64,000 nt of DNA from an uncultured Gammaproteobacteria bacterium (GTDB taxonomy: Bacteria > Patescibacteriota > Patescibacteriia > Magasanikbacterales > GWA2-37-8): contig CAYXJO010000004.1 of assembly GCA_964465205.1 (NCBI GenBank), positions 9,671-73,670 on the forward strand. Direction: 5' to 3'. A model generated the notes under the pieces. It was not told the origin of the DNA and made no database searches. It saw only the letters and a list, made by a program, of their open reading frames with translations. The first letter of the stretch is position 1. Every line of letters begins with the position of its first letter. The translations under genes and the position numbers were made by a program. This document shows, one piece after another, positions 1 to 64,000 of this stretch.

Positions 1-2928
1 ACCGATCTACTACCACCCGAGACTGTGCGTTTTATGCAAGAAACATTTACCGGTTGGGAAAAAGCCGGATTGAGCGCAGAGGCAATTAAATCTTTTACCG
101 CCAATGGTTTGACTACAGAAGAAGTGGGGGAAATTAACAAAATTATCGCTGCGGCTGAAGGTAATTTGGGAGCGATGAAAGTGGTGAGTGAAACATTACA
201 ACACAATAATGGTGATATAAAATCGGTGGTAGATAATATGTTGGTGGGGACAGATAAGGGGCATAATAGCGTAACTGCACTGCTTGCCAAACAACTCGAG
301 ACAGATCCAGCCAAGTTTGGCTATCAGGGTGATCTGACCAATGCTAAAGCTGTGGATATTTGGGCCAAGGGTGTAGCGGCAAAAATTGCGGCGGAAAATG
401 GACTTATCGGAAAGGATGGAGCCTCTACCGGTATTGTTTATGATAAAAATCACGATAGTTTCGTGATGTTAACTCAAGATGGGCAAAATAAATTAGGGGT
501 GAAATTAGTGGGTAAAGAGGTTACTGTGGGTCCGAAGGTTGAAACTGTGGAATTACCCCAAGAGCCAGAGTTTAATATCGATATGAAAGGTAGCTCGTGG
601 GTGATGGAAGGTAAAAATTATGTGGTAACCTACGATATGGGCAATCATGGTCTACAAGCAGTATATGATAAGGATGGCGATCTGTCTGCGTTTAAGGTTG
701 GTGGGATCAAGATTACCACCGGGGAATTAGACTCTCTAAAAGAGGCAATAGCCAAAATACCAGCCGATCATAAAGGAAGTGGTACTTTTGCTAGTGCAGA
801 TAGCAAAGTGATGATAAATTTTTACGATAATGATAAAATGGGCAAGCCGTTTATTAGTTTAAAAGGCAGATCTATACCTTTGGAAGACGCTCAGAAGTTA
901 ATGGGAGAAATGGATTATATTAGTGAGGAAAATGACACATTTGATCCCAAGGCACAAGTGGGGATGTGGCACAATGTTGAAGTTAACAAAGGCATGCCAG
1001 CTACTGGTATGGCAGAATTTGATCCTACTTCAAAATTTACGGTAATGACCCGTGGCGTCGGTGGCACTCATGAAATGGTATATGTGAAAACTGGAGACGA
1101 GAATCATTATGGTAGTAATTTGATTTATAATAAAGATGGGGCACTAATTGGTTGGCAAGATAAAAATGATGGTGAAATGCATTTTTCGGATAATCCAGAT
1201 TCATTCAAAGGCATAGATGCATCTGATAAGAGTGTGGGTAAAATTAATACTGGTGCCGCGGTGGAGAAGAAAATTAATGCAGAACCAATTGCTGATACAA
1301 ATGAAAATGGGTCTGGCGGCGAGGAGGGCACAAATCAGGAAAATAATGTGAAACAAAGTAGTGAGGGTGTTAAGAATGAAGCAGAACCTATTAAACAAAA
1401 GCAGGAGGCCGATGTAAATGTTGCGGAAAATCAGACCGTTAAAATAGAAAATAACACCATGCTACACATAACTCCTGAGCAGAATGCAAAATTAGGATTG
1501 CTTTACCCAAAAGCAGAAAATATAAAAGTCAGCTCTTTAGTTAGCGAACATGATGGAGTGCGTCAAGTGAGATTTGTAGTGAATTATTCCGAAGATGGCA
1601 AATTTCGACCCGGAGTAATAAGTAAACCGTACAGTGGAGATATGAAAAAGGGATTTGATGATTTTTTGGATTCTAAAGGTGCTGGATCGGAAAAATTATC
1701 GGGAAGTGTAGCCGAGCGTCCCATCCCCAAGAGCCTAGATCATTTTATGACTAATAAAACAAGGGGCCATATTGATAAAGGTTTAATTGAGTTGTTGTAT
1801 CTAAGGAAAGAACTGGATCCGCAAAAACATTATAGCATAACCGAATTACCCCAACAGGACGGTGGTTTTAAAGTGATGATAGTTGACGATGAAGGTCGTC
1901 AGGTTTTTGCAGGTAAAGGCAAAAATCAAAGTGAGGTTATAATGGATATGTTGCATAGTCCTGTATCAGAAAACAATGTTGACGCGGCGCCTGTTCCCCT
2001 AACCAACGTTGATCATCATTTGGATAAGGGTTTTGAAATTCCAGATAGCGTACCCGACGATCAGATAGAATTTGTGCGAGCTCGGTATAATGAACATTTG
2101 GCAGCGATGAAAAATTTTGAGAATTTAAATTCCGATCAGGCTAACTTATATACTCCAGCCGCACTTCAGGAGTGGAGGGGTCATATGACTAGTGTTGTGC
2201 GCTTAGATTTGGAAATATTTAAGAAGATAGTGGCTCAAGGCGGTTCACATACAGCTGAGCGTTTAAAGATGCTCGAAAACGGAGGAGATGAATTAATCGA
2301 TAGTACTAAAGGAAGTTGGGATAATAGTATTAAATTGGGTAATCAGGATATTCATTTGCCCAAAAAATTGACTTTTTCTGAGCTTAGCCGCATTTTGAAC
2401 CAAGTTAGAGAGTTTGAGGTTAGGTATACTAGAAACACCATTGAAGACACAACTGATTCTATTGGTATTGCCAAACACAATATCTATAATGAGATTTGCG
2501 CGAAAATTGTTGCCAATGGAAAAACTGGTAATAAAATTTTTGAAGATTTGCTTGCTGTTAATAGTGGGGATGGTAAACTTGAGACAAAAATTCCAGGTGC
2601 ATTCTTGGACACAAAACTTAATGTAGGTGGTGTGGAGATAAAAATATCCACCAAAATGGATTTGGGGAAAGTAGGGAGTGTAATTTATAGCGCTGATTTG
2701 TTTTCTCATAAATCAGCGGAATTAGAGGAGTTAAGAATTGCCGCCAATTCCGGGGACGTTGCTAGTAGTGAAAAGTACAATTATTTGAAAGGAATTTTTG
2801 AAGAGAATCTGCAGTCATTTAAAAAAGCAGTTGAGGCTGGTAAGGGTGCGGAGTTTGAAAATAATAATGTACTAAACTATAGTTGGGGACCTAGTGTGTC
2901 AATAGAGTCTTTAAAGCACATAAAATAG
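1..2928 (+). CDS. Large hypothetical protein, 5'-truncated at the window edge (at least 975 aa). No signal peptide, TM segment or recognisable catalytic motif.
   Basis: The reading frame is open from base 1 through the listed M at 25 to the stop at 2928. Codon usage matches the surrounding low-GC genome. The gene is convergent with the 1945-aa gene and shares a bidirectional terminator with it. Confidence 0.6.
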   Translation, partial: TDLLPPETVRFMQETFTGWEKAGLSAEAIKSFTANGLTTEEVGEINKIIAAAEGNLGAMKVVSETLQHNNGDIKSVVDNMLVGTDKGHNSVTALLAKQLETDPAKFGYQGDLTNAKAVDIWAKGVAAKIAAENGLIGKDGASTGIVYDKNHDSFVMLTQDGQNKLGVKLVGKEVTVGPKVETVELPQEPEFNIDMKGSSWVMEGKNYVVTYDMGNHGLQAVYDKDGDLSAFKVGGIKITTGELDSLKEAIAKIPADHKGSGTFASADSKVMINFYDNDKMGKPFISLKGRSIPLEDAQKLMGEMDYISEENDTFDPKAQVGMWHNVEVNKGMPATGMAEFDPTSKFTVMTRGVGGTHEMVYVKTGDENHYGSNLIYNKDGALIGWQDKNDGEMHFSDNPDSFKGIDASDKSVGKINTGAAVEKKINAEPIADTNENGSGGEEGTNQENNVKQSSEGVKNEAEPIKQKQEADVNVAENQTVKIENNTMLHITPEQNAKLGLLYPKAENIKVSSLVSEHDGVRQVRFVVNYSEDGKFRPGVISKPYSGDMKKGFDDFLDSKGAGSEKLSGSVAERPIPKSLDHFMTNKTRGHIDKGLIELLYLRKELDPQKHYSITELPQQDGGFKVMIVDDEGRQVFAGKGKNQSEVIMDMLHSPVSENNVDAAPVPLTNVDHHLDKGFEIPDSVPDDQIEFVRARYNEHLAAMKNFENLNSDQANLYTPAALQEWRGHMTSVVRLDLEIFKKIVAQGGSHTAERLKMLENGGDELIDSTKGSWDNSIKLGNQDIHLPKKLTFSELSRILNQVREFEVRYTRNTIEDTTDSIGIAKHNIYNEICAKIVANGKTGNKIFEDLLAVNSGDGKLETKIPGAFLDTKLNVGGVEIKISTKMDLGKVGSVIYSADLFSHKSAELEELRIAANSGDVASSEKYNYLKGIFEENLQSFKKAVEAGKGAEFENNNVLNYSWGPSVSIESLKHIK

Positions 2929-2940
2929 TTGGTAAAATTA

Positions 2941-2973
2941 AAACACCCTCCGCTCGGAGGGTGTTTTTGTTTC
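2941..2973. terminator. Bidirectional intrinsic terminator between the convergent giant genes
   Basis: Hairpin CACCCTCC-GCTC-GGAGGGTG, with an A-run on the 5' side and TTTTTG on the 3' side. Confidence 0.6.
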
Positions 2974-2986
2974 GTGTATCAATATT

Positions 2987-5900
2987 CTATTTTCCACCAC
3001 CAGCTCGGACAACTTTTTTGGGAGCCGGAGCAGGGGTTGGTGCTGGTGCGGCTGTCTTCGCTTTTTGTTGTGAAGCAGGTTTGGTATCTGTTTTTGCATC
3101 CGGTTTGGCCACGGGTTTGGTGGTGGCTTTGGTAGCGGTCTTGGCTGTGGTCGCTTTCTTTTTTTCTGCCTGGGTTTCTTCCACAGTTAGTGCAGTTATC
3201 AAATCTTTTACAAAATTTCTTTTTTCGTCTACCAATTCATTAATCTCTTTAGCTTTAAATTTTGGGAACAGGCGAAAGATTATAGCTGCACTCATGGCAT
3301 CTTGTTCTGCGCCTGGAGTTGGTAATTTCTTTTCCGAATTTATCCACTCCACAATTTCGGCCACAAAATCCAACATAAAAGTTTTGTCCCATTTATCTTG
3401 GCTAATGCGATTTTCAATTATGGCGGATAATTTTTCGGCCATTTTTTCTTGGCCAGCCGGCGGTAAATTGGGGTGAGCCTCGGCTATGGCCTGCTGCATT
3501 TCTTTTTTAATCATTTTTTTGTCAGCCGGCAATAATTCCAAAGCCATGGCTGCTGCTAATTCTGGCGGCGGCGGGGGAGCATTTGGTGCTTCTGCGGCTG
3601 CGCCACCAGTATTTGGTGGATTGTGAGAAGGAATTTCTACTGCCGCTCCGGATTTGTCTGGTGGCGGGGGAGGATTGCCGGGAGAACCCTCGGGATTTGA
3701 CCCGGTCGGTTTTTTTTGCCCATCTTCTTCTTTTTTCATTTTATCTCCAGCTCCTGGTGGAGGAGTTTCGCCCTTGGGTGACTTTGGTGGTTTGTCACCA
3801 GATTTTTTGTCGTCTTTCTTTTTGTCTGGGTATTGTCCTGGTTCCAAAGGTTTGCGATCATTCATTGGCAATGGTATGAACCAAGGATTGTTTTCTGGTG
3901 GCGCGATAGAAATTTCGTCAACACCAATTTCGCGTGGGCGAAATACATAGTCGGTTATTTCTTTGGTTGCATTTGGCACTTCGCCACCTTTGCCTACCAT
4001 GGTAGCGAGTACATGAGCCTTGCCGTCCGAAGAAGAATTATAGACAATTTCCCAAGTCCAGCGAGCAGAACCGTCTTTGTTCATAAGAGTTTGACCCAAT
4101 GTGCCGGCTTTGTCTATAGCCAATTCACCGTTGGTCATCGGCACATCAAAACCATTGCCCGCATTAAAGTCGCCAGTAGTGGGGTCGTAAAAACGAATGT
4201 GGAAATTGCTGAAATCACCCTTGGCCAAATCCGCTTTCATGACATTGTACATGGTATCAATAGTGCCGTCGTAGTTTACTTTGCCATCACGCAACATATC
4301 GTTGATGCCTTTTTTGAAGCTGAATGTCCAATCTTTGCCACTGTCATTTAGCATGCCGCGCAATTCTTTGCCGTCGTGAATGTGACCGGAAGTTTTGAGT
4401 ACGGTACCAACATCGCGGTTTTCGTATTCGCAATGTATATGGCCGCTATTATCAGAGATATGTTCATGGCGATATACGTGGTGTAATGGTTCAATACGAT
4501 CCGGCACTTGATCAGGGCGTAGTTCACCTTTCATTACACTATCATGCAATCGCTCTCCTAATTTCAGTGCTTCGCCTGTTGTTCTGGGCGACAAATCCAT
4601 GTCATAATGATGCCCTGGCCCCATGGTATCGTGACTGGTAAGTTTGCCAGACCACGGATCCATGTTGTTGTGCCAAATACGCGGCGCGTTATTCATTTGG
4701 CCGCCTAATTTTTGTAATTCCGCGATTACAGCATCGTGGCCTTTGACAGTAATAGTGTGAGAAGTCATCCCCACATCCCAGCCAGCTTTGTCCATGAGTT
4801 GTATAGAATTCGGATTAATGGTAGCACCATCAGGATTGAGTTGAAAATTGCCCACGGTTTTATTATTTTCGTCGGTAATTAGCATTTCAAATCCGTTAGT
4901 CGGGGATTTGGGCGCAACATGCCAGCCGTGGGGAAGAGTGAATTTGGTATTGAGACCAGGCACTTGTACAGTATCTGGGGCCATGGCCGGACTAGCGACA
5001 TGTTCACCGGTTACTTCGGAGTGTAGATGATTACTTTCGAAAATTTTGAACCCTTTGTCACGCAATGCATCCAAGGTTTGTTGAGGCAAACCACCTTGGG
5101 GATCGGGTTTAATATGGTCCAAAATCACATTACCTTTTACATCCGCGAGTATATAAGTTCCAGTGGCTTTGTCTAGTCCTATTTTCAAGCTACTATCCAA
5201 CGCCATTTCAGTGTTGTTGGAAAGCAATACCCCCGGAGCGAAATTGGGTGGATAGCCAGCACCATCGGTTTTGAAATATTCGGTCATTTTGCCAATCCAA
5301 CTGTGATCGAAACTGTCGCGCATGGTGGTTACCGCACATTCGGCTACTGCACCAGCCGCGAAGCCTACTACCGCCCCCATTGCACCCGCTTTGACCATTT
5401 CTAAGCGTCGCCAGTTTTTGAAACGTGCATCAGTGTTTTCGATTTGAGTAGAAATATCGTCTATGGCTTTTTGGGTTTCGGCATGTAATACGTCAGGATT
5501 AATACCGTGTTGTTGTTCTATGCGTTTGAGTAGGATTTTAATTTGATTGATAGAAGCAATACGAGTATTTAGATTTTTGCCTTCTTCACGCGCGGCCGAG
5601 AATAAATCCACTTGCTTTTCAGATTCCACTGCCAAGGCGGCAAAAATTCTAGCTACATAAGCACGTTCTTCGGAATTAACTTGCCCAGCCGGCTGGCGTG
5701 ATAAATTATCCAAAAATGCCACCACTTCTTCGGTGTGTAGTTTGAGATAATCAAACTTGCGCATTTCTTTGGCTCGATCACCAACAGCTTCTTGACCCAG
5801 CGCCGAACGACGCATTTCCATGCCACGATCATATTCCACATCGCGTCCACGACGCAAAGCTCCCATTACACCACCCATTATTGAACCTACCACTGGTGCG

Positions 5901-8824
5901 GCTAGTAGTGCGCGCATCGACATGCTGGCAGCGCCTTTGGTTATGGCAGTGGCAGTGGCCGCCGCTCCGGCAGCCGCAAAGGTGATTGGGGAAGATAATA
6001 CTTTGCCCAGCACTGGTACACTTTGGGCTTTGTCCACCAATTTGGTAAACCAAGAACTTACAAACCGCGGTTTGGTTTCACGAATGTCGCGTTCTTTGAG
6101 GCCAAGTTGTATTTCCAAATTCATGATACCTTTCAAGTGGCCAAGAATAATTTCGCGATTTTCCGGTCCGTATTTTTTTTCCATTTCTTTGGTAGCATCC
6201 TCGACGTACTTTTTGTAACTTTCGGCCAATTGATAAAAATTATGTGCAAACAGCAAACCTTTGGCCTCTTCGTCGTTGGCATTGGTAAATTTGTAGCCTT
6301 TGCGTTTGATAATCGGCAATATTCTTTCTTCCACTGTGGCATCGAACAACTGGCGTGACATCAAATGCGCACCGCTAGCGTGATCGAAAATTAAATCAGC
6401 TAATTCAGCATTGACTTCGGCGTCGTTGATATATTCACCTTTTTCATTTTCTTCGGCCACTTCGGCGGCAAAGGTTTCTATGATATTATTCAGTACTTCA
6501 AAATGGCGAATTTCTTTGTCGCGGGTAATCGGTTTGCCTTCACTACGTGAAAGCAACGCCGCTTCGATTTCGGTCATGAGGTTTTTGTTTTTTTGGATTT
6601 CGTTTACTGATTCACGATAGAATTTATCCAAATATAATTTTTCACTCGGACGAATAAACATGGAGCTGCGCAATTGGCGCCCTACTTTTTTGGCGGTTTC
6701 CCATGGGTGGGTGACTGCCTCTTTGACACCATGGGCCAAACGACCAAAGAATCCGCGTTTGGGTTCTGGTGCCTGTGGTGGTTGAGCGTTGTTTGGATCA
6801 AGTCCGCGCATGTAGGCGTTGAGTTTTTCTTCGGCCTGCGACCAAGCCAAACGTTCTACTACTTTGGATACGTCGATAAGATACGCTCTGTTCGGCGGGC
6901 GAATTGGCTCTGGCTCTGGTATGCGGATCGGCTCTGGTTTGGGTTCTGGTGTTTCTGGTTTCGGTTCTTTTACTTTGTCATCATCTTCCGGCGGATTTTC
7001 CATAAAATTCAAATTTTCCGGTAAGACCGCCGTACTAATATTATCTTGTTCATCTTTGCCGAGTTTGCCATCTTCGCCTGGTTCATCTACACCCGGAACA
7101 CCTTTCTTTTTCTTGGGCAAAATTAATTCACGGCGTTTTTTGAGAGCACGTTCGGCCAGCAGCCAATTTTTCTCATCGTCACCGGTTTTGCGATGATCTT
7201 TGTGCACCAAGTATGCTTCGCGGCGTTTGCGCCACTCATCCCATTTATCGGTGGGTTCACTCGCGTTGGCATCAATTAATTTTATTACACTATCGATTTC
7301 TTTGGTGGCAGATTTGGTTTCGTCTTCAATTTTCGCGTCTAAATCCGCACTGTCCGCACCGGTGTCGGCTTTCATCTTGTCGAATTTTTGTTTGAGTTCA
7401 TCCACGGTTTGCTGGCGAATTTCTCTCAACGCTTCCAATAGATCGTCTACCGGAATACCTTCACGTCGGCAATTTTCGGAACCTTTGGATTCGCACACTT
7501 CGAATTTACCGTCATCAGTCTCGTCGCTTTCCAAATTTTCTTTGGCATCTTTCACAGCGGCTATTATCCACTTCAATCGTTCGGCGCCATCTGCTTTTTT
7601 ACCCATTTTATCCAAAGATTTTTTCAAAATACCCACCGCTTTGTCCACGGCTTGGAGTAATGATTCGCGCTCTGGCCCCTGCTCTTTGGCTTCGGCTTTG
7701 GCAGTTGGTTTGGCCTCTGGTTGAGGCATGTTTTCCGCCGCGTCATCTTGGGCGCTGGCATCCACCTTTTTTTTGTATTCGGCAATCATAGGTATTTTAC
7801 TTAAATATTTTTTATACATGTCAATATAATGGCCGCTCTTATCATCCGTGTTGCCATATCCACCAGCTTGGCTATCGTATTCGTAAGCCGGAGTGGTGAG
7901 ATCTTCCGCGCGAATCCAGTTTTCTTTGACGCCGTGCGAAGTCATCTTGGCTGCGTTGGATTCAATGCCGCCGATCCAGGCGCGCCCTTTTTTGTCGCGA
8001 CAAAAGACGTATGTTAAATTGTTATTTTTGGAAGGATAACATTCAAAGGTGATGGGCCCATACATTACCGATCCACCTTGCCAACTGTCGATCATTTTGC
8101 CAAAATCCGGTTCGTTGTTTTTGTCGTCGAAACCAATTTCACCTGGTGGTAATTTTTTCCCGTGGTTAGCCTTGGTCTCTTCGGGTGTGGCGGATTTGAC
8201 TTTAAAATTCCCGGGCAGATCTACAGGTTGAGAACTAACGTCGATTAGAAAAGAATGTCCTTTTTTGACAGCGTCATTATAGCGGGTGTCCAAATTGGCC
8301 GCTGTACCCATGAATACAAATTCAGCGTCGGGAATCGGTTTGATATTTTTATCATCCAAAGTCATTTCGGATAAAGCTTTTTGCATGGCGGCCGGCAACA
8401 TGATGGATTCTTCGCCGTATTCTTTGGAATACCAACCGGTGGCATAAGAGGCGAGTAGCCGCCACACGCCCTGAGAATTACTGCGCCAAAAAGAACGTGG
8501 CACCAAAGATCCACCTCGTTCGATAAATCCGGTTACCGCCGCGCGTCCACTACCGATATCGTATGGATGCGAAGATAGCCAGATATTTTGTCCACCCATT
8601 TCAATTTTATATTGGGGGAGGACGCCGTTTTTTTTGAAATCTTCCGGGGAAAGCATTTTGCCGTTATACTCGCTGGCACTGCCGGACAAGATAACTTTGT
8701 CCAGAAGTTTTTCGGCTTCGGTGTCGGGAACTTTTTCAATTTTAATTTTAAAACCAACTTGCGTAGGATTTTTCGCCTGATCTGGTGTTGAACGTTTAGT
8801 TTCGGCGTGGTTTTGTCCCGACAT
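2987..8824 (-). CDS. Giant 1945-aa multidomain protein with two Gly/Ala-rich TM hairpins, coiled-coil stretches, a His-rich region with a tandem SGHIH motif (M23-peptidase-like, uncertain), a poly-Pro linker and a Lys/Ala/Thr/Pro-rich C-terminal tail
   Basis: One uninterrupted minus-strand ORF. Hydrophobic Gly/Ala-rich segments encode VLGKVLSSPITFAAAGAAATATAITKGAASM (about nt 5830-5990) and MVKAGAMGAVVGFAAGAVAECAVTTM (about nt 5320-5400). The His-rich region at about nt 4380-4500 reads HHYDMD...SGHIHCEYENRD...SGHIHDGKE. A PPPPP run lies near nt 3600-3900. The C-terminal tail reads KKKATTAKTATKATTKPVAKPDAKTDTKPASQQKAKTAAPAPTPAPAPKK. Confidence 0.8.
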   Translation of the reverse strand: MSGQNHAETKRSTPDQAKNPTQVGFKIKIEKVPDTEAEKLLDKVILSGSASEYNGKMLSPEDFKKNGVLPQYKIEMGGQNIWLSSHPYDIGSGRAAVTGFIERGGSLVPRSFWRSNSQGVWRLLASYATGWYSKEYGEESIMLPAAMQKALSEMTLDDKNIKPIPDAEFVFMGTAANLDTRYNDAVKKGHSFLIDVSSQPVDLPGNFKVKSATPEETKANHGKKLPPGEIGFDDKNNEPDFGKMIDSWQGGSVMYGPITFECYPSKNNNLTYVFCRDKKGRAWIGGIESNAAKMTSHGVKENWIRAEDLTTPAYEYDSQAGGYGNTDDKSGHYIDMYKKYLSKIPMIAEYKKKVDASAQDDAAENMPQPEAKPTAKAEAKEQGPERESLLQAVDKAVGILKKSLDKMGKKADGAERLKWIIAAVKDAKENLESDETDDGKFEVCESKGSENCRREGIPVDDLLEALREIRQQTVDELKQKFDKMKADTGADSADLDAKIEDETKSATKEIDSVIKLIDANASEPTDKWDEWRKRREAYLVHKDHRKTGDDEKNWLLAERALKKRRELILPKKKKGVPGVDEPGEDGKLGKDEQDNISTAVLPENLNFMENPPEDDDKVKEPKPETPEPKPEPIRIPEPEPIRPPNRAYLIDVSKVVERLAWSQAEEKLNAYMRGLDPNNAQPPQAPEPKRGFFGRLAHGVKEAVTHPWETAKKVGRQLRSSMFIRPSEKLYLDKFYRESVNEIQKNKNLMTEIEAALLSRSEGKPITRDKEIRHFEVLNNIIETFAAEVAEENEKGEYINDAEVNAELADLIFDHASGAHLMSRQLFDATVEERILPIIKRKGYKFTNANDEEAKGLLFAHNFYQLAESYKKYVEDATKEMEKKYGPENREIILGHLKGIMNLEIQLGLKERDIRETKPRFVSSWFTKLVDKAQSVPVLGKVLSSPITFAAAGAAATATAITKGAASMSMRALLAAPVVGSIMGGVMGALRRGRDVEYDRGMEMRRSALGQEAVGDRAKEMRKFDYLKLHTEEVVAFLDNLSRQPAGQVNSEERAYVARIFAALAVESEKQVDLFSAAREEGKNLNTRIASINQIKILLKRIEQQHGINPDVLHAETQKAIDDISTQIENTDARFKNWRRLEMVKAGAMGAVVGFAAGAVAECAVTTMRDSFDHSWIGKMTEYFKTDGAGYPPNFAPGVLLSNNTEMALDSSLKIGLDKATGTYILADVKGNVILDHIKPDPQGGLPQQTLDALRDKGFKIFESNHLHSEVTGEHVASPAMAPDTVQVPGLNTKFTLPHGWHVAPKSPTNGFEMLITDENNKTVGNFQLNPDGATINPNSIQLMDKAGWDVGMTSHTITVKGHDAVIAELQKLGGQMNNAPRIWHNNMDPWSGKLTSHDTMGPGHHYDMDLSPRTTGEALKLGERLHDSVMKGELRPDQVPDRIEPLHHVYRHEHISDNSGHIHCEYENRDVGTVLKTSGHIHDGKELRGMLNDSGKDWTFSFKKGINDMLRDGKVNYDGTIDTMYNVMKADLAKGDFSNFHIRFYDPTTGDFNAGNGFDVPMTNGELAIDKAGTLGQTLMNKDGSARWTWEIVYNSSSDGKAHVLATMVGKGGEVPNATKEITDYVFRPREIGVDEISIAPPENNPWFIPLPMNDRKPLEPGQYPDKKKDDKKSGDKPPKSPKGETPPPGAGDKMKKEEDGQKKPTGSNPEGSPGNPPPPPDKSGAAVEIPSHNPPNTGGAAAEAPNAPPPPPELAAAMALELLPADKKMIKKEMQQAIAEAHPNLPPAGQEKMAEKLSAIIENRISQDKWDKTFMLDFVAEIVEWINSEKKLPTPGAEQDAMSAAIIFRLFPKFKAKEINELVDEKRNFVKDLITALTVEETQAEKKKATTAKTATKATTKPVAKPDAKTDTKPASQQKAKTAAPAPTPAPAPKKVVRAGGGK

Positions 8825-8849
8825 ATTTTGTAATTAATTATTTACAAAA

Positions 8850-9182
8850 TTATTCTTTTTTGGCACCGCCTACATATATAGAGCGGAACTCCATCATGGC
8901 GCGAGCGGTGACTTCGGGTAAATTGGGTATGTTAGCGATAAAAAAGTTGTGAACTGCTTCTTGGCCCGGGTTGGACTGCATGAGGGCGTCGAATAGCTCG
9001 GCGCTGTCATTGGGCAGGGCCTGGAGCAGGGAAGTCATAATATGATTCTGCATGCGACCGTATAAATCTTGCTTCATGGCGGCTTTGAGGTCGGCATTTA
9101 CCTCGGCACCGTGGGCTTCTTCGATTATTTTGTTCAAAAACAGATCGATTTCGGCGGGCATTTCCGGGGCTGAGTTGGGCAT
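8850..9182 (-). CDS. Hypothetical 110-aa protein sitting immediately upstream of the giant gene, likely co-transcribed with it
   Basis: ORF with host-like codon usage and a 25-nt gap to the start of the giant gene. No recognisable domain. Confidence 0.5.
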   Translation of the reverse strand: MPNSAPEMPAEIDLFLNKIIEEAHGAEVNADLKAAMKQDLYGRMQNHIMTSLLQALPNDSAELFDALMQSNPGQEAVHNFFIANIPNLPEVTARAMMEFRSIYVGGAKKE

Positions 9183-9667
9183 ATTATATATATAATGTAT
9201 AAAGCCAGCGTGGGCTGGTCCGCCGGGTGGCGGATTGTTTATACTTTATCGTATCACAAAATCCGCTTTTTTTCAAATTTGGCATAAAATGAATTTTGGC
9301 TAATATTAGCTAAATACGGCGGGGATGTGGATAACTTTATGTTCACCCCCTTGACAAAAGTCCAAAATCGTGATATAGTATTCTGTTATGAAATAATCGA
9401 GCAGCTTTTGAGAGAGGAGCAGCCCGATTGTGTCACTGAATACCCTCTCGCCCAAAGAGGTTTTTTGTTAAGTAATGGTTTACCTATCAGTTCGTTACAA
9501 TCTAGTAGTGAAGACTCTGGCACAAAGTTGTATATATCATATATATGGTAATCAGCTTTGTGCTAGAGTGTAGAATGTCCAGTGCGCGGAATAATCCGTA
9601 GCGCTTGGCAAAGATGTCCCCAAGGCGTGCCGCACAGCGGCCCAATTGAACCAAAAAGGAGCCTACC

Positions 9668-10513
9668 ATGTCCGACAAGAACCAGACCCCCGAAAACGGA
9701 ACCGAAACCAACCAGACCCCCGAAATCCCCAAGGACAAGAAGGAGAATCCCATGCCCGAACCGAAGAAGACCCTGCCCCAGAAGTTCGACTACAACACCG
9801 GCCGCGAGCCCAAACATGCCGACGGCAGCAACCACGGCGCGCTGTGGTTCGTCGCCATCGCGGCGCTCGTGCTCGCCATCGGCGGCCTGGCGCTCGGAAG
9901 CGTGAACTACAGCGACATCGGCGGCTTGACGACCCTCATCAAGGGCCACAGCACCGACATCGCCAACTTGGTCAAAGAGAACGACGCCCGCAAAGCCGAG
10001 AACGACGACATGTATCTCAACCACGTCATGCCGGCCGAGGACGCCATCAGCGGCCTCAAGGTTCGCATGAACACCGCCGAAGGCACCATCAACGCCCACG
10101 GCAAGGCCATCACGGACGCCGAGAAGAACATCGTGTGGCTCACCGGCCAGAACAAGAAGGTCAACAAGGCGCTCTCGGAAAATGCCGAAACCGTCAAGAA
10201 TCAGGGCAAGACCATCGGTCAGTACGGCCAGAATTTCGAAAAGGTCAACGGCACGCTCGTCAAGCACGACGACCGCCTCGACTCGCTCGAAAAACGCCCC
10301 ATGACCAACAAGGCCAATCCCTTGTCCACCGGCGGCCCCACGGTCCTGTGGTGCGCGGGCAGCCTGAACAACCGGTTCGGCTGTCTGAACGACAAGCCCG
10401 TCGAGAAAGAGGTCGACGCGATCAAGCTCGCCTGCGGACCCGGCGGCTCGAAGAACGTCGCGAAGTTCGAAAACGGAACTTACGGCGATTTCGCCCCGGT
10501 CAACTGCAACTAG
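9668..10513 (+). CDS. Membrane-anchored coiled-coil protein (281 aa) with a single N-terminal TM helix and a 4-Cys C-terminal domain. First gene of the GC-rich island.
   Basis: AAGGAG RBS 8 nt upstream of the ATG. TM segment ALWFVAIAALVLAIGGLALGSV. Heptad-like region rich in K/E/N. Cys residues in the last 60 aa. GC is about 62%. Confidence 0.7.
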   Translation: MSDKNQTPENGTETNQTPEIPKDKKENPMPEPKKTLPQKFDYNTGREPKHADGSNHGALWFVAIAALVLAIGGLALGSVNYSDIGGLTTLIKGHSTDIANLVKENDARKAENDDMYLNHVMPAEDAISGLKVRMNTAEGTINAHGKAITDAEKNIVWLTGQNKKVNKALSENAETVKNQGKTIGQYGQNFEKVNGTLVKHDDRLDSLEKRPMTNKANPLSTGGPTVLWCAGSLNNRFGCLNDKPVEKEVDAIKLACGPGGSKNVAKFENGTYGDFAPVNCN

Positions 10514-10777
10514 GCCACCTCACTACTACACATGCTCTTTCGGCGTGGGACCCTCCGGGGTTCCACGCCACTCTTACATTGTTTATGATAGTCCCTTTTT
10601 AGGGACATATCATAGACAGCGTAGGAGTTAAGTCCTTTACATTTTAGAAGTCGTTAAGACCTTTCTGAGAGTTCCTGGTACAAAGAGAGGAACTATTTTA
10701 GTTTCTGTCTCTGTACCATGAACTTATTACCCACGATGTTCGTCACTTTCCTGCCGCAATGGCAAAGGAGGCTCGCA

Positions 10778-11401
10778 ATGAAACACCTATCCCTGTCTTT
10801 GGCGTTTATCGCCGCCCTGCTCATCTTCGGTTCCTTGGCCAACGCCTCGGAAGCCGACAACCCGCCCGTTGGTTGGCAGAACATTCCTCAGCTCCCGGAA
10901 AACAAGGAAGCCTGCAAGCTCGTCCCGGCCCTCACCCTCTTCGGAGGCGGCGGCTATGTGACCGGCGTCGAGAATCGCGGCAAACAACACGGCGAAGGCT
11001 TCGGTCTGGCCGTGGGATCGCTCGCGTTCAGCTTCCGCGCCACCCAGCACTTCATCGTCACTCCGCAACTTGACTTCGGTCTGGGCGGAGCGAAGAATGG
11101 TCGCTGGACCAGCTCGCTTGGCGTTCTGTTCGGAGGCCGTACGTATGGCGACGGGTTTCGTTTGTCCGCCGGGTTTTCCTGGGTGACTTACAACAACCTG
11201 GCCATCAAGGACGGCGGCTGGTGGTTGAACGGCGTGGGATTCCCCGTCAAGATGGACTTTAAACCGTGGGACAACAAGTACCCGGTTTTCTTCTCCATCA
11301 TGGCGACCCCGTTCGTCGGTATCAACCGCGGCAAGCACACCGGCGGCGGCCTGGAATTCCTGGGCGCTGGCATCGGCGGCGACTTGCCCTCGCCATTCTG
11401 A
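10778..11401 (+). CDS. Secreted OMP-like small beta-barrel protein (208 aa, C-terminal Phe)
   Basis: AGGAGG RBS and a signal peptide MKHLSLSLAFIAALLIFGSLANA with an A-N-A cleavage site. Gly/aromatic-rich amphipathic strands. The protein ends ...DLPSPF. The ORF-track start at 10718 is an upstream in-frame extension. Confidence 0.5.
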   Translation: MKHLSLSLAFIAALLIFGSLANASEADNPPVGWQNIPQLPENKEACKLVPALTLFGGGGYVTGVENRGKQHGEGFGLAVGSLAFSFRATQHFIVTPQLDFGLGGAKNGRWTSSLGVLFGGRTYGDGFRLSAGFSWVTYNNLAIKDGGWWLNGVGFPVKMDFKPWDNKYPVFFSIMATPFVGINRGKHTGGGLEFLGAGIGGDLPSPF

Positions 11402-11421
11402 TCTCAACGACTTCTCAACCC

Positions 11422-11460
11422 AGGTGGGCCGAGCTTCAGCTCGGTCCCACCCATTTTTAG
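11422..11460 (+). terminator. Intrinsic terminator after the OMP-like gene
   Basis: Hairpin GTGGGCCGAGC-TTCA-GCTCGGTCCCAC followed by CCATTTTT. Confidence 0.6.
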
Positions 11461-11681
11461 TGGTCACAATGATTTGTGAATACTAAAAAAGACATAAATT
11501 TATTTGTGTCTTGAGTTCATTAAAATTCGGATTAGAAAAACAAACACTTGGTACAAAGTTGATTGTCTCTTTGGTAATTAGCTTTGTGCCAAGTGATAAA
11601 TTCGGCGAGGTACAAAGCGTAGTGCTTTGTCCGCCGGTGAAAATTGAAAGCGTGTTCTCTACCACAAAGGAGTTTGAAGCC

Positions 11682-13145
11682 ATGAAACACACGATGCTGC
11701 TGGTTCTGATTGCCCTGATCGCGGCCCTGTTCACCATCGGTTGTTCGGCGGCGGGCGAAGACGCCCCCCAGAACATCATCGACGGCGACTCGACCGTGGA
11801 CGGCGACACCAACGAGGCCACCGAGGCCGACGGCGACTCCCAGGCCGAAGACGGGGATACCACGGAAGCGACCGAAGAGGAAAGCGAAAGCGAAACCTCG
11901 GACGGCGACTCGACCGTGGACGGCGACTCGAACGAAGGCGAACAGCCCGAGACCGAAGAAGCCGACACCGACACCACCCCCTACATCTGCCCCGGCACGA
12001 AGTTCGTGACCGGGCCGGCCGTGACCTGGCTGCAGAGCTGGGCCACCGGCGAGGAAAATCCCATCGACGCCGCCGGCACGTCTTGCACGTGTCCGGAAAG
12101 CGGCTGCGGACAGCAGCCCTGCGCGTGGTTGAACCCGCCGCGGAACTCGCGCATCACCACCTCGAACGGCACCTGCACCACCGAAGGCGACGACATCACC
12201 CTGTGCTACTACATGTCGCCGAGCCCGTCTCAGGAAACGTATGCGCCTTTCGTTACCCCCCAGGGTACGAAAGTCTGCACGCATGACGGACTTTACAGCG
12301 GCGCCCACGTCGAAGTCGACGGCGACACCGATACGGTGCTCCCCGACGGCGACTCGAACGAAGGCGAAGAAGAGGTGGACAACACCGAGACCGCCGACGG
12401 GGACATCGTTCCCGACGGGGACTCGGATACCACCGAGGCCGAACAAGAAGCCGACACGGAAGTCCCGGTGAACGAATGCCTGAGCAATGCGAATTGCGAC
12501 GACGGCCAAGCGTGCACCTATGACGAGTGCGTGTTTCTCACTTCGGGCAACCGCTGCGTTCGTTCGAACGAGGCCAACGGATCGCATTGCGACCCTGGCG
12601 TCAGCTTCGACGACGGATACTGCTACGAGGGTTCCTGCCACGGTTTCAACAACTGCGAGTCGAACCTCGACTGCCCCATGATTGACAACTGCAACTCGCA
12701 GCTCTGCATCATGGGCGAGTGTTACCCCAGCGAATCGGCGCCCCGTCCGGGCATTACCTGCGACGACGACAACCCCGATACCTACAGCGACGTTTGCAAC
12801 AGCAACGGCGTCTGCGAGGGAACTCCCAACGGGCAACAGACCGGTTTCGGGACTTGGGCCCTGCTGTTCGGCATGACCAATTGCCCCTCCTGGACGGTCG
12901 GCATCGACCATACCGGCAATGAGTCCGGCCCGAATGCTGAACACCAGGAAGACAGCGTCTGCTATTCCCGCACTGTGGGCGACAATCAAGCCCATTCGAT
13001 CTGGGGCCACATTGACCCCTGGGGTACGCAGCCTCCGGCCGGAATGAAGGTGCTCTGCACCACAAAGTACGGTACCCAATATTGGACCCCATGGGTTCAG
13101 GGTAACGGCGGCTGGTGGTTCGTCTGTTCCAACGACGGCCACTAA
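11682..13145 (+). CDS. Acidic Cys-rich secreted lipoprotein (487 aa), paralog of the next gene
   Basis: AGGAG RBS. Lipoprotein signal MKHTMLLVLIALIAALFTIGC (lipobox TIGC). The segment after the lipobox Cys is a DGD/TE/EA acidic low-complexity linker. The C-terminal half has many Cys in CxDG.xC patterns. The ORF-track start at 11511 is an in-frame upstream extension through the leader. Confidence 0.75.
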   Translation: MKHTMLLVLIALIAALFTIGCSAAGEDAPQNIIDGDSTVDGDTNEATEADGDSQAEDGDTTEATEEESESETSDGDSTVDGDSNEGEQPETEEADTDTTPYICPGTKFVTGPAVTWLQSWATGEENPIDAAGTSCTCPESGCGQQPCAWLNPPRNSRITTSNGTCTTEGDDITLCYYMSPSPSQETYAPFVTPQGTKVCTHDGLYSGAHVEVDGDTDTVLPDGDSNEGEEEVDNTETADGDIVPDGDSDTTEAEQEADTEVPVNECLSNANCDDGQACTYDECVFLTSGNRCVRSNEANGSHCDPGVSFDDGYCYEGSCHGFNNCESNLDCPMIDNCNSQLCIMGECYPSESAPRPGITCDDDNPDTYSDVCNSNGVCEGTPNGQQTGFGTWALLFGMTNCPSWTVGIDHTGNESGPNAEHQEDSVCYSRTVGDNQAHSIWGHIDPWGTQPPAGMKVLCTTKYGTQYWTPWVQGNGGWWFVCSNDGH

Positions 13146-13493
13146 ACCACCCCACCCGCACGGCGGGCTAATCCGATCACATAACCTAGGGCGGCAGGCT
13201 TCGGCTTGCCCCCTAGGCCTTTTACTTGAGATCATTATTCGTAGTGCTCTCAAGAAAAAGTTGTTTACCAACTATAGAAATTTCCTTACCTGCGGGCGCT
13301 TGTCCTTGTGCGTGAGGTTCGGGAGATTTTTGTGGTGGATAGGCAACTATCCAACATGATCCACTGTGTCTCTCTCCCAGTGGATTTTTGTTTCAACGGA
13401 GAGTTGCCCTTTGAAAATTGAGGATTAGAAAAACAACAACACACACGTCCACGTCTCGTTCCCATCTTTGCATGAAGAAAGGAGAAAATTCTC

Positions 13494-16400
13494 ATGCACC
13501 ACACGTCCCTTTCCCAAAAGTTACTTTTTGTGCTCTCGGTCTTGGCATTTCTCGTGATTGCTGGCTGTGGGAGCACCACCGTTACTACTGACGCCAATGA
13601 CGGCGACATGGAAGCGGTGGAATTGGACAATTCCGATGGGGACGAACCCATCAATGACGGCGACATCGAAAAAACGGAAGCCGAAGCCGACCAGGCCGAA
13701 GCGGAAGAAGATTCGACGGAAGCCGACACCGACACCGACGGCGACACGGAAGTTGAAAATTGCCAGAACTGGTACCCGGTTACCCCGCAGGTTGCTTTTT
13801 GCGATCTATTGGAGGAAGACCTCGGCCGCTTGGAGCGGATTTGCTACCAAGAGCAGCCGTCGCGACGCGAATGCTCGACCACCAAGGTCGGCGCGATCGG
13901 TTTCCAGTGCTCTATGGGAGCTACCTTCGTCATTTGCTATGACACGAATGGCGCGCCGGTTACCCCGGTCGTCTGTATCGTGAATGGCGAACGGACGCCG
14001 GCGATGGATAGCATCGCGGACACGGGTTTCCCGGGTTGCGACTATACCGTCATGCCGGTGGACGGCGACGAAGAGGAAGGCGAAAGCGAAGGCGAGACTG
14101 AAGAAGTCGAACCGGCCGACGGCGACACGGAAGTTTTGCCTGACGGCGACACCGAAGAGGTGCTCCCCGATGGCGATACGACCGAACAGCCCGAGGCCGA
14201 AGCTGAGGCGGACAACACCGAAGCCGTCGACGGGGACATTATTCCCGACGGCGACTCGGATATCACCGAGATCGACTCTGACCCCGAGTTGCCCCCGGTT
14301 TGCGAACCGGCGTGCGTGAGCGACGATCCTTGCAAACAGGCGGTGTGCGTCAATGGCACCTGCTTGTACGATTTGCTCACGGGCCTCGCCTGCGACGACG
14401 GCAACGCCTGCACGCGCGTGGATACGTGCTTGCTGGGCGAGTGCATCGGCGGCGACGAAGTCGTGTGTCAGGCCCTGGACCAGTGCCATTTGGTGGGGGA
14501 ATGTAACCCCGCCACCGGCACCTGCACCAGCCCGGCCGCAAACGACGGCACGCCCTGCAACGACGTGAGTCTCTGCACCACCCTCGACACCTGTTTGTCC
14601 GGCGTGTGCGGCGGCGCCGCCGTCGTGTGCAATGATAACAACGGTTGCACGAACGACTCGTGCGACCCGGAGCACGGCTGCGCGTTCGAACCAAATCTCA
14701 ACGCTTGCGACGATCACAACGCTTGCACCACGGGCGACATCTGTTCGAACGGCGGCTGCAGCGGCACGACCATCTCCTGCGACGATCTCAACCCCTGCAC
14801 CGACGACTCGTGCGACGCCGTTCTCGGCTGTCGCCATGTGCCCAACACCGCGTCCTGCGACGATGGCAATTGGTGCACGGTCGGCGACGTGTGCGGAGGC
14901 GGCACCTGCCACTCCGGCGCCACGCGCGACTGTTCAACCTTTGACTCGCAGTGCTCTAAAGGCATCTGCGACGAAGCCAACGATCAGTGCGTCAGCGATC
15001 CGCGTCCCCTCGAAGGGAAGTTGTGCGACGCCGACGCCAACGGCTGCACCAAAGACGATTACTGCCACGCGGGCGACTGCGTGAAGGGTACCGTCGTGGA
15101 CTGCACCGGGCAGAACGACCAGTGCAATACTGGCGTCTGCTATTCGACCGGCAACAATTCGTCCGTCTGCCTCAAGGACCCGACGCCGAAGCAGGGTAAC
15201 ATCTGCGACGACGGGGCCTATTGCACCATGGGGGAAACTTGCAACAACGGGGAGTGCATGAACGGCACCGCCCGCAATTGCACCGTTTTCACCGATCAAT
15301 GCAACGTGGGTACGTGCGACGAAACGCACGACACCTGCGTTCCTGTGGCCGTGGTAAACGGAACGGTCTGCAACGACGACAGCCTCTGCACCCAGAGCGA
15401 CACATGTCAATTTGGGATTTGCAAAGGCGATAACCCCGTCGTGTGTGGAGCACAGGACCAGTGCCATTTCGTGGGCACTTGTAACCCGTCCACCGGGACG
15501 TGTTCGAATCCGGTCAAACCGGACAACACGACCTGCGATGACGGTTCGCTGTGCACCAAGGAAGACAAGTGTACGGCCGGCACCTGCGGAGGCAGCACCG
15601 TTTTGTGCGACGACAACAATGTTTGCACGGACGACGTCTGTTTGCCTAAGGCCGGATGTCTGCACGCCAACAACTTCAACCCCTGCGACGACGGCAACGC
15701 CTGTACGCAGGGCGACATGTGCGGATACGGTCGATGCGAGGGCGAAGCGGTCGTCTGCGATGATGGCAACGTCTGCACGGACGACTATTGCGACATCGCC
15801 GCCGGCTGCAAAGCGGCTTTAAACGCCGCCCCTTGCGACGACAGCAACGCCTGCACCCAGGTTGACACCTGCTTGCTCGGTCAGTGCGTCGGGGGCAACC
15901 CTAAGACGTGCCCGGCCGAAGACGAATGCACCTATGCCGGCATCTGCGAACCGTCGGACGGGTTGTGTCGTGTTCAGTTCAAGCCTGAAGGTCTGCGTTG
16001 CAACGATAACGACAGTTGTACCGTCGGCGAGTACTGCGCTCTCGGTGTGTGCGGCGATGGCATTAGCCCCTGTGGCAGCCAGCACTGTCAGCCGATGAGT
16101 CCGAGCGGATACTACTGCTCGGAGTGTTGGAACGACGGCGATTGTCAGAGTGGATTCGCGTGCCTGCATCACGTTTGCGTCGATACCGCATGCGACGATG
16201 ACAATGCCTGTACGGTCGATACATTCAATCCGGTTATGGGTTGTCGCCACGATCAACGCACCTGCGACGACGGCAACGCCTGCACGTTCGACTTCTGCGA
16301 CACCATCGCCGGCTGCAAAACATTCCCGCTTTCGGGGATCGCGTGTAGCTCGGCCGATCCGAACGTGTGCAATGTGTATAAATGCAGCGCCGGGTCGTGC

Positions 16401-17069
16401 GATTACGATCACATGAAGAATTGCACGGACTACGACCGCACCACGGCCGATTCGTGCAACCCAACCACTGGCGAATGCATATACGACCCCATCCCCACCG
16501 ACGGCGACAGCGACGGCGATACCGAAACTGAAGCCGAGATTGATATAACCGACGGCGACCTCGACACCGAGAACGACACCGAAGAAACGCCGGCGTGCAT
16601 CCCGGCCAACTGCGACGACCAAAACCCCTATACGACGGATATTTGCGAGGCCGGCAACTGCCGCCACGTGGATAATCTCGCGCGGGCCTTTGTAATGCAG
16701 TTGCCGATTAACACCCAGATCACCAACGTGATCTTGTGGCCCACTGCGGGCACCGGCTATATCCATGACTACGTCGTCGCCACCGAATTACCAAAGGTTG
16801 ACACCAACGGCGACAGCGTGGTGGATTCGTACGAACTGGATATCTTGGCCGAGTTCTTGGCCGGACGTATCACGGAGCTGCCCGGTTCCGCCCAGGTGAT
16901 CTACCCGGGGTGGGACGGCGACGGCTTCCCGTGTTCGCCGCCTACGCCTACCGGCATCTGTCTGCTCAGCGACGGCACCACCGTTCAGCTGGTCTGGATG
17001 GCGGGCGGTCGTAACGCCCTTGGATGCCCATGGGACGGAGCGGTCGGATTCCCGATCGTTTGTCACTAA
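13494..17069 (+). CDS. Giant acidic lipoprotein (1191 aa) made of about 20 tandem 38-42-aa Cys-rich repeats (C[DN]DGNACT.[DG]D.C..G.C). These resemble the Myxococcus-type cysteine-rich repeat. A C-terminal dockerin/EF-hand-like loop reads DTNGDSVVDSYELD.
   Basis: RBS GAAAGGAG. Lipobox IAGC in MHHTSLSQKLLFVLSVLAFLVIAGC. Acidic DGDTE linkers. The linker DNTEAVDGDIIPDGDSDITE is nearly identical to DNTETADGDIVPDGDSDTTE in the upstream paralog. GC3 is very high. Confidence 0.8.
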   Translation: MHHTSLSQKLLFVLSVLAFLVIAGCGSTTVTTDANDGDMEAVELDNSDGDEPINDGDIEKTEAEADQAEAEEDSTEADTDTDGDTEVENCQNWYPVTPQVAFCDLLEEDLGRLERICYQEQPSRRECSTTKVGAIGFQCSMGATFVICYDTNGAPVTPVVCIVNGERTPAMDSIADTGFPGCDYTVMPVDGDEEEGESEGETEEVEPADGDTEVLPDGDTEEVLPDGDTTEQPEAEAEADNTEAVDGDIIPDGDSDITEIDSDPELPPVCEPACVSDDPCKQAVCVNGTCLYDLLTGLACDDGNACTRVDTCLLGECIGGDEVVCQALDQCHLVGECNPATGTCTSPAANDGTPCNDVSLCTTLDTCLSGVCGGAAVVCNDNNGCTNDSCDPEHGCAFEPNLNACDDHNACTTGDICSNGGCSGTTISCDDLNPCTDDSCDAVLGCRHVPNTASCDDGNWCTVGDVCGGGTCHSGATRDCSTFDSQCSKGICDEANDQCVSDPRPLEGKLCDADANGCTKDDYCHAGDCVKGTVVDCTGQNDQCNTGVCYSTGNNSSVCLKDPTPKQGNICDDGAYCTMGETCNNGECMNGTARNCTVFTDQCNVGTCDETHDTCVPVAVVNGTVCNDDSLCTQSDTCQFGICKGDNPVVCGAQDQCHFVGTCNPSTGTCSNPVKPDNTTCDDGSLCTKEDKCTAGTCGGSTVLCDDNNVCTDDVCLPKAGCLHANNFNPCDDGNACTQGDMCGYGRCEGEAVVCDDGNVCTDDYCDIAAGCKAALNAAPCDDSNACTQVDTCLLGQCVGGNPKTCPAEDECTYAGICEPSDGLCRVQFKPEGLRCNDNDSCTVGEYCALGVCGDGISPCGSQHCQPMSPSGYYCSECWNDGDCQSGFACLHHVCVDTACDDDNACTVDTFNPVMGCRHDQRTCDDGNACTFDFCDTIAGCKTFPLSGIACSSADPNVCNVYKCSAGSCDYDHMKNCTDYDRTTADSCNPTTGECIYDPIPTDGDSDGDTETEAEIDITDGDLDTENDTEETPACIPANCDDQNPYTTDICEAGNCRHVDNLARAFVMQLPINTQITNVILWPTAGTGYIHDYVVATELPKVDTNGDSVVDSYELDILAEFLAGRITELPGSAQVIYPGWDGDGFPCSPPTPTGICLLSDGTTVQLVWMAGGRNALGCPWDGAVGFPIVCH

Positions 17070-17078
17070 TCCTCAACG

Positions 17079-17140
17079 CCCCCTAGGGGGCACAACCGGC
17101 TCGGGGGGGGGAGAAATCTCCCCCCGGCCAAATATTTTTC
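17079..17140 (+). terminator. GC-rich palindromes and terminator at the end of the island
   Basis: Perfect palindrome CCCCCTAGGGGG, followed by hairpin GGGGGGGGAGAAATCTCCCCCC and a T-run. Confidence 0.5.
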
Positions 17141-17267
17141 TATCAATCAAATGCTTGAATACAAAAATTATTCAAACATCCGATTGGCAGATTAATTTCC
17201 GCCAAAACAAAAATTCCACCTTTTTCTCTCTCTAGGTGGATTTTTGTTTTCAAAAACAAATAAAAAA

Positions 17268-17382
17268 ATAGCCGTATAGATATTGGTTTTCGCCAGCGGC
17301 CATCGCACCCCGCCGTGCGGGGCGTAGCGCCGACAATCCGGCGCAAGTCTGGCCGCCAGAAAACTAATATCTATACGGCTAT
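17268..17382. repeat. GC-rich palindromic structured element, copy 1 (115 bp)
   Basis: An about 80-nt GC-rich core contains internal hairpins CCCCGC-CGT-GCGGGG and GCGCCG-ACAATC-CGGCGC. It is flanked by a perfect 17-bp AT-rich inverted repeat ATAGCCGTATAGATATT / AATATCTATACGGCTAT. Confidence 0.6.
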
Positions 17383-17389
17383 TATAATT

Positions 17390-18787
17390 TTAGGATGTTG
17401 TTTTTGAACTCCAAAAACCCCACATCGTCCAGATCCACCATATCACCGGCGTATGATGCAACATATTATCTGACACACTCAGTGCCAAATACACAAGAAT
17501 CGAAGAGATGAACACAATATTTGTCCAACTACTATTCCACCCGATTTTTAATTGTGTCAAAAATAGCGTCAAGTAAATAGTGACAAATAACAGTAATCCG
17601 ATAATGCCAGTCTCGAACCCTACTTTAAGATAATCATTGTGCGCTTCTGAGGTATTATCCCAAATATTTTTAACCGGTTTATTATCATCCCACACTTTGG
17701 CAAAAGCGCCATACCCATAGCCAATTATAGGGTGCTCGAAATATAGTGGTAATACTTTGTTGGCTACATCGGCGCGCCACTGAATGGAGTCGGCTTCTTG
17801 ATTACGAGTGGTCAAACGCGCGATTAGTGAATTGGACTGCAAATTAATATTGAATTCGTCTGTCAAAAAATTATTTACCGGATAAAACAAAATATAGAAT
17901 ACTCCCACCGACAGAGCCAGCTCTATTAGTAGTTTTGGCCGATAAATAATCCCAAGGATTATTAAAAATATCAGTAATCCTAGCCAGGCAATACGAGTAT
18001 AAGTAAAGGCCACTATGAGTGCCAATAATATCAGCGCTACAATTAATATGTTCTGTTTTTGAACAAAAATTTTGTTCACCCATGAATCGCTGATTTGGAA
18101 AAGTGGGCGATTGTGCAAGTGTACAAGATATCTATCGGCTATGGCCATAAAAATTAGCAAGGCAAAGGTGGCCATGATGTTGGGGTGAGCGAATGTACCA
18201 TAGATTCTGTTGGGCGTACCGTCGATAGTCATACCGGAATGGGTAATAAACTGGAAAATAGCCACGGTGATAGGTACTATGGCCGAAGAGAATAATGCCC
18301 AGTGTAGCCAGTGACCGTATTTATCTTTGTTTTTTTGATACAAAACGAAAGAAATACCAAATAGTGCAAATAAGTCGAGCGCCTTTACTGTTTCTATAAT
18401 AGTAGTGCTTTTATCGTGGCTCCAAACAAAACTAATCAAACACCAGGCGCAAAAACATATCCATAATTTTTTGAGTGGGATTTTATGCCAGTATTCCGAG
18501 TTTTTGAGAAAGAAGTAAGCAGACCACACCAAAAGAATGCCGGCCAGAGCCGCGTTGATGTTGATATGAATATTTTCATAAGAAAAAATCATCACATCTC
18601 GCCATTGATCGATCGCTGGTCGCGCCACGAGTAGTATCAAGACAGTGTATTCTTTGAAGGTGGCGTGCAAAAGCAAGAACAATAATGCCAAAAAGGCCAG
18701 TATATTAATATTGGTGATTGGGTTGAAGATGATAGTGAGGGTGAATAGTACGGCGAGCCAAGCTATCCCCGGCATTTTCATTTGCAT
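17390..18787 (-). CDS. O-antigen ligase/polymerase family (Wzy_C-like) polytopic membrane protein
   Basis: More than 10 predicted TM helices. Motifs FAHPNIMATF and AHNDYLKVGFETGIIGLLLF are typical of WaaL/O-antigen ligase periplasmic loops. Confidence 0.65.
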   Translation of the reverse strand: MQMKMPGIAWLAVLFTLTIIFNPITNINILAFLALLFLLLHATFKEYTVLILLVARPAIDQWRDVMIFSYENIHININAALAGILLVWSAYFFLKNSEYWHKIPLKKLWICFCAWCLISFVWSHDKSTTIIETVKALDLFALFGISFVLYQKNKDKYGHWLHWALFSSAIVPITVAIFQFITHSGMTIDGTPNRIYGTFAHPNIMATFALLIFMAIADRYLVHLHNRPLFQISDSWVNKIFVQKQNILIVALILLALIVAFTYTRIAWLGLLIFLIILGIIYRPKLLIELALSVGVFYILFYPVNNFLTDEFNINLQSNSLIARLTTRNQEADSIQWRADVANKVLPLYFEHPIIGYGYGAFAKVWDDNKPVKNIWDNTSEAHNDYLKVGFETGIIGLLLFVTIYLTLFLTQLKIGWNSSWTNIVFISSILVYLALSVSDNMLHHTPVIWWIWTMWGFWSSKTTS

Positions 18788-18843
18788 ATAAGTTGATTAT
18801 ATCATCTTTTTAGGCTATAATACAAGGTGTAAGTTTTGATTAA

Positions 18844-18954
18844 GTGGTATGGATATTTAATTTTCTGGCGGCCAGACTTGCACCGGATCGTTGGCGCTAC
18901 GTCCCGCGCGGCGGGATGCGATGGCCGCTGGCGAAAATCAAATATCCATACCAC
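18844..18954. repeat. GC-rich palindromic structured element, copy 2 (111 bp), in inverted orientation to copy 1
   Basis: The core is the reverse complement of the copy-1 core with 6 substitutions, of which at least two pairs are compensatory within stems. Its flanks form a different perfect 15-bp inverted repeat GTGGTATGGATATTT / AAATATCCATACCAC. Confidence 0.6.
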
Positions 18955-18966
18955 CAAATTATATTT

Positions 18967-19953
18967 ATGTCCACCAGATTACCAATTGATTGTGTGATAG
19001 CCGTTACATATCGATGCAATGCACGTTGCACTATGTGTGATATTTGGCAGATAAAAGATTTTCCGGAATTGAAACCAGAAATATTAAAAAAACTTCCCGC
19101 TTCTTTGCGTGATATCAACATCTCCGGCGGTGAGCCGTTTTTGCGTGCCGATTTAATAGAAATAATTCGCGTTTTGAAAGATGTCTGTCCGGTGGCTCGC
19201 ATGGTGATTTCCTCCAATGGTTTTGCCACCGAACTTATTATGGAAAAGATGCGTGAGATTATAAAAATTAATCCCGATATTGGCGTGGCCATCTCTATTG
19301 ATGGTATGGGGGAGATGCACGATGAAATGCGTGGTATTCCAGGTGGTTTCGATAAAGCCATGGCCACCATTAAGGCACTCAAAGAATTAGGTATGACCAA
19401 TTTGCGTTTGGCATTTACCATGGGCGATCGCAATGCCAAACATCTGTCAGCTGTGTATGATCTGTCGCGTTCTTTGGGAATACAGTTTACCCATAGCTTT
19501 GCCCAGAGCTCCGAATTTTATTTTGGCGGTAAACAGAACACCAACACTTTGCGTCGTGATTTGATTTGGGATCAATATGGTTATCTTATAAAACGCGAAC
19601 TCAAAACTTGGCGATTGAAAAATTGGCTGCGCGCTTATTATGCTTATGCCATGCGCGATTTTATTCTAAGTCATGATCAGCCCCTGTCCAACGCGCCGGG
19701 TCGTGATTTTATGTTTATCGACCCATCTGGTGCGGTCTATCCTTCGGTGGTCCACAATATCGTTATGGGAAATTTGCATAAAATAGATGATTTTATGGGT
19801 TGGTGGCTTTCGCCAGATGTCGAGACAAAACGCGCTCAGATAGACGCGCTTAAGTTGCCGATTTGGATGATGTGCACGGCGCGTACAGCGATGTTGCGCC
19901 ACCCGTTTCGAGTAATGTTTTGGGTATTTAAAAATAAATTTTTTGCCAAATAA
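18967..19953 (+). CDS. Radical SAM enzyme of unknown specificity
   Basis: CxxxCxxC motif in CVIAVTYRCNARCTMCD, and a glycine-rich SAM motif ISGGEPF. The start was moved to the internal ATG because the ORF-track N-terminus (from 18844) translates the GC-rich repeat element. Confidence 0.75.
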   Translation: MSTRLPIDCVIAVTYRCNARCTMCDIWQIKDFPELKPEILKKLPASLRDINISGGEPFLRADLIEIIRVLKDVCPVARMVISSNGFATELIMEKMREIIKINPDIGVAISIDGMGEMHDEMRGIPGGFDKAMATIKALKELGMTNLRLAFTMGDRNAKHLSAVYDLSRSLGIQFTHSFAQSSEFYFGGKQNTNTLRRDLIWDQYGYLIKRELKTWRLKNWLRAYYAYAMRDFILSHDQPLSNAPGRDFMFIDPSGAVYPSVVHNIVMGNLHKIDDFMGWWLSPDVETKRAQIDALKLPIWMMCTARTAMLRHPFRVMFWVFKNKFFAK

Positions 19954-19955
19954 AT

Positions 19956-21164
19956 ATGCGTATTATTTTGGTAAATAAATATTGGTATGCGCGCGGTGGT
20001 GCCGAGACGGTGGCACTGCTTACCAAACAACTGCTCGAGAATGCCGGTCATGAAGTGGCTGTGTTTGGTATGTCTCACCCCAAAAATGTTTTTCACAATG
20101 ATTATTTTGTAGATGGAGTGGATTATGAAAATTTACACGGATTGTCCGCTTTTAAATTTGCCAGACGATTTATATCCAATTCTCAGGCACGACGCAATTT
20201 TGCCAAATTGGTGGCGGATTTCAAACCCGACGTAGTGCATCTGCATAATATTTATCATCAAATTTCATTTTCGATTTTGGATGTCACGCGCGCTGAGCAC
20301 ATTCCCACTGTTATGACTTTGCATGATTACAAGCTTATCAGCCCAAATTACAATTTATATCACCACGGAGTAATTGATGAAACTGTGTGTGCACACCCGT
20401 ATTTGTGTTTGTTCAATGATTGTATGGAAAACAAAGCCCGCAGTGCATTGGTGGTGGCCGAGGCGTATTGGCGGCATTTCAAAAAGTACCAACGAGCGAT
20501 AAATGTCTTTGTCAGTCCGAGTCAATTTTTGAAAAATAAATTCGTCGAATATGGATTTTCGGAAAATAATTTTTCAATTTTACCCAATCCATATAGCTTG
20601 AACGCAGTGGCCGCAGAAAATGATAACGATGGTTATGTGTTGTATTACGGTCGTTTATCCAAAGAAAAAGGTTTGAATATTTTGCTCTCTGCCGCTCAGA
20701 AAACTCCGGGGATAAGGTATGCTATAGCCGGCACCGGCCCCCAAGAAAAAGAATTAAAAAAGTTTGCCCTCGACAATAATATTAATAACGTAGATTTTTT
20801 GGGGTATCACACCGGCGCTCGTTTGGAGGACATTGTTTCCAAAGCGCGTTTGGTGGTGTTGCCGTCTGTTTGGTATGAAAATTATCCGATGAGCATATTG
20901 GGTGCTCACGCGCGCGGCAAAATCGTGATTGCCAGTAATATCGGCGGTATTCCAGAATTGGTCGGGGAAGAATTCTTGGTGCCAGCCGGCGACGCGACTG
21001 CTTTGGCGGCGATTGTGGACAAATGGTATCGTGCGAGCGAAAACGAACGCCGTTTGGTCGGCCGTAAATTACGCGAACAAATTGAAAAAACTAATAGTCC
21101 GGAGAAATATTTAAGCAACCTGCTAAATATTTATGCCTCGGCACAAACACAAATTAAACATTGA
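19956..21164 (+). CDS. Glycosyltransferase family 4 (GT-B fold)
   Basis: C-terminal EX7E-type motif GGIPELVGEE. GT4 architecture and length. Confidence 0.8.
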   Translation: MRIILVNKYWYARGGAETVALLTKQLLENAGHEVAVFGMSHPKNVFHNDYFVDGVDYENLHGLSAFKFARRFISNSQARRNFAKLVADFKPDVVHLHNIYHQISFSILDVTRAEHIPTVMTLHDYKLISPNYNLYHHGVIDETVCAHPYLCLFNDCMENKARSALVVAEAYWRHFKKYQRAINVFVSPSQFLKNKFVEYGFSENNFSILPNPYSLNAVAAENDNDGYVLYYGRLSKEKGLNILLSAAQKTPGIRYAIAGTGPQEKELKKFALDNNINNVDFLGYHTGARLEDIVSKARLVVLPSVWYENYPMSILGAHARGKIVIASNIGGIPELVGEEFLVPAGDATALAAIVDKWYRASENERRLVGRKLREQIEKTNSPEKYLSNLLNIYASAQTQIKH

Positions 21165-23160
21165 GATCAAAATTTATAAAAGTATCATTTTTGTTTTTCT
21201 CGCCTTGGTTATCGCGGGCGGGGTTTTTTATATTGCACGCGCAAAAAACGCCAACCAATATCCGCGGCTAGCCAATTATATTTTGGGTACGCTGCCTACC
21301 GATAGTGAAAGTATCGCCAAATTGGCCAAACAAGATCTGCTCATCATTAGTCCGGAACAGGGGACTGTCCGGCGTAGTGTGATTGATACTATTCGACAAA
21401 TAAACCCCAATATTATCTTGCTGGCTTATGTGCCGGCACCTACATATAATACCGCCGCTTGGGGTGTATATCCGGCCAATACTCTGTACAAAAATTTTCA
21501 TGTGCCGGATAGTTGTTGGTTGCGCGATAGTAGTGGTAATATGATTAGTAACTGGTGGCCGGGTCTTAAGCATATGAATTTATCGCCATCGTGTAGTGAA
21601 AATTTAATTAATTTCACGCGTGACAATGTTTTGTCACAAGGAATTTGGGATGGGATTTTTTATGACATGATTTTTGATAATATTAGTTGGCTCAATGATG
21701 GCGATATTGATTTAAATGGCGACGGCGCCAAAGATAATAAATCTTGGGCAGATGCCGAGTGGCAAAAACGCACCGTTTATCTTTTGGATCGCTCTCGTAC
21801 TTTATCTGTAAAATATATTTTGATTAACGGCAGTTCGGTATCAGATTACCAGTCCTATGTAAACGGGCGCATGTACGAAAATTTCCCCACTCCATGGGAA
21901 GCGGGTGGCTCGTGGAGCGGTATTATGAGTGGCCTGGTGCGTAACGCCGCGGCTAATCAATCACCCAAGATGTATGTAGTGAATGCTAATACCAAAAATA
22001 CCGGCAATAAAAATGATTATCGCCGCATGCGTTTTGGTTTGGGTAGTGCACTCATGTTTGATAATGTTTATTTTAGCTTTGATTATGGTGACAAAGATCA
22101 TAATCAAGTGTGGTGGTATGACGAATATGATGTGAGTCTGGGTACGCCTGCCGGGCCGGCACGTTCCATGAATAATCGCACGCAATTTACCGATGATGTA
22201 TGGCGACGTGATTATACCAATGGTATTGCACTAGTGAATCCAACCACTCAAGCGCAGAATATTGATTTGGGTGGCGAGTTCGAAAAAATAAGCGGCACCC
22301 AGGATCGCGCGGTCAATAGCGGTTTGATTGTGGACAGAGTTCAGGTCGGATCAAAGGATGCCGTACTAATGCTTAAAACTTTTCAAACAGTAGATGGAGC
22401 TGTTTTTGCCAATGGTGCGTTTTTGCGTTTTTATAATACAAAAGGCACCCGCGCGCGCAACGGTTTTTTTGCCTTTGATGATTCGGTCGCTGGTGGTAGC
22501 TCGGTGTGGCGTGGTGATTTGGATAATGATGGGCGTCTAGAGCGCGTAGTAATGACCGGATACAAAATGCAAATTTATAATCAAGATGGTAATTTTTGGT
22601 ATGATGACTATCCGTTGGGCTGGAATGTCAAAGGCGGTACGCGGTTCGCGGTAGGTCGCACCAAATCCAAAACCAACAATATTTTGGTTAGTACCATGAT
22701 TGGCGGCAAGGTAGCTTTGCTCAATCAATATGGTCAAATGATTAATCGCGAATTTTATCCTCTGGGTAAAAAATTTAGTGGCGGATTTTCGGTGGCCATC
22801 GGTGATGTGGATGGTGACGGTAAAGGTGAAAACATTATTGGTGTAGGCGCAGGCAAGCCGGCCGAAGTGATTATTTATGATGAGAATTTGAAAAAGATTA
22901 AAAAGAGATTTTATCCGTATGAGAAAAATTTTACCGGCGGGGTGGAGGTAGCGACCGGTGATGTGAATGGTGATGGTAAGGTAGAAATTATTACTTTGCC
23001 CATGAAAAATAAAAAACCCGTTGTGCGGGTGTATAGCGGTGTGGGTAAAAAAATATCTGAGTTTACGATGAGTAGTAGTTTTGGTGGTAAGAATTATACT
23101 ATTGGTGCCGCTGATGTGAATTTTGATGGACGAGTGGAGATTGTTGTTGGTGGCAATTAG
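21133..23160 (+). CDS. N-terminally anchored secreted protein with a putative glycoside-hydrolase-like TIM-barrel N-domain (tentative) and C-terminal FG-GAP/VCBS-type repeats
   Basis: N-terminal TM IIFVFLALVIAGGVFYIA. Repeats GDVDGDGKGENIIGVG, GDVNGDGKVEIITLP and ADVNFDGRVEIVVGG match FG-GAP Ca-binding loops. Confidence 0.55.
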   Translation: MPRHKHKLNIEIKIYKSIIFVFLALVIAGGVFYIARAKNANQYPRLANYILGTLPTDSESIAKLAKQDLLIISPEQGTVRRSVIDTIRQINPNIILLAYVPAPTYNTAAWGVYPANTLYKNFHVPDSCWLRDSSGNMISNWWPGLKHMNLSPSCSENLINFTRDNVLSQGIWDGIFYDMIFDNISWLNDGDIDLNGDGAKDNKSWADAEWQKRTVYLLDRSRTLSVKYILINGSSVSDYQSYVNGRMYENFPTPWEAGGSWSGIMSGLVRNAAANQSPKMYVVNANTKNTGNKNDYRRMRFGLGSALMFDNVYFSFDYGDKDHNQVWWYDEYDVSLGTPAGPARSMNNRTQFTDDVWRRDYTNGIALVNPTTQAQNIDLGGEFEKISGTQDRAVNSGLIVDRVQVGSKDAVLMLKTFQTVDGAVFANGAFLRFYNTKGTRARNGFFAFDDSVAGGSSVWRGDLDNDGRLERVVMTGYKMQIYNQDGNFWYDDYPLGWNVKGGTRFAVGRTKSKTNNILVSTMIGGKVALLNQYGQMINREFYPLGKKFSGGFSVAIGDVDGDGKGENIIGVGAGKPAEVIIYDENLKKIKKRFYPYEKNFTGGVEVATGDVNGDGKVEIITLPMKNKKPVVRVYSGVGKKISEFTMSSSFGGKNYTIGAADVNFDGRVEIVVGGN

Positions 23161-23164
23161 TTTT

Positions 23165-24091
23165 TTATTTGCCGGTAAAAATACAGACTACCGGCCCGCT
23201 GAATATATGGCCGGCGGCGAGCGCTTGTTGCAAGCCGACAATTGCCAGTGCGCTGTTGGTAGAAATTTCAATGTTTGCGGTTTGTTTTACGAGTTCAATT
23301 GCGGATTTTATTTCAGCATCCGTTGCTACCCAGCCCAATCCTTGGCTGTTTTTTAATACTGTCAAAATTTTGTTTTTGCGATGCGCTATTTTATCTACAA
23401 TCGCGCCAGCCAAAGATGTGTTGGTTGGCACTGTGGCGATATTGGTTACCAGTGGATGGCAAGCGGAGGTTTGAACTATGTGTATTTGTGGATTTATTTT
23501 GATTTTTTGAAAAGCTTCATATAGACCTTGGGCGGTGGTGCCGCTACTGGTCGGTATAAATACGGCCGATAAATTTTTTATCTCGGCCAGTTCTTGGGCC
23601 AGTTCGGTATAGCCAACGAGCGCTATATCATCGGTAGATTGGCGCAGGTTTTTTATCGCACCACCACAGATACCGGTCTGACAACCGTCTTTTTCGCTTT
23701 GGAAGGCCGTTTGTTTGGGATTGGATACTTGTTGCATCTCTATCGCCGGATCCGACGTGATAATATCTTGCAAAATTTTTAATTTATCGGCATTAATTTT
23801 CTTACCAACAAAAATAGTTAACGAAATCTTATCGGTGTGATCGTGGTTGTGGGCGGCAATTGTAATAGCGGCGGCGATAGCCGCATTGCCCGAAGAAGCG
23901 ATTACAAAATTTCGCACACCGGCGGATAAATAATATTCAATCATCGCGGGAATCGATCGCCCTTTGTGTGAAAGTAAAGGGTGTAAATCTTCACGTTTCA
24001 AATATAGCGGTGTGTTGAGGCCGATTTTTGTCGCCAGTTTTTCGAATTGTATTTGAGGAGTTATCATGTTGATAAATTTTTTTGACAACAA
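23165..24091 (-). CDS. PLP-dependent enzyme, fold type II (threonine-synthase / cysteine-synthase-like)
   Basis: Putative PLP lysine in LLSHKGRS. Gly-rich loops SSGNAAIAAA and TSSGTTAQG. The true start may be the internal MITPQ. Confidence 0.55.
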   Translation of the reverse strand: MLSKKFINMITPQIQFEKLATKIGLNTPLYLKREDLHPLLSHKGRSIPAMIEYYLSAGVRNFVIASSGNAAIAAAITIAAHNHDHTDKISLTIFVGKKINADKLKILQDIITSDPAIEMQQVSNPKQTAFQSEKDGCQTGICGGAIKNLRQSTDDIALVGYTELAQELAEIKNLSAVFIPTSSGTTAQGLYEAFQKIKINPQIHIVQTSACHPLVTNIATVPTNTSLAGAIVDKIAHRKNKILTVLKNSQGLGWVATDAEIKSAIELVKQTANIEISTNSALAIVGLQQALAAGHIFSGPVVCIFTGK

Positions 24092-24145
24092 TTTTTATCT
24101 TTGATATATTACCCGGCGTTATCTTAATTTATTTTTTATTAATTT

Positions 24146-24310
24146 ATGAAATTAGTTTGCCCGGAATGTAAAAATAACGTTGATTTGTCCACTTATCATG
24201 ATTTGGCGGTCGGCCACATTGTCGAATGCAATCATTGCGGTATTACTCTCATGGTAACCAAAGTCAGTGATGATAGTGTGGAGGCGGAAATTGTCGATGA
24301 GGGCAAATAA
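24146..24310 (+). CDS. Small zinc-ribbon protein (54 aa, CxxC...CxxC), LysW-like. Absent from the ORF track because it falls below the size cutoff.
   Basis: Translation MKLVCPECKNNVDLSTYHDLAVGHIVECNHCGITLMVTKVSDDSVEAEIVDEGK. A hairpin terminator follows at 24313-24345. Confidence 0.45.
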   Translation: MKLVCPECKNNVDLSTYHDLAVGHIVECNHCGITLMVTKVSDDSVEAEIVDEGK

Positions 24311-24344
24311 ATTGTTAATCAAGCGGGCTCGCGAGAGCTCGTTT

Positions 24345-24902
24345 TTATTTTGGTAGAAAAATTAAATTACGTAATTCATCTAGTTGATTATTTAATTTCA
24401 ACTTGGCGATATATAGGGCCAAATTTGATCCCCAGTATTTGTCGGATAAAATATTTTCTACGAATTCATCAAAATTTAATTCTAGTATTTTTATTTTTTC
24501 ACCACTGTCCAATTTGGGCTCGCTGACTTTGGTGCAATTGCGGGCGATGTACACGTAGATAGTCCAATCAATTTTATAAAATGGTTCAAAAGTTTGCCAT
24601 AAATACCAGTCATCACTGTGCAATCCGGTTTCTTCGAGTAGTTCGCGCCGAGCGCTCTCCTGGGGTGATTCGTCGGGCTCTTGGCGCCCGCCAAACATAG
24701 ACACAGCACGCGCTGTGATTCCTGGTTGTTCTTCGTTGGCAAGTAGGATTTTGTCACCCATGGTGGCTATTACTTGTACGGTATTTGGGCGTTTCAGCAT
24801 TTCAAAAGTAGATTTCGAACCGTCAAACATTTCTTGTTCCCATTGATAAGTATCAAAGATTATTCCCGAGAACACTTTTTGGGCTTCATTAGGTATTTTC
24901 AT
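24345..24902 (-). CDS. NUDIX hydrolase
   Basis: Nudix box GGRQEPDESPQESARRELLEETG. Confidence 0.8.
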   Translation of the reverse strand: MKIPNEAQKVFSGIIFDTYQWEQEMFDGSKSTFEMLKRPNTVQVIATMGDKILLANEEQPGITARAVSMFGGRQEPDESPQESARRELLEETGLHSDDWYLWQTFEPFYKIDWTIYVYIARNCTKVSEPKLDSGEKIKILELNFDEFVENILSDKYWGSNLALYIAKLKLNNQLDELRNLIFLPK

Positions 24903-24903
24903 A

Positions 24904-26265
24904 TTATTGAATTATTGCTTCAATCATACCACGAAATCCATGGCTGCCACAGAATATTATTATGTCTCCAGTGGTGGCATTTGTTTTTAGGTATTGTATG
25001 AGTTCGGTATCTTCGGCTACATACACGGCTTGTCCACCCCCGCGGTTGATAATATCCGCCAAAGTTTCGCCCGAGATAAATTCGGCATCGTTTTTTAATT
25101 TGGTAAGATGAGGAATTAGCACCATATTCGCGGCAGTAAAAGCGCCGGCGTATTGCGGCTCGGCTTCCGGTTTGCGGTTGCCGGAATTTGGTTCAAACAC
25201 GCAAAATATTTTTCCGGTGTAAATTTTACGCAAAGTTTCCAAAACACTCCTCACTTTGATAGGGGAATGGGCAATGTCGTCGAATATAATCGCTCCTGTT
25301 TTGGTCATGCCGCGTTTTTCTAGACGGCGTTTGATGCCGCCGAATGACTTGATGCTTTCAATAATTTTTTCCGGCGCAATACCGATTTGGTGCGCCAGAG
25401 CAAAAGCGCCGCAAATATTTTCGGCTTGGTATTCTCCCAATAGGTTGGTGTGAATGCGAAATTCGGTATTTTGAAATTTGATAGTGAATTCCAGCCCAAG
25501 AGGTGACGAGATTATGTCGGTGTAATAATAGTCACAGCGAGCGGTACGCCCATAAATGATTTTGTTTTCTTGCGCGCGGTCCGCTATTTCAGTCGGCACG
25601 TTCTCGCTCATAACTGTTAGCCCGGTAGGTGGAATTGAGGATAATAATTTTTCAAAAACGGAATAGTAATCTTTTTCGGTCGGGTATACATCGGCATGAT
25701 CCCATTGTACCGCCGTAAGTAGTAAATGTGTTGGAGAGTAATGAAAAAATTTGGGACCACTATCCCAGCGCGAGGTTTTATATTCGTCGCCCTCAAGCAC
25801 ACTCCATTCTCCGCCCAGATCATCAGCGGCTAATTCGGGTGTGCCAGAAAGCGCGCCAAACATGTAGGCCGGTTTTTTGTCGGCATTGATGAGCATCCAC
25901 GAGAGTAGGGCGGTAGTAGAAGTTTTGCCGTAAGTGCCGGCGCAGACAATGGAATTTGTATGGACCAATTCGCGCGCAATGAGCTCAGGATAGGAAACGT
26001 ACGGAATGTTATTTTTTTGTACAAACAAAAACTCCGGATTTTCACTGCCGGCCACATTGCCCACCACCACCAAGTCCGGCTTGCCCATTTTTTCGGGGTG
26101 CCAGCCAGCGTAATAGGCGATGTGATTGTTTTGTAGGTGAGTAGAAATCGGGGGATAAAATCCAACATCACTACCGGTGACGTCCCAACCTTTGTTTTTC
26201 ATGCATATCGCGAGCGCCCCCATGCCTACGCCACAGATGCCGATAAAATGAATATGCTTTGGCAT
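24904..26265 (-). CDS. murC: UDP-N-acetylmuramate--L-alanine ligase (MurC/Mpl-type Mur ligase)
   Basis: N-terminal HFIGICGVGMGALA motif and Mur ligase central and C-terminal regions. 453 aa. Confidence 0.7.
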   Translation of the reverse strand: MPKHIHFIGICGVGMGALAICMKNKGWDVTGSDVGFYPPISTHLQNNHIAYYAGWHPEKMGKPDLVVVGNVAGSENPEFLFVQKNNIPYVSYPELIARELVHTNSIVCAGTYGKTSTTALLSWMLINADKKPAYMFGALSGTPELAADDLGGEWSVLEGDEYKTSRWDSGPKFFHYSPTHLLLTAVQWDHADVYPTEKDYYSVFEKLLSSIPPTGLTVMSENVPTEIADRAQENKIIYGRTARCDYYYTDIISSPLGLEFTIKFQNTEFRIHTNLLGEYQAENICGAFALAHQIGIAPEKIIESIKSFGGIKRRLEKRGMTKTGAIIFDDIAHSPIKVRSVLETLRKIYTGKIFCVFEPNSGNRKPEAEPQYAGAFTAANMVLIPHLTKLKNDAEFISGETLADIINRGGGQAVYVAEDTELIQYLKTNATTGDIIIFCGSHGFRGMIEAIIQ

Positions 26266-26267
26266 AA

Positions 26268-26915
26268 TTATTTAAAAATATTTTTCAATTCTTCCACATC
26301 GGTGTTCCATGTTTTCTTGTTCCACCACTCAAATCCGCTAAATTGTGTTTTGTATAGCGCCGCTCCATCTTTCGCGCTACCCAAATAAACAAATTTTTTG
26401 TTATTTTCTTTGGCCCATACAATCGCGCGCGTCATCATACCGATACCGAGATTGGGTATATTAGTATCTAAATTATAAAGTGGATAGCTATAATGTAAAA
26501 TTTTATCATTTGCAAAACAAATCGCATAGCCAACTGGATTATTATCTATAGAAAATTTCAAAAGTAAATTAAAGTTACTTTTTTCACCGTCAGTCAAAAG
26601 TTCTTTGATTTTATTGGCGCTAAAAATTCCGGGACCAAACTTGGTATCGTAAAAATTTTTTCCCATTTTTCCAATTTCCCAAGAATAATCTGCGTAGGGG
26701 ATAGTAGTCACTTCCATTTTTACATTTTCCGTTTTACGCAACACCCGGCGATTCTCGCTGCTCAATTCAAATTTGCTCAAATCCACTCGCACGCTGCGTG
26801 TTTCGTACATGGCACCCCGGCCTGCGCGTGTAAACAAAAATCCGGCGTCATAGAGCGCATAGATGTTATTTTCAGAAAAGTCGGTAATAGTTTTTTCGGA
26901 CCAAACGAGGTACAT
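26268..26915 (-). CDS. Aminoacyl-tRNA--protein transferase-like protein (Ate1/Bpt ATE_C-type GNAT fold; Fem-related) lacking the N-terminal Cys domain
   Basis: Matches ATE_C signature positions: SSENRRVL, VYLGSAKDGA (compare YYLGYW) and LYKTQFSGFEWW (compare YKxxFxPxE...W). Confidence 0.5.
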   Translation of the reverse strand: MYLVWSEKTITDFSENNIYALYDAGFLFTRAGRGAMYETRSVRVDLSKFELSSENRRVLRKTENVKMEVTTIPYADYSWEIGKMGKNFYDTKFGPGIFSANKIKELLTDGEKSNFNLLLKFSIDNNPVGYAICFANDKILHYSYPLYNLDTNIPNLGIGMMTRAIVWAKENNKKFVYLGSAKDGAALYKTQFSGFEWWNKKTWNTDVEELKNIFK

Positions 26916-26924
26916 ATTATAATT

Positions 26925-28055
26925 TTAGTATAGCGCCATCCACACGCCTACTACCACCATGAAGCAGTGTATAAGCCAAAAGCGCGTGACGATTTTTTCT
27001 TCGCTCCAACCCATAAATTCAAAATGATGATGTAGTGGGGACATTTTGAATAATCTTTTTCCGAAAATTCGACGTGATAATACTTGTAGTATTACCGTGA
27101 TTGCTTCGATATAAAAAATAAAACCAATAATCGGGATAAGTAAAGTTTTATTGATCGCAATAGCGTTGACCGCAAACAGTGCGCCTAGCCCCAGTGATCC
27201 CACGTCGCCCATTTGAAACCGTGCTGGTTTGACGTTGAAATAAGTATAGGCGATAAGCGCGCCGGTGACGGTGGCATTTAGTAGAGTAAAAGCCGGGCGG
27301 CCTTCAGCCCAAGCAATCATGGTAAGTCCGGCAAATGACGCAATGAGCGCCCCGCCAGCAAGCCCGTCCATGCCGTCGGCGATATTCACTGCGTTGGCTG
27401 TAAACATTACAAACAAAATCACAATCGGGATAATGAGCCAGCCCAGCGCCAGTTGGCCGTCAAATGGAATATGTACGCTATGCCAGTACTGCCCAAGTTT
27501 AAAATAAATCCAATAGGCAACAATCCCACCAGCAATAAATTGCAAGAATAATTTTTCGTGCACTTGAACGCCTCGATTTTGTTTGCTGCCAAACATTCCT
27601 ACTATACGAGCAAACGCATGCCATGGCAAAGTGATAAAGTGCCAAACACGCATATACCAGTGACGATGAATTTTTATCAAGGTCCAGACTTGGGATAATT
27701 TTCTCTCGCGGCGTCTTACGCCAAAAATATTTAAAATATCGTCGGTAGCGCCTAGTAGTGCCGCCACCCCCATGGCACCCATTGGCACATAAGTATAGGC
27801 GCGTTGCCAGTTGAGTAAAAGCGTTACAATTGTGACGGTGATTACCACCAGCAATCCACCCATTATGGGTGTGCCGATTTTGTGTCGGCGTTCACCTTGG
27901 AGTGTGTAATCAGCTTCACCATGGCGTGTCAGTTTGTATTTATACAAAATTTTGGTCAGTAGTGGTGCCCACAAAAAAGCTCCCACGCATGATGCCATAA
28001 GATAAATAAGCGCTTGTTTGAGTAGTTCGATGGAAAATGGTCCGCAGAAGTCCAT
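26925..28055 (-). CDS. mraY: Phospho-N-acetylmuramoyl-pentapeptide transferase
   Basis: KIGTPIMGG, NAVNIADGMDGLAGG and the MraY-specific PLHHHFE motif. An about 50-aa cytoplasmic-loop insertion is present. Confidence 0.8.
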   Translation of the reverse strand: MDFCGPFSIELLKQALIYLMASCVGAFLWAPLLTKILYKYKLTRHGEADYTLQGERRHKIGTPIMGGLLVVITVTIVTLLLNWQRAYTYVPMGAMGVAALLGATDDILNIFGVRRRERKLSQVWTLIKIHRHWYMRVWHFITLPWHAFARIVGMFGSKQNRGVQVHEKLFLQFIAGGIVAYWIYFKLGQYWHSVHIPFDGQLALGWLIIPIVILFVMFTANAVNIADGMDGLAGGALIASFAGLTMIAWAEGRPAFTLLNATVTGALIAYTYFNVKPARFQMGDVGSLGLGALFAVNAIAINKTLLIPIIGFIFYIEAITVILQVLSRRIFGKRLFKMSPLHHHFEFMGWSEEKIVTRFWLIHCFMVVVGVWMALY

Positions 28056-28069
28056 AGTGAGAGAAAAAA

Positions 28070-28918
28070 TTAAATTTTAACCCGTCTAATTTCTAGCACG
28101 CTAGCATTTTTGGCCTCCAAAAAAGTTTCGCATTCGTTGATTTGATGAAATAAATCATCGGATAGGGCAGGGGATTTTTCTATCCACTGTTGGACCAAAA
28201 GCCCCTTGCCCGGCGCGATAATTTTTATTTCACCCGTATTCACGCCGTGTCCGTATTTGCCCTCGCCACTCCAAGCCCGTGAATGGACATATTTTATACC
28301 ACTTTCACCGCAGTCAGTGATTAGAATGATGTGATTACGTTTTTTGGTCGGTCCGGTTTCGAGCATGGTGATGATATCCCCAGATTGAATTTGGGAATAA
28401 TCATAGCCGGTAGTTTCGTCGCCCAGTTTGGTAGTATTTTTGTCGTTACAAAAGCCGCTACGCACGCCAATGTTTTCGATTGGTCGCAAACGACGTACCA
28501 GGTTGCGCAGAAAAGTACCCGGAATATTTTTAATAAATTTTTGCGCGATGTCAATTTTATTCGTCTCTAGATAGTGGGCGCGCAATACATGGGCAACCAA
28601 TCCCGAACAATCTACTCCTAAATTATTTTCAATCAAAAATTTACGAATATTTTCGGTTTCTTCTTTTTTGTCATCGATGTGATCCCCGTGAATACAGCAA
28701 TGTCCATCGTGATCAAAAATGCCATGGTGGTATTGAATGGAAATTATTTTCGCTTCTTCGACTATTTCGGCCGGCGTGCCTTTGCCCACTAGCGATCGTA
28801 GGGCGCCTCGTCGATTCGTGCGCGTGTTGACAAAATACGGACATCGTATCCCAGTTACACCCGGAAATGGCAGCGAAAGATATTGATCAATTAATTTTTG
28901 CGCTTGAGATGAAAGCAT
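28070..28918 (-). CDS. Cytoplasmic NlpC/P60-like (papain-fold) hydrolase, tentative
   Basis: DCSGLVAHVL motif around a putative nucleophile Cys with downstream His residues. No signal peptide. Confidence 0.4.
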   Translation of the reverse strand: MLSSQAQKLIDQYLSLPFPGVTGIRCPYFVNTRTNRRGALRSLVGKGTPAEIVEEAKIISIQYHHGIFDHDGHCCIHGDHIDDKKEETENIRKFLIENNLGVDCSGLVAHVLRAHYLETNKIDIAQKFIKNIPGTFLRNLVRRLRPIENIGVRSGFCNDKNTTKLGDETTGYDYSQIQSGDIITMLETGPTKKRNHIILITDCGESGIKYVHSRAWSGEGKYGHGVNTGEIKIIAPGKGLLVQQWIEKSPALSDDLFHQINECETFLEAKNASVLEIRRVKI

Positions 28919-28920
28919 AA

Positions 28921-30126
28921 TTATCCCGAAATAGAATAAATTATTTCTTTACCGATTTTATTGAATTTGTTATGGGTAAGCATTATGCCGTACCGGCTCT
29001 GTATGCGCATTCTGTCGGTGCCAAGATCAGTGTTGTCGTAAGTGATAATATGCAGATTTTTTAAGCGGTTAATATTGGGGGTGCGATTAATTTTTTGGTT
29101 GCGTAAGATTATTTGCGCGCCATCATCGACGCTGGCAAGTAGAGTGTCATCAGGTGTTGTGCCTAGCAAAGCGGCAATGTGTGCCGCGAAAGTTGGCACA
29201 CCGGGATTTTGTGATTGCAGTTCACTTTCATATGGCACTGAAGCCAATTGTCTGGCATTGATTTCGATCAAAAACATTTTGCCACTTTTGCGTTCGAGTA
29301 CCGTATCGATGCCGTATAGTCCGCGCCAGCCGTTTTTGGCCAGCTTTTTGCCGATAGCGGTAGCGATTTTATAAAATTGTTTATTTTGCGAGTTGGTGAG
29401 TATTTGTTTGGGTAAGGCCCAATCATTGCCAATGGTGGCAAAGGGATTGTCGGTAAAAGGCCGTAGTCCGGTAATCTGATAATTAATACTTCCTGACAAA
29501 ATTTTATCTCCCCAGATTATATTGTTGTTGGTAAAGGCCGGTCCGTCGATATATTTGGTTATGCGCGCCGGTCGTTCGGGAAATTTACGTTTTAATTCTT
29601 CTAATTGTTTTTTGGTTTTTACCAGTATTGTCCCGGTGCCGGTATGCGCGCGATTGAATTGTAAAATAAATGGATTCTTACTCCAAATAATATTTTGCAA
29701 TTTATCCACTTGGTGCGGCGGTAAATATTTTTTGAGTGGACCCAGCCATTCTACTTGTGAAATTTTTTCTTCTACCCGATTACCCAGTTCGGCCGATGGA
29801 TTGAGTAGATGCCATTTTTGTTCGCGACAAAGCAATTCCATTTGTTTGTTGGCTTTGAATACCATTACATAATCTTTGGCACGAATGTTGTCGGTACAGA
29901 TTTTGTTTTTGAGTAGTTGCAAAGTGTCCAGCGGTTGGCAACCTTTGGTCAAAATTAAATTAGGGTATTGAGCGAGCAAAGTGCGCGTGTAAGTAGAGTC
30001 ATTGGTGATGATAAAATAATTGGGTATACCCAAGAGAAGCCCGGCCGCCGCCCGCTCCACATCTCGACACACATAAAAAATTCGACGCGTGCCGATTTTG
30101 CGTTTTATTTTAGCCAAAATATCCAT
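28921..30126 (-). CDS. ATP-grasp ligase (Ddl-like)
   Basis: C-terminal FLIEINARQLASVPYE, comparable to the Ddl E-x-N Mg-binding motif. ATP-grasp length and architecture. Confidence 0.6.
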   Translation of the reverse strand: MDILAKIKRKIGTRRIFYVCRDVERAAAGLLLGIPNYFIITNDSTYTRTLLAQYPNLILTKGCQPLDTLQLLKNKICTDNIRAKDYVMVFKANKQMELLCREQKWHLLNPSAELGNRVEEKISQVEWLGPLKKYLPPHQVDKLQNIIWSKNPFILQFNRAHTGTGTILVKTKKQLEELKRKFPERPARITKYIDGPAFTNNNIIWGDKILSGSINYQITGLRPFTDNPFATIGNDWALPKQILTNSQNKQFYKIATAIGKKLAKNGWRGLYGIDTVLERKSGKMFLIEINARQLASVPYESELQSQNPGVPTFAAHIAALLGTTPDDTLLASVDDGAQIILRNQKINRTPNINRLKNLHIITYDNTDLGTDRMRIQSRYGIMLTHNKFNKIGKEIIYSISG

Positions 30127-30226
30127 AAATTATCTGTAAATATTATAGCAGATTATGTGCACAAAGTCAAAATAAAAAAGGGCGGTGGTCCGCCCGTGAA
30201 ATGAACTATGGGGCGAGCTGCTTAGC

Positions 30227-30520
30227 TCACCTGTTTTTGTGGTTTTTTGTCACGATCATCCACCCTTCTACGATGGCTGCGACCGGCCAAAACACCCAAC
30301 ACAACAAGAGCATGGTCGAAGCCAGAGCTTGGCTGACTTCTTGCATCTTTTCGATCTCCATATCGGTGTATTGATCATTTTTGAGGCGCTGGACATGTTC
30401 CGGGTTGAATGGAGTTGCGAGTAATTTGATAGTGGATTTCATGTGGAGTAGCATGCTGTAATACAGCACGATACCCGCTAAAATATAGATACTGATAAAG
30501 AGCCATGTGGGCCATTCCAT
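30227..30520 (-). CDS. Small 2-TM membrane protein (97 aa) in a GC-richer islet
   Basis: GGAGG RBS. Hydrophobic helices WLFISIYILAGIVLYY and LLLCWVFWPVAAIVEGWMIV. Own terminator hairpin GGGCGGTGGTCCGCCC at 30183-30203 with a T-run on the minus strand. Confidence 0.55.
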   Translation of the reverse strand: MEWPTWLFISIYILAGIVLYYSMLLHMKSTIKLLATPFNPEHVQRLKNDQYTDMEIEKMQEVSQALASTMLLLCWVFWPVAAIVEGWMIVTKNHKNR

Positions 30521-30661
30521 CTCTTATACCTCCGGTTAAGTGGTTGGGATCACGCCTATGCAATAGGCAGAGGCGTGTGTATTTTAATGATTTTCTTGCC
30601 TTTGTCAAGTTGAAATGTTATAATCTCAAAAGATGTTATAAATCTCTGTTTTCTTGTCTGT

Positions 30662-31600
30662 ATGGACAGTTTGTATAAACAATTGAAAGATTTTGGTCAA
30701 ACAAAATCGAATATTCCTTTGGCCAAGTACACCACTTTTAAAATTGGTGGTACCGCGCGTTATCTGGTGGAAATAGACGACACGAACAAGTTGGTTGATG
30801 CATTGAATTTTTTATCCGGTGAAGGTATTCCGTACTTTGTTTTGGGTGGCGGATCCAATTTGCTTTTTTCCGACAATGAATATGACGGTGTGGTGGTAAA
30901 AGTGGCTACTCGCAAAAATAGTATTGTTGGAAATAATATTAGTATCGACGCTGGATTGCCGTTGGCGCTACTGGTGAATATGTGTAGCCAAAACGGTTTT
31001 ACCGGCATGGAATGGGCAGCGGGAATACCCGGTACGATTGGTGGCGCGGTGCGTGGTAACGCCGGTGCGTATGGTGGTTCGACCGCGGACAGTCTAGTTT
31101 CTGTCACGGTTTGGCGCGATCAAGATGTGACACAATTGTCTCCTGTTGAATGTAGTTTTGGTTATCGGGAAAGTATATTCAAACATAATTCCGACGTTGT
31201 GCTTTCGGCTGAATTTACGTTTGTTCCCGGTGACAAAGCGGCTATTTTGCAAAAAAGTCAGGGGTATATATTAGAACGCAGCGCCAAGTTTCCGCGCTTT
31301 TTTTCCGCCGGTAGTTTTTTCAAAAATTTTGATTTAAAAAATTATCACGGCGACCAGTCACTGCTACCGGAAAAGTTTTTGCAAGTAGGCAAGGTGGGTG
31401 CCGCGTGGTTTATTGAACAATCCGGCATGAAAGGGCGTGCGGTAGGCGACGCCAAAGTATCCGACGAGCACGCCAATTTCATTGTCAATTGTAATAATGC
31501 GACTCAAACTGATGTACTAAATTTAGTTGAGCAAGTCAAAGAAGCGGTGTATAATAAGTTTGGCGTTGAACTAGAACCAGAAGTGCAAATTGTAAAATAA
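30662..31600 (+). CDS. murB: UDP-N-acetylenolpyruvoylglucosamine reductase
   Basis: FAD-binding N-terminus YTTFKIGGTARYLVE...VLGGGSNLLFSD and the MurB C-terminal domain. Confidence 0.85.
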   Translation: MDSLYKQLKDFGQTKSNIPLAKYTTFKIGGTARYLVEIDDTNKLVDALNFLSGEGIPYFVLGGGSNLLFSDNEYDGVVVKVATRKNSIVGNNISIDAGLPLALLVNMCSQNGFTGMEWAAGIPGTIGGAVRGNAGAYGGSTADSLVSVTVWRDQDVTQLSPVECSFGYRESIFKHNSDVVLSAEFTFVPGDKAAILQKSQGYILERSAKFPRFFSAGSFFKNFDLKNYHGDQSLLPEKFLQVGKVGAAWFIEQSGMKGRAVGDAKVSDEHANFIVNCNNATQTDVLNLVEQVKEAVYNKFGVELEPEVQIVK

Positions 31601-31746
31601 TATCTTTAGTACATTGTCAGTTCGTGTTTCGGTATTTTTGTTCGCTCCTTGTGCTACGCAGTGTCGCTATACAAAAATCCGAACCACTCGCTTATCGGTA
31701 TTATGTACTCAAGATATTATTTAACAATTTATTATAACCGTATATT

Positions 31747-32100
31747 ATGCAAATAAATATCACTGGCAAGGGGATAGAGCTTACCGAAGCTATTAAGGAT
31801 TATGTAAATAAGAAATTTGAGGGTTTGGATAAGTTTTATGATCGAATTATTCGTGCCAATGTTAGCGTGGGCATGGAAACCAAACATCATCTCAAAGGCC
31901 AGGTATTTGTCTGTGAGTGTAAATTGGAGATTCCGGGCAACGACGTGTTTGCTAGTAAAAATGAAAAAGTGCTTTATAAAGCAATTGATAAAGTGCGTGA
32001 TTATTTAGAAGCAGAACTCAAAAAACACAAAGCCAAAACGAGTCGTAGCGAACATCGCGACAAGGCAACCCGCCGTGCCACCAAAGAATATCAAATGTAA
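31747..32100 (+). CDS. hpf: Ribosome hibernation promoting factor / RaiA (short form)
   Basis: MQINITGKGIELTEAIKDYV...KFEGLDKF typical S30AE-family start. 117 aa. Confidence 0.85.
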   Translation: MQINITGKGIELTEAIKDYVNKKFEGLDKFYDRIIRANVSVGMETKHHLKGQVFVCECKLEIPGNDVFASKNEKVLYKAIDKVRDYLEAELKKHKAKTSRSEHRDKATRRATKEYQM

Positions 32101-32102
32101 GT

Positions 32103-34382
32103 GTGTTGAGATTATTCACGAAGATATTTAATTTAATTAGACAGCACCTGTTTACTTTATATGTGGTGGCAGGTGCTTTTGTCGTAGCCTTTTGTCTGTG
32201 CTGGATTAATATTGACCACCAACCACACTGGCGTTGGTTTGCAATCACGATAGGGGTGTGGTGTGCGGTATTCATATTTTATCAATTAATCAAATTCTTG
32301 TATTCGCGCCTGGTGCGTCGGCGACAATTGAGTGTATTTTGGCAAAGCGAATTCGCGCGTTGTTTGGATGAGTTATTTCTCATTTCATCGCTGGCATTGT
32401 TCACCATATTTATACGTTATAAAATTGACGCTATACTGTTGGGTTTATTGATTTGGTGTCTTTTTTTCAATCGTTTGCATCAATATTTTGCCAAACACAC
32501 TTTTTCGCAAGTGTGGCAAAATATCAATTTAACCATTTTTACATTGTCGGGATTTGTATTTTTGTTGGCTAGTATTACCCAATTCGCCGCTAGAGAATAT
32601 TATATTCTGGATGCCGCCATTCGTCCGGCATTTGTATCGTTGCGCGCGTTTGCGATTACCATGCTGTGGCTGTTGGGTTTTTCGGTGTCAGGTTTGGTGA
32701 TATTGCGTTATCAAAAATGGCATCGCTACGTATTATTAGTGTTGTGGTCGATGTTTTTTTTAGGCGGATTGTTTTTGAGTTTTACCAATTTAGGTATTTT
32801 ATATTTTTCTGGATTATATTTTTCTCCCATTGCGTGGCAGCATGCCGGTGGTGGTATGGGTGTGGCGATAAATTGGCTCACTATTATTTTGGCAGTAGGT
32901 TTTGTTTTGTCTTTAGGTATTTTTATAATTTTGATTCATCGATTCGCGCGCACTTTAGTGGCTGCCCCCAAACGTTACTGGCGCTTTTATCTGCGTTTAA
33001 TTGTGATTTCGGCCGCGTTATCACTCCTAGCCACTTCCGCATTTAAGACCACTCCGGAATTTGCCATTGCCAAATCTTTCTATGATTATTATTTCAAGGC
33101 GCAAGCCGAAGTGGAGTTGTCGCCGATTATTCAAGAAAAATTAAAGCGTTTTGGTTTAAATTATAACCTAGAACAATTTTATTTAGCTCACAAAGAGCGT
33201 GTGTTTAGCGAGCCGAACAAAATTATTTCTAGTAAATTTGAAACCCAAAAACCAAATATCATTATATTCTTTCTGGAATCTTTTTCTGCCCGTCTTACAG
33301 ATATATATAATTCCGGTTTTACAAATTTAACACCGGGGTTGGACATGATGGCCGCGGACAAAAATACCACTGTTTTTCATAAATATTATAATGCTTCTAC
33401 ACCAACTATTACCGGTACATTGTCTATTCTGTGTTCGTTTTTGCCGCCTACTGGACATCAGGAAATAGAAATACAAAAAAAATTACAACGTACGCGCCTG
33501 CTTTGTTTACCGGAAATTCTCAAAAGAAATGGTTACCAATATTCGGAATATATCACGGCCATCGGGAAAGATTTTGCGAATAAAGGTACCTTGCTACCAA
33601 GTATTGGTGTGGATGTGGTCACCGGTCAAGATGAATTGAAAAAACTTGTTACTGGCGAACCTTTAGCTTGGGGATATAGCGATCACCAAATGTTGCCGGT
33701 GCTCTGGGATAAAATCCAAACTCAAAAACAGCCGTTTTTGTATATGTTGGCCACCGTCGATACCCATCCGCCGTTTAATAAGGCCAAAGACAGAGTGCGC
33801 TATAATGCTTACAATAGCGATGCTTTGGACATGTTTCATACTACCGATGATGCTTTTCGACAATTTTGGGAAAAATTTAAGCAAAGTAGTTTTGCTAGCA
33901 ATACCATTGTGATTGCTGTAGGTGATCATGCTGTGTTTCCAGCCATGTACAATTCTGTCAAAATTCCTGGTTATCCGGGTTGGTTGGATTTTTACGATCA
34001 GATTACTTTTATGATGTATGTGCCGGACAGCCTGTTGCCCAAAGAAGTAGACATGTATTCATCCAGTTTGGATGTGACCCCATCATTGTTGCAAGTGTTA
34101 AATATCAACACCCCCAATGCGTTTGAGGGTCATTCGTTATTTGATCCTCGGGGTCGTAAGCAGTATCCCAATATTTTAGGTATGCACGAGTTTGGTTTGT
34201 ATGTAAATCAGGTAGTTAGCAGCACCAAGCGCACAGAGTCGTATAATTTGCCGGATAATATCAAATGCACCCCGGCGGATTATACTACCACCAGCACTGC
34301 ACCCCTTACTTTGTGTGAATATTTAGATTTTTATCATTGGAAACGGCAGATGTTTGAGCAGGGGAGATTTTGGGGAAAATAA
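32103..34382 (+). CDS. LtaS/OpgB-like polytopic membrane sulfatase-superfamily phosphotransferase
   Basis: More than 10 N-terminal TM helices followed by an alkaline-phosphatase-superfamily domain with the IIIFFLESFSAR metal-site motif. Confidence 0.6.
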   Translation: MLRLFTKIFNLIRQHLFTLYVVAGAFVVAFCLCWINIDHQPHWRWFAITIGVWCAVFIFYQLIKFLYSRLVRRRQLSVFWQSEFARCLDELFLISSLALFTIFIRYKIDAILLGLLIWCLFFNRLHQYFAKHTFSQVWQNINLTIFTLSGFVFLLASITQFAAREYYILDAAIRPAFVSLRAFAITMLWLLGFSVSGLVILRYQKWHRYVLLVLWSMFFLGGLFLSFTNLGILYFSGLYFSPIAWQHAGGGMGVAINWLTIILAVGFVLSLGIFIILIHRFARTLVAAPKRYWRFYLRLIVISAALSLLATSAFKTTPEFAIAKSFYDYYFKAQAEVELSPIIQEKLKRFGLNYNLEQFYLAHKERVFSEPNKIISSKFETQKPNIIIFFLESFSARLTDIYNSGFTNLTPGLDMMAADKNTTVFHKYYNASTPTITGTLSILCSFLPPTGHQEIEIQKKLQRTRLLCLPEILKRNGYQYSEYITAIGKDFANKGTLLPSIGVDVVTGQDELKKLVTGEPLAWGYSDHQMLPVLWDKIQTQKQPFLYMLATVDTHPPFNKAKDRVRYNAYNSDALDMFHTTDDAFRQFWEKFKQSSFASNTIVIAVGDHAVFPAMYNSVKIPGYPGWLDFYDQITFMMYVPDSLLPKEVDMYSSSLDVTPSLLQVLNINTPNAFEGHSLFDPRGRKQYPNILGMHEFGLYVNQVVSSTKRTESYNLPDNIKCTPADYTTTSTAPLTLCEYLDFYHWKRQMFEQGRFWGK

Positions 34383-34406
34383 TTGCTAGTATTGATTAAA
34401 TAGTAT

Positions 34407-34435
34407 AAAATATATGGTATCAAACCATATATTTT
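34407..34435. repeat. AT-rich inverted-repeat motif AAAATATATGGTAT-caa-ACCATATATTTT, copy 1. Possible operator or terminator.
   Basis: Perfect 12-bp arms. Ends 1 nt before the ATG of the downstream GT-C gene. A second copy is at 37552-37581. Confidence 0.5.
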
Positions 34436-34436
34436 T

Positions 34437-36134
34437 ATGTTACCAGTTTTTAAAAATAAATTATTTTTAAGTGGACTGATTATTTTTCTAGCTTCCTTTC
34501 TGTTGTTTTTACCAAATATTAATGATGGTTTTTTGTCGGACGATTATGATTTTTTGGCACGGATGGACGGTGTCAAAAATTGGTCTTCGGCTTGGGCACA
34601 AATCAATCCCGGTAATCAGTTTTTTTGGCGGCCGATACTAAACACTAGTTTTTTATTGAATTATCTTATTTTCGGCGAGCACTCCGCAGTGAGTTATCAT
34701 CTTTTCAATAATCTGGCGCACGCTCTGGTGGCTCTGTTGGTGTTTCTGATAGTTTGGGAATGGTGGCGCAAATTGGATCGAGCGATTTTGGCGGGGTTGT
34801 TTTTTGGAGTTTATCCCATGCATCACGAATCGGTGACTTGGATTGCCGGTCGCACCGATGTATTGGCGGCCTTGTTTTTTGTAGCCGCTTGGTATTGTTT
34901 TATGTTGTTTTTACGAGGTGCCAAATCAAAATTTTGGTGGGCACTGGTTTTGTGCGGCGTGGCGTTTATTACCAAAGAGGCGGCGTTAGGTTTGCCCGCA
35001 GTTTTATTTGGGGTAGATGTGATTTGGTTTGGTCGTAAAAAAATAAAATATTATATTTTGACTTACGGTCCATTTGCAATTCTGTATTTACTATATTTTT
35101 GCGGTCGTTATTTTTCAATTGGTACTTTGGTAGGGGGGTATCAAAATGCATCCGGCATTATTGCGTTGCATTTGCCGATTAGTCAAGTGTTGGCCTCGCC
35201 ATTTTTTTACCTTACCAAAATGATTAATTATCCATTTTGGGCGGATGGATTTTCGTGGACTAGTGGTTGGGGGCAGATTTTGTTTACGGCGCGCAAGTGG
35301 TGGTTTTTGTTTTTACCTGCTTTAATTTTGTTGTTTATTCAATGGCGTAATAACAATCGGTCGGCGATTAAAGATTTGCCGGCATTGTATATTCTCGTAC
35401 TATTAGCCACCGGTCCAGCCTGGTCGCTAATGGCCGGAATTGATTATAATGGATCGGATAGCCGTTTTATTTACATCCCCACTATTATCGGGTCGATGGT
35501 TTTGGGTTATTTGCTTACTCCAAATTTTTTAAATAATACGCAAAGGAAAATCGTTCGAATAGTTTCGGGATTAGCGATGGTTTTCTTTGTATTTGCATTT
35601 TTTGTGAACTATATACCATGGGCCGAAGCGGCACGAGTTAATATGGTGGTAGAAAAAGATTTACCTATCATATATCAGTCGGTGGTACCAGGAACAATGA
35701 TTTATGTAACCAATTTGCCGGATAACTACTTTGGCGCATATATATTTCGTAATGGTTTTTATGAATTGGCGGAGAATACGCTGAGAGATGAATCCTTGTC
35801 ACCCTCGGCCTACGGCGGTACTTTTTGGCAAATGAAATCAGCCGATAAATACGGCGGTCTTTGCCCTGCTTGGCTCAAACCAGCGGGTGATTTGTTGGTT
35901 TGGGATAAACATTTAGAAAAATTAGTTAGACGTTCAGATTTGTTGGATAGATTAAATACTACCACTGTTTTTGCGATTGATGAAAAATTGGTAAAAAATC
36001 AAGCTAGATATAAACTGCTGGTGTGGAATAACCAACTTTGGTCTGGAGAAGAAAAGTTTGTTATTAGTTTCCCCAAAGATTTACCACTTGGTAAGGTGGC
36101 TGCTAGTTGTCCGTTGTGGAGAATAAGTCAATAA
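34437..36134 (+). CDS. GT-C fold membrane glycosyltransferase-like protein (PMT/ArnT/DUF2723-like), paralog 1
   Basis: Polytopic. N-terminal FLSDDYDFLARMDG loop and a WRPILNTSF...HLFNNLAHALVALLVF pattern shared with the downstream paralog. Confidence 0.5.
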   Translation: MLPVFKNKLFLSGLIIFLASFLLFLPNINDGFLSDDYDFLARMDGVKNWSSAWAQINPGNQFFWRPILNTSFLLNYLIFGEHSAVSYHLFNNLAHALVALLVFLIVWEWWRKLDRAILAGLFFGVYPMHHESVTWIAGRTDVLAALFFVAAWYCFMLFLRGAKSKFWWALVLCGVAFITKEAALGLPAVLFGVDVIWFGRKKIKYYILTYGPFAILYLLYFCGRYFSIGTLVGGYQNASGIIALHLPISQVLASPFFYLTKMINYPFWADGFSWTSGWGQILFTARKWWFLFLPALILLFIQWRNNNRSAIKDLPALYILVLLATGPAWSLMAGIDYNGSDSRFIYIPTIIGSMVLGYLLTPNFLNNTQRKIVRIVSGLAMVFFVFAFFVNYIPWAEAARVNMVVEKDLPIIYQSVVPGTMIYVTNLPDNYFGAYIFRNGFYELAENTLRDESLSPSAYGGTFWQMKSADKYGGLCPAWLKPAGDLLVWDKHLEKLVRRSDLLDRLNTTTVFAIDEKLVKNQARYKLLVWNNQLWSGEEKFVISFPKDLPLGKVAASCPLWRISQ

Positions 36135-37531
36135 TATCTATGTCTAATCGGTGGAAATCCGGGTTGGTGTTTCTAGTGCTTTTTTTGGCAGTGATTTTGG
36201 TGTATTGGCCCACTCTACACAATACTTTTATTTTGGATGATTATGTTTGGATTCAATCATTGAGCTGGGATCAAGTTAGACATTTGTTTGTTGGTTCGTG
36301 GGAGCACGTTAATACCTTGCGTCCGATAATGCGTTTACAATTTTGGTCTAGCCGATTGTTGTTTGGCGAAAATCCTTTTGGCTGGCATCTTACCAATATT
36401 GTTTTGCATACTTTAGTAGCTTGGTGTGCCTACGAGATAGTCAGAAAGACCAGTGCTAACGAAAAGGTGTCTTTTGCAGCAGCTTTGATATTCGCGGTTT
36501 TTCCCACCAATCACGAGACGGTTGCTTGGATTTCCGGCCGCACGCATCCATTTGGTCTGTTACTATCTCTCGCGGCCGCGTTTTTGATTTATTTTAGTGG
36601 CATAATTTTGCGTAAACGGATTTGGTATTTGGTCACCGGTTTCTTGTTGTTATTGGCGAGTTTTTTAACATATGAGGTTTCTTTTGTAGTCCCGTTTGCT
36701 TTGCTATTTATTTGGATAATAGTGGGGCCACATTCGCGTCGAGCGTTGTTTTCCGTAATTAGCAGTTTTGGACTGTTGGGGTGCCTAATCGTTTATCGTT
36801 GTCTAGTGTTGGGTGGGTCGATTGGCTCAGTGGGTGCCCAGCACGACAATATCTTTTTAGCACCTTTTCTAAATTTTAAATTATTCAATATTTTGTATTG
36901 GCACTCACGCGAGCTCAAATGGCTGTTGGTGTTTTTGGTATTTTTGTTGATATTAAATTTTGTTTTACACAGACAGCAATATAAATATGATTCGCGTGTG
37001 TCCAAAATTATATTATTTTTTCTATTTTCGTTATTATCCTATGCGCCCTTTGTAATTACCAAAGGAGTGGCGCCGCGTTTTCTTTACTCATCATTATTCT
37101 TTTGTTTTATAACCTTAGCTTTGGCATACGATTATTTGTACATAGAAATGTCGAGGGCTATAAAGGGGTTGGTGGTTGTGGTGACAGTTTTCATTTTAAT
37201 ATTATCGTTTTGGCAGGCGCGCCAAATGGCCGAACGATATAATATTTTGGCCAATAGTTATGTCGAAATTCAACAAACTCTGTTAAGTGATTTTCCAGTC
37301 TGGCCATCTGGTAAGGATATGCTTTTTTATAATATTCCCAATGGTTACCAAGGTATTTTGGCGTTTTTGACATATTTTGATAAAGCGGTGCAGTATGTTT
37401 ATTATGGCCAACCGGTGGGCAAAGTATATCGGGCCGATCAATTGTCACCGGATGAGTTGAACAAGGTGTTAGCCGAGAAGCCAATAACTTATAAATTTCT
37501 TGGATTTGATAGTGGGATAATACGTCAGTAA
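36107..37531 (+). CDS. GT-C fold membrane glycosyltransferase-like protein, paralog 2
   Basis: ILDDYVWIQSL...RPIMRLQFW...GWHLTNIVLHTLVAWCAY, the same architecture as paralog 1. The start may be the internal ATG at 36140. Confidence 0.5.
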   Translation: MSVVENKSIISMSNRWKSGLVFLVLFLAVILVYWPTLHNTFILDDYVWIQSLSWDQVRHLFVGSWEHVNTLRPIMRLQFWSSRLLFGENPFGWHLTNIVLHTLVAWCAYEIVRKTSANEKVSFAAALIFAVFPTNHETVAWISGRTHPFGLLLSLAAAFLIYFSGIILRKRIWYLVTGFLLLLASFLTYEVSFVVPFALLFIWIIVGPHSRRALFSVISSFGLLGCLIVYRCLVLGGSIGSVGAQHDNIFLAPFLNFKLFNILYWHSRELKWLLVFLVFLLILNFVLHRQQYKYDSRVSKIILFFLFSLLSYAPFVITKGVAPRFLYSSLFFCFITLALAYDYLYIEMSRAIKGLVVVVTVFILILSFWQARQMAERYNILANSYVEIQQTLLSDFPVWPSGKDMLFYNIPNGYQGILAFLTYFDKAVQYVYYGQPVGKVYRADQLSPDELNKVLAEKPITYKFLGFDSGIIRQ

Positions 37532-37551
37532 AAATGTTTGTCATTATTTAC

Positions 37552-37581
37552 AAACTCGTGTAAAATATATGGTATTAAAAC
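37552..37581. repeat. AT-rich inverted-repeat motif AAAATATATGGTAT-taaa-ACCATATATTTT, copy 2
   Basis: Same 12-bp arms as copy 1. Lies 27 nt upstream of the tkt start. Confidence 0.5.
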
Positions 37582-37607
37582 CATATATTTTGTTTTAACC
37601 GGCCAAT

Positions 37608-39809
37608 ATGACGGCCAAAATTATGCCAAAAATAAATTTATCTCAATACGAAAAAAAAGTTGACGGTGCGGTATATACGGATTTGCGTGGAGCAAAACTA
37701 CCGTTATTGGCCGGTGTGGATTTGTCAAAGATGGAAAAATTAGCCCGAATGTTGCGTGCTTTAATTTTTGCTCAAGTAGAAGCCGCCCAAAGTGGCCATC
37801 CGGGTAGTGCCGGCAAGGTAGAACAATTTTTGGCTTTGGTGCTTGGTGGAAATTTGGCATTTGACGGCATTGACCCCAAAAATCCCGGCCGCGATCGATT
37901 GGTGTGGAGCGCTGGGCATTCGTCACCATTACTTTATGCCGGTTTGTCGATCATTTATGAATCTATGCGCCGTGCCGGACGACAATTTATGCCTGAAGAA
38001 ATGCACGCAATCTTGCCAGAGGACCTGATAAATTTCCGTCGTCCCAATGGTCCGCAGGGGCATATTGAAAATTATTATCCATTGTCAGATTATGCTACTG
38101 GTCCGAGTGGTCACGGACTGTCGGCGGCGGTGGGAATTGCAACCACGCATCATTCATGCGGATTGCCTACACGCGTTTGGACTATTATGGGAGATGCCGA
38201 ATCGGAAGAGGGTATGAGTTATGAAGCGCGTAATTTGGCGGTGGCACTGGGGTTAGATAATTTAGTTGTTTGTTTGGATTATAATCATTTTGGTATTGAC
38301 GGGCCGATTGAAGAGGTGGCGTCTTCGCCGTATCTCAATCATTGGTTGGGTTTGGGCTGGAATGTTGTTGAGGTGGATGGTCATGATTTTGCGCAATTAC
38401 TTGCGGCGTACGCGGTCGCCGGACGTGGATTTTACAATCATCGACCGACTGTAGTAATTGCACATACCCTCAAAGGGAAGGGTTACGGCACAGTCGAGGG
38501 TACGGAGAAGGCGCATGGCACACCGGCCGCTCATGAAGATTATATAAAAATTATTAAAAAATTAGGTTTTGATATTGTAGGGGCGCCGGGCAAGGTGATG
38601 TCCGATATTGAAAAAGTTTTTGAACAAATGAACTTAGCCGATGAACAATATATTAGCGCGCGGTTGGAAGCGGCTAAGGAAAAAATCAAACCGGAAAGCG
38701 AATTGGTAGCGGAAATGAAAAAGAAATTGGACGGTCGGCCGTTGAAAGATCCGCGTAAAATTACACGACCAAAAAAATTGCCGGCAGAATTAGTTTTCAA
38801 AGCTGGCGAAAAAGTGTCTTTACGCAAAGCGGTGAGTGCGTGGTGCGAGTGGTATATGAAACAAACGGCGTTTTTTTATACTGGAGCAGGGGATTTGAGC
38901 AAATCGGTTTTGACCGGTGCGGCAGAAAAGGTGTATGGAGTGCTGTCGCCCGAGAATTATTTTGGCCGCGGCATAAGATATGGTATTGCCGAAGCTAATA
39001 TGGGTATGGTGGGCGCGGCGATTTCACAAGATATTTTACCGGGTGGATTTAGGCCGGTATCTCTCTTCGGTACTTACGCTGTTTTTACCGCCATGATGGG
39101 CAATGCCTTGCGTCTCGCCGTGATAAACAACCATCTCAATCCAAGTGCGGCCGGATTTTTTGTAGCTTTGGCATCTCACGATGGTTTGGATACTGGTGAG
39201 GATGGTCCGACACACCAAGGGCTTTATTGGATGAGTTATTTTGATGCGTTGCCCGGTATAAAAGTGTACAAACCTTTTGATGCCAATGAAGTGATAGAAA
39301 TGTTGTTTGGGGCTTTGGAGCGCGGTGAGCCTATTGTGTTAGCTGTACCGCGCAATGATATGCTGGTGTTGAAGCGTAGTGATGTACCGGATGCGCGTGC
39401 GGCACTTGATGGCGCATATGTATACAAAAATTATTCAAACAGTCGTAAGCCAAAGAAATGTTTGGTGGTGTCGGGTCCGCAAATGTTGCAAAACATTTTG
39501 ACGGTGTTGCCGGATTTGGAGAAAAAAATAAACATAAAAATTGTTTGCGTTACCGCGCCGGAGTTGTTTGAAGATTTGCGTGTGCGCGATCCACACAAAG
39601 TGAAAAAAATATTTAATGACAAAGACAGGGAAGTAGCGGTGACTTTACATGGCGGGTGGACAGGGTGGTTGGATAGGTTTTTATTGCCATCAGATGAGCT
39701 AGGTCGGCGAATTGCCACGGATGGTTATTATAAATCCGGGCGGGCGAGCGAAGTGTATGAATTGGCCGGGTTGGGGCCGGATGGGATTGCGAAGAAAATT
39801 TTGGAATAA
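37608..39809 (+). CDS. tkt: Transketolase (single-chain, 733 aa)
   Basis: ThDP motifs GHPGSAG and MGDAESEEGMSYEA. Pyrimidine-binding motif SHDGLDTGEDGPTHQG. Confidence 0.85.
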   Translation: MTAKIMPKINLSQYEKKVDGAVYTDLRGAKLPLLAGVDLSKMEKLARMLRALIFAQVEAAQSGHPGSAGKVEQFLALVLGGNLAFDGIDPKNPGRDRLVWSAGHSSPLLYAGLSIIYESMRRAGRQFMPEEMHAILPEDLINFRRPNGPQGHIENYYPLSDYATGPSGHGLSAAVGIATTHHSCGLPTRVWTIMGDAESEEGMSYEARNLAVALGLDNLVVCLDYNHFGIDGPIEEVASSPYLNHWLGLGWNVVEVDGHDFAQLLAAYAVAGRGFYNHRPTVVIAHTLKGKGYGTVEGTEKAHGTPAAHEDYIKIIKKLGFDIVGAPGKVMSDIEKVFEQMNLADEQYISARLEAAKEKIKPESELVAEMKKKLDGRPLKDPRKITRPKKLPAELVFKAGEKVSLRKAVSAWCEWYMKQTAFFYTGAGDLSKSVLTGAAEKVYGVLSPENYFGRGIRYGIAEANMGMVGAAISQDILPGGFRPVSLFGTYAVFTAMMGNALRLAVINNHLNPSAAGFFVALASHDGLDTGEDGPTHQGLYWMSYFDALPGIKVYKPFDANEVIEMLFGALERGEPIVLAVPRNDMLVLKRSDVPDARAALDGAYVYKNYSNSRKPKKCLVVSGPQMLQNILTVLPDLEKKINIKIVCVTAPELFEDLRVRDPHKVKKIFNDKDREVAVTLHGGWTGWLDRFLLPSDELGRRIATDGYYKSGRASEVYELAGLGPDGIAKKILE

Positions 39810-39812
39810 AAA

Positions 39813-39845
39813 GACGGCCCCGAGAGGGGCCGTTGGTGTTTATAG
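39813..39845 (+). terminator. Intrinsic terminator after tkt
   Basis: Hairpin ACGGCCCC-GAGA-GGGGCCGT followed by a T-rich tail. Confidence 0.5.
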
Positions 39846-39860
39846 AGGGGGTTACGCCAC

Positions 39861-40214
39861 TTATTTGGGGCGTAGGTTGGAAAACCCGCACTTTTCCAGA
39901 TCGAATGGATAGACGAAGCATTCGACCAGGGCGAGTGGAAAGTATTTTGTAATAACTTGCACAATGCTGTGTGCAAGGTCCTGCTGAACTTGGTAGGTGC
40001 GTTCAGGTGTTGCGAATAGCCCAACCACTTCCACAATGACCTCCTCGCCAAGACCGTGCGTCATTAGGTCGCTGGGAAAAAACACGGTGACGCTGTTAGA
40101 TGCGACTTTAAGCGCTTTCGCAGACGCCACGACATGTCGAATTTCATTACAGAGATACTCAAGTGTATCTTGTGGTGTGTTGGTTGGCACGCCCCACACT
40201 TTGATGATCGGCAT
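39861..40214 (-). CDS. Tautomerase-superfamily-like protein (N-terminal Pro-1: MPIIKV...), 117 aa, in a GC-rich islet
   Basis: Begins M-P-I-I-K-V-W-G as in 4-OT/MIF family enzymes. Has an AGGAAACGAAT RBS region. GC is about 50% in contrast to the neighbouring genes. Confidence 0.4.
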   Translation of the reverse strand: MPIIKVWGVPTNTPQDTLEYLCNEIRHVVASAKALKVASNSVTVFFPSDLMTHGLGEEVIVEVVGLFATPERTYQVQQDLAHSIVQVITKYFPLALVECFVYPFDLEKCGFSNLRPK

Positions 40215-40345
40215 ATTCGTTTCCTTTCCCGCCTACTGGGCGGAGTTGCTGTTAGCCTTGATCACGTACGGTTTATCACCCAATAACTCAGTGAAAAGCC
40301 CCATTTCCTCGTCCACGATTCCATGGTAATTTTCCGGTCCGTCCA

Positions 40346-40510
40346 GCTAGAGAAGATCGATTTTTTGACCGTCATACTCGGTTGTTACCGCCGTCAGGCC
40401 CTCCTCGTGATCGTAAACTCTTTCGGAGGTCACCGTCCACGGTTCGTCGCAGTCGTCGATCAGTTGGTCTCCTTTTTTTAGTTGCATGAAATCTTCGCGC
40501 GTGATCATCT
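40346..40510 (-). CDS. Unannotated small acidic protein (54 aa) with a strong GGAGG RBS, upstream of and co-oriented with the tautomerase-like gene
   Basis: Translation MITREDFMQLKKGDQLIDDCDEPWTVTSERVYDHEEGLTAVTTEYDGQKIDLL. RBS GGGAGGTAAAAG-ATG. GC-rich codons. Confidence 0.4.
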
Positions 40511-40555
40511 TTTACCTCCCGGCCTTCTGGCCTGTTTGGGTTTTTAACACCAGTA

Positions 40556-40636
40556 AAAAGAGCCAAAGAACAATTTACATTAGCATAAATTCGCCCATTT
40601 GTCAACCCCCAAAAAATCCTGTAAAATACCTCTGTT
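40556..40636 (+). promoter_or_regulatory. Consensus sigma70 promoter cassette A (upstream block, -35 TTGTCA 40599-40604, 17-nt spacer, extended -10 TGTAAAAT 40620-40627), driving the P-type ATPase
   Basis: Near-identical about 80-bp blocks occur at 43830-43912 and 47290-47365. Confidence 0.6.
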
Positions 40637-40659
40637 TTTCAAACTATATTTTTTGTGTT

Positions 40660-43152
40660 ATGCCAACAATCACTGATCTCAAAATTTCGCAAATCGCGAA
40701 CTATGTCGGCCTCAATAGTGCCGACGCGCAACTGGCTCAGAAACAATATGGTCTCAACCTACGCCCTGTGGCCAAACGCAAGACGTGGCTTCATCGTCTT
40801 TGGGACATCTTCACGGAGCCGATGATGTTTTTGATTCTTGCGACTGGAGTTTTGTATTTCTTTTTTCACGATTGGGTAGAAGCGGTGATAATTTTGGCAT
40901 CAATTATCCCTATTGGCCTCATTGAATTTATCCAAGAGGGGCGTACTGATAAAGCGATTGAAGTACTCGATAAGTTCATGGTGCAGTATGTGCTAGTCTA
41001 TCGTGATGGCAAACTGCAAAAAATGGAAAGTAAATATCTCGTGCCGGGGGATGTGGTGCATTTGACCGCAGGTGACAAAATTCCGGCCGATGGCGTGCTT
41101 ATTAATTCTCCGGGGCTCACGGTAGATGAGTCGATTTTGACTGGGGAATCCGTCACTGTGGTCAAAGCGCAGCTGGTGAATCACGATGAAATTAAAGACG
41201 AAAATATTTTGTATCAAGGTACCATGATCGCACAGGGCGAGGGTCAACAATTGGTTCTGGATACCGGCGTGAATACCAAATATGGCAAGTTGGGCGCCTT
41301 ACTTGAAAGTATCGAGGGCCAAAAAACCCCATTGCAGAAAAAAATTCATAAATTGGTAAATGGTGTAGCAGTGGTCGCGTTTATTACAGCTGTTCTTACT
41401 ACAGTGCTTGTGGGTTGGTCGCGAGGTGTGATGGAGGGTGTGTTAGCTGGGCTCACGATGGCTATGTCGCTTATCCCCGAAGAATTTCCAGTGGTATTTT
41501 CCGTGTTTCTCATTTTGGGTGTATTGCGTCTAGCCAAAGAAAAAGCACTGACACGGAAAATGGTTATGGTTGAGACTTTGGGGAGTGCTACGGTCATTTG
41601 TACGGATAAAACCGGCACCTTGACCGAGGGGAGCATGTCTTTAGAGCAGATATATTTTAGCGGAAAAATTTTTGATGTAAAAAAAACTACAATAATTAAA
41701 AATGAATTTTCCGATTTGATTACCGCGTCACTACTCGCTTTGGAACGAGTTGCGGTGGATCCAATCGAGGTCGAAATGCAAGATTTTGCCCGTGTTCAAG
41801 GATTAAATCCGGAGGAATTTTATTCGGGTTATACTCTCAAACACGATGCGCCCTTTGATGCCAAAACGAAAATGGTGCATCATATTTGGCAAAATAATGA
41901 TACGAAAAAATGCGCGCAATACAGCGTGGGCGCGCCCGAATCGGTGTTCGGGTGTTGTGAATTTATCGGAAATGGTCGGGCTGAGGTTTTAGCCATAAAC
42001 GACAAACTAGCAGGTGATGGTTATCGTGTAATTGCGGTAGCGCAAAAAGAAACCGATTGCAGTGATCGAGTAGAATTATCCGGCTTGCGTTTCGTGGGGC
42101 TACTCGTGATGCGCGATCCGGTGCGCGCGGGAGTAAAAGATGCGATTCGCGTGTGCCAAGAAGCGGGGATACGGGTAGTGATGATTACTGGTGATAACAA
42201 GCTTACCGCACATAATGTCGCCGAGAGTTTGGGCATGAAACATAATGAAGAAATGATTAGCGGTGATGAATTTGCCGAATTAACCACTGAAGGAATTTTA
42301 AAAATTGTAAAATCACATGATATTTTCGCACGTATCCGTCCGGAACAGAAATTTATGATTGTGGAAGCACTCCAAAAACAGGGTGAGGTAGTAGCGATGA
42401 CTGGTGATGGGGTCAACGATGCGCCAGCGCTGAAAAAAGCGGATATTGGCATTGCGATGGGTAGTCGCGGTACCGAGGTGGCACGCGCCGCTGCGGGCAT
42501 GGTACTACTTGATGATAATTTTTCTACGATTGTGGACGCGGTCAAGGAAGGTCGTCGAATTTATGATAATATGCGCAAGGCGTTTATGTTTTTGTTTTCA
42601 TTTCATTTGCCGATTATCGGTCTCGCGGTGGTGCCGCTGTTATTTAATCAGCCAATGATTTTTATGCCTATCCATATAATTTTTTTGGAATTGATTTGTG
42701 ATCCGGCGTCGGTACTCGGTTTTGAGCGTGACCATGCGCGCCTTGGGTTGCTTCAAGAACCGCCTAGGCCGGTGAGTGAACCACTTATAAATCCGAAATT
42801 ATGGTGGCAGATTATCGTGCAGGGTGTGGCGATTCTTGCGGTATCACTCGGATTTTATTATTACGGCGTGCGATTGGGTGGTGCAGAGCTCGGCCGTACG
42901 CTCGCGTTTTCCGCGCTCGTGGTATCACAGGTGGCGCTTATACTCCTCACGCGTGAGTGGGTGCAGGTGAAAAGTAATTTCTTATTGTTGTTTATAGCCG
43001 TAGCCACATTGGTCGCTTTGGTGGCACTTCTTACTGTACCGTTCGCGCGCGGGATTTTTCATTTTGCGCCGATCAGTTGGGCGCTCGTGGATAGCGTTAT
43101 TCTGATTCCGTTTGCGGTGATGGGGGCGGTGAGTTTGGTGGTGAGGAAATAA
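40660..43152 (+). CDS. P-type cation-transporting ATPase (E1-E2; Ca2+/Mg2+-type)
   Basis: DKTGTLTEG phosphorylation motif. MTGDGVNDAPALKKADIGIAMG hinge motif. PEEFP in TM4. TGES actuator motif. The start was reset to the ATG at 40660 downstream of the promoter cassette. Confidence 0.85.
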   Translation: MPTITDLKISQIANYVGLNSADAQLAQKQYGLNLRPVAKRKTWLHRLWDIFTEPMMFLILATGVLYFFFHDWVEAVIILASIIPIGLIEFIQEGRTDKAIEVLDKFMVQYVLVYRDGKLQKMESKYLVPGDVVHLTAGDKIPADGVLINSPGLTVDESILTGESVTVVKAQLVNHDEIKDENILYQGTMIAQGEGQQLVLDTGVNTKYGKLGALLESIEGQKTPLQKKIHKLVNGVAVVAFITAVLTTVLVGWSRGVMEGVLAGLTMAMSLIPEEFPVVFSVFLILGVLRLAKEKALTRKMVMVETLGSATVICTDKTGTLTEGSMSLEQIYFSGKIFDVKKTTIIKNEFSDLITASLLALERVAVDPIEVEMQDFARVQGLNPEEFYSGYTLKHDAPFDAKTKMVHHIWQNNDTKKCAQYSVGAPESVFGCCEFIGNGRAEVLAINDKLAGDGYRVIAVAQKETDCSDRVELSGLRFVGLLVMRDPVRAGVKDAIRVCQEAGIRVVMITGDNKLTAHNVAESLGMKHNEEMISGDEFAELTTEGILKIVKSHDIFARIRPEQKFMIVEALQKQGEVVAMTGDGVNDAPALKKADIGIAMGSRGTEVARAAAGMVLLDDNFSTIVDAVKEGRRIYDNMRKAFMFLFSFHLPIIGLAVVPLLFNQPMIFMPIHIIFLELICDPASVLGFERDHARLGLLQEPPRPVSEPLINPKLWWQIIVQGVAILAVSLGFYYYGVRLGGAELGRTLAFSALVVSQVALILLTREWVQVKSNFLLLFIAVATLVALVALLTVPFARGIFHFAPISWALVDSVILIPFAVMGAVSLVVRK

Positions 43153-43155
43153 CAA

Positions 43156-43200
43156 AAATATACTGTGCGCTGAAAGTATATTTTGTTATTTATCATTTTA
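43156..43200 (+). terminator. AT-rich hairpin terminator after the ATPase gene
   Basis: AAAATATACT...AGTATATTTT 10-bp stem followed by a T-rich tail. Confidence 0.4.
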
Positions 43201-43213
43201 TGAATAAAAAAAA

Positions 43214-43235
43214 GAGCAGGGGAAGGCCCCTGCTC
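43214..43235 (-). terminator. Intrinsic terminator of the minus-strand Cys-rich gene
   Basis: 9-bp stem GAGCAGGGG/CCCCTGCTC. The T-run on the minus strand appears as the A-run at 43205-43213 on the plus strand. Confidence 0.55.
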
Positions 43236-43252
43236 GCGGTGAGTGATAGTGT

Positions 43253-43765
43253 TTATTGTGGGCGTGCCACTTTGTGCATATACACACCGGATACGGATTG
43301 CTTTACTTCGTACCAATCTTTGGCGAGGCGTTCCTCGCAGGTGCATCGGTACGGTCCGCATCGATTCGATTTGGCAGCCACCTCAAACCGGTTGCAACAC
43401 CACGCGTCGTTCGGCGTGATGGTGCATTGAATATCGCCGAAGACAAATTCATACAGTTCATCGTTCATTCCGCCGCGGTTCATTTCAAAATCCCCACGTC
43501 GGTGACGCCACTGGCCAGTCATTTCGCAGTTCTCTGCCGAAACTCCGCCGACACAGCCGACAAAATTGACGGTCAGACTTCCGTCCAGATCCATGAGGAT
43601 GGCGAGGGTGGAACCAGATGTGGGTTTTGAGACTTCGACTTCGGTTGGTTCATCAAACGGTTTGGGTCCGTCGAGTAAATTGTTGATCGTGAATGCGATC
43701 ATCAACACGACACACAATCCCAAACCCAAACCTAAGTATGCCTTTTTCCAGAAATTTTTATCCAC
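43253..43765 (-). CDS. Membrane-anchored secreted Cys-rich protein (170 aa) in a GC-rich islet
   Basis: GTG start with a GAGGAGGG RBS. TM/signal anchor LGLGLCVVLMIAFTI. 10 Cys in the ectodomain, including a CC pair. Confidence 0.55.
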   Translation of the reverse strand: MDKNFWKKAYLGLGLGLCVVLMIAFTINNLLDGPKPFDEPTEVEVSKPTSGSTLAILMDLDGSLTVNFVGCVGGVSAENCEMTGQWRHRRGDFEMNRGGMNDELYEFVFGDIQCTITPNDAWCCNRFEVAAKSNRCGPYRCTCEERLAKDWYEVKQSVSGVYMHKVARPQ

Positions 43766-43829
43766 TTGTCCCTCCTCGGCCTCCCGGCCTGTTATTGGTT
43801 AGGCTCTGTTTTGTTGTTTTCACCTCATG

Positions 43830-43912
43830 AAAAGAGCACAAAGAACAATTTACAATAGCACAAATCCGCCCATTTGTCAATACCCCCGAAAAGGTGTAAA
43901 ATATACCTGTTT
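43830..43912 (+). promoter_or_regulatory. Consensus sigma70 promoter cassette B (-35 TTGTCA 43874-43879, extended -10 TGTAAAAT 43895-43902), driving gpsA
   Basis: Same block as cassette A, with a 17-nt spacer. Confidence 0.6.
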
Positions 43913-43935
43913 TTAGTATCTAAACGTATAAAAAT

Positions 43936-44940
43936 ATGCCAAGAAAAATCTCGGTGGCCGTGCTCGGCGCCGGTAATATGGGTACCGCACTCGCTTCTGT
44001 AATCGGCAAAAATGGCCACAAAGTAAATATTTGGAATCATGAGGGCGACCCGGAGCCACTCGCACAAATAAACGAGACGCACGAAAATAAAAAGTATCTA
44101 GCTGGTATTGCATTGTCTCCAAATATTCACGCTGAATCTAGCTTGGAACAAGCAGTCCAAGGCGCGCAGGTGATTGTTTTTTGTGTCCCTAGCAATTTTA
44201 TGGCCGCGCTTGTGGAGCGAACAGTACAGTATTTACCTTGTGGAGTTGTGTGCGTGGACGCGTCCAAAGGTCTCGACGAAAAATCTTTGTTCCTCGTGCC
44301 GGATATTATCGCCGATAAAATTCCCGAATGTATCGGCAAAAGTGTGGCGAGTATTTCTGGACCAGCCATCGCACGCGACATGGCTGAAGGGAAATTCACC
44401 GCCATGAATGTGGCAAGCAAAGACACGAAAGCGATCAAAATTGTCCGCAAAATTTTTGAAAATGAAAATCTCAAATTAGTGCCGACCAAAGACGTGATTG
44501 GGGTAGAACTCGCCGGTTCGTTTAAAAATGTGTATGCTATAGCGATGGGAATTTGCGACGGCCTCGAATACCCCATGAACACCAAAGCGGCGCTACTCGT
44601 GATGGCGCTCAAAGAAGTCGGAGTGCTCATCAAAAAAATGGGTGGAAAAGCACACACAGTATATGATCTTGCCGGTCTTGGCGATCTCGCCGCTACTGGA
44701 CTCTGCGCCATTTCGCGCAATCGCCGTTTCGGAGAATTTTTAGCCAAAGGGATTGGTCGTGACGAAGCAATCAAACAGGTGGGGCAGGTGGTGGAGGGTG
44801 CGGGTGCTAGCAAAGTCCTCAAAACCCTCGCCGAAAAACATAATGTCAAAATGCCATTCGCGGATTTTGTGTATGAAGTTGTTTGGGAAGATAAAAACGC
44901 GAGCGAGATGATAAAAAAACTTTTGGCCGATTATGCGTAG
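43936..44940 (+). CDS. gpsA: NAD(P)H-dependent glycerol-3-phosphate dehydrogenase
   Basis: Rossmann motif KISVAVLGAGNMGTALA and the GpsA C-terminal domain. 334 aa. Confidence 0.85.
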   Translation: MPRKISVAVLGAGNMGTALASVIGKNGHKVNIWNHEGDPEPLAQINETHENKKYLAGIALSPNIHAESSLEQAVQGAQVIVFCVPSNFMAALVERTVQYLPCGVVCVDASKGLDEKSLFLVPDIIADKIPECIGKSVASISGPAIARDMAEGKFTAMNVASKDTKAIKIVRKIFENENLKLVPTKDVIGVELAGSFKNVYAIAMGICDGLEYPMNTKAALLVMALKEVGVLIKKMGGKAHTVYDLAGLGDLAATGLCAISRNRRFGEFLAKGIGRDEAIKQVGQVVEGAGASKVLKTLAEKHNVKMPFADFVYEVVWEDKNASEMIKKLLADYA

Positions 44941-46651
44941 TATCGAAGACAAAGAAATACGTTGGTTGTCGATAGTCTTTTTATTTATTTCGATTATCAT
45001 TATCGTGCGTCTTTTTATTTTACAAGTAAAAGAGCATGCCTACTACGAAGCGTTTGCTACGGGAACACACGAAATTTATCAGCAACTTTATCCGGTACGA
45101 GGCGCCATCTATTTTCAAGATACACGTACCCACGATGAATTTCCGGTGGCGGTAAATAAAGATTTTTATTTGATTTATGCCGTGCCCAAAGAAATTAAAT
45201 CATCCGATATAGTATCTACCACCGATAAATTGGCCGCTATTTTGGGTGTTGATGATAATATTAAAAAAGAAATATTTGAAAAATTGAGCAAACCAAATGA
45301 CGTATATGAACCAATAGCCAAGAAACAGCCAGAAAGCGTGGTGGCGGCTATAAAAGATCAAAAACTTGGTGGTATTTATGCTACCACTCAAGTCTATCGT
45401 TATTATCCGGAATTAGAATTGGCTGGAAATATTTTGGGTTTTACCGGTTTTGATGATAATGGCGGTTTGATAGGTAGTTATGGTATCGAAGGTTATTGGA
45501 ACAAGATTTTGGCCGGTCGGGGTGGGTTTATGGCCGGTGAACGTGGTGCCAAGGGTGGTTGGATTGCTTTGGCTGGTCGCAGTCTTACCCCGGCAGAAGA
45601 TGGTGCGGATTTGGTTTTGACTATTGATCGAGCGATAGAAAATAAAGCCTGCGAACGATTAAAAGCCGGCATGGAAGAATTCAAAGCTAAAAGTGCGGCC
45701 TTAACCATGATTGATCCCAAAACCGGAGCTATCGTAGCAATGTGCAGTTATCCGAATTTTGATCCTAATAATTATTCCAAAGTAGAGGACGAAAAATCTT
45801 TTAATAATACGAATATTTTTACTCCGTATGAACCGGGTTCAGTATTCAAATCAATTACCATGTCGATGGCTTTGGATTTGGGGCTCGTTAATCAAGACAC
45901 TACCTTTATCGACCCATGTCAGCGTAAAATTGCTGGCTATACTATCAAAAATGCGCTGGATAAATGTTATGGCACTGCTACTATGACCAATGTTTTGGAA
46001 AATTCGATAAATACTGGCATGATTTGGGTAGAAGAAAAAATCGGGCAAGAGAGATTCCGTGATTATATAAATAAATTTGGTTTTGGAGAAAAACTCGGCG
46101 TGACTATGAATACTGAAGCTAGAGGTAATATTGAACAGCTTGCTAGAAAAAGACCGATTGATTATGCCACTGCTTCGTTTGGGCAAGGTATTACCGTCAC
46201 TCCGCTGCAATTGGCTATGGCCTATAGCGCCCTCGCCAATGGTGGCCGTATGTATAAACCTTATGTGGTTTCCGAAATCCGTTATCCCAATGGCAAAAAA
46301 GAGAAAACTGAACCGGAATTGGTAGACAACATTGTTTCCGAACGCACCAGCAAAATTATTACCGGCATGCTTACCTCGGTAGTGGAGAACACTTATAAAA
46401 ATAGCGTAAAAATGAAAGATTATTATATTGCCGGCAAAACTGGTACGGCGCAAATTCCTGGGCCGGGTGGATATACCGACGAAACCAATCACACTTTTTG
46501 TGGATATTTTCCGGCACAAAATCCCAGGTGGGTGATGGTAGTGAAATATGAAGCCCCAGAACGCCAATGGGCCGAGAGTACGGCGGCGGTAGTTTTCAAA
46601 GATGTGGCGGATTTTGTGTTGGATTATTACGCGGTAGCTAAAGAGAGATAA
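44933..46651 (+). CDS. Class-B penicillin-binding protein (PBP2/FtsI-like transpeptidase)
   Basis: N-terminal membrane anchor. SxxK (GSVFKS), SxN (ENSINT) and KTG (GKTGTAQ) motifs. Confidence 0.85.
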   Translation: MRSIEDKEIRWLSIVFLFISIIIIVRLFILQVKEHAYYEAFATGTHEIYQQLYPVRGAIYFQDTRTHDEFPVAVNKDFYLIYAVPKEIKSSDIVSTTDKLAAILGVDDNIKKEIFEKLSKPNDVYEPIAKKQPESVVAAIKDQKLGGIYATTQVYRYYPELELAGNILGFTGFDDNGGLIGSYGIEGYWNKILAGRGGFMAGERGAKGGWIALAGRSLTPAEDGADLVLTIDRAIENKACERLKAGMEEFKAKSAALTMIDPKTGAIVAMCSYPNFDPNNYSKVEDEKSFNNTNIFTPYEPGSVFKSITMSMALDLGLVNQDTTFIDPCQRKIAGYTIKNALDKCYGTATMTNVLENSINTGMIWVEEKIGQERFRDYINKFGFGEKLGVTMNTEARGNIEQLARKRPIDYATASFGQGITVTPLQLAMAYSALANGGRMYKPYVVSEIRYPNGKKEKTEPELVDNIVSERTSKIITGMLTSVVENTYKNSVKMKDYYIAGKTGTAQIPGPGGYTDETNHTFCGYFPAQNPRWVMVVKYEAPERQWAESTAAVVFKDVADFVLDYYAVAKER

Positions 46652-46656
46652 AAAAA

Positions 46657-46674
46657 GAGCGGGGGAACCCGCTC
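46657..46674 (-). terminator. Hairpin terminator for the minus-strand small membrane genes (partly bidirectional)
   Basis: GAGCGGG-GGAA-CCCGCTC, with an A-run at 46651-46656 on the plus strand. Confidence 0.5.
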
Positions 46675-46697
46675 AAAATCGGTTGCGTTGTCCGTGG

Positions 46698-47000
46698 TTA
46701 ACCGCCAATGATCCATGCGCCGATGCTGACGCCGAAAATCATTGCGATACCAACGAAGACCAGTGGCAGCATCGCTGGCATATCATTTAACCAGCCCCGA
46801 TATTCCGTGTTTTGTTTGATGTGGCCGAACAGGCCTACCCATGCGGTAATTGCACCTGTAACCACACCGATCCCCGCCGAAAAGTTCGTTGGGAGTCCGG
46901 AGTATATGACGAAGCATGCTATTGTAACCGCTCCTACCACACCGATTGTGATCCATGACCACAGCGGCTTCTGGTCAATCATTTTAAACAGGTAGTTCAT
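46698..47000 (-). CDS. Small 3-TM membrane protein (100 aa), GC-rich islet
   Basis: Hydrophobic helices. Codons GC-richer than the flanks. Confidence 0.5.
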   Translation of the reverse strand: MNYLFKMIDQKPLWSWITIGVVGAVTIACFVIYSGLPTNFSAGIGVVTGAITAWVGLFGHIKQNTEYRGWLNDMPAMLPLVFVGIAMIFGVSIGAWIIGG

Positions 47001-47003
47001 GTT

Positions 47004-47246
47004 TCACTCCTTTCTGTCCTCGGCGATGCCGAGGTGTTTCATAATCTTTTTCTGGTTGGTGAGAATCTGATCCACCCACATGAAGATACATGCCGTAGCC
47101 AGAATGGCTACGAAGCCGATGTAGTGGAGCGTCGCCAGAATCTCTGGCGAAGTTACGTCGGCCTTAGGAAGGAGCGTCTTGAACACGCCGGTGATCAAAA
47201 TCCAAACCGCCGCGCCGAAGAAACCAATCCTTAATGACGTTGCCAT
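47004..47246 (-). CDS. Small 2-TM membrane protein (80 aa), GC-rich islet
   Basis: Hydrophobic helices. A 3-nt gap separates it from the downstream small gene. Confidence 0.5.
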   Translation of the reverse strand: MATSLRIGFFGAAVWILITGVFKTLLPKADVTSPEILATLHYIGFVAILATACIFMWVDQILTNQKKIMKHLGIAEDRKE

Positions 47247-47289
47247 GTCTTCCTCCTGCCCCGTGCATTTATTGTTTAAGGTGCTCTAG

Positions 47290-47365
47290 CTCACGCTAGC
47301 CAATTACAATAGCACAAAATCACCCACTTGTCAAGACCCTCCAATTAACGTAAAATATAGGCATA
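47290..47365 (+). promoter_or_regulatory. Consensus sigma70 promoter cassette C (-35 TTGTCA 47328-47333, -10 TAAAAT 47351-47356), driving murF
   Basis: Shares CAATTACAATAGCACAAAAT...TTGTCAA-N17-TAAAAT with cassettes A and B. Confidence 0.55.
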
Positions 47366-47385
47366 AATAGCCTATTTTAATATTT

Positions 47386-48681
47386 ATGTTACGCACCATT
47401 CTTTTGTACATTTTGCGCGTTCTCTCGCAAAAAATTATTCGCAAATACAACCCCGATGTAGTGGGTATCACTGGCTCGGTAGGCAAGACTTCGGCCAAAG
47501 AAGCGGTCGCGGCTGTACTTGGTTCCAAATTCAATGTCCGTTGGAATCACAAAAATTACAATAATGAGATTGGTTTACCGCTCACGATTATCGGTATCGA
47601 CCACACCCCGGGCCATTCTATTTTTGGTTGGCTCGCAGTTTTTGGCAAAGCACTCCATTTGCTATTCGTGCGTACCAAAGACTATCCAGAAGTTTTAGTT
47701 TTGGAAATGGGCGCAGATAAACCCGGCGATATTAAATACTTGACCGATATCGCTCCGTGCAAAGTTGGCGTACTCACCGCCATCGCACATGCGCATACCG
47801 AGTATTTTAAAACACTCAAAAAAATTGCACAGGAAAAAAGGGTAATTATCTCACATCTAAAAAATGATGATTTTGCGATTCTTAATTTCGATTATGATCT
47901 CGTGATGGAAAATCGCGACAAAACCGTGGCCGAAGTGGTAACGTATGGGTTCAAGGATGGTGCCGATTTGCGCGCTAGCGATATCAATTTGCTCACAGAT
48001 GAAAAATCAGATTGGCCAACGGGTTTGAATTTTAAAGTTTCATACAAAGGTAATATCGTGCCAGCCTTTTTGCCGGGGGTGGTGGCAGAGCATCTCATTT
48101 ATGCGCCGCTTGCCGGTATGGCAGTGGGGCTTGTGTTTGGTATCAATCTGGTGGACGCGATTGAGGCAATAAAAAATATCAAGCCTCTCTCTGGACATAT
48201 GCGCTTGGTGCCGGGGATTAAAGGTTCGATGATAATCGACGATACATATAATTCCAGTCCCGAAGCAACTAAATCGGCTTTATATACTTTATCCAAAATT
48301 GTTACTCGCCCAGGCGCGGAAAAATACGCGGTACTCGCGGATATGCTTGAGCTCGGCAGTGAGACAGAGAATACTCACAGAGAAGTGGGTATGAAAGTAG
48401 CTGAGATGGGGGTGGATTATTTGGTCACAGTCGGCGAGGCGTCCAAAGTTACTGCACAGGCGGCCCAAGATTATGGAATGGACGCGAGTCATGTGATTAA
48501 ATTTGCGAGCGCACTTGAAGCTGGTAAGTTTTTACAAGAAAAAATAAAAGCGAGTGATTTGGTGCTCATCAAAGGTTCGCAGAGTATGCGTATGGAGCGT
48601 GCGGTAAAAGAAATTATGGCAGATCCTTTGCACGTGGAGGAATTGCTGGTGCGACAGGGGAGCGAATGGGCGGGGAGATAG
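47386..48681 (+). CDS. murF: Mur ligase, MurF-like (UDP-MurNAc-tripeptide--D-Ala-D-Ala ligase)
   Basis: P-loop GITGSVGKTS and Mur ligase middle and C-terminal domains. 431 aa. Confidence 0.65.
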   Translation: MLRTILLYILRVLSQKIIRKYNPDVVGITGSVGKTSAKEAVAAVLGSKFNVRWNHKNYNNEIGLPLTIIGIDHTPGHSIFGWLAVFGKALHLLFVRTKDYPEVLVLEMGADKPGDIKYLTDIAPCKVGVLTAIAHAHTEYFKTLKKIAQEKRVIISHLKNDDFAILNFDYDLVMENRDKTVAEVVTYGFKDGADLRASDINLLTDEKSDWPTGLNFKVSYKGNIVPAFLPGVVAEHLIYAPLAGMAVGLVFGINLVDAIEAIKNIKPLSGHMRLVPGIKGSMIIDDTYNSSPEATKSALYTLSKIVTRPGAEKYAVLADMLELGSETENTHREVGMKVAEMGVDYLVTVGEASKVTAQAAQDYGMDASHVIKFASALEAGKFLQEKIKASDLVLIKGSQSMRMERAVKEIMADPLHVEELLVRQGSEWAGR

Positions 48682-48685
48682 AGCT

Positions 48686-48724
48686 TATAAAAAAAGCGCG
48701 GTCAAACCGCGCGTCGAGTTTTTT
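48686..48724. terminator. Bidirectional intrinsic terminator
   Basis: GCGCGGT-CAAA-ACCGCGC flanked by an A-run and a T-run. Confidence 0.6.
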
Positions 48725-48998
48725 ATCCACACTTAATATCGCTGTATGCAATGAATGTTATCGCTGCTCCAAACGCTATACCGATAGCTATAGCTACCAG
48801 GTATTTTTCTGAGGAGTATCTGTGTCGTGCGCGTGTTTTTTCGTTAAAGTATAATATTCCTACGGTTATTATACCAAGGAATATCAACATCATGCAAAAT
48901 ATTTCCGAAGCAACGAATGCCTCCATGAAATACTTCGCACCAATTCCGGCTATTGTTGCCGACGCCACAGGTCCAATCGTGTTAATTATTTTTTTCAT
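48723..48998 (-). CDS. Small membrane protein (91 aa)
   Basis: Three hydrophobic helices. Confidence 0.4.
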   Translation of the reverse strand: MKKIINTIGPVASATIAGIGAKYFMEAFVASEIFCMMLIFLGIITVGILYFNEKTRARHRYSSEKYLVAIAIGIAFGAAITFIAYSDIKCG

Positions 48999-49152
48999 TA
49001 TAACCTTCCGTTTTCTTATTTGGTAGTAACATGTTTAGATTATGTCATGGAAATTTTTAAAAGTGCCTTAATCAAAGTAGCACCAAATCGACAGCCTGTC
49101 AATATTTTAGATCAAAAAATCTCATACATCATTTACAGCCTACCTTTTAATT

Positions 49153-49653
49153 ATGATCTTACTTGTATATTCTATCATCGGCGTAATTTTTGCCATTGTC
49201 CTTATTTCTACCATTATTGGCATCCCGTGCCTACCTACCCACCGTAAACAGGCGCGCAAGATGATCGAGCTCGCGGAAATAAAACCGGGCGACAAAGTGA
49301 TTGATTTAGGTGCCGGGCATGGCCGACTTTTATTTTTGGCCGCGCAAAAGGGCGCTCACGCCGTCGGATACGAACTCAACCCAGTTTTGGTTGCGTGGAT
49401 TTGGATAAAATCGCAGATTATCAAAACGCCTGGCATGGTAGAAATAAAAATGCGTTCATTATTTACTGCCGATGTACGCTCGGCAGATACAGTATTTTGT
49501 TTTTTATTTCCGGGGTATATGGACAAGTTGGAAGAAAAATTATTTTCCCAAATGAAGCCGGGTACGAAGATTGTTGCGTATGTTTTCCCTTTTCCTAACA
49601 AAAAATATACTCACAAAGAAGAAGGGTGTTTTGTGTATAAAATTTATAAATAA
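49153..49653 (+). CDS. Class I SAM-dependent methyltransferase with an N-terminal TM helix
   Basis: Motif I VIDLGAGHGRL. Acidic motif II region. Confidence 0.65.
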   Translation: MILLVYSIIGVIFAIVLISTIIGIPCLPTHRKQARKMIELAEIKPGDKVIDLGAGHGRLLFLAAQKGAHAVGYELNPVLVAWIWIKSQIIKTPGMVEIKMRSLFTADVRSADTVFCFLFPGYMDKLEEKLFSQMKPGTKIVAYVFPFPNKKYTHKEEGCFVYKIYK

Positions 49654-49703
49654 AAAACCGGAGGCGACGCACGCCTCCGGGAGCGGAAACTTCTATGGTG
49701 GGT

Positions 49704-49871
49704 TCAGGCCACGATACCCAATCGCCGGTACTCGGCGACCAGTGCATCGGTTTCTTCCCGCCCCTTGCCGCGCACTTTGCACTCTACGCGAATATTATAC
49801 TCGCTCTGGTAAAAATACGCCGTCCGGGCGTATCCATACCAGTGGAAGAGTGCTACAACCACGCCAATCAT
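49704..49871 (-). CDS. Possible unannotated small membrane protein (55 aa) in a GC-rich patch, followed by a strong hairpin
   Basis: Translation MIGVVVALFHWYGYARTAYFYQSEYNIRVECKVRGKGREETDALVAEYRRLGIVA. Hairpin CCGGAGGCG-ACGCA-CGCCTCCGG at 49658-49680, with a T-run on the minus strand. No clear RBS. Confidence 0.3.
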   Translation of the reverse strand: MIGVVVALFHWYGYARTAYFYQSEYNIRVECKVRGKGREETDALVAEYRRLGIVA

Positions 49872-49960
49872 AATCAAAAAACAGAAATTCGTGAGTTTTT
49901 GTTTAATGATAAATAAAAAAACGGCAAGCTTAGAGCTGCCGCTATATTTTTATAATTATA

Positions 49961-50359
49961 TTACCAGATTGACTTTTGGATCAATTTATCACCATGCTTG
50001 GTCAAAACTTCTGTTATGTTTTTACTCCCGTAATCCATTATTTTCAATTGCCCATCGGCAAGAGTAAAATTACTGGGATTGACCATGTGGTGGTGATCTA
50101 TCAATATGTCATTTCCAAGTAAACTACTCATTATTTTGGCAAATTGTTTTATTTCTGTACGATACGGTTTGCCGTATTTCTGGATGTTAATTAGTCCAAA
50201 GGCGGATATGATGGTGGGTTGTAGGAATGGGTGTTTTGTTTTGCGAAATAATTTGTATTCTCGCCAATTGTTAATAATCCCGGCAAATAATTTACCACGT
50301 ATGGTCGTGGGATTATCTGCCGAAAAAGACAACTTATATTTGAGTAAAATTATCCCCAA
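49961..50359 (-). CDS. Hypothetical protein (132 aa). Weak resemblance to a kinase-like C-lobe (LIDHHHMVNPSNF...IMDYG).
   Basis: ORF with host codon usage. The motif resemblance is weak. Confidence 0.35.
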   Translation of the reverse strand: MGIILLKYKLSFSADNPTTIRGKLFAGIINNWREYKLFRKTKHPFLQPTIISAFGLINIQKYGKPYRTEIKQFAKIMSSLLGNDILIDHHHMVNPSNFTLADGQLKIMDYGSKNITEVLTKHGDKLIQKSIW

Positions 50360-50539
50360 ATGTAAGTTCTTTTTTTATAGCGAAACACTACTTGCCATAC
50401 ACTGCACAATGCTTGTATACAGTGAATTTTTGGGATTTTTATTACGATCCCAAACAATGGCAAGGCCACCACTATTCTAGTACTGCCTTGGTATATTTCC
50501 ATGATTCCCCCTTTGATTTAAAAGTGCGTTTCAAAATTG

Positions 50540-50611
50540 TAGCTCGTAGGGGAATCGAACCCCTATTTCCGCCGTGAGAGGGCAGCGTCCTAGCCGTTAG
50601 ACGAACGAGCC
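50540..50611 (-). tRNA. tRNA-Glu (anticodon CUC), CCA not encoded
   Basis: Manual fold: acceptor GGCTCGT/ACGAGCT (G1-U72), D-arm GTCT-AACGGCTA-GGAC, anticodon arm CTGCC-CTCTCAC-GGCGG with U33 and A37, T-arm AGGGG-TTCGATT-CCCCT, discriminator A. Confidence 0.75.
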
Positions 50612-50702
50612 GTGATGCGGAGTATGATAACATAAATTGATCCAAAAGTCAATCATTTGTTTATTTACAAAAGACATAAAAGGCGCTAAAATAGAGCTTG
50701 AT

Positions 50703-51821
50703 ATGAAAAAAACTCTCCTTATTACCCTTGAGTATCCGCCGCAAATCGGTGGCATCGCCAGTTATGTATATAATTTAGCCCTACATCTGCCTTCTGAGCA
50801 GGCGGTAGTTTGTGCGCCCAAACAAAAAGGCGACACTGAGTTTGATCAAAAAAATCCTTGGAAAACTTATCGGGTCAGGCCGTTCTGCGCCCTGTTTTGG
50901 CCGCGCTGGGTGCGTCTTTTGTGGCATGTGTGGCGTATAGTCAGAAAAGAAAAAATTGAGCAATTATATATTCACCATACTTTGCCGGTAGGCTATGTTG
51001 CTAAAATTATCAAACAATTATTCAAAATCAACTATACTTTATTTATTCACGGCACTGATTTGCATGTGGGTACACGTAATTGGTGGAAACGTCGTCAGTT
51101 TCGCAAAGTTTGTCTGTCGGCTGAAACCATAATAGTGAATAGTGAATTTTTAAAAAATAAATTATTAGCAAAATTTGAACAGCTATCCAATGTTATCGTT
51201 CTCAACCCCTGTCCATCTGATATTTTTTTAACATCTCAACCTCACGACAAATTATCGCACTTGCGTTCGCAGTTGGCAGTGGGTGGTAAACGGGTTATGG
51301 TAGCTGTAGGCCGTTTGGTAGATGGTAAGGGGTATCCGCATTTGATCAATGCTTTATCAGAAATTGTCGCGCAAGTACCAAACGCGTTACTGCTTTTAAT
51401 TGGCGATGGTCCCAAACGTGATGAATTAATGCGTATGGTACAAAAAAATAATTTACAAAATTCAGTACGTTTTTTGGGTAATGTTCCGCACACAGAATTG
51501 TCGGCGTATTACCAGATTTCAGATTTGTTTGTTTTGCTCACTCATCCGGATGAGAATACCGAAGAGGGTTGGGGTACGGCATTTTTGGAAGCAGCCGCCT
51601 CGGGTTTGCCGGCCGTGGCCGGACGGGCTGGTGGGGTAGAGGAGGCGGTAGAAAATTTGGTCACCGGAATCGTAGTGGATGTCGCCAAGCCGGAATTAAT
51701 AATTAAAAATATTGTTGAATTATTGAAAAATATTGATTATACCCATCAGCTGGGTATGGCTGCGCGCGAACGAGTGATGCGAGAGTTTCGTTGGGATAAA
51801 CAAGTGGCAAAATTATTATAG
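50703..51821 (+). CDS. Glycosyltransferase family 4
   Basis: MKKTLLITLEYPPQIGGIASY N-terminus. C-terminal AGRAGGVEEAVEN (EX7E). Confidence 0.8.
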   Translation: MKKTLLITLEYPPQIGGIASYVYNLALHLPSEQAVVCAPKQKGDTEFDQKNPWKTYRVRPFCALFWPRWVRLLWHVWRIVRKEKIEQLYIHHTLPVGYVAKIIKQLFKINYTLFIHGTDLHVGTRNWWKRRQFRKVCLSAETIIVNSEFLKNKLLAKFEQLSNVIVLNPCPSDIFLTSQPHDKLSHLRSQLAVGGKRVMVAVGRLVDGKGYPHLINALSEIVAQVPNALLLLIGDGPKRDELMRMVQKNNLQNSVRFLGNVPHTELSAYYQISDLFVLLTHPDENTEEGWGTAFLEAAASGLPAVAGRAGGVEEAVENLVTGIVVDVAKPELIIKNIVELLKNIDYTHQLGMAARERVMREFRWDKQVAKLL

Positions 51822-51831
51822 TATACTGTTT

Positions 51832-52560
51832 ATGATTAGCGTAGTTATTCCTGTTTATAATCACGCCCACACTCTAAAAAAGTGTATCTTGGGTTTGGTG
51901 AATCAAACTTATCGACTGTTAGAAATAATTATTGTAAACGATGGTAGTACGGATGATTTTTTGCGCACGGCATCCACGGTCGAAGGTATTTTGAAAACTC
52001 AAAACATTGAATATAAAATTATCAATCAAAAAAATGCCGGCGCACCGGCTGCGCGCAATCGCGGTTGGCGTGAATCAAAAGGGGATTATGTGATATTTTA
52101 TGATGCCGATATTATTGCCCAGCCAATAATGTTACAAAAAATGCATGATGCGCTCACACACAATCCAACAGTTTCATATAGTTATAGTCAGTTTCGTTTT
52201 GGTTGGAAAAAAATAAAAGCCCAAGAATTTGATGCTGATGATTTGCGCCAAAATAATTACGTAAATACAGTTTCGTTAATCCGGCGGAGCGCGCTAGTAG
52301 AAGTATTTGGTAGTAATAATCCGTGGGATGAAAACTTGAAACGTTTTCAAGATTGGGATTTGTTTTTGACGCTTTTAGAAAATAACAAAACCGGCGTTTT
52401 TGTGCCGGAAGTATTGTATGGCGTGCGGGTGAGTGGACGAATAGGTATTAGTAGCTGGTTGCCTAGCTTCATATATCGTTTGCCGTGGAAGACGACCCAA
52501 GTAAAAAAATACGAAGCAGCACGAGAGATTATTGCACGCAAACACGGATTGAAATTTTAA
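51832..52560 (+). CDS. Glycosyltransferase family 2
   Basis: ISVVIPVYNHAHTL, DGSTDD and YDADI (DxD). Confidence 0.8.
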   Translation: MISVVIPVYNHAHTLKKCILGLVNQTYRLLEIIIVNDGSTDDFLRTASTVEGILKTQNIEYKIINQKNAGAPAARNRGWRESKGDYVIFYDADIIAQPIMLQKMHDALTHNPTVSYSYSQFRFGWKKIKAQEFDADDLRQNNYVNTVSLIRRSALVEVFGSNNPWDENLKRFQDWDLFLTLLENNKTGVFVPEVLYGVRVSGRIGISSWLPSFIYRLPWKTTQVKKYEAAREIIARKHGLKF

Positions 52561-54401
52561 ACCTGATCCGCGATTTTTATAAAGAAGGCTCTATCTTTTG
52601 GGTGATTGAGAAGTTTGACAACTTCTTCTTTTTTTACCCAACGCGCTTCGGGATTTTCGGGATCCAGAGGACAAAGCTGTCCGGTGCCGCGTGCTAGGAA
52701 AAAGCTGATTTGTTTGTGGATATAGAGATTGTATGGTGGAATATATGTTAGTCGTTCGTAATCCCCAAGAAATTTGGTGATTTGCAAGTTTTCGGGTGCG
52801 ATGCCTGTTTCTTCGTATATCTCTCTTTTGGCCGCCACGCTTACATCTTCATTCGGCTCCACATTGCCTTTGGGAAATGTCCAGGTGTGCGATTTGAGAT
52901 TTGACACCATTGCAATCTCGTTTTGTTTGTTCACTACTATACCACCGGTGCTATGTGAAAAATACCAGCCAATTGGCGAGATGATTATTATTAGCCACAC
53001 CATACCGATGACGTGGGTTAGGGCCGGCGAAGTGATATTAATAATTAAAAAACAAAATAAAGTTGCCAAAAAAATTCTGCGCGCGTCTCCGACTTTGTTT
53101 TTAAATATATTGAATATTAAATATCCGATAAAATACAACCAAGCTACCAACCCTAGTAGTCCCAACTCCGCGGCGATTTCAAAATATCCCCAATCAAAAT
53201 GTGGAGTGGTAATTGTTTTTTTCAAAATCGGACTATAGATAGTCACAGTATCTCCCAAACCGGTGCCAAAAAACGGGGTATATTTAATTTTTTCCCAGAT
53301 CGCCGGTAAAATAAGCAATCGCGACAAGCCACTATCATCCAGTTGAGGTGCGGAAATGGCTTGAGTACGTAATCCGAGTAGCTCCCATCCCGCACTGTGC
53401 CCGCGACTGGCAAATAGATGTGTGCTAGAAAAAATAACTACAAAAGTGACAATAACTCCGGCACCATACATCAGCAGACGTTGCCAGTTATCACGACGCA
53501 CCAGTAATAATAAGCCACCTGCAATACCCAACATATAGGCGCGAGTAAGACTAAGCGACAAGACCGCTAAAAGTAAAATTGCGAGAACGACAAATATATT
53601 TTTATGCGGCGCGGCTGGTATTTTTCTGCTATCGGGCCCACGATCTGTTTGTGGGGCGGTTTGGCGACCGATAAAATATACCAACAACGGCGACAGTAAT
53701 AAGTGCTCGTTTAATACTACGCGATAAAAGTTTTGAGTTAAATCGGTAATTTTACCACCGGCCACATCGCGAAACCAGTGATAAAAATTATCTTGCAAAG
53801 TAAATATTCCGGAAGAAAAACCACTAAAAGTAAAAAACGCAAAAGTTACATTCCCAATAATACCGGCTACAAATAAATTGAATAGGGTAGAGCGAAATGG
53901 TTTGTTGGTCCAAAAATGGAGTAAGGGGAAGGTGTATAATAAAAATACGTATGGTAAACCGTCGGCAAATATCAGTTTTATATCGTGTCCGTTCAGGTAG
54001 CCGTTAATCGCCCCAAACTCAGCAATCATTAGTAATAGTAAAATCGGCGCGGCCATTTGGCGTATGAGAAAATAAAGTTCTTGTTGAATAAACCTGTCAC
54101 GAATAATTTGAAAAGTAAAAATTATTAGGGAACCAAATAATAACCAAGTACGCAGTGCTATTCCACCTAGTGCTAGATATCCACCGGCACCACCCAGGAT
54201 AATCTCCCCGGCGATGATGGCCCAGCCGCGCCAATCTTGCTTAAATATCAAATAGATCGTACCGACGAAAATCAGCGTGGTGATAATTTGATTCACAATA
54301 CTGGCAACTTGTAGTGGTGTGTCTGGGCCAAAAAAATACGCGAACACGCGTAAAACAAAATATCCTATAATAAAACCAGTCAGTTGTTTTTTGTTTAGCA
54401 T
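52557..54401 (-). CDS. Fusion protein: O-antigen-ligase-like (Wzy_C) polytopic membrane domain plus a C-terminal NUDIX hydrolase domain
   Basis: About 12 TM helices with PHFDWGYFEIAAELGLLG. The C-terminus has the Nudix box KGNVEPNEDVSVAAKREIYEETGI. Confidence 0.65.
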   Translation of the reverse strand: MLNKKQLTGFIIGYFVLRVFAYFFGPDTPLQVASIVNQIITTLIFVGTIYLIFKQDWRGWAIIAGEIILGGAGGYLALGGIALRTWLLFGSLIIFTFQIIRDRFIQQELYFLIRQMAAPILLLLMIAEFGAINGYLNGHDIKLIFADGLPYVFLLYTFPLLHFWTNKPFRSTLFNLFVAGIIGNVTFAFFTFSGFSSGIFTLQDNFYHWFRDVAGGKITDLTQNFYRVVLNEHLLLSPLLVYFIGRQTAPQTDRGPDSRKIPAAPHKNIFVVLAILLLAVLSLSLTRAYMLGIAGGLLLLVRRDNWQRLLMYGAGVIVTFVVIFSSTHLFASRGHSAGWELLGLRTQAISAPQLDDSGLSRLLILPAIWEKIKYTPFFGTGLGDTVTIYSPILKKTITTPHFDWGYFEIAAELGLLGLVAWLYFIGYLIFNIFKNKVGDARRIFLATLFCFLIINITSPALTHVIGMVWLIIIISPIGWYFSHSTGGIVVNKQNEIAMVSNLKSHTWTFPKGNVEPNEDVSVAAKREIYEETGIAPENLQITKFLGDYERLTYIPPYNLYIHKQISFFLARGTGQLCPLDPENPEARWVKKEEVVKLLNHPKDRAFFIKIADQV

Positions 54402-55300
54402 AATAGCGTGCGGTAGCCATTCAGAAATATGGTGGCACCCATGGCTTTTTTACCTTCTAGCTGCAAATTCAATACCTCGATTGCTCCATTTTTGCAGCCG
54501 AAAAATATTTTTTCATTTTCGATTTCTATTTTTCCCGGGGCCACATTACGATCGACCGGTTGGATGGTGATGAATTTTATTCTTTTGCCGCTTAGTTCTG
54601 TCCAAATTCCCGGCCAAGGAGTAAGTGCTCGATACAAATTGTATATCTGAGTGACGGTTTGTTCGGTGAAGTTTATTTTGCCATCATTGCGAGATAGTGG
54701 TTTGCAGTAAGTGGCTTCGTTTTCGTTTTGAGATACGGGTTGAATATTCCCAACGACCCACTTTGGGGCCGTGTCTAGAAGGGTAAAAATAGCCTTTTCC
54801 AGCAGTTTTTGGGCCAAAGTGGTGTGATTATCGGTATCTTCTATTGTGACCTTTTCTTGGTTCAAAATAGGACCATGGTCCATTTTTTCGTCCATAAGCA
54901 TAATCGTCACCCCGGTTTCTGTGTCGCCATTTATAATTGCCGTCTGAATAGGGGCCGCTCCGCGATATTTCGGCAATAGGGAAGTGTGTACATTGATAGA
55001 TTGGAATTTGGCCCCATCTAAAATATTTTTGGGTATAATAAACCCGTATTGACACACAATGTTCAAATCAACGGCGTAAGGTTGAAAATCAAAATTTTTT
55101 AGTGTGGTAGGTTGTAGAATATTCAAATTCAATTTCTGTGCCAAAATTTTTACCGGCGGAGACTGAAGTTCCTGGTGTCGACCGACGGGTTTGTCGGGCG
55201 CGGAAAAAACATTTTTTATTTCAAAAAGGCCGCTATTATGTAGAGCCTGTAGAATGCCGGCGGCAAAATCGTGTGTACCAAAGAAATTAATTGAGATCAT
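54395..55300 (-). CDS. fmt: Methionyl-tRNA formyltransferase
   Basis: MISINFFGTHDFAAGILQAL formyl-transferase N-domain and the Fmt C-terminal domain. Adjacent to def. Confidence 0.85.
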   Translation of the reverse strand: MISINFFGTHDFAAGILQALHNSGLFEIKNVFSAPDKPVGRHQELQSPPVKILAQKLNLNILQPTTLKNFDFQPYAVDLNIVCQYGFIIPKNILDGAKFQSINVHTSLLPKYRGAAPIQTAIINGDTETGVTIMLMDEKMDHGPILNQEKVTIEDTDNHTTLAQKLLEKAIFTLLDTAPKWVVGNIQPVSQNENEATYCKPLSRNDGKINFTEQTVTQIYNLYRALTPWPGIWTELSGKRIKFITIQPVDRNVAPGKIEIENEKIFFGCKNGAIEVLNLQLEGKKAMGATIFLNGYRTLLC

Positions 55301-55302
55301 AA

Positions 55303-55788
55303 TTATGAGTTTTTGTCTTCACGGCGAATATTCTTGGCTTTTTCAATAAATAATATGCCATTAATATGGTCTACTTCATGTTGTACTATGCGCGCAAAAT
55401 AATTTTCGGCATTAAACGTAATCGTTTGCCCCAATTCGTTCATGGCTTTGACCGCGATTTTTTTGTATCGCTTTACGTCGCCCCATACTCCGGGCACCGA
55501 CAAGCAACCTTCGGTATCGGAAGTTTTTATGATGCTTTTTTTCTCCCACACCGGATTGATCAATACCAAATCTTGATCTGTGCCAGCGTATTGTTTTGCA
55601 ATCACACACAGGGCAAGGGACTCGGACACTTGCGGGGCGGCGATACCTACGCCATCTTTGGCGTACATAGTTTCGGTCATGTCGGCGATTAATTTTTTGA
55701 TTTTATTGGATTGCAAATCAGCCACGGTTATTTCCGCGCCTTTTTTATGCAGAATTGGATTGGGTTCGGTAGTCACCGATAGTATCAT
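55303..55788 (-). CDS. def: Peptide deformylase
   Basis: GVGIAAPQV, EGCLSVPG and HEVDHING motifs. Confidence 0.85.
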   Translation of the reverse strand: MILSVTTEPNPILHKKGAEITVADLQSNKIKKLIADMTETMYAKDGVGIAAPQVSESLALCVIAKQYAGTDQDLVLINPVWEKKSIIKTSDTEGCLSVPGVWGDVKRYKKIAVKAMNELGQTITFNAENYFARIVQHEVDHINGILFIEKAKNIRREDKNS

Positions 55789-55798
55789 AATCCTGTAA

Positions 55799-56059
55799 TT
55801 ATTTTTCTTGTACTTTATTTTTGCTTGTCCGCCACAGGAATAATTTGGCCGGAGAAGACGCTTGGCTTTCGTTAATTTCGGAAAAAATTCTACGCGCCTC
55901 GGCCGTGCCGATACGTTTGATTATTCCCAAATACATGCCAAATTTTTTGCGTTCCCCAAAAGAGGACGATATCACATCGGCCCAGTAGTGGGCTTCAGAG
56001 TGAATATTCTTATTAGCAGTTTTTTGCTCTTTTGTCAAGATGTTTTTAATATCATCCAT
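55799..56059 (-). CDS. Small hypothetical protein (86 aa)
   Basis: ORF with host codon usage, co-oriented in the def-fmt block. Confidence 0.4.
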   Translation of the reverse strand: MDDIKNILTKEQKTANKNIHSEAHYWADVISSSFGERKKFGMYLGIIKRIGTAEARRIFSEINESQASSPAKLFLWRTSKNKVQEK

Positions 56060-56077
56060 AATCAGTGAAGTGCTAAT

Positions 56078-56875
56078 TTAGATGATGAAATTGGCTGTGA
56101 GATAGCCAACACCCATTGGTGCTTCGTAGCAGTATGAACGATAAGTATAGTTTTGATCATGAATAATACCCATGAGTATGAGAATGGCACGAAAGCCGGG
56201 ATCAGCTGCTGCCGCTTTTACGAAATTGGGATCAAATTGCAACATGTTTGCCACATTTTTATTGGCCAAAAGATCCTGAATTTTTTTATCGAATTCCGGA
56301 CCGGACTCGTTGTATCCAGCGGGTGCTTCGGAAGTCAGGGCGTGTGAGAGATCGCCTGAGGCTATCACCGCTATACGTTTATTGGTATTCATGATTTGGT
56401 CATTGATTAGATTGCCGAGGTCCCAATGAGCCTTGAAATCCAATTCAGAATAGCCAATCGGTAGAATATTAGTGTTGGTGAGATGAGAAGACAGAAAAAA
56501 CAACGGCACGGCTGTGGGGTGGTCCAATAGTTTTTCACTGATGAGTACCGTCGGTATGCTATTATCTTTTGTGGCTTCGCGAATAGCCGCAGTGAGTGTC
56601 ATCTCACCGTGAAATTGAAGTTTGGTGGTCAAATCACCAAAATCTCGCAGGTCAGTCTCATAATCCGGCGACATATTTATCGTGAACGCGTCCGGAAGTA
56701 GGTGATTGTGCGACGATATCACCAAAATAGTGTCGGGTTTGCTCAAGTAGAGGTCCTCCTCTAGTTGTGCTAAGGCCTTTCTGGTTTTGTCTAATTTTTT
56801 TAAATCTTCCTCTTTGCCGATTGTAGGCAAAAGTAATGGTGGGTGCGGCGTAATTGCCGCAAAAGCTAGCGACAT
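56078..56875 (-). CDS. Class III extradiol dioxygenase-fold protein (LigB/MEMO1-like)
   Basis: MSLAFAAITPHPP...SSHNHLL pattern. The start was set at the internal Met to avoid overlap with the upstream gene. Confidence 0.45.
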   Translation of the reverse strand: MSLAFAAITPHPPLLLPTIGKEEDLKKLDKTRKALAQLEEDLYLSKPDTILVISSHNHLLPDAFTINMSPDYETDLRDFGDLTTKLQFHGEMTLTAAIREATKDNSIPTVLISEKLLDHPTAVPLFFLSSHLTNTNILPIGYSELDFKAHWDLGNLINDQIMNTNKRIAVIASGDLSHALTSEAPAGYNESGPEFDKKIQDLLANKNVANMLQFDPNFVKAAAADPGFRAILILMGIIHDQNYTYRSYCYEAPMGVGYLTANFII

Positions 56876-56876
56876 A

Positions 56877-59075
56877 TTATTTATTATTAGCGAGAATAAG
56901 TTTATTAGCGGTAACCAACTGAGCCAAGCGACTCGGTTCTGCAAAACGATGAGCATAATCAGATTCGGCCAGTGTTATTATTACGTATTGCTTTTTGGTC
57001 TTTTTGTCTTCTACAAGCATTACCAGATTCGCTCCTACTTCGTCGATATAACCGGTTTTACTGGCTAGGATATTGTATGTTAACTTTTTTTCGTGTAGCA
57101 AAAGATTGGTATTTTGTACGGTACGTTTGCCGATTTTAGGATCATAGGCCGTTTTAAAGGTATAAGAAGCTTTACCGGCGCTGCTTTTAATTATATCATT
57201 TTTCGTTACCTTGACAAATATCTTGAGTAGGTCGCGAGCGGTGGAGATATTCCTGGCATCAAGACCGGTCGGTTCAACGATTTGAGTATTGTCTGCGCCC
57301 CAATCGGCCAAACGTTCATTAATAGAAGCAATAAATGCTTTTTCGGTCAGTCCGCTATTTTGTGCGAGCAAGCGCGCAATGTTGTTGGTTGAAATTACCA
57401 GCGTTGAAACTAAAGCGTCCTCATTGAGGATCTTTTGTCCAGTTTTAATTTTCAGAGCATTACCTTCGGATGCGTATAGTTTGTCATTATAGGTGGTGGA
57501 TTTTTTTAAATCAAAATTTTGAGACAATGCTTCGTTCACGGTGAGTAATTTCGTCAAAGAGGCAATGGGGTATTTGGTGTCAATATTTTTTCCGGCGATA
57601 ATACGTCCGGTTGGGTATTCAGCGATGAGGTAAGCCGGTAGTTTGCTTTTGGCGGTATCGTATACTGTCGCTCCACTGTCGCCCAGGAATTTATCTTTGG
57701 CAGAGAGTAGTGAGCTGTTTAGGAATATCTGTTCACCATCGGGGATGCGTGTTGCCATAGCAAAATCTATATTTACAGCATTGGTTTTTTTGTAACCCAT
57801 GGTGTTGAATGTTTCACGGTCGGCAATCGGACGTTTTTTACCACCCTCCATCGTATAGTACTTATTGGCTTCAGCCAAATAGAGCAGAGTGCCGTCCTGA
57901 AAATCCACCGGTTCCATGGCAATGGTGAGCTTATTTAGTTCTTTGAGTGTATGCTTTTCAATAGACAGTTTTTTGAAATTAACATCGATAATAGCCTTGC
58001 TAATCGGTTTGGCAATACTGTCTTTTACATAAAAGTATGGTTGTTTGAGCTCTGCCACTTGATAAATTACCCCTTGAGGCGCAGTTGAACTAACTGTAAT
58101 AGTTTGACCGATTTTGTATCCGACAATGTCGGTATCAGTGACATCGATAATTTCGTCTGGATTGTACCCCATTTTTCGTACTACTTCGGCCGAGGCAAAA
58201 GGACGTAGGGTGTCATAGTCCAATAAATAAGTGGTAGCCGGTGTTTTTAGAATAGAATAATTGGGAAATGCTATATCCGGCCCGGCGGTATAATTGGACA
58301 ACTCACTGTCCGGTACAGTAATGGCCATTTTTGGGTCAATCCGAGTGACGAGCGCACTCATGTTTTTGAATTTACGCTTGTTGTTATTCGTAATCAACCA
58401 ATATTCACTAGTCGAGGCGGATTTGAGTAATGTGCCATTGGGATATGTTTGGCCGAACCATGTTTCCCAAATACGCCAAAAATTTTTGTTGCCATGCAAA
58501 TGAGGGGTATAGGTGTACAAAAACGCTGTCGCCCAGCTCTGGGGGGTGACCAAGGTATCGTCGATAGTAGTGGGTGTGTCTTTCTTTTTTACAAAACTTT
58601 TGTCGGTATTGTCATAGTACCAGCGCATGATGCCGGCGGCGTTATCCACCTGCTTATCAAAGCCTTGAAATGTTTGAATTTTGGGGTCGTCCATTGAACA
58701 ACTGTCACACACTGCATAACCAGCGGCCCAATCTAATTGTTTCTGGGTGGGGGAGTCATCAGTAACCAAACTCTGTTCTTTTTGCAAAGTGGCCAAAATA
58801 AACTTGGGGTTAATGTTGTAGTTCAGACCGGCTTCGTAGATAATATCGGCAGCGGATTTGGATGTACCGGTAGCGTCTGGAGCAGAGTAGTTGCGCAGAT
58901 AGCTACCGCGTAAATTTAAAAATTGTTGTACGTCGTGATTAGTCCAACTGCGGCTGTCCTGCACTTCGGCATCGGATATAATGAAATTGGGGTTGAAATC
59001 TGACTGAGCAAGGGCGAGGGTGGGGGCAAATGCCATTGCGCCAAACAACAAAATTGATAGGCCTTTTTTGAGCAT
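56877..59075 (-). CDS. Secreted D-alanyl-D-alanine carboxypeptidase-like (S11, PBP5/6-type) C-domain with a large N-terminal extension
   Basis: Signal peptide MLKKGLSILLFGAMAFAPTLALAQS. SxxK in YPIASLTKLLT. KTG in ASKTGYIDEVG. Confidence 0.6.
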   Translation of the reverse strand: MLKKGLSILLFGAMAFAPTLALAQSDFNPNFIISDAEVQDSRSWTNHDVQQFLNLRGSYLRNYSAPDATGTSKSAADIIYEAGLNYNINPKFILATLQKEQSLVTDDSPTQKQLDWAAGYAVCDSCSMDDPKIQTFQGFDKQVDNAAGIMRWYYDNTDKSFVKKKDTPTTIDDTLVTPQSWATAFLYTYTPHLHGNKNFWRIWETWFGQTYPNGTLLKSASTSEYWLITNNNKRKFKNMSALVTRIDPKMAITVPDSELSNYTAGPDIAFPNYSILKTPATTYLLDYDTLRPFASAEVVRKMGYNPDEIIDVTDTDIVGYKIGQTITVSSTAPQGVIYQVAELKQPYFYVKDSIAKPISKAIIDVNFKKLSIEKHTLKELNKLTIAMEPVDFQDGTLLYLAEANKYYTMEGGKKRPIADRETFNTMGYKKTNAVNIDFAMATRIPDGEQIFLNSSLLSAKDKFLGDSGATVYDTAKSKLPAYLIAEYPTGRIIAGKNIDTKYPIASLTKLLTVNEALSQNFDLKKSTTYNDKLYASEGNALKIKTGQKILNEDALVSTLVISTNNIARLLAQNSGLTEKAFIASINERLADWGADNTQIVEPTGLDARNISTARDLLKIFVKVTKNDIIKSSAGKASYTFKTAYDPKIGKRTVQNTNLLLHEKKLTYNILASKTGYIDEVGANLVMLVEDKKTKKQYVIITLAESDYAHRFAEPSRLAQLVTANKLILANNK

Positions 59076-59157
59076 ACTTGATAATATTTATTTGGTGGTA
59101 TTATAACACGATTTTGAGTAAATATATAGTAGCGAAGTGTTAATTAGATAGTCTCTC

Positions 59158-59186
59158 CTTGACAAAGTCAGTGTTTTGTGTTACAA
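59158..59186 (+). promoter_or_regulatory. Perfect-consensus sigma70 promoter TTGACA-N17-TACAAT for the GC-rich lipoprotein gene
   Basis: TTGACA at 59158-59163 and TACAAT at 59181-59186. Confidence 0.55.
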
Positions 59187-59280
59187 TGTCATGTCTTGTT
59201 CTTTGCTAACTGACTGAGTTATGCCGTGCCATGGTGGTTCGGTATCGAATAATAACAACAAACGAGAAACGAGGTTTTAG

Positions 59281-59781
59281 ATGAGAAAAGCTCTGTGTCT
59301 TTTGATAGGGATGGTTATTCTGGGCACCATCGGTTGCGCTGCCAGCACCAACGAACCGTCTTACGCGGAAAAAGTCTTGGGGGGCACCCACGAACTGCGA
59401 AAGATGGTGGAACGGCAGGGTAGTCAGACCACTACTTCCAGCAGCTTCTTCTTGGTCGTAGGCAGTATGACCCAGACTCAAACTGCCGAAACCCTGATCA
59501 AATTCTCCTGGAAGATGAATGACGGCACCTACGCTATTTCATCTCTGCCTCTGGAGAAAATTCGCGTTCGGATCGACGAAACCGCAACGTCGCCTACCGC
59601 TCAGTTTCGCTGGCGGCCGTGGCGCGGCGGTTGCCTGTGCCGCACTGCGATCCCAGAACTTCAGACGCTAATGGACAACAACGTTGTTTACATGCTTCTG
59701 AACGTGAGATCGGCCGATTGGCCGGTACAGGTCAGCCTTCCGCTCAACGAAAACAAGGCGGAATTCATCCCGTCAAAGTAA
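59281..59781 (+). CDS. Lipoprotein (166 aa) in a GC-rich islet
   Basis: Lipobox LGTIGC in MRKALCLLIGMVILGTIGCAAS. RBS GAGG. GC is about 55%. Confidence 0.6.
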   Translation: MRKALCLLIGMVILGTIGCAASTNEPSYAEKVLGGTHELRKMVERQGSQTTTSSSFFLVVGSMTQTQTAETLIKFSWKMNDGTYAISSLPLEKIRVRIDETATSPTAQFRWRPWRGGCLCRTAIPELQTLMDNNVVYMLLNVRSADWPVQVSLPLNENKAEFIPSK

Positions 59782-59823
59782 AGTGTGGCGAAAAATTCAA
59801 AGGACTGAGCAGGCCGACTGCTT

Positions 59824-59847
59824 CCGCCAGCAATGGCGGTTTTTTTA
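59824..59847 (+). terminator. Intrinsic terminator after the lipoprotein gene
   Basis: CCGCC-AGCAAT-GGCGG followed by TTTTTTT. Confidence 0.65.
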
Positions 59848-59921
59848 TTGACCAACAGTGTAATTTGTGCTAGGGTTATTTCAAAGACAGATCTTTTTAC
59901 AATCTTGCCAGGAGGTCGAGA

Positions 59922-60530
59922 ATGGATATAAAAGCGATTTTAGCGATGATGCGCGTGGTTATGGACCTCAAGAAAGTTAAACGTGCGGGCTGGAACCGTA
60001 AGGCCCAGAAAGGTGGCACCTCTAAGACGAGGAAAGTTAAGGACCTTGAAAGCGTGGCCGACCATACGTACAGCACTGTCATGTTGGCGATGTGGTTGTT
60101 GCCCCAACTGGGTTACGTAATGGCGGAAAATCAGCTCAAAATTATCAAGATGCTGCTTATCCATGATTTGCCAGAAAGTCTGTTGGGAAAAGATCAGATT
60201 GTTTACGACAAAGACGATCGCATCAATTTGACTTTATCCCAGCAAAAGAAACTAATGGAACGAAAAGCCTTGCGTCAATTCTTGATAGCGGTCAAAGCAC
60301 CTGCGGAATACTGGGATTTGTACGTTGAGTTTGACGACAATAAAAGTCGGATGGCTCAACTCGCGCATCAACTCGACAAACTCGATGCGGTACTCCAGGC
60401 TCACCATTACGCCAAGATGCGCGAACAATCTCGGCCGGAAGAATTTTTGGCCGCAGCCAAACTCGTGATCACCGATCCGGTGTTGGTTGAGTTGTTGGAC
60501 AAAATTCCTGGGTTCTACAGCGAGCTTTAA
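59922..60530 (+). CDS. HD-domain phosphohydrolase (YfbR-like 5'-deoxynucleotidase family)
   Basis: Strong AGGAGG RBS. HD motif region VADHTYSTVMLAMWL...IHDLPESLLGD. Confidence 0.65.
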   Translation: MDIKAILAMMRVVMDLKKVKRAGWNRKAQKGGTSKTRKVKDLESVADHTYSTVMLAMWLLPQLGYVMAENQLKIIKMLLIHDLPESLLGKDQIVYDKDDRINLTLSQQKKLMERKALRQFLIAVKAPAEYWDLYVEFDDNKSRMAQLAHQLDKLDAVLQAHHYAKMREQSRPEEFLAAAKLVITDPVLVELLDKIPGFYSEL

Positions 60531-60549
60531 GGATTGGCACACTAACCAC

Positions 60550-60580
60550 GGCGCTCTTCGGAGCGCCTGTTTTATTTTGA
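60550..60580 (+). terminator. Intrinsic terminator after the HD gene
   Basis: GGCGCTC-TTCG-GAGCGCC followed by TGTTTTATTTT. Confidence 0.65.
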
Positions 60581-60590
60581 ATTTATTGAC

Positions 60591-60623
60591 AAAAAAACAA
60601 CCCCACTTTGGAGTTGTTTTTTT
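60591..60623. terminator. Bidirectional terminator (serves minus-strand clpB)
   Basis: Hairpin CAACCCCA-CTT-TGGAGTTG flanked by an A7 run and a T7 run. Confidence 0.6.
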
Positions 60624-60629
60624 ATGTTA

Positions 60630-63257
60630 TTATTTTACTATAATTTTACCCTTATCCACCCCCACTTTTACTTTTTGTCCGTCGTGTATCTTGCTTTCGA
60701 TGATTTTCAGCGCCAATTGATCGAGAATTTCATTTTGTATCAAGCGTTTGAGTGGCCGTGCGCCAAAATCTGGATTAAATCCTTCTTTGGCTAAATATTT
60801 TTTTGCGTTTGCGTCAACTTCTAGGGTAATTTTACGTTCATTGAGACGGACTTGAACATTTTGTAATTGTAAGTCAATTATACTTTCTATATGTTTTTCC
60901 GAAAGAGAGTGAAAAATAACAATTTCGTCGATACGATTGAGGAACTCCGGCTTAAACGATTCATGGAGCATATCCATGATTTTTTCATTAACTCCGTCCT
61001 CGTTTTTTTTGCGATTCAGTTTTTGACCAAAACCCAGTTCGCCTTTTTTGTTGTAATCCAAAATTGTTTGACTACCAATATTGCTAGTCATGATAATTAC
61101 GGTGTTTTTGAAGTTCACCGAGCGTCCTTTGGAATCCGTCACTTTACCTTCGTCCAAAATTTGCAACAAAATATTGAATACATCTGGATGAGCTTTTTCA
61201 ATTTCGTCAAATAATATTACCGAATATGGTTTGCGACGAACTATTTCTGTGAGTTGTCCACCCTCATCGTAGCCTACGTATCCGGGCGGGGAGCCGACGA
61301 TTTTGCTTACACTGTGTTTTTCCATATACTCACTCATATCTACGCGCACCAGAGAATCCTCGGTGTTGAACATAAATTCTGCCAATGCTTTGGCCAGCTC
61401 GGTTTTGCCCACACCGGTTGGCCCCAGGAACATAAATGACCCGATAGGACGATTAGGTTCGGAGATGCCGGCACGATTGCGACGAATGGCATTGGCGATG
61501 GCAGCGATGGCTTCTTCTTGCCCAATCACACGTCCACCAAGCTCCTTTTCCATGTCTGCTAGTTTGGAGGTTTCACTTTTGAGCATTTTAGATACTGGTA
61601 TACCGGTCCAGCGCGATACCACCGTGGCGATATCTTCTTCAGTAACTTCTTCTTTTAAAATGCCACGCTTTTTTTGTAAATCTAATAATTTTTTTTCATC
61701 ATTACGAATTTCACCCTCGAGTAAGGGGATTTTGCCATAGCGAATTTCGGCTACTTTTTGTAAATCACCTTTGCGTTCTTCGATGTCGGCTTGTTGTTTG
61801 AGACTATCGATCTCACGCTTACGTTCGTGAATACGAGTGATTACTTCTTTTTCGTTTTTCCAGCGCGCTTCTAGTTCGGAAGATTTTTCTTTTAGATCGG
61901 CTAGATCTTTTTCCAATTTAAGCAACCGAGCTTTGGAATCTTCATCACTTTCTTTTTTAAGCGCGCGTTTTTCAATTTCGTATTTAATTTCTTGGCGTTT
62001 CATTTTGTCCAATTCTTCCGGCATAGAGTTAATTTCTAGGCGCAGAGCTGAGGCTGCTTCGTCGATAAGATCGATAGCTTTGTCCGGCAAAAAGCGATCA
62101 CTAATATAACGGTCAGATAATTTGACTGCGGCCACCAGTGCCGGATCGGTAATGCGTACACCGTGATGAACTTCGTATTTTTCTTTGATACCACGCAATA
62201 TGGCTATCGCGTCATCGAAAGACGGTTCTACTACCAGTACCGGTTGGAAACGGCGTTCCAAAGCAGCGTCTTTTTCAATGTGTTTTTGGTATTCTTTTAG
62301 AGTGGTAGCGCCAATACAATGTAATTCACCGCGCGCTAGCATGGGTTTGAGCATGTTGGAGGCGTCCATCGATCCTTCGCTGGCGCCCGCTCCCACAATG
62401 GTATGTAGTTCGTCAATAAATAAAATTATTTTACCACCGCTGGCATTTACTTCTTTGAGTACTGCTTTGAGACGTTCTTCAAATTCACCGCGAAATTTGG
62501 TGCCGGCAAGTAAAGAGCCAATATCCAAAGTGACTACTTCTTTGTTGCGTAGAGATTCTGGGACATCACCGTTTACAATCCGTTGTGCTAATCCTTCGGC
62601 CACAGCGGTTTTGCCCACACCTGGTTCGCCGATTAGTACGGGATTATTTTTGGTACGGCGAGAAAGTATTTGCATTACACGGCGAATTTCATCGTCACGA
62701 CCAATTACCGGATCGATTTTTTCTTTGCGAGCAAGATCGGTAAGATTTTTACTGTATTTTTCAAGAGCATTATATTTACCCTCTGGGTCAGGGGAGTCCA
62801 CTCGTTGGTTGCCACGGATGGTGGCTAGTGCTTTTAGAGCTACTTCGTATTGAACACCAGATTTGTTCAATAGTTCACTAATTGGATTTTTGCCGGTCAG
62901 GAATGCTAAAAATAAGTGTTCAACACTAATATACTCATCACCCATGCGTTGCGCTTCTTGGGTAGCGGCTTGGAAAATATGCAGCATTGACTGGCTAAGC
63001 ATTACTTGTCCTAAATTGCCCTGAGGCGCATTTTTAGCTTTTGGCAACTGGTCGATTAATGCTTGTATATCGGCACGTAGAGAAATTAGGTTGGTGTTGA
63101 GTTTTTGCAGAATAGAAACCACAATACCTTCGTCATCTTCGAGAAAAGCAAAAAACAAATGAGGTGGTTCCACCTGGGTTTGACGATTATCGAAAGCAAT
63201 GTGAGCAGCCTCTTGAATTGTTTCTTGAGCGCGATTGGTAAAATTTTGTGGTTGCAT
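60630..63257 (-). CDS. clpB: ClpB disaggregase (two AAA+ modules with a middle coiled-coil)
   Basis: Walker [10 protein letters not shown] (NBD1) and GPTGVGKTE (NBD2). Long coiled-coil M-domain. 875 aa. Confidence 0.9.
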
Positions 63258-63400
63258 AGTAATTTTAGATGTTTATCACTCTATGTATGAGAGTGATAAT
63301 ATTTTATCATACTTGACCAAGTTGTCAAGTTCAGCTAGTATTATAGCGAAAATGGCTAAAAATAGACATGGATCTTTGACAGGAGAAAGGGGATATATCA

Positions 63401-64000
63401 ATGAGTAAAAAAGAAATGGCGGGCTGGGGAGGCCCCTGGATTTTTTTTCGGGAACTTTGTCGAAGTTGGTTTCATCGATCGCCTGGTCTGGTAGGCTTCT
63501 GGCTGCTGATGGTGCTGAAATATACGCCCATTGAACTCACCAAAGTATTCGTGGGCGTGGCCGTACCAGTACTACTGGCCGAATATGTGCGTCTACGGCT
63601 CGATCGTTGGCGAGTGGTGTTGGCAGTGGAGCCGGAAAAAAAGAAAGAGTACTTGAGTGCTCTTGATCAGTTCTTCAACACTGAAGTAAACAAGTTGACA
63701 TTGGGAAAACGTACCTTGGATCTGGTATTGCGCATCGCGCAGTATCTGAACAATGTATGGGGACCAAAGTTCCTCTCTCGGCCAAGCGAACGTTACACCT
63801 ATACCGCCATGAGTAAATCAGTGGCCGGATTTGCCTTTGCATGGTCGCTCACGTGGTATTTGCCGCATTGGATTCCCGGGATGGTGTGCCTGTATTTCGC
63901 TTTTGTAGACACCAGCGCGAAGTGGGGTTTACATTTGCCAATCAAAAAAATTGGTTGGAAAAACACAGGCAACAAATCCTGGGGAGGCCTATTCTTTGGT
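63401..64000 (+). CDS. Partial (3'-truncated) hypothetical membrane-associated protein in a GC-richer segment. Not listed in the ORF track because no stop codon occurs within the window.
   Basis: RBS AGGAGAAAGGGG 9 nt upstream of the ATG. The frame is open to the window end (200 codons). A hydrophobic segment reads GLVGFWLLMVLKY...VFVGVAVPVLLA. GC is about 50%. Confidence 0.4.
   Translation, partial: MSKKEMAGWGGPWIFFRELCRSWFHRSPGLVGFWLLMVLKYTPIELTKVFVGVAVPVLLAEYVRLRLDRWRVVLAVEPEKKKEYLSALDQFFNTEVNKLTLGKRTLDLVLRIAQYLNNVWGPKFLSRPSERYTYTAMSKSVAGFAFAWSLTWYLPHWIPGMVCLYFAFVDTSAKWGLHLPIKKIGWKNTGNKSWGGLFFG

What the first reader, a model, noticed from the sequence alone, without database searches (positions are those of the whole stretch)
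2987..8824. 1945-aa giant protein with a mosaic architecture suggestive of a cell-envelope-attacking effector or tape-measure-like protein
It is a single ORF of 5.8 kb. It contains two Gly/Ala-rich hydrophobic hairpins (GxxxG-like zippers), long charged helical regions, a His-rich module with two tandem SGHIH motifs resembling the M23/LytM HxH zinc site (SGHIHCEYE / SGHIHDGKE, preceded by HHYDMD), a PPPPP-rich linker, and a histone-H1-like K/A/T/P tail encoded by quasi-repetitive DNA. Giant proteins of this type in small-genome symbionts are candidate host-interaction or cell-wall-remodelling factors. Phage tape-measure proteins share the combination of Gly-rich TM hairpins and M23 domains, but no other phage genes are nearby.
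Basis: partly seen in the sequence, partly recalled or inferred. Interest (0 to 1): 0.7.

Follow-up and report, generated by a model that had tools for sequence, protein, structure and literature searches.

The report
Giant modular membrane protein, uncharacterised family
The 1945-residue gene is real, but it is neither a cell-wall peptidase nor a phage tape measure: it belongs to a widespread, undescribed family of giant membrane-associated proteins of ultra-small (Patescibacteria/CPR) bacteria that is always encoded next to a small DUF5663 protein and here carries a conserved domain with no match among solved structures.

Summary
The ORF (2987-8824, minus strand, 1945 aa) is real. The M23/tape-measure reading fails. 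No Pfam, NCBIfam, PHROG, PADLOC or PDB match exists, even at E<=10 for the His-rich part. HHYDMD and the first SGHIH lie in an 83-aa insertion that the closest relative (48% identical) lacks. The second SGHIH aligns there to TDNIY. No relatives occur in phage, plasmid or viral collections.

What is there is a two-gene operon, DUF5663 (8850-9182) plus the giant gene. The giant protein has four kinds of parts:
- An N-terminal ~330-aa domain, confidently modelled (pLDDT 87), with no PDB fold match. Its family has 1188 clusters.
- A conserved helical core.
- A conserved module of three Gly/Ala-rich hydrophobic helices around a helical bundle.
- A fast-evolving C-terminal 780 aa.

DUF5663 sits within 500 nt of the giant gene in 15 of 16 core-bearing loci with sequence available on the relevant side, and in the 16th it lies 1.8 kb away on the same strand. 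It is never next to short domain-only relatives (0/49).

Best reading (confidence 0.4): an envelope-spanning anchor with a conserved cytoplasmic side and a variable surface side. The main rival is an exported membrane-inserting effector with DUF5663 as chaperone. Function is inferred, not shown.

The parts
2987..8824 (-). Giant ORF, 1945 aa, ATG start, stop at 2987-2989
   Evidence: Identical protein P0001 is in the public collection. The start is supported by a collinear relative in L065 that begins MPGKK....
8850..9182 (-). DUF5663 gene (110 aa), 25 nt upstream on the same strand; the conserved partner
   Evidence: Pfam PF18908 E 1.5e-5, above its cutoff. Homologous small ORFs lie next to the giant gene in L001, L004 (x2), L006, L008, L014, L017, L020, L055, L065-L069, L072 and L073, and 1.8 kb away in L070.
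9248..9276 (-). Promoter-like site upstream of the DUF5663 gene (consensus match only)
   Evidence: TTGAAA-17-TACGAT with TG. This is not evidence of function.
2940..2967 (.). 12-bp GC-rich hairpin flanked by A and T runs, between the two convergent genes; probable bidirectional terminator and end of the operon
7769..8752 (-). aa 25-352: conserved alpha/beta domain of unknown function. Motifs: RSFWRSNSQGVWRLL, WYSKEYGEES, FMGTA, FCRDKKGRAWIGGIE, DLTTPAYEY, GGYGN, YIDMYKKYLSKIP.
7115..7672 (-). aa 385-570: charged helical 'module A', which sits at the extreme N-terminus of several relatives
   Evidence: BLASTP to the N-termini of P0002, P0076, P0048, P0049 and P0003. 29% mean identity and 80% aligned in the core subfamily.
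6892..7027 (-). aa ~600-644: Pro/Glu/Lys-rich linker (PKPETPEPKPEPIRIPEPEPIRPP)
   Evidence: 19 Pro per 100 aa
6020..6891 (-). aa 645-935: conserved helical core preceding the hydrophobic module
   Evidence: HMM and BLAST homology to P0002, P0024, P0076 and L065-L073. 39% mean identity, among the best-conserved parts.
5855..6013 (-). aa 938-990: Gly/Ala-rich hydrophobic hairpin (h1 938-961, h2 968-990)
   Evidence: Kyte-Doolittle peaks 1.3-1.9. Conserved motif NPxxxG...P..G...G...RR.
5393..5854 (-). aa 991-1144: basic, helical bundle between h2 and h3 (RRGRDVEYDR..., VDLF, TDARFKNWRR); predicted cytoplasmic
   Evidence: The only confident part of the second AF2 model, pLDDT 75-92. 5-6 K/R after h2 and 4-6 before h3 in all 10 family members. 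Alignment.
5324..5392 (-). aa 1145-1167: third Gly/Ala-rich hydrophobic helix (h3), the end of a long helix
   Evidence: 40% mean identity in the family.
3845..5323 (-). aa 1168-1660: divergent region after h3, predicted to lie outside the cell. Ends in the conserved DGKAHVLATMVGKG ... NPWFIPLPMNDRKPLE block.
   Evidence: Only ~21% identity to relatives. No hit in a direct homologue search, but collinear with P0002+ORF2 (=L067), P0024, P0076 and L065. AF2 pLDDT 25-56.
4397..4645 (-). aa 1394-1476: lineage-specific 83-aa insertion holding HHYDMD and the first SGHIH. The second SGHIH (aa 1479-1483) lies just after it.
   Evidence: Absent from the closest relative L065. 9% aligned and 7% identity in the family. 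No Pfam or PDB match.
3554..3844 (-). aa 1661-1757: Lys/Pro/Gly-rich low-complexity linker with two PPPPP runs
   Evidence: Variable in relatives.
3170..3553 (-). aa 1758-1885: C-terminal helical domain
   Evidence: Aligned with L065 within a 31%-identical segment. No significant Pfam hit.
2990..3169 (-). aa 1886-1945: K/A/T/P-rich basic tail, unique to this protein
   Evidence: Absent from L065 and the other relatives. No tandem DNA repeat.

Best explanation
The locus is a chromosomal two-gene operon: DUF5663 (110 aa) followed by a giant modular protein. It belongs to a Patescibacteria-wide family that has not been described.

Proposed mechanism. The giant protein is held in the cell membrane by a conserved module of three Gly/Ala-rich (glycine-zipper-like) helices. 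Its first ~935 residues stay in the cytoplasm. These comprise the conserved ~330-aa domain with no solved-structure match, charged helical modules and the conserved helical core. The ~150-aa basic helical bundle between helices 2 and 3 is also cytoplasmic. The last ~780 residues are outside the cell. They comprise a fast-evolving globular region with a lineage-specific His-rich insertion, Pro-rich linkers that could span the wall, a helical domain and a Lys-rich tail that could stick to anionic wall or host-surface polymers.

The protein would thus work as an envelope-spanning tether or scaffold. It would couple a conserved cytoplasmic side to a variable, lineage-specific surface side, plausibly at the contact with the host cell. 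DUF5663 would be its dedicated partner for assembly, chaperoning or regulation.

Shown: the ORF, the domain map, the homologies, the conserved gene pair, and the absence of any peptidase, phage or defence signature.
Inferred: the topology, the surface exposure, the role of DUF5663, and any role in host contact.
For: - The ORF and its features are real.
- The family is spread across Patescibacteria: Berkel-, Yanofsky-, Dojka-, Sacchari-, Pacei-, Nomura-, Buchanan-, Roizman- and Peribacteria.
- The three-helix module and helical core are conserved: HMM E 1e-12 to 1e-115 in L001, L004b, L008, L018, L020 and L065-L071, and weaker in L017 at 5e-4.
- Charge distribution fits a cytoplasmic h2-h3 loop with the C-terminus outside. 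There are 5-6 K/R after h2, 4-6 before h3, and only 1-2 after h3 in all 10 members.
- AF2 places h2 and h3 as the ends of long helices flanking a confident helical bundle.
- Conservation is high on the predicted cytoplasmic side (31-40% identity in the helical core, hairpin, bundle and h3; 29% in module A) and low on the predicted outside (<=21%). The His segment is an insertion.
- DUF5663 lies within 500 nt of the giant gene in 15 of 16 core-bearing loci with sequence on the relevant side: 6/6 from the genome-contig and earlier look-ups, 7 of 8 from a scan seeded on the core alone, plus the window and the P0024 contig. In L070 it is 1.8 kb away on the same strand. It is next to 0 of 49 short domain-only relatives.
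- The operon is bounded by a promoter-like site and a hairpin terminator.
- The surroundings are chromosomal cell-envelope genes: Mur ligases, PBPs, Wzy_C and glycosyltransferases.
Against: - There is no experimental datum and no true TM predictor was available. The hydrophobic helices are weak (Kyte-Doolittle 1.1-1.9).
- Topology paradox. The same conserved ~330-aa domain lies N-terminal of the three-helix module here and in P0021, P0004 and P0012. It lies C-terminal of the module in P0003, P0005, P0022, P0049, P0056, P0057, P0076 and P0116. In two of those it is directly preceded by another enzyme domain, a protein kinase in P0005 and a GT9 glycosyltransferase in P0003, and both domains need cytoplasmic nucleotides.
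- Short family members have no signal peptide, and no fourth hydrophobic segment was found. A static three-pass anchor cannot place the domain on one side in all of them.
- The outside part could not be modelled (pLDDT 25-56).
- The role of DUF5663 is pure inference. It has no PDB relative and no literature.
Confidence: 0.4

Rival explanations
1. Exported, membrane-inserting effector. The protein is kept soluble in the producer, with DUF5663 shielding its weakly hydrophobic glycine-zipper helices. It is exported by a non-Sec route, most plausibly the Patescibacteria type IV secretion system. It then inserts its three-helix module into the host-cell membrane and places the flanking domains on the host side: the conserved ~330-aa domain here, and kinase or GT9 domains in relatives.
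For: - It would resolve the topology paradox, because domain order relative to the module is free.
- The helices are only weakly hydrophobic. From general knowledge, this is a known property of membrane proteins exported by T3SS and T4SS.
- The small adjacent partner is tied specifically to proteins carrying the hydrophobic module: 15 of 16 loci against 0 of 49. From general knowledge, this is analogous to Eag chaperones of T6SS prePAAR effectors.
- Kinase, GT9 and zinc-ribbon domains occur in relatives.
- T4SS pilin genes (PF18895) lie within 10 kb of the giant gene in L001/L067, L068, L020 and the P0024 contig. P0006 fuses a pilin-like polytopic N-terminus to the conserved domain, a weak hit at E 0.004.
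- The Patescibacteria T4SS lacks relaxase and coupling protein and is proposed to export proteins. No substrate is named in the passages read (PMC10633639; PMC12102498).
Against: - No T4SS gene or pilin-like ORF is in this 64-kb window.
- Pilin adjacency is seen in only about 4 of ~17 independent giant loci, and its chance expectation was not computed.
- The family-wide positive-inside charge pattern and the conserved-inside, variable-outside pattern fit a resident membrane protein at least as well.
- Export of 1100-3000-aa proteins through a Gram-positive-type T4SS is unprecedented, to my knowledge.
- DUF5663 shows no similarity to any known chaperone.
Confidence: 0.25
2. Wholly cytoplasmic, membrane-peripheral scaffold. 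The Gly/Ala-rich segments form re-entrant or monotopic hairpins, or mediate oligomerisation. All domains stay in the cytoplasm. The protein would be a cytoskeleton-like organiser under the membrane, comparable in spirit to the Pro-rich, coiled-coil HMW proteins of the Mycoplasma attachment organelle.
For: - It would put the conserved domain, kinases, GT9 and zinc ribbons in the cytoplasm in every architecture.
- h1 is short and weakly hydrophobic, and h2 has a central Pro as in re-entrant hairpins.
- There are long charged helical and Pro-rich stretches.
Against: - h3 is an uncharged ~20-residue helix that continues a long helix out of the bundle.
- The charge drop after h3 is conserved.
- The rapid divergence, insertions and low-complexity linkers after h3 are more typical of exposed regions.
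Confidence: 0.13
3. One reading: a cell-wall-attacking effector or phage tape-measure-like protein whose His-rich module is an M23/LytM zinc peptidase.
For: - The strings HYDMD (HxxxD-like) and SGHIH (HxH-like) exist at aa 1405-1483.
- The best local alignment to lysostaphin pairs TSGHIHDGKE with TAPHLHFQRM.
- Gly-rich hydrophobic helices also occur in tape measure proteins (general knowledge).
Against: - That alignment scores at chance level (z 0.0 and -0.3, control 48).
- No Peptidase_M23, SLT or tape-measure HMM hit. No M23 chain in PDB sequence searches.
- The motifs lie in or next to an 83-aa insertion absent from the closest relative. The histidines are replaced there (TDNIY) and in P0002, P0024 and P0076.
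- Spacing and predicted secondary structure (helices between the motifs) do not fit the M23 beta fold. That model is of low confidence.
- No relatives in phage, plasmid or viral collections, and no phage genes in any of the contexts examined.
Confidence: 0.02
4. Non-functional or artefactual ORF (pseudogene, assembly chimera, or fusion of two genes by error).
For: - A high-GC island that may be foreign or chimeric begins 850 nt upstream.
- In L001 the homologous gene is split into two ORFs.
Against: - The ORF has 1945 codons without a stop, and its GC (0.42-0.47) is close to the window background of ~0.40-0.45.
- It is collinear over almost its whole length with the independent relative L065.
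- The L001 split is absent from the otherwise identical L067.
- All invariant residues of the N-terminal domain are kept.
Confidence: 0.02

Closest known systems
   Same: Short strings resembling HxxxD and HxH in a His-rich stretch. A cell-envelope context is plausible.
   Different: No HMM or sequence similarity. The motifs are not conserved and lie partly in a lineage-specific insertion. There are two SGHIH copies 19 residues apart rather than one HxH. HxxxD to HxH is ~55 residues, against about 80 in LytM (general knowledge). The sequence between the motifs is predicted helical, not beta (low confidence).
Phage tape measure proteins
   Same: Long, largely helical, with Gly-rich hydrophobic segments. 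Some carry lytic domains.
   Different: No tape-measure Pfam or PHROG hit. No phage neighbours. No relatives in 50,697 phage genomes or IMG/VR. It is a chromosomal gene pair conserved across a whole bacterial radiation.
T6SS prePAAR effectors with Eag (DUF1795) chaperones (general knowledge; functional analogy only)
   Same: A large effector with glycine-zipper-like transmembrane helices, encoded next to a small dedicated protein that co-occurs specifically with those helices.
   Different: No PAAR, Rhs or DUF1795 hit. DUF5663 looks helical and is unrelated to DUF1795. Its structure was not modelled. I know of no T6SS in Patescibacteria (not checked). The chaperone role is untested.
Extended VirB6/TraG-type giant T4SS membrane proteins and the Patescibacteria T4SS (PMC12102498, PMC10633639)
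   Same: Giant membrane proteins of host-dependent bacteria. Several relatives lie beside T4SS pilin clusters. One relative has a pilin-like polytopic N-terminus.
   Different: The window protein has no VirB6/TrbL or other T4SS HMM hit, has only three hydrophobic helices, and has no T4SS gene within 64 kb. Term searches of the two T4SS papers found no mention of large or giant proteins.
Giant proteins of Omnitrophota and other ultra-small bacteria (West-Roberts et al., bioRxiv 10.1101/2023.11.21.568195)
   Same: Very large, multi-domain, membrane-associated proteins with few annotated domains, in small episymbiotic or predatory bacteria. The conserved ~330-aa domain also occurs inside ORFs of at least 7000 aa in an Omnitrophica-labelled MAG (L026).
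   Different: Those proteins are described as >30,000 aa, with many TM regions and SecA-DEAD domains, next to T2SS genes (abstract). None of that is seen here.
Chlamydial Inc proteins and Mycoplasma HMW cytadherence proteins (general knowledge; analogies only)
   Same: Inc: a bilobed hydrophobic hairpin flanked by coiled coils. HMW: Pro-rich, acidic, coiled-coil giants of a minimal-genome bacterium's attachment structure.
   Different: No sequence or fold relation was detected. There is an extra third helix and a conserved bundle. The partner gene DUF5663 has no counterpart.

Membership tests
Peptidase_M23 (PF01551) | Significant match to the family HMM | tested here: not met
   No hit for the whole protein at E<=0.1. 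No hit for aa 1378-1551 alone at E<=10. NCBIfam gives none.
Peptidase_M23 (PF01551) | HxxxD and HxH zinc ligands conserved in homologues | tested here: not met
   HHYDMD and the first SGHIH lie in an insertion (aa 1394-1476) missing from L065. The second SGHIH aligns to TDNIY. The equivalent positions in P0002, P0024 and P0076 are non-His. SGHIH occurs in 0 of 10 relatives.
Peptidase_M23 (PF01551) | LytM-type beta fold | tested here: inconclusive
Peptidase_M23 (PF01551) | Sequence similarity to solved M23 enzymes | tested here: not met
   No M23 chain in PDB sequence searches at E<=10.
Phage tape measure protein | Match to tape-measure HMMs (Pfam, PHROGs) | tested here: not met
   The only PHROG match is a non-significant E 0.05 hit to a family of unknown function.
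Phage tape measure protein | Located in a tail-gene module or prophage, with relatives in phage genomes | tested here: not met
   Neighbours are housekeeping and cell-envelope genes. tblastn against phages, plasmids and IMG/VR gives no match.
Lytic transglycosylase (SLT) | Match to the family HMM | tested here: not met
Known anti-phage defence proteins (PADLOC-DB) | Match to any model | tested here: not met
T4SS components (VirB2/3/4/6/8, TrbL, T4SS_pilin) | HMM match in the protein, or T4SS genes in the same locus | tested here: not met
   No such Pfam hit in the protein or in the 29 window ORFs scanned. No pilin-like ORF in the window. Relatives, but not this locus, lie beside pilin clusters.
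DUF5663-linked giant glycine-zipper proteins (provisional family defined here) | Conserved helical core plus three-helix Gly/Ala-rich module | tested here: met
   Locally built HMMs: core E 1.7e-291 (the window protein is a seed). Independent members score 1e-146 to 1e-290. Alignment.
DUF5663-linked giant glycine-zipper proteins (provisional family defined here) | DUF5663 gene directly adjacent | tested here: met
   8850-9182, same strand, 25 nt upstream; PF18908 above its cutoff. 32% identical to the L001 partner, E 6e-19.
Conserved ~330-aa domain family (unnamed; not in Pfam) | Profile match with the invariant residues (S115, S117, R122, K134, G173-T174, D277, W283, G285, W303, T311-P312, E315-Y316, Y333, D335, Y350) | tested here: met
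   438 bits, E 1.9e-126 against the family profile (the protein is one of 21 seeds). The invariant columns include the window residues.
Conserved ~330-aa domain family (unnamed; not in Pfam) | Relation to a solved fold | tested here: not met

The most novel reading that the evidence does not exclude
The DUF5663 + giant-protein pair is a new kind of epibiont-to-host delivery device. DUF5663 chaperones the glycine-zipper helices in the producer. The giant protein leaves through the relaxase-less Patescibacteria T4SS, for which no substrate is named in the passages read. The three-helix module inserts into the host membrane. The swappable flanking modules then act in the host: the conserved domain with no solved-structure match here, and kinase or GT9 domains in relatives. 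The free order of domains around the module would be the signature of this mode of action.
Probability: 0.15. Interest if true: 0.85.

Novelty: categorically new. Interest (0 to 1): 0.6.

Why it matters
Patescibacteria make up a large share of bacterial diversity and live on other cells. The proteins that build the contact with the host are largely unknown, and no substrate of their essential T4SS is named in the passages I read (PMC10633639).

This locus gives a concrete, conserved and testable module:
- A small DUF5663 protein that is next to nearly every giant protein carrying a three-helix glycine-zipper module.
- A ~330-aa domain, confidently modelled, with more than 1000 sequence clusters, no Pfam entry and no solved structural relative.
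- Short soluble versions of that domain in Saccharibacteria, the one class with many cultured members and genetic tools.

If the family proves to be an envelope tether or an exported membrane-inserting effector, it would name a new component of the episymbiotic interface. It would also give DUF5663 a function.

The negative result matters too. The M23-like histidine strings are a lineage-specific insertion, so the protein should not be annotated as a peptidase or tape measure.

Tried and rejected
- M23 peptidase, SLT and tape measure. Rejected by Pfam, NCBIfam, PHROG and PDB searches, by chance-level alignment to lysostaphin and LytM, and by comparison with relatives.
- Phage or plasmid origin. 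No relatives in INPHARED, PLSDB or IMG/VR.
- Defence system. No PADLOC hit.
- Repetitive DNA behind the K/A/T/P tail. TRF finds none, and there is only one imperfect 20-nt pair.
- Internal protein repeats after h3. They are suggested by eye and by overlapping BLAST segments against L065, but a self-BLAST found none. Left open.
- Homologue search with the ectodomain alone found nothing. A search with core alignment A2 found nothing, probably because the candidate list was saturated (a wasted search).
- DUF5663 against PDB: no significant hit. Literature: no paper mentions it.
- Term searches of two T4SS papers and the abstract of the giant-gene preprint gave no mention of this family.


Full report
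**The observation.**
The window holds one uninterrupted ORF at 2987..8824 on the minus strand (ATG start, 1945 aa). The overlapping plus-strand ORFs are ordinary shadows. Its GC (0.42-0.47) is close to the window background of about 0.40-0.45.

- Charged helical stretches.
- A His-rich stretch with HHYDMD at aa 1405 and SGHIH at aa 1460 and 1479.
- PPPPP at aa 1718 and 1750.
- A K/A/T/P-rich tail.

Two details are wrong. There is one Gly/Ala-rich hydrophobic hairpin (aa 938-961 and 968-990) plus one single segment (aa 1145-1167), not two hairpins. The tail is not encoded by repetitive DNA.

A promoter-like site lies upstream of that gene. A 12-bp hairpin terminator (2940-2967) lies between the giant gene and the convergent ORF 25-2928. 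Together they bound a two-gene operon.

**The M23 / tape-measure reading.**
- The whole protein gives no Pfam or NCBIfam hit at E<=0.1 and no PADLOC hit at E<=0.01. Its only PHROG match is a non-significant one (E 0.05) to a family of unknown function.
- The isolated His-rich segment gives no Pfam hit even at E<=10. It matches no M23 chain among PDB sequences.
The two enzymes score z 48 against each other.

The comparative test is the strongest. The closest relative is L065, 48% identical and collinear over aa 352-1438. It lacks aa 1394-1476 altogether, which is the stretch holding HHYDMD and the first SGHIH. The second SGHIH aligns there to TDNIY. In P0002, P0024 and P0076 the equivalent block reads FYMNKDASGNVVVDAS, MQYDQDDKGRVIMDAS and WHVWDKGRKNVSIDVY, without the histidines. 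SGHIH occurs in none of ten relatives.

No relative of any part of the protein exists in 50,697 phage genomes, 72,556 plasmids or IMG/VR. The gene sits among chromosomal cell-envelope and housekeeping genes, here and in relatives. The peptidase and tape-measure readings are therefore rejected.

**What the protein is made of.**

*(a) aa 25-352: the conserved N-terminal domain.*
- It is 35-44% identical to the same domain in more than 20 giant proteins of 1100-3365 aa, where it can be N-terminal, internal or C-terminal.
- A profile finds 1188 cluster representatives (E<=1e-3; 566 at E<=1e-30) in proteins of 300 to 5186 aa.
- With only 21 sequences, AF2 gives a confident model (pLDDT 86.6, pTM 0.85) of two beta-meander sub-domains with helices.
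- Foldseek against viral models finds only three uncharacterised Klosneuvirinae proteins (E 7e-10 to 2e-7, TM 0.43-0.48).
- In representative genomes the domain is spread across Patescibacteria. It also occurs inside ORFs of at least 7000 aa in MAGs labelled Omnitrophica and Planctomycetales.
- Short forms of 350-750 aa, common in Saccharibacteria and often in tandem, have no signal peptide.

*(b) aa 385-570 and 645-935: helical modules.* These are shared with P0002, P0024, P0076 and nine metagenome loci.

*(c) aa 938-1167: the hydrophobic module.*
- It is a conserved module of three Gly/Ala-rich helices around a basic ~150-aa helical bundle. Its motif is NPxxxG...RRxxDLxYDR...VDL...QDxxFxxYR..KAGxxGxxxG.
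- It is recognisable in P0003, P0005, P0022, P0049, P0056, P0057, P0116 and others.
- It is the only confidently modelled part of the second AF2 job. There h2 and h3 are the ends of long helices that flank the bundle.

*(d) aa 1168-1945: the variable C-terminal part.*
- It is fast-evolving, at <=21% identity to relatives against 31-40% for the helical core and the three-helix module.
- It is still collinear with relatives, and ends its globular part in a conserved DGKAHVLATMVGKG...IPLP..RKPLE block.
- It is followed by a Pro/Lys-rich linker, a helical domain and a tail unique to this protein.
- In L001 the homologous gene appears split into two ORFs. The otherwise identical L067 has one 1528-aa ORF. 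The single long ORF is therefore the native state.

**The conserved gene pair.**
A DUF5663 ORF lies beside the giant gene in many loci:
- The window.
- L001, L004 (two pairs), L006, L008, L014, L017, L020 and L055.
- The P0024 contig.

Among ORFs of at least 1100 aa with both flanks available, 9 of 12 have DUF5663 within 500 nt. A tenth pair is in L020, where only one flank is available. All six ORFs with a detectable three-helix module and an upstream flank have it. None of 49 short domain-only ORFs do.

A reciprocal test used loci fetched from metagenomes with the core alone. All eight with an upstream flank have a DUF5663 ORF upstream. Seven lie within about 200 nt. In L070 the ORF is 1.8 kb away, possibly because the start was mis-called.

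DUF5663 is therefore tied to the giant, module-bearing proteins and not to the ~330-aa domain. It has no PDB relative and appears in no paper of the library.

**How it most likely works.**
Charge counts are the same in all ten aligned family members: 5-6 K/R just after h2, 4-6 just before h3, and only 1-2 after h3. Together with the AF2 geometry, this puts the h2-h3 bundle and the N-terminal 935 residues in the cytoplasm and the last ~780 residues outside.

The conservation pattern agrees. The inside is conserved. The outside is variable, tolerates insertions and is rich in linkers.

My best reading (confidence 0.4) is an envelope-spanning tether or scaffold. Its conserved cytoplasmic part, here including the N-terminal domain, is coupled to a lineage-specific surface part, with DUF5663 as a dedicated partner. 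The topology, the surface exposure and any role in host contact are inferences.

**The main unexplained fact and the rival it favours.**
The same conserved domain lies before the three-helix module in this protein and in P0021, P0004 and P0012. It lies after the module in P0003, P0005, P0022, P0049, P0056, P0057, P0076 and P0116. In P0005 it is preceded by a protein kinase and in P0003 by a GT9 glycosyltransferase. No fourth hydrophobic segment exists in these proteins.

A static three-pass anchor cannot keep the domain on one side of the membrane in all of them. The hydrophobic helices are also weak (Kyte-Doolittle 1.1-1.9).

This fits an alternative (0.25). The proteins would be exported and would insert into a target membrane, with DUF5663 shielding the helices beforehand. 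From general knowledge, this is analogous to Eag chaperones of T6SS prePAAR effectors.

Supporting hints:
- T4SS pilin clusters lie within 10 kb of the giant gene in L001/L067, L068, L020 and the P0024 contig.
- One relative has a pilin-like N-terminus.
- The Patescibacteria T4SS lacks relaxase and coupling protein and is proposed to export proteins (PMC10633639; PMC12102498).

Against it: there is no T4SS gene in this 64-kb window. Only about 4 of ~17 independent loci show the association, with no background rate computed.

A third possibility (0.13) is a wholly cytoplasmic, membrane-peripheral scaffold with re-entrant hairpins.

**Comparison with known families, and novelty.**
Every membership test against a described family failed: M23, SLT, tape measure, T4SS components, defence proteins and solved folds. 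The resemblances that remain are analogies of mechanism only. They are to prePAAR/Eag pairs, extended VirB6 proteins, Inc proteins, HMW proteins and Omnitrophota giant proteins.

The family itself is abundant in public sequence data but unnamed. Its ~330-aa domain has no Pfam model. I therefore rate it as lying outside the known kinds. Two caveats apply: function is unknown, and AFDB and InterPro resources beyond Pfam could not be consulted.

Interest is moderate to good (0.6). A giant hypothetical protein in a CPR genome does not surprise by itself. The conserved DUF5663 pairing, the confidently modelled domain with no solved-structure match, and the domain-order paradox give concrete handles on the episymbiotic envelope. 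Short homologues exist in the genetically tractable Saccharibacteria.

Noticed in passing
window 9650-17100: An island of four plus-strand genes (9668-10513, 10718-11401, 11511-13145, 13494-17069) has GC 0.58-0.66, against about 0.40-0.45 elsewhere. Two encode lipoprotein-like proteins with acidic DGD(S/T) repeats followed by Cys-rich CxDxNxCTxDxC repeats (Pfam Dicty_CTDC, 1.8e-18). The island is either horizontally acquired or an assembly chimera, and it lies directly upstream of the DUF5663 operon.
   Followed up: partly
window 25-2928 (+): A 967-aa ORF convergent with the giant gene has no hit in Pfam, NCBIfam, PHROGs or PADLOC. It has a strong purine skew (GC skew 0.27, AT skew 0.15). It may continue beyond the window start.
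   Followed up: partly
model of window aa 1-375 (7700-8824): The only structural neighbours of the conserved N-terminal domain are three uncharacterised proteins of giant viruses (Indivirus, Hokovirus, Klosneuvirus; Foldseek E 7e-10 to 2e-7, TM 0.43-0.48). This is an unexpected link between CPR bacteria and Klosneuvirinae.
   Followed up: no
L025, L026, L021, L032, L038, L056: The same ~330-aa domain sits inside ORFs of at least 3600-7000 aa that run off the fetched loci. The MAGs are labelled Omnitrophica, Planctomycetales or Micrarchaeota. The labels of several 'binchicken' MAGs (for example Gammaproteobacteria) look unreliable.
   Followed up: no
L040, L047, L051, L059; L036, L045, L046, L048, L058, L060: Saccharibacteria carry short (500-620 aa) soluble versions of the domain, often as tandem paralogues. 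They share a conserved helical N-terminal region (RRILAYMTG..F.NW...FP.P.DF). Several lie 3-7 kb from T4SS pilin clusters; one L048 pilin was confirmed as PF18895.
   Followed up: partly
L065 1024-5808: In the closest relative of the window protein, the N-terminal domain is truncated to its first half and has lost the invariant SNSQG motif (RSFWCDDADKMWKLL). The domain therefore seems dispensable or decaying in this subfamily.
   Followed up: partly
L001 1336-5874 vs L067 4064-8650: The homologous giant gene is split into 1192-aa and 313-aa ORFs in one metagenome contig, but is a single 1528-aa ORF with identical residues in another. This is a sequencing error or a recent pseudogenisation.
   Followed up: yes
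L020 792-4748: Upstream of a DUF5663/giant pair lies a 494-aa secreted protein ending in a pilin-like hairpin. It is followed by three small pilins, a polytopic HExxH membrane protein, and a 136-aa ORF not scanned here. A 126-aa protein with a 23S_rRNA_IVP Pfam hit also lies near the pilin genes on the P0024 contig.
   Followed up: no
window 17390-18787 and 52557-54401: There are two Wzy_C (O-antigen ligase-like) genes, one fused to a NUDIX domain. They lie amid many glycosyltransferase, Mur ligase, PBP and D-Ala-D-Ala carboxypeptidase genes, so the window is dense in cell-envelope functions.
   Followed up: no

Follow-up and report, generated by a model that had tools for sequence, protein, structure and literature searches.

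The locus described here lies in a 64,000-nucleotide stretch of DNA (the window) from a tiny groundwater bacterium, a Magasanikbacterium (Candidatus Magasanikbacteria, CPR/Patescibacteria). Four genes on the + strand, I1 to I4, form a block spanning 9556–17255. In I1 (9668–10513, 281 aa, GC3 0.89) the N-terminal tail is cytoplasmic, a single transmembrane helix leads to an extracellular coiled coil, and the C-terminal part is small and contains Cys; the protein gives a weak match to the DUF16 coiled coil. I2 (10778–11401, 207 aa, GC3 0.78) carries a signal peptide followed by a Gly/aromatic-rich all-beta domain whose last residue is Phe. It is predicted, at low model confidence (pLDDT 48), to fold into a small up-and-down beta-barrel like those of OmpA, OmpW, PagL and NspA. 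The C-terminal aromatic residue (beta-signal; ...DLPSPF) recurs in its positional equivalents (...GWRF, ...FGFRF, ...LTYDF); neither I2 nor these equivalents match Pfam, NCBIfam or PDB sequences, including any OMP family profile.

I3 (11682–13145, 487 aa, GC3 0.80) and I4 (13494–17069, 1191 aa, GC3 0.76) are lipoproteins with lipoboxes FTIGC and VIAGC, assigned by eye rather than by a predictor (...ALFTIGC/SAAG and ...FLVIAGC/GST, the slash following the Cys), and their orthologues in relatives have equivalent lipoboxes. Both begin with a Cys-containing N-domain and end in a lineage-specific C-terminal domain; between these lie acidic linkers (DGD/E-rich in I3) and Cys-rich repeats, short in I3 and amounting to ~740 aa of Dicty_CTDC repeats in I4. 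I4 matches PF00526 (Dicty_CTDC) at 66.4 bits (cut-off 27; E 1.8e-18) in five stretches; I3 falls below the Pfam threshold for this family, and the repeats are common to I3 and I4. The preliminary description of the set as four envelope or secreted genes, encoding a coiled-coil membrane protein, an OMP-like barrel and two acidic Cys-repeat lipoproteins, is borne out, the barrel as a prediction.

The GC content of the block is 58.6% versus 42.9% for the remainder of the window, where other 7.7-kb segments (n=82) average 42.8% (sd 1.5, maximum 46.1). Tetranucleotide distance from the rest peaks at 0.53–0.66 at 10–18 kb versus 0.12–0.24 elsewhere. The compositional jump described earlier is real, but the figures given for it (62% against 39%) become about 59% against 43%. 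Third codon positions carry almost the whole shift: GC3 of I1–I4 is 0.75–0.89, mostly through C-ending codons, versus 0.33–0.48 for most host genes (five small host genes reach 0.57–0.65), in agreement with the GC3-rich codon usage first noticed, while the three spacers within the block have host-like GC (0.41–0.47). On the coding strand of the block genes C3 is 0.52–0.61 and G3 is not enriched, opposite to the local replication skew. A-ending codons are nearly absent and the GC3 shift is about +0.4, which far exceeds that of ordinary translational selection and is not the expected pattern for a 43% GC genome. Pfam, tRNA and repeat checks agree with the earlier statement that the block lacks an integrase, a tRNA target and direct repeats: no integrase- or transposase-type mobility domain occurs inside or beside it, the sole tRNA of the window is distant, at 50.5 kb, and no flanking direct repeats were found at its borders. 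Nor were viral relatives of the cassette found.

Signals for expression, all on the + strand unless stated, fill the spacers. Ahead of I1, a near-consensus sigma-70-like promoter (TTGACA-17-TATAGT, 9351–9379, 11 of 12 matches) is followed by a terminator-like hairpin (9444–9470; terminator-like site 9444–9460); the pair may specify a short upstream transcript or an attenuator. The promoter-like class motif GTTCGTTACAAT then lies at 9490–9501, 178 nt 5' of the I1 start codon, and is followed by a long leader hairpin (9514–9569; core GGCACAAAG...CTTTGTGC, 17-nt arms, 88% complementary) in a leader that is strongly structured overall (folding z = -6.1), and by the Shine-Dalgarno (SD) sequence AAGGAG (9656–9661). 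I2 has a leader hairpin GGTACAAAGAGAG...CTCTCTGTACC (10670–10724) and the SD AAAGGAGG (10764–10771). Upstream of I3 lies a conserved block (11484–11535, 87% identity to the closest relative) containing the motif GTTCATTAAAAT (11515–11526), followed by two leader hairpins, GGTACAAAG...CTTTGTGCC and then GGTACAAAGC...GCTTTGTCC (11545–11641), and an SD (11666–11672); this leader is homologous to that of I1. The highly conserved non-coding I3–I4 spacer (13216–13422) holds the promoter-like sequence GTTGTTTACCAAC and nested hairpins, together with a terminator-like hairpin (13359–13393) that recurs at 17220–17249 (repeat family D15), and I4 is preceded by the SD AAAGGAG (13478–13484).

In sum, AAGGAG(G) stands 6–8 nt 5' of the ATG in four of four block genes and is absent from nearly all other genes of the window, as the preliminary description had stated, and the GC-rich terminator hairpins it listed are present, one or more 3' of each block gene, including those at 10542–10569 (I1), 11426–11447 (I2) and the right boundary (17079–17133). 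That boundary also contains a conserved AT-rich block (17205–17250) with a hairpin readable on both strands, and its segment 17112–17250 is 87% identical to the relative L024. The hairpin motifs previously called shared are common to the block's own leaders but absent from the sequence outside it; likewise, all five occurrences of GGYACAAAG in the window fall in block spacers.

The same locus was recovered from relatives using the rSAM flank as query, which returned 23 loci, mostly from Magasanikbacteria. At least 10 independent MAGs or metagenome contigs of Magasanikbacteria, in which the flanking proteins are only 50–80% identical, carry an equivalent GC3-rich cassette adjoining Wzy-rSAM-GT1-GHL15. 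Blocks of 0.64–0.73 GC lie beside Wzy/rSAM in L001, L003, L004, L005, L007, L011, L012, L013, L017 and L018; in L024 and L026 the coding sequence at this junction is GC-rich. These cassettes are of like build (GC3 0.70–0.95 versus 0.32–0.42 in flanking genes), and most of the relatives whose contigs cover enough of the block have I4-like ORFs. Gene content varies, the first gene encoding, for example, either a Zn-ribbon or a plain coiled-coil protein, and some relatives have further GC-rich genes at other positions. L006 is the sole relative lacking a cassette at this site. I1 and I2 show no detectable sequence homology to the genes that occupy first and second place in the cassettes of distant relatives; outside the closest relative, these two genes are equated by position and architecture.

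The closest relative retains the order I2-I3-I4 (GC3 0.64–0.78; spacers 0.43–0.46 GC), and the ~200-nt I3–I4 spacer is 88–90% identical while the proteins are 37% (I3) and 48% (I4) identical. Where the residue is identical, the third base at fourfold sites agrees at a frequency of 0.36–0.51 versus 0.31–0.41 expected at saturation, and GC4 of the orthologous block genes is 0.69–0.83 in both lineages. Since these sites are near saturation yet GC-rich in both lineages, the composition is at equilibrium and not decaying. This GC-rich gene class is conserved across relatives, its third positions GC-rich at equilibrium despite saturating synonymous change.

Members of this class share signals as well. 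The motif consensus GTTCTTTACAAT (GTTCNTTAMAA[AT]), counted when it occurred at most 300 nt upstream of an ORF, precedes 13 of 32 GC3-rich ORFs versus 0 of 205 low-GC3 ORFs (Fisher p=4e-13). As to SD sites, 52% of GC3-rich versus 5% of low-GC3 ORFs in relatives reach a duplex energy at least as favourable as -7 kcal/mol. The leaders have a GC content of 0.38 in their first 70 nt and average 0.54 beyond the first hairpin, and the sequence upstream of the motif averages 0.41. Within genomes they evolve in concert (216 nt at 100% identity in L012, 113 nt at 92% in L003). In the block itself, a long hairpin-led 5' leader, taken from a start presumed from the motif, a strong SD and a strong terminator are all present. 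The anti-SD sequence has been reported absent in some Parcubacteria 16S (PMC9297842).

Protein comparisons, suggested earlier as a way to the donor lineage, yielded no donor match for I1, I2 or I3 and, for I4, matches to the repeats only. A search of 5.8 billion proteins gave no homologue of I1 or I2. For I3, the single real homologue (P0121) among 1.84 billion representatives is the orthologue in the closest relative, and the C-domain of I3 matches relatives' cassettes only, as do the N- and C-terminal domains of I4. All 120 I4 matches listed run through the repeat region at 32–45% identity; the few with a source name come mostly from Myxococcales/Deltaproteobacteria MAGs, and one from a Binatia. 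For two of them, P0012 and P0106, the contigs were read and found to be uniformly 73% and 60% GC, the latter encoding tandem Dicty_CTDC lipoproteins with GC3 ~0.76.

The preliminary description had regarded the block as a foreign island from a high-GC diderm, to be abandoned should homologues of similar GC be found throughout close relatives. Such cassettes are present in Magasanikbacteria, and the fact that at least 10 divergent relatives have one at this locus contradicts the proposal: distant relatives carrying the same block at the same place indicate that it is native and not a recent import. A recently imported island was accordingly rejected, the same-place cassettes, the kept I2-I3-I4 order and the equilibrium composition all ruling against it. 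We consider it probable that the block represents this genome's version of a cell-surface cassette that is conserved in its Magasanikbacteria clade, passed on vertically and diverging fast, and whose GC3 is kept by selection.

Other origins deserve consideration. The clade ancestor could have acquired the cassette, or if not all of it then the Cys-repeat lipoprotein, from a diderm with high GC and SD use, for example one of the Myxococcota, with donor-like composition and signals then kept by selection; this concerns origin only and is compatible with a native cassette. The 120 listed I4 matches through the repeats, whose named sources are mostly Myxococcales/Deltaproteobacteria, agree with it, and Dicty_CTDC lipoprotein arrays in bacteria of uniformly 60–73% GC, such as those behind P0012 and P0106, make an old transfer of the repeat module possible. 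A predicted OMP-like barrel and SD use would also be diderm-like traits in an SD-poor genome; the CPR phylum is generally described as monoderm, without an outer membrane. However, the similarity of 32–45% does not reach beyond a low-complexity Cys repeat, nothing outside the lineage is homologous to I1, I2 or the terminal domains, the promoter motif is class-specific within the clade's own genomes, and the cassette of the more distant L021 (32% GC), though analogous and SD-led, has only mildly raised GC3, leaving such a transfer unlikely. Repeated recent import, in which each genome separately acquired an outside GC-rich cassette at an insertion hot spot, would account for the differing gene content of the cassettes, the relative without one and the extra GC-rich genes elsewhere. 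It is very improbable, as gene order and spacers are conserved in the close relative, a class-specific promoter motif is common to the genomes, the borders lack mobility genes and repeats, I1, I2 and I3 have no outside homologues and there are no viral relatives. That a GC-rich contig was joined to a CPR contig in assembly or binning has the sharp composition change as its sole point in favour and is scarcely credible, in line with the doubt of the preliminary description about a chimera: different studies have produced at least 10 independent assemblies with the same arrangement, L024 matches the right junction at 87% identity, and the internal spacers are host-like in composition.

GC-biased gene conversion offers a different account of the composition, in which the locus is a hot spot of surface-antigen recombination between strains, biased mismatch repair pushes the variable coding parts GC-ward and the conserved spacers serve as recombination anchors. 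The contrast between 88–90% identical spacers and highly diverged coding regions, the concerted leader evolution within L012 and L003, the internally repetitive genes and the two relatives' metagenome contigs that end just inside the block fit this account. It predicts less well that GC is raised mainly at third positions and as coding-strand C, since strand-neutral conversion would not favour C over G. Moreover, the leaders that clearly convert lack a strong GC enrichment over the first 70 nt (0.38), and I1, single-copy and non-repetitive, yet has the highest GC3 of the block (0.89). Two strains, L027 and L029, have an identical I3 and the same I4 allele, varied just locally, and thus show no cassette swap. 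We regard conversion as quite improbable. Transcription-linked deamination would be expected to give the opposite of a C3-rich coding strand; together with its opposition to the replication skew, this bias favours selection over mutation bias.

For the selection-maintained native cassette we propose the following model. Each cassette gene would be its own transcription unit, starting with the class-specific promoter-like motif and continuing into a 100–300 nt leader, in which a large hairpin comes first and GC-rich sequence after. A strong SD site would follow, in genomes where nearly all other genes lack one, then a coding region of GC3 0.7–0.9 with mostly C-ending codons, and GC-rich terminator hairpins would close the unit. 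Selection on the transcript and its translation may maintain this composition, the likeliest benefit being that mRNAs for abundant envelope proteins last long and are translated efficiently in a cell with few ribosomes. We infer high expression, mRNA stability and the transcription starts of the block genes from sequence features. The cassette proteins probably serve to attach the bacterium to a partner cell or surface, or to interact with one, a role that could explain their rapid diversification. More tentatively, and with considerable doubt, one genome may hold two expression regimes, an AT-rich, SD-less majority that is apparently leaderless or short-leadered and a small, selection-maintained GC3-rich envelope regulon with a promoter motif of its own, structured leaders and SD sites. 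If so, translation could be switched between housekeeping and surface or attachment functions, for example between free and host-attached states. In a more extreme version the cassette would be adapted for expression by the machinery of a GC-rich diderm partner, as an OMP-like barrel would need an outer membrane.

The block resembles classical genomic islands in its sharp GC and codon anomaly, its accessory envelope genes and its fast divergence; it differs from them in lacking an integrase, a tRNA target and direct repeats, in occupying the same locus in divergent relatives with stationary composition, and in having host-like spacers and a lineage-wide promoter motif. I2, unlike the eight-stranded outer-membrane beta-barrels (OmpA N-domain, OmpW, NspA, PagL), has no sequence-profile match, and its model has a pLDDT of 48. 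Myxococcota and related GC-rich bacteria have Dicty_CTDC (PF00526) proteins, many of them large and either secreted or lipoproteins. I4 too is a large lipoprotein, and its ~740 aa of repeats score above the Pfam cut-off. However, the host here is a low-GC CPR bacterium, the terminal domains of I4 are lineage-specific, and its identity to any outside protein is at most 45%, in the repeats only. Elevated-GC adhesin genes are found in other genome-reduced bacteria, namely the Mycoplasma pneumoniae P1 operon with RepMP and M. genitalium MgPa. There too, fast-evolving surface genes have GC well above that of a low-GC reduced genome in a host-dependent bacterium, but the block shows no sign of the dispersed repeat archives used for recombination, its GC shift is larger, and its promoter and SD signals are distinct. 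Highly expressed envelope genes with stabilised mRNAs include ompA, with its 5'UTR hairpin, and S-layer genes with their leaders. An effect of the 5' stem-loop of H. pylori vacA, which encodes a secreted factor, is documented (PMC4843948). The +0.4 GC3 shift goes far beyond the expression-linked bias ordinary in such genes, the other genes here are almost never SD-led, and the expression level of the block genes is a prediction; the likeness is that the genes are monocistronic, encode an envelope product in strongly biased codons, and have strong terminators, a strong SD and a long 5' leader that starts with a large hairpin.

The four-gene block at 9556-17255 stands out sharply from the rest of the window, as the preliminary description had held. 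Its GC content is 58.6%, against 42.9% elsewhere; the other 7.7-kb windows average 42.8% (sd 1.5) with none above 46.1%, and the tetranucleotide distance from the rest of the window is highest over this stretch. The genes, all on the forward strand, are I1 (9668-10513), I2 (10778-11401, taken from an ATG led by a Shine-Dalgarno (SD) sequence; the ATG at 10718 has none), I3 (11682-13145) and I4 (13494-17069). GC at their third codon positions (GC3) is 0.76-0.89 versus 0.33-0.48 in most host genes, and the shift is almost wholly confined to these positions. GC1 and GC2 barely differ from those of host genes, so amino-acid composition can be ruled out as its cause. Third positions are mainly C (0.52-0.61) and codons ending in A are almost gone, with the exception of GAA, still the main Glu codon. 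The three intra-block spacers are host-like (0.41-0.47 GC). In agreement with the earlier reading, a search of the window revealed no integrase, nearby tRNA or flanking direct repeat in or at the block. Moderately raised GC3 (0.57-0.65) is also found elsewhere in the window, at 59281-59781, 59922-60530, 43253-43765 and 8850-9182, the products being a 166-aa lipoprotein, an HD-domain protein, a membrane-anchored Cys-rich protein and a DUF5663 protein; the genes for the lipoprotein and the HD-domain protein are both SD-led with TACAAT-type promoters. These genes may be weaker members of the same class.

The genes flanking the block are ordinary and encode a Wzy-type ligase, a radical SAM protein, a glycosyltransferase, a GHL15/FG-GAP protein, MurC, MraY, ClpB and the DUF5663 protein. 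A scan of one-genome-per-species contigs with the radical SAM protein yielded 23 loci of at most 63% identity, mostly from Candidatus Magasanikbacteria/Patescibacteria MAGs, by which the host is a Magasanikbacterium lacking a close sequenced relative in that set. Immediately to the left of the block lies a gene for a 1945-aa protein (2987-8824, reverse strand) with Pro/Lys-rich low-complexity stretches and several hydrophobic segments. It has no Pfam match and no homologue in the relatives' loci, so synteny on the left side is not conserved.

Comparison with these relatives does not favor an acquired island. Ten radical SAM loci (L001, L003, L004, L005, L007, L011, L012, L013, L017 and L018) carry a block of 0.64-0.73 GC, while L006 lacks the cassette. 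In L007, L011 and L012 the block adjoins the Wzy and radical SAM genes at the same position, and in the other loci it reaches the end of the contig next to these genes; L001, L003 and L017 yielded no Wzy homologue, and low-GC genes lie between block and radical SAM gene in L001 and L003. The relatives' GC3-rich ORFs are built to a common plan: a protein that spans the membrane once and has an extracellular coiled coil, with an N-terminal zinc ribbon in some; a protein of ~200 aa with a signal peptide, a Gly/aromatic beta-rich body and an aromatic last residue; and at least one acidic Cys-repeat lipoprotein. I4-like ORFs are present in most of the ten loci, and only relatives' cassettes contain homologues of the I3 and I4 C-terminal domains. 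GC3 is 0.70-0.89 in these cassettes versus 0.32-0.42 in adjacent housekeeping genes of the same genome, and GAA is again the exception to the codon bias in most. The lipoproteins are 30-45% identical between genomes, and profile comparison of I1 and I2 with the first and second cassette genes of distant relatives detected no homology. A more distant relative of 32% GC, L021, has an analogous SD-led pair with mildly raised GC3 (0.31-0.35 vs 0.18-0.24).

Variation on this plan was also observed. In some cassettes MopE-type "putative metal-binding motif" repeats (PF11617) replace or accompany Dicty_CTDC (L005 2112-3236, L013 313-1854, L017 1060-2220); the repeat type is exchangeable inside the same cassette frame. 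One or two extra GC3-rich membrane-anchored coiled-coil genes, some SD-led, lie between GHL15 and the next gene in relatives (L001 14442-15242, L003 14609-15148, L007 14397-15284, L012 14307-15158, L009 7854-9656), and the leader of the one in L003 is 92% identical to that of the first gene of the L003 cassette. The equivalent position in the window, 23160-23165, has neither spacer nor gene. L002 carries two inserted paralogues (6424-7311 and 8726-9598; 51% identical) that are GC3-rich and SD-led and have no signal peptide or Pfam match, from which the GC-rich class may not be limited to exported proteins.

The closest relative made it possible to follow synonymous sites. A metagenome scan with Wzy gave three loci, of which L024 has flanks 63-80% identical to the window and matches the right-boundary block (17112-17250) at 87% identity. 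The L024 and L026 contigs both stop just inside the GC-rich gene converging on Wzy, within 130-380 bp of entering it, and for the L024 population the only pieces of the island obtained were fragments of 2.6-4.2 kb. Assemblies seem to break up at the island locus, whether because of repeats, of variation between strains or of coverage bias, and the frequent contig breaks there suggest that it is often lost from MAGs. In L024 a short repeat (GTTTGTCATTCCGAC... with hairpins) occurs several times in the spacer after Wzy (9860-10200); it resembles a miniature repeat element and is absent from the window.

I3 has one real homologue among 1.84 billion representative proteins, P0121, found on the short contigs L027-L029; of these three, one shares its metagenome of origin with L024. 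These contigs keep the order I2-I3-I4, a GC3 of 0.64-0.78, spacers of 0.43-0.46 GC and the same SD sites. Some 200 nt of the I3-I4 spacer are 88-90% identical to the closest relative, with protein identities of 37% for I3 and 48% for I4; island proteins thus diverge faster than those of the flanks (37-48% vs 63-80%). At fourfold sites under identical residues, the island genes have the same third base at a frequency of 0.36-0.51 versus 0.31-0.41 expected at saturation, with fourfold GC of 0.69-0.83 on both sides, while flanking genes are less saturated (0.40-0.46 vs 0.25-0.29). Turnover at synonymous sites is therefore nearly complete, yet they are still GC-rich, showing that the composition is a maintained equilibrium and not the fading mark of a donor. 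A comparison of the strains of L027 and L029 gave no sign of cassette swapping, as the two are 96% identical with variation only local at the start of I4. In the conserved non-coding I3-I4 spacer (13216-13422), nested hairpins occur together with a terminator-like hairpin whose loop is CU-rich (CCACTG-TGTCTCTCTCC-CAGTGG-ATTTTTGTTT) and which recurs at the right edge of the island (17220-17249). The spacer matches no Rfam family and may be an attenuator or small RNA.

Homology searches with the four proteins revealed no recent donor. Word-indexed searches of 5.8 billion proteins found no homologues of I1 or I2, and a scan of viral contigs with I3 found no viral relatives. In all 120 listed matches of I4 the similarity, of 32-45% identity, falls in the Dicty_CTDC repeats at residues 290-1030, and none covers its N- or C-terminal domain. 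The few listed matches with a source name are mostly from Myxococcales/Deltaproteobacteria MAGs, and the contigs of two I4 matches, P0012 and P0106, are uniformly 73% and 60% GC. An old transfer of the I4 repeat module from GC-rich bacteria is possible; evidence for a recent one was absent from the homology searches. Of five marks of an acquired island, the block lacks four: mobility signals, patchy distribution, donor homologues and decaying composition. The proposal that it came from a high-GC diderm thus gives way before equivalent GC-rich cassettes at the same place in relatives, a maintained composition and the lack of donor homologues. The block is better explained as a lineage-conserved regulon of GC3-rich, SD-led surface-protein genes.

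The expression signals of this class are distinctive. I1-I4 all have AAGGAG(G) 6-8 nt before the ATG, and nearly all other genes of the window do not. Across the window the SD is absent from almost all housekeeping genes, including those within apparent operons (e.g., 8850-9182, 17390-18787, 26268-26915 and 28921-30126, reverse strand), and many have TATAAT 6-20 nt before the ATG. Such starts suggest that leaderless or very short-leader mRNAs are the default translation mode in this genome. In the relatives, an anti-SD duplex of -7 kcal/mol or better is found for 52% of GC3-rich ORFs versus 5% of low-GC3 ORFs. Tsurumaki et al. (PMC9297842) report the anti-SD motif to be missing from about half of the 16S genes of Parcubacteria, and the anti-SD status of this genome matters directly for interpreting the conserved SD sites.

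A motif of consensus GTTCTTTACAAT recurs upstream of the GC-rich genes, at 9490 for I1 and at 11515 for I3; the copies preceding I2 and I4 fit it more loosely. All 15 exact matches in the relatives' loci are on the cassette strand, and the motif lies within 300 nt upstream of 13 of 32 GC3-rich ORFs versus none of 205 low-GC3 ORFs (Fisher p=4e-13), the true fraction being higher since several of the 32 are antisense shadow ORFs. A large hairpin follows ~15-25 nt downstream; its core, GGYACAAAG, occurs five times in the window against 0.96 expected, always in island spacers. The remaining untranslated leader averages 0.54 GC versus 0.41 upstream of the motif, which is why the jump had been placed at 9556 and not at the start codon. 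Secondary structure is strong in the I1 leader (z = -6.1), which is homologous to that of I3; leaders in other genomes show concerted evolution within the genome, and each of I1-I4 ends in GC-rich hairpins. The leaders match no known RNA family in Rfam at the gathering threshold, a tRNA being the sole match. Upstream of the I1 motif and leader, 9351-9470 has a near-consensus promoter (TTGACA-17-TATAGT) with a terminator-like hairpin and T-run ~65 nt later, and could be a short independent transcript.

What maintains the GC richness can be narrowed. Transcription-linked deamination is expected to produce a skew opposite to the C-rich coding strand of the island; a transcription-linked mutation bias was ruled out, as the coding strand is C3-rich and not G3- or T3-rich. 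The C bias also runs against the local replication skew. Together with the maintained composition, the strength of the shift at third positions and its onset in the 5' leader, this coding-strand bias points to selection on transcript and translation, and away from mutation bias or conversion across the region. A minority alternative is that the locus is hypervariable and subject to GC-biased conversion. We prefer, with moderate confidence, an account in which the envelope proteins are abundant and selection favors mRNAs for them that persist and are translated efficiently; the 5' hairpin, SD, GC-rich body and strong 3' hairpins would then serve one shared end. A shift of this size, with A-ending codons almost lost, goes beyond ordinary codon adaptation.

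I1 is a membrane-anchored coiled coil with a weak DUF16 match only, and both I3 and I4 are lipoproteins in which acidic linkers and Cys-rich repeats combine with terminal domains specific to the lineage. These features and the fast divergence relative to the flanks are consistent with exposed envelope proteins that would bind a partner or surface. A single-sequence structure model of I2 is of low confidence, and a profile search of its group against PDB sequences gave nothing meaningful. The host phylum is usually described as having no outer membrane, and the predicted OMP-like barrel offers a tangible clue to the way such cells make contact with their partners.

It is routine to count compositional anomalies of this kind as horizontal transfer. 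The present one belongs to a class of genes and is stably inherited with it, so that a search for islands based on GC or codon usage would mislabel such genes in CPR genomes. If the class has its own expression regime, then motif, leader, SD and GC3 style would provide a four-part, sequence-level handle on the surface proteins of uncultured host-dependent bacteria, and the block is a natural case in which to ask what keeps the GC of synonymous sites 40 points higher than that of the genome. Literature searches on anomalous GC or codon usage among Magasanikbacteria and CPR bacteria found no description of such a gene class, and searches on OMP-like proteins of Patescibacteria and on the use of SD sequences or leaderless mRNAs by CPR bacteria found none of the phenomenon. 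Among known systems, the block resembles highly expressed S-layer and OMP genes with stabilised mRNAs, and it can be likened to the mycoplasma adhesin loci of elevated GC.

Follow-up and report, generated by a model that had tools for sequence, protein, structure and literature searches.

A predicted exported beta protein resembling small outer-membrane barrels, encoded in a native, divergent gene cassette of Candidatus Magasanikbacteria

The window analysed here is a 64-kb stretch of DNA (64,000 nucleotides) in which four genes on the forward strand form a cassette at 9668-17069, all four open reading frames being intact and equipped with Shine-Dalgarno sites. The second gene, hereafter the target, is an open reading frame at 10778-11401 (ATG at 10778, TGA at 11399-11401) that encodes 207 residues and had been read in an initial annotation as a small outer-membrane beta-barrel. 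The locus was compared with relatives that carry parts of it (L001, L002, L084 and L086), and its features, all on the forward strand, are as follows.

9351..9379, forward strand: sigma-70-like promoter at the head of the cassette, TTGACA-17-TATAGT with an extended -10 TG (11/12 consensus positions)
9668..10513, forward strand: gene 1, 281 aa; the N-terminus is cytoplasmic, and a single TM helix leads to a coiled coil outside the cell and a C-terminal domain that contains Cys
10571..10724, forward strand: AT-rich spacer upstream of the target gene, with hairpins at 10571-10627 and 10670-10724 (GGTACAAAG...CTCTGTACC type)
10764..10771, forward strand: Shine-Dalgarno sequence of the target gene, AAAGGAGG, read from the sequence
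10778..10846, forward strand: putative signal peptide of the target, residues 1-23, cleavage motif ANA/S (sequence inspection; ANA invariant in the family)
10847..10918, forward strand: Pro-rich linker at the start of the mature protein, residues 24-47 (alignment and AF2)
10919..11401, forward strand: Gly/aromatic-rich domain predicted to be all-beta, as an up-and-down sheet or barrel of 8-10 strands, residues 48-207, ending in the invariant Phe207 (AF2, Foldseek and pN/pS)
11423..11458, forward strand: intrinsic terminator of the target gene, GGTGGGCCGAGC-TTCA-GCTCGGTCCCACC followed by ATTTTT, read from the sequence
11480..11545, forward strand: conserved spacer block upstream of gene 3, with the motif GGATTAGAAAAACAA, about 85% identical in nucleotides to L001 and L002
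11682..13145, forward strand: gene 3, a 487-aa lipoprotein with lipobox FTIG/C, an acidic DGD/T-rich linker and a Cys-rich domain
13215..13400, forward strand: structured, highly conserved spacer block upstream of gene 4
13494..17069, forward strand: gene 4, a 1191-aa lipoprotein with lipobox VIAG/C, acidic linkers and many CDDGNxCT Cys-rich repeats

The Shine-Dalgarno sequence of the target gene is separated from its ATG by 6 nt. An alternative ATG lies upstream at 10718, within a hairpin and without a Shine-Dalgarno site; as both homologues begin at the MK aligned with the target, the start at 10778 is favoured. The gene ends at a terminator made of a GC-rich hairpin and a T-run, for which L001 has an equivalent hairpin of different sequence. 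Gene 3 also has a clear hairpin-plus-T terminator and gene 1 a hairpin without a T-run, and the promoter at the cassette head is kept in relative L086. Because the genes have their own terminators and a conserved spacer block ahead, each is probably transcribed on its own.

The target is a real gene. Among 1.84 billion representative proteins, an exhaustive HMMER search had a single genuine hit, the 222-aa P0001 (E 1.8e-13), its other two matches being repeat artefacts. A second homologue, P0004, came from a profile search and shares 86% identity with P0001. These two alleles sit on eight groundwater metagenome contigs and, together with the window copy, make up the family found so far. Between the two alleles, pN/pS was 0.07 in the beta domain and 0.67, plus indels, in the part comprising signal peptide and linker. 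The homologue match and the low pN/pS place the gene beyond chance, and the difference between the two parts argues that the beta domain is a functional, constrained protein under strong purifying selection.

Outside this CPR clade, no homologue was found by HMMER among the 1.84e9 proteins or in a word-indexed search of 5.8e9 clusters, and the word-indexed search with the target protein alone gave no match. Two strict peptide patterns, which are of low sensitivity, did not find the family in GTDB genomes. Scans of viral contigs and plasmid searches by blastn and tblastn were likewise negative for homologues of the target, and a phage or plasmid origin was rejected on these grounds. The gene had been proposed as a marker of a donor lineage, a role that the searches outside the clade take away from it. 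Matches to described families were equally absent: hmmscan of the target returned no family from Pfam-A or NCBIfam, Pfam had none for either homologue even with E allowed up to 10, a profile search of PDB sequences at E up to 10 gave 0 matches for the target family, and PHROGs and PADLOC gave no match for the target. Judged by these profile searches, the target appears to belong to no known OMP family.

The N-terminus of the target, MKHLSLSLAFIAALLIFGSLANA/SE, shows on inspection the n-, h- and c-regions of a signal peptide followed by an A-x-A motif, in agreement with the cleavable signal peptide described initially. A Sec signal peptide with a signal peptidase I site, as expected of outer-membrane barrels, can thus be recognized by inspection, and this segment is helical in the single-sequence AF2 model. 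The linker (residues 24-47), which is longer in the homologues at about 55 aa, is modelled with pLDDT below 50 and shows no regular secondary structure except a single 3-residue helical turn. The beta domain that follows spans ~155 aa. The mature protein, of about 19 kDa, is rich in Gly (18.5%) and aromatic residues (Phe+Trp+Tyr 14.2%, with Phe 8.7% and Trp 3.3%) and has about 15% charged residues. In both alleles, most predicted strands set a hydrophobic/aromatic face against a polar one rich in Gly/Ser/Thr, which bears out the alternating strands of the initial annotation; such dyad amphipathicity alone cannot tell a membrane barrel from a soluble one. The C-terminus, GGDLPSPF, also reads as first reported, and its Phe is invariant across the family. 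The homologues end in PIGLTYDF, a full fit to the GxxYxF BAM beta-signal (Gly at -6, aromatic at -3, aromatic/Phe at -1). In the target, only Leu at -5 and Phe at -1 are retained; the -6 Gly and the -3 aromatic residue are missing, and the last strand carries two prolines, at -2 and -4.

The structure prediction suggested along with the initial annotation was carried out with AF2 and predicts an all-beta protein. Model 1, of the full-length single sequence, has pLDDT 47.7 and pTM 0.34 and consists of the signal helix followed by strands only. Model 2, of the mature protein with a 3-sequence alignment, has pLDDT 56.7 and pTM 0.51 and contains 11 strand segments of up-and-down topology and two 3-residue helical turns; the other four models of that run have pLDDT 31-46. 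The strand count is ambiguous, from 8 to 11 across models and strand analysis. When model 2 was compared with the PDB by Foldseek, nearly all top matches were outer-membrane barrels (Ail, OmpX, NspA, OmpA, OprF-N, OmpW, OprG), with E 2.8e-4 for Ail (3qra) and a TM-score on the target of 0.58 for NspA. Model 1 ranked OmpA, OmpW, OmpX and PagL first, without significance. Structural matches from models of such low confidence may be artefacts of a Gly/aromatic-rich sequence. The initial reading as a barrel is supported, if weakly, by the export signal, the all-beta prediction and the outer-membrane barrels that both models match best; by sequence the target falls in no OMP family, and its C-terminus departs from the BAM beta-signal except for the final Phe. 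An OMP-like fold of the target is plausible but unproven; on these models, an OmpX-sized barrel would be its most likely fold, a prediction we think somewhat likelier to be right than wrong.

Among known barrels, OmpX/Ail/Lom and NspA/Opa (1qj9, 3qra, 1p4t) come closest, giving the best Foldseek matches of the target model, with E values from 2.8e-4 to 1e-3 and TM-scores, on the target, of 0.5-0.58. Like the target, they combine a ~150-aa beta domain with Sec export, Gly/aromatic richness, a terminal Phe and, as far as the models go, up-and-down antiparallel topology. Ail/Opa-family barrels act in adhesion. The target differs from them in showing no sequence similarity in the Pfam, NCBIfam and PDB sequence searches, in an extra Pro-rich linker and no GxxΩxΩ beta-signal, in a host lineage that is believed to be monoderm and in a fold taken from low-confidence models. 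OmpW/OprG and the N-terminal barrels of OmpA/OprF (2f1t, 2x27, 1bxw, 4rlc) are similar in length and predicted topology and were matched by both models. However, their scores are weaker (E 6e-3 to 2.5e-2), there is no family match, and the target has no OmpA_C peptidoglycan-binding domain.

The host is a member of Candidatus Magasanikbacteria (CPR). The ClpB of the window is 67-68% identical to that of Patescibacteria MAGs, which share the arrangement of the ClpB and PBP5-like genes, and its MraY shares a cluster, at 90% identity, with proteins that carry the name Candidatus Magasanikbacteria. The Gram-positive-like or CPR-like envelope genes noted initially are present: Mur ligases, MraY, MurB, PBPs, an LtaS-like sulfatase, Wzy_C and glycosyltransferases provide for peptidoglycan and surface glycan. 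No Bam, Lpt, Lol or TolC family was found within the 64-kb window, nor was the BamA/Omp85 machinery that would be expected alongside outer-membrane barrels. This lineage has no known membrane into which a barrel could insert, which speaks against reading the target as one. CPR have been proposed to lack an outer membrane (PMC6744442, PMC12102498, PMC8871954), and CPR-wide surveys and microscopy point to no outer membrane, PilQ, TonB-ExbBD and outer-membrane T4SS parts being absent (PMC6744442, PMC12102498).

The contigs that carry homologues have the same gene order as the window cassette. On the left flank, L086 has a giant protein, a DUF5663 protein, gene 1 and gene 2 in the order of the window; on the right flank, L084 has genes 2, 3 and 4 followed by a convergent Wzy-like gene, again in window order. 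Amino-acid identity is 50% (giant protein) and 72% (DUF5663) to L086 and 75% (Wzy-like gene) to L084. Within the cassette it falls to 22% for gene 1 (L086; same architecture), 32% for the target between window and relatives, 32% for gene 3 (L001, E 1e-31) and 36-43% for gene 4 (L001, E 5e-88). As the cassette genes are far more diverged than their flanks, they evolve or are replaced unusually fast. The syntenic locus in related CPR genomes marks the cassette as a long-term resident: it is native to a clade of Candidatus Magasanikbacteria, with no recent foreign insertion.

The spacers behave differently from the genes. Blocks of 70-200 nt are 80-90% identical in nucleotides between window and relatives and form long hairpins with some compensatory changes. 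With flanking proteins only 75% identical, saturation is to be expected at neutral sites, and these spacers must therefore be under functional constraint. The spacer at 10571-10724 is about 80% identical to L001 and L002 (RNAalifold, 63 pairs, 3 with compensatory changes), and the one at 13215-13400 is about 90% identical to L001 over about 195 nt (71 pairs, 4 compensatory). The motif GGATTAGAAAAACAA of the spacer at 11480-11545 recurs at 13422. Rfam gave only Histone3 at chance level (E 0.4) on the island, and a small conserved ORF in spacer 3 was rejected, its start codon not being conserved in L001.

Composition sets the genes apart as well. The four cassette genes have a GC content of 0.61 and a GC3 of 0.76-0.89 (gene 1, 0.89; target, 0.78; gene 3, 0.80), compared with a GC3 of 0.33-0.48 in 14 host genes, and the bias lies mainly in third-position C (0.54 vs 0.21 in host genes). 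Spacer GC is host-like at 0.41-0.47, the genome having 42%. The target thus does lie in an island, and the GC3 island at 9668-17069 is real, but this is not a simple foreign block, as its spacers are host-like and have changed less than its genes. Within the window, no domain of an integrase, a reverse transcriptase or a transposase was found, and there was neither a tRNA at the island junctions nor a flanking direct repeat. We accordingly rejected a mobile island and a DGR, as well as an integron gene-cassette array, for which, besides the missing integrase, the three spacers are mutually different save for short motifs and the gene order is orthologous.

Sequence searches said little about the other cassette genes. 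Gene 1 gave only coiled-coil noise against Pfam, NCBIfam and PHROGs. Gene 4 matched Dicty_CTDC in Pfam (E 1.8e-18, 7 stretches), its repeats being visible in the DNA as well; genes 3 and 4 had no match among PDB sequences. When the conserved domain of gene 3 served as query, no match was retrieved and the known L001 copy was missed too, which makes this negative uninformative. Weak, sub-threshold matches of the cassette were to DUF16 and VlpA_Nterm.

Strains also differ in a mosaic manner. A comparison of L001 with L002 gives 92% identity, with indels, for gene 2, 100% for the spacer that follows it and 99.7% for gene 3, and gene 4 of L084 is shortened and split. On the strength of this mosaicism and the split gene, the locus behaves like a variable surface island. 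In the variable lipoprotein loci of wall-less bacteria with small genomes (Mycoplasma vsp/vlp/vsa) and in hypervariable O-antigen/capsule islands, conserved non-coding or leader blocks stand beside rapidly diverging surface genes, and these systems share with the cassette repeat-rich lipoproteins, atypical GC, strain mosaicism and adjoining surface-glycan genes. In contrast to them, the cassette has no identified site-specific recombinase or invertible promoter, its gene order is fixed and orthologous between lineages, and its shift is to high GC3 rather than to low GC.

Taken together, these data suggest a model, with about an even chance of being correct, in which the target is a Sec-exported barrel protein of OmpX/Ail/OmpW size within a native, hypervariable CPR surface cassette. 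The target would be exported by the Sec route and cut after ANA by signal peptidase I, leaving a flexible Pro-rich linker and a ~155-residue Gly/aromatic-rich antiparallel beta domain. This domain would most likely close into a small barrel with one hydrophobic and one small/polar face. Its partners in the cassette would be a TM-anchored coiled-coil stalk protein (gene 1) and two lipoproteins with acidic linkers and Cys-rich repeat heads, each gene having its own hairpin-rich, AT-rich leader/promoter block and its own terminator. The GC3-rich coding modules would diverge faster than the flanking genome and be exchanged mosaically between strains, so that the locus would behave as a variable island for the cell surface or for recognizing a partner. 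As the cell itself would lack an outer membrane, the barrel would act outside the cytoplasmic membrane together with the Cys-rich lipoproteins, either at the CPR cell surface or in contact with the membrane of a partner organism. Closure of the barrel and its insertion into a membrane are inferred, and a function of the target is suggested by its context only. We regard the target, with moderate confidence as to a membrane-barrel fold, as a new, lineage-restricted, OMP-like secreted beta protein.

The target may instead be secreted and beta-rich yet soluble or wall-associated, a beta-sandwich or small soluble barrel such as an adhesin or ligand-binding module that docks onto the Cys-rich lipoproteins or the surface glycan, its OMP likeness being a modelling artefact. 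We consider this possible, if on the whole unlikely. The low pLDDT of 48-57 and the disagreement among the five models are consistent with it, as are the lack of an OMP family by sequence and a lineage without an outer membrane (PMC6744442, PMC12102498). The Pro-rich C-terminus of the target is unlike a terminal membrane strand, and in surface proteins of monoderms Pro-rich linkers are typical wall-spanning segments. However, membrane barrels make up nearly all top matches of two independent models, and the homologues have the textbook GxxYxF-COOH ending. The composition of the target also argues against a soluble protein: charged residues reach only 15% at 18.5% Gly, and the polar faces are rich in Gly/Ser/Thr rather than Lys/Glu.

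An extension of the barrel model, which we regard as improbable, is that a monoderm CPR episymbiont delivers an OMP-type barrel, with a BAM-type beta-signal in most alleles, to the outer membrane of a diderm partner rather than to its own envelope, as an anchor or conduit for the Cys-rich lipoprotein adhesins. The delivered barrel would then serve for attachment or feeding, and recombination at the conserved structured spacers would maintain the hypervariability of the locus, perhaps while GC-biased gene conversion raises its GC3.

The initial annotation had offered two options, a host with an outer membrane or non-functional cargo. This was a false dichotomy, as the gene is intact, has its own Shine-Dalgarno sequence and terminator and belongs to a family with a pN/pS of 0.07. 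A third option fits best, namely a working extracellular component of a CPR surface/partner-recognition cassette. In the cargo version, the gene would have arrived in a GC-rich island from a diderm donor and be non-functional or decaying in its CPR host, as its foreign-looking third positions (GC3 0.78; C 0.54 vs 0.21) and a beta-signal that is degenerate in the window copy and canonical in the other alleles might suggest. Synteny and selection largely refute this and make it very unlikely: the locus is shared with relatives whose flanking genes are 72-75% identical, its four intact ORFs retain Shine-Dalgarno sites, terminators and conserved spacers, and pN/pS is 0.07 in the beta domain of the target family. 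Moreover, the spacers are host-like in GC, marks of mobility (integrase, transposase, tRNA junction, flanking direct repeat) are missing, and among the 1.84e9 representative proteins no homologue was found in a diderm or in any other organism outside the clade.

We give equally little credence to a secreted pore-former or bacteriocin-like weapon that oligomerizes in the membrane of a competitor or partner. CPR depend on partner cells for lipids and metabolites, the target is secreted without an anchor and rich in Gly and aromatic residues, and its locus evolves fast and recombines as conflict genes do. Nonetheless, no immunity gene is evident, Pfam, PDB sequences and PADLOC revealed no likeness to beta pore-forming toxins or bacteriocins, and the models resemble monomeric barrels rather than toxin protomers. 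That the Magasanikbacteria lineage has an outer membrane or an equivalent second lipid layer, with the target as an ordinary OMP, is barely credible: the OMP likeness, the canonical beta-signal of the other alleles and the two lipoproteins of the cassette would fit, but no outer-membrane biogenesis family occurs in the 64 kb, and CPR surveys and microscopy speak against an outer membrane (PMC6744442, PMC12102498).

If the barrel fold holds, an OMP-like protein would be under selection in a lineage considered to be without an outer membrane, which would bear on the contact between CPR and their partners and on how absolute the monoderm status of CPR is. At one fixed place in the chromosome, GC3-rich genes that diverge fast alternate with AT-rich spacers that are conserved and structured, a pattern that is unusual in itself. 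High GC3 persists in both lineages, and the model of a native surface cassette gives no account of it. It might be kept up by exchanges that bring in alleles from a GC-rich pool by way of the conserved spacers; alternatively, the locus may be a recombination hot spot subject to GC-biased gene conversion.

Public gene calls read the cassette on the opposite strand. A collection of 15 billion proteins does not contain the sense proteins of the island as exact sequences; across most of the cassette only antisense ORFs are recorded (10787-11467, 13806-14912, 14934-15665 and 15819-16766), with no sense gene among those tested. The absence of the sense proteins had raised the possibility of a planted or chimeric insert. 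This was rejected, as the antisense ORFs and the flanking host proteins are recorded from one and the same 82,147-bp NCBI contig and independent metagenomes show synteny at the locus. Shine-Dalgarno sites, signal peptides and lipoboxes, the Pfam repeat match, the homologues and the pN/pS of 0.07 all indicate that the sense strand is the coding one. The rarity of the family in protein databases is therefore partly an artefact of annotation through antisense gene calling, and surface genes of this kind may be systematically missing from such databases.

The non-coding spacers of the surface-protein cassette are better conserved than its genes. Five such spacers were delineated in the window:

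9183-9667, non-coding spacer
10530-10730, non-coding spacer
11480-11545, non-coding spacer
13215-13400, non-coding spacer
17100-17250, non-coding spacer

At the nucleotide level, these spacers are 80-90% identical to those of relatives, whereas the cassette proteins of the same relatives share only 22-43% identity with their counterparts in the window. Long hairpins of 24-28 bp were predicted from the spacers, with some compensatory and G.U-compatible changes. A GGYACAAAG...CTTTGTRCC hairpin lies upstream of each of the first three cassette genes; genes 3 and 4 are both preceded by the motif GGATTAGAAAAACAA. No Rfam family matched the cassette spacers. The spacers could represent structured 5' leaders or recombination anchors.

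Compared with the rest of the window, the cassette (9668-17069) strongly prefers C-ending codons: third-position C is 0.54, and two-fold boxes use NNC at ∼0.8. A preference is also seen for AAG and CAG, with GAA nevertheless retained. The C-ending bias recurs in the cassettes of three relatives (L001, L084 and L086), and in L086 the DUF5663 gene adjoining the cassette has a GC3 of 0.69. Together, the bias and the composition of this neighbouring gene would fit a local effect of recombination or gene conversion.

The source contig is an NCBI record of 82,147 bp, for which the public protein collection contains none of the island sense genes queried. Instead, it records four antisense ORFs over the island:

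10787-11467, minus strand, antisense ORF
13806-14912, minus strand, antisense ORF
14934-15665, minus strand, antisense ORF
15819-16766, minus strand, antisense ORF

Evidently, the gene caller was misled by the GC3-rich composition of the island within a genome of 42% GC.

Downstream of the cassette, a Wzy_C/O-antigen-ligase-like gene (17390-18787, minus strand) is bracketed by two copies of a GC-rich 77-nt element (17287-17363 and 18861-18937), which are inverted relative to each other and 92% identical. The first copy is enclosed by a hairpin with a perfect 25-nt stem (17267-17291/17359-17383), and the second overlaps the called start of a radical-SAM ORF. Possible identities for this element are a small structured RNA, a MITE and an inversion site. 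In the relative L084, the region downstream of the cassette (5560-5800) carries three tandem-like copies of a ∼40-nt unit, GTCGTCGGAATGACAA(A)CGTGTGTGT.ACAGAGATTCC, which is absent from the window.

The window also contains two very large ORFs:

25-2928, plus strand, 967-aa ORF without a Pfam family
2987-8824, minus strand, 1945-aa ORF without a Pfam family

The larger of the two products (1945 aa) shares only 50% identity with its L086 ortholog, compared with 72-75% for small neighbouring genes, and is probably another fast-evolving surface protein.

The closest match to the window ClpB (68%) lies on a 400-kb contig (L005; CAZEDL010000001.1) titled 'uncultured Gammaproteobacteria bacterium'. 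This contig nevertheless shares its ClpB/PBP5-like arrangement with both the window and a Patescibacteria MAG. Its Gammaproteobacteria label is probably wrong.
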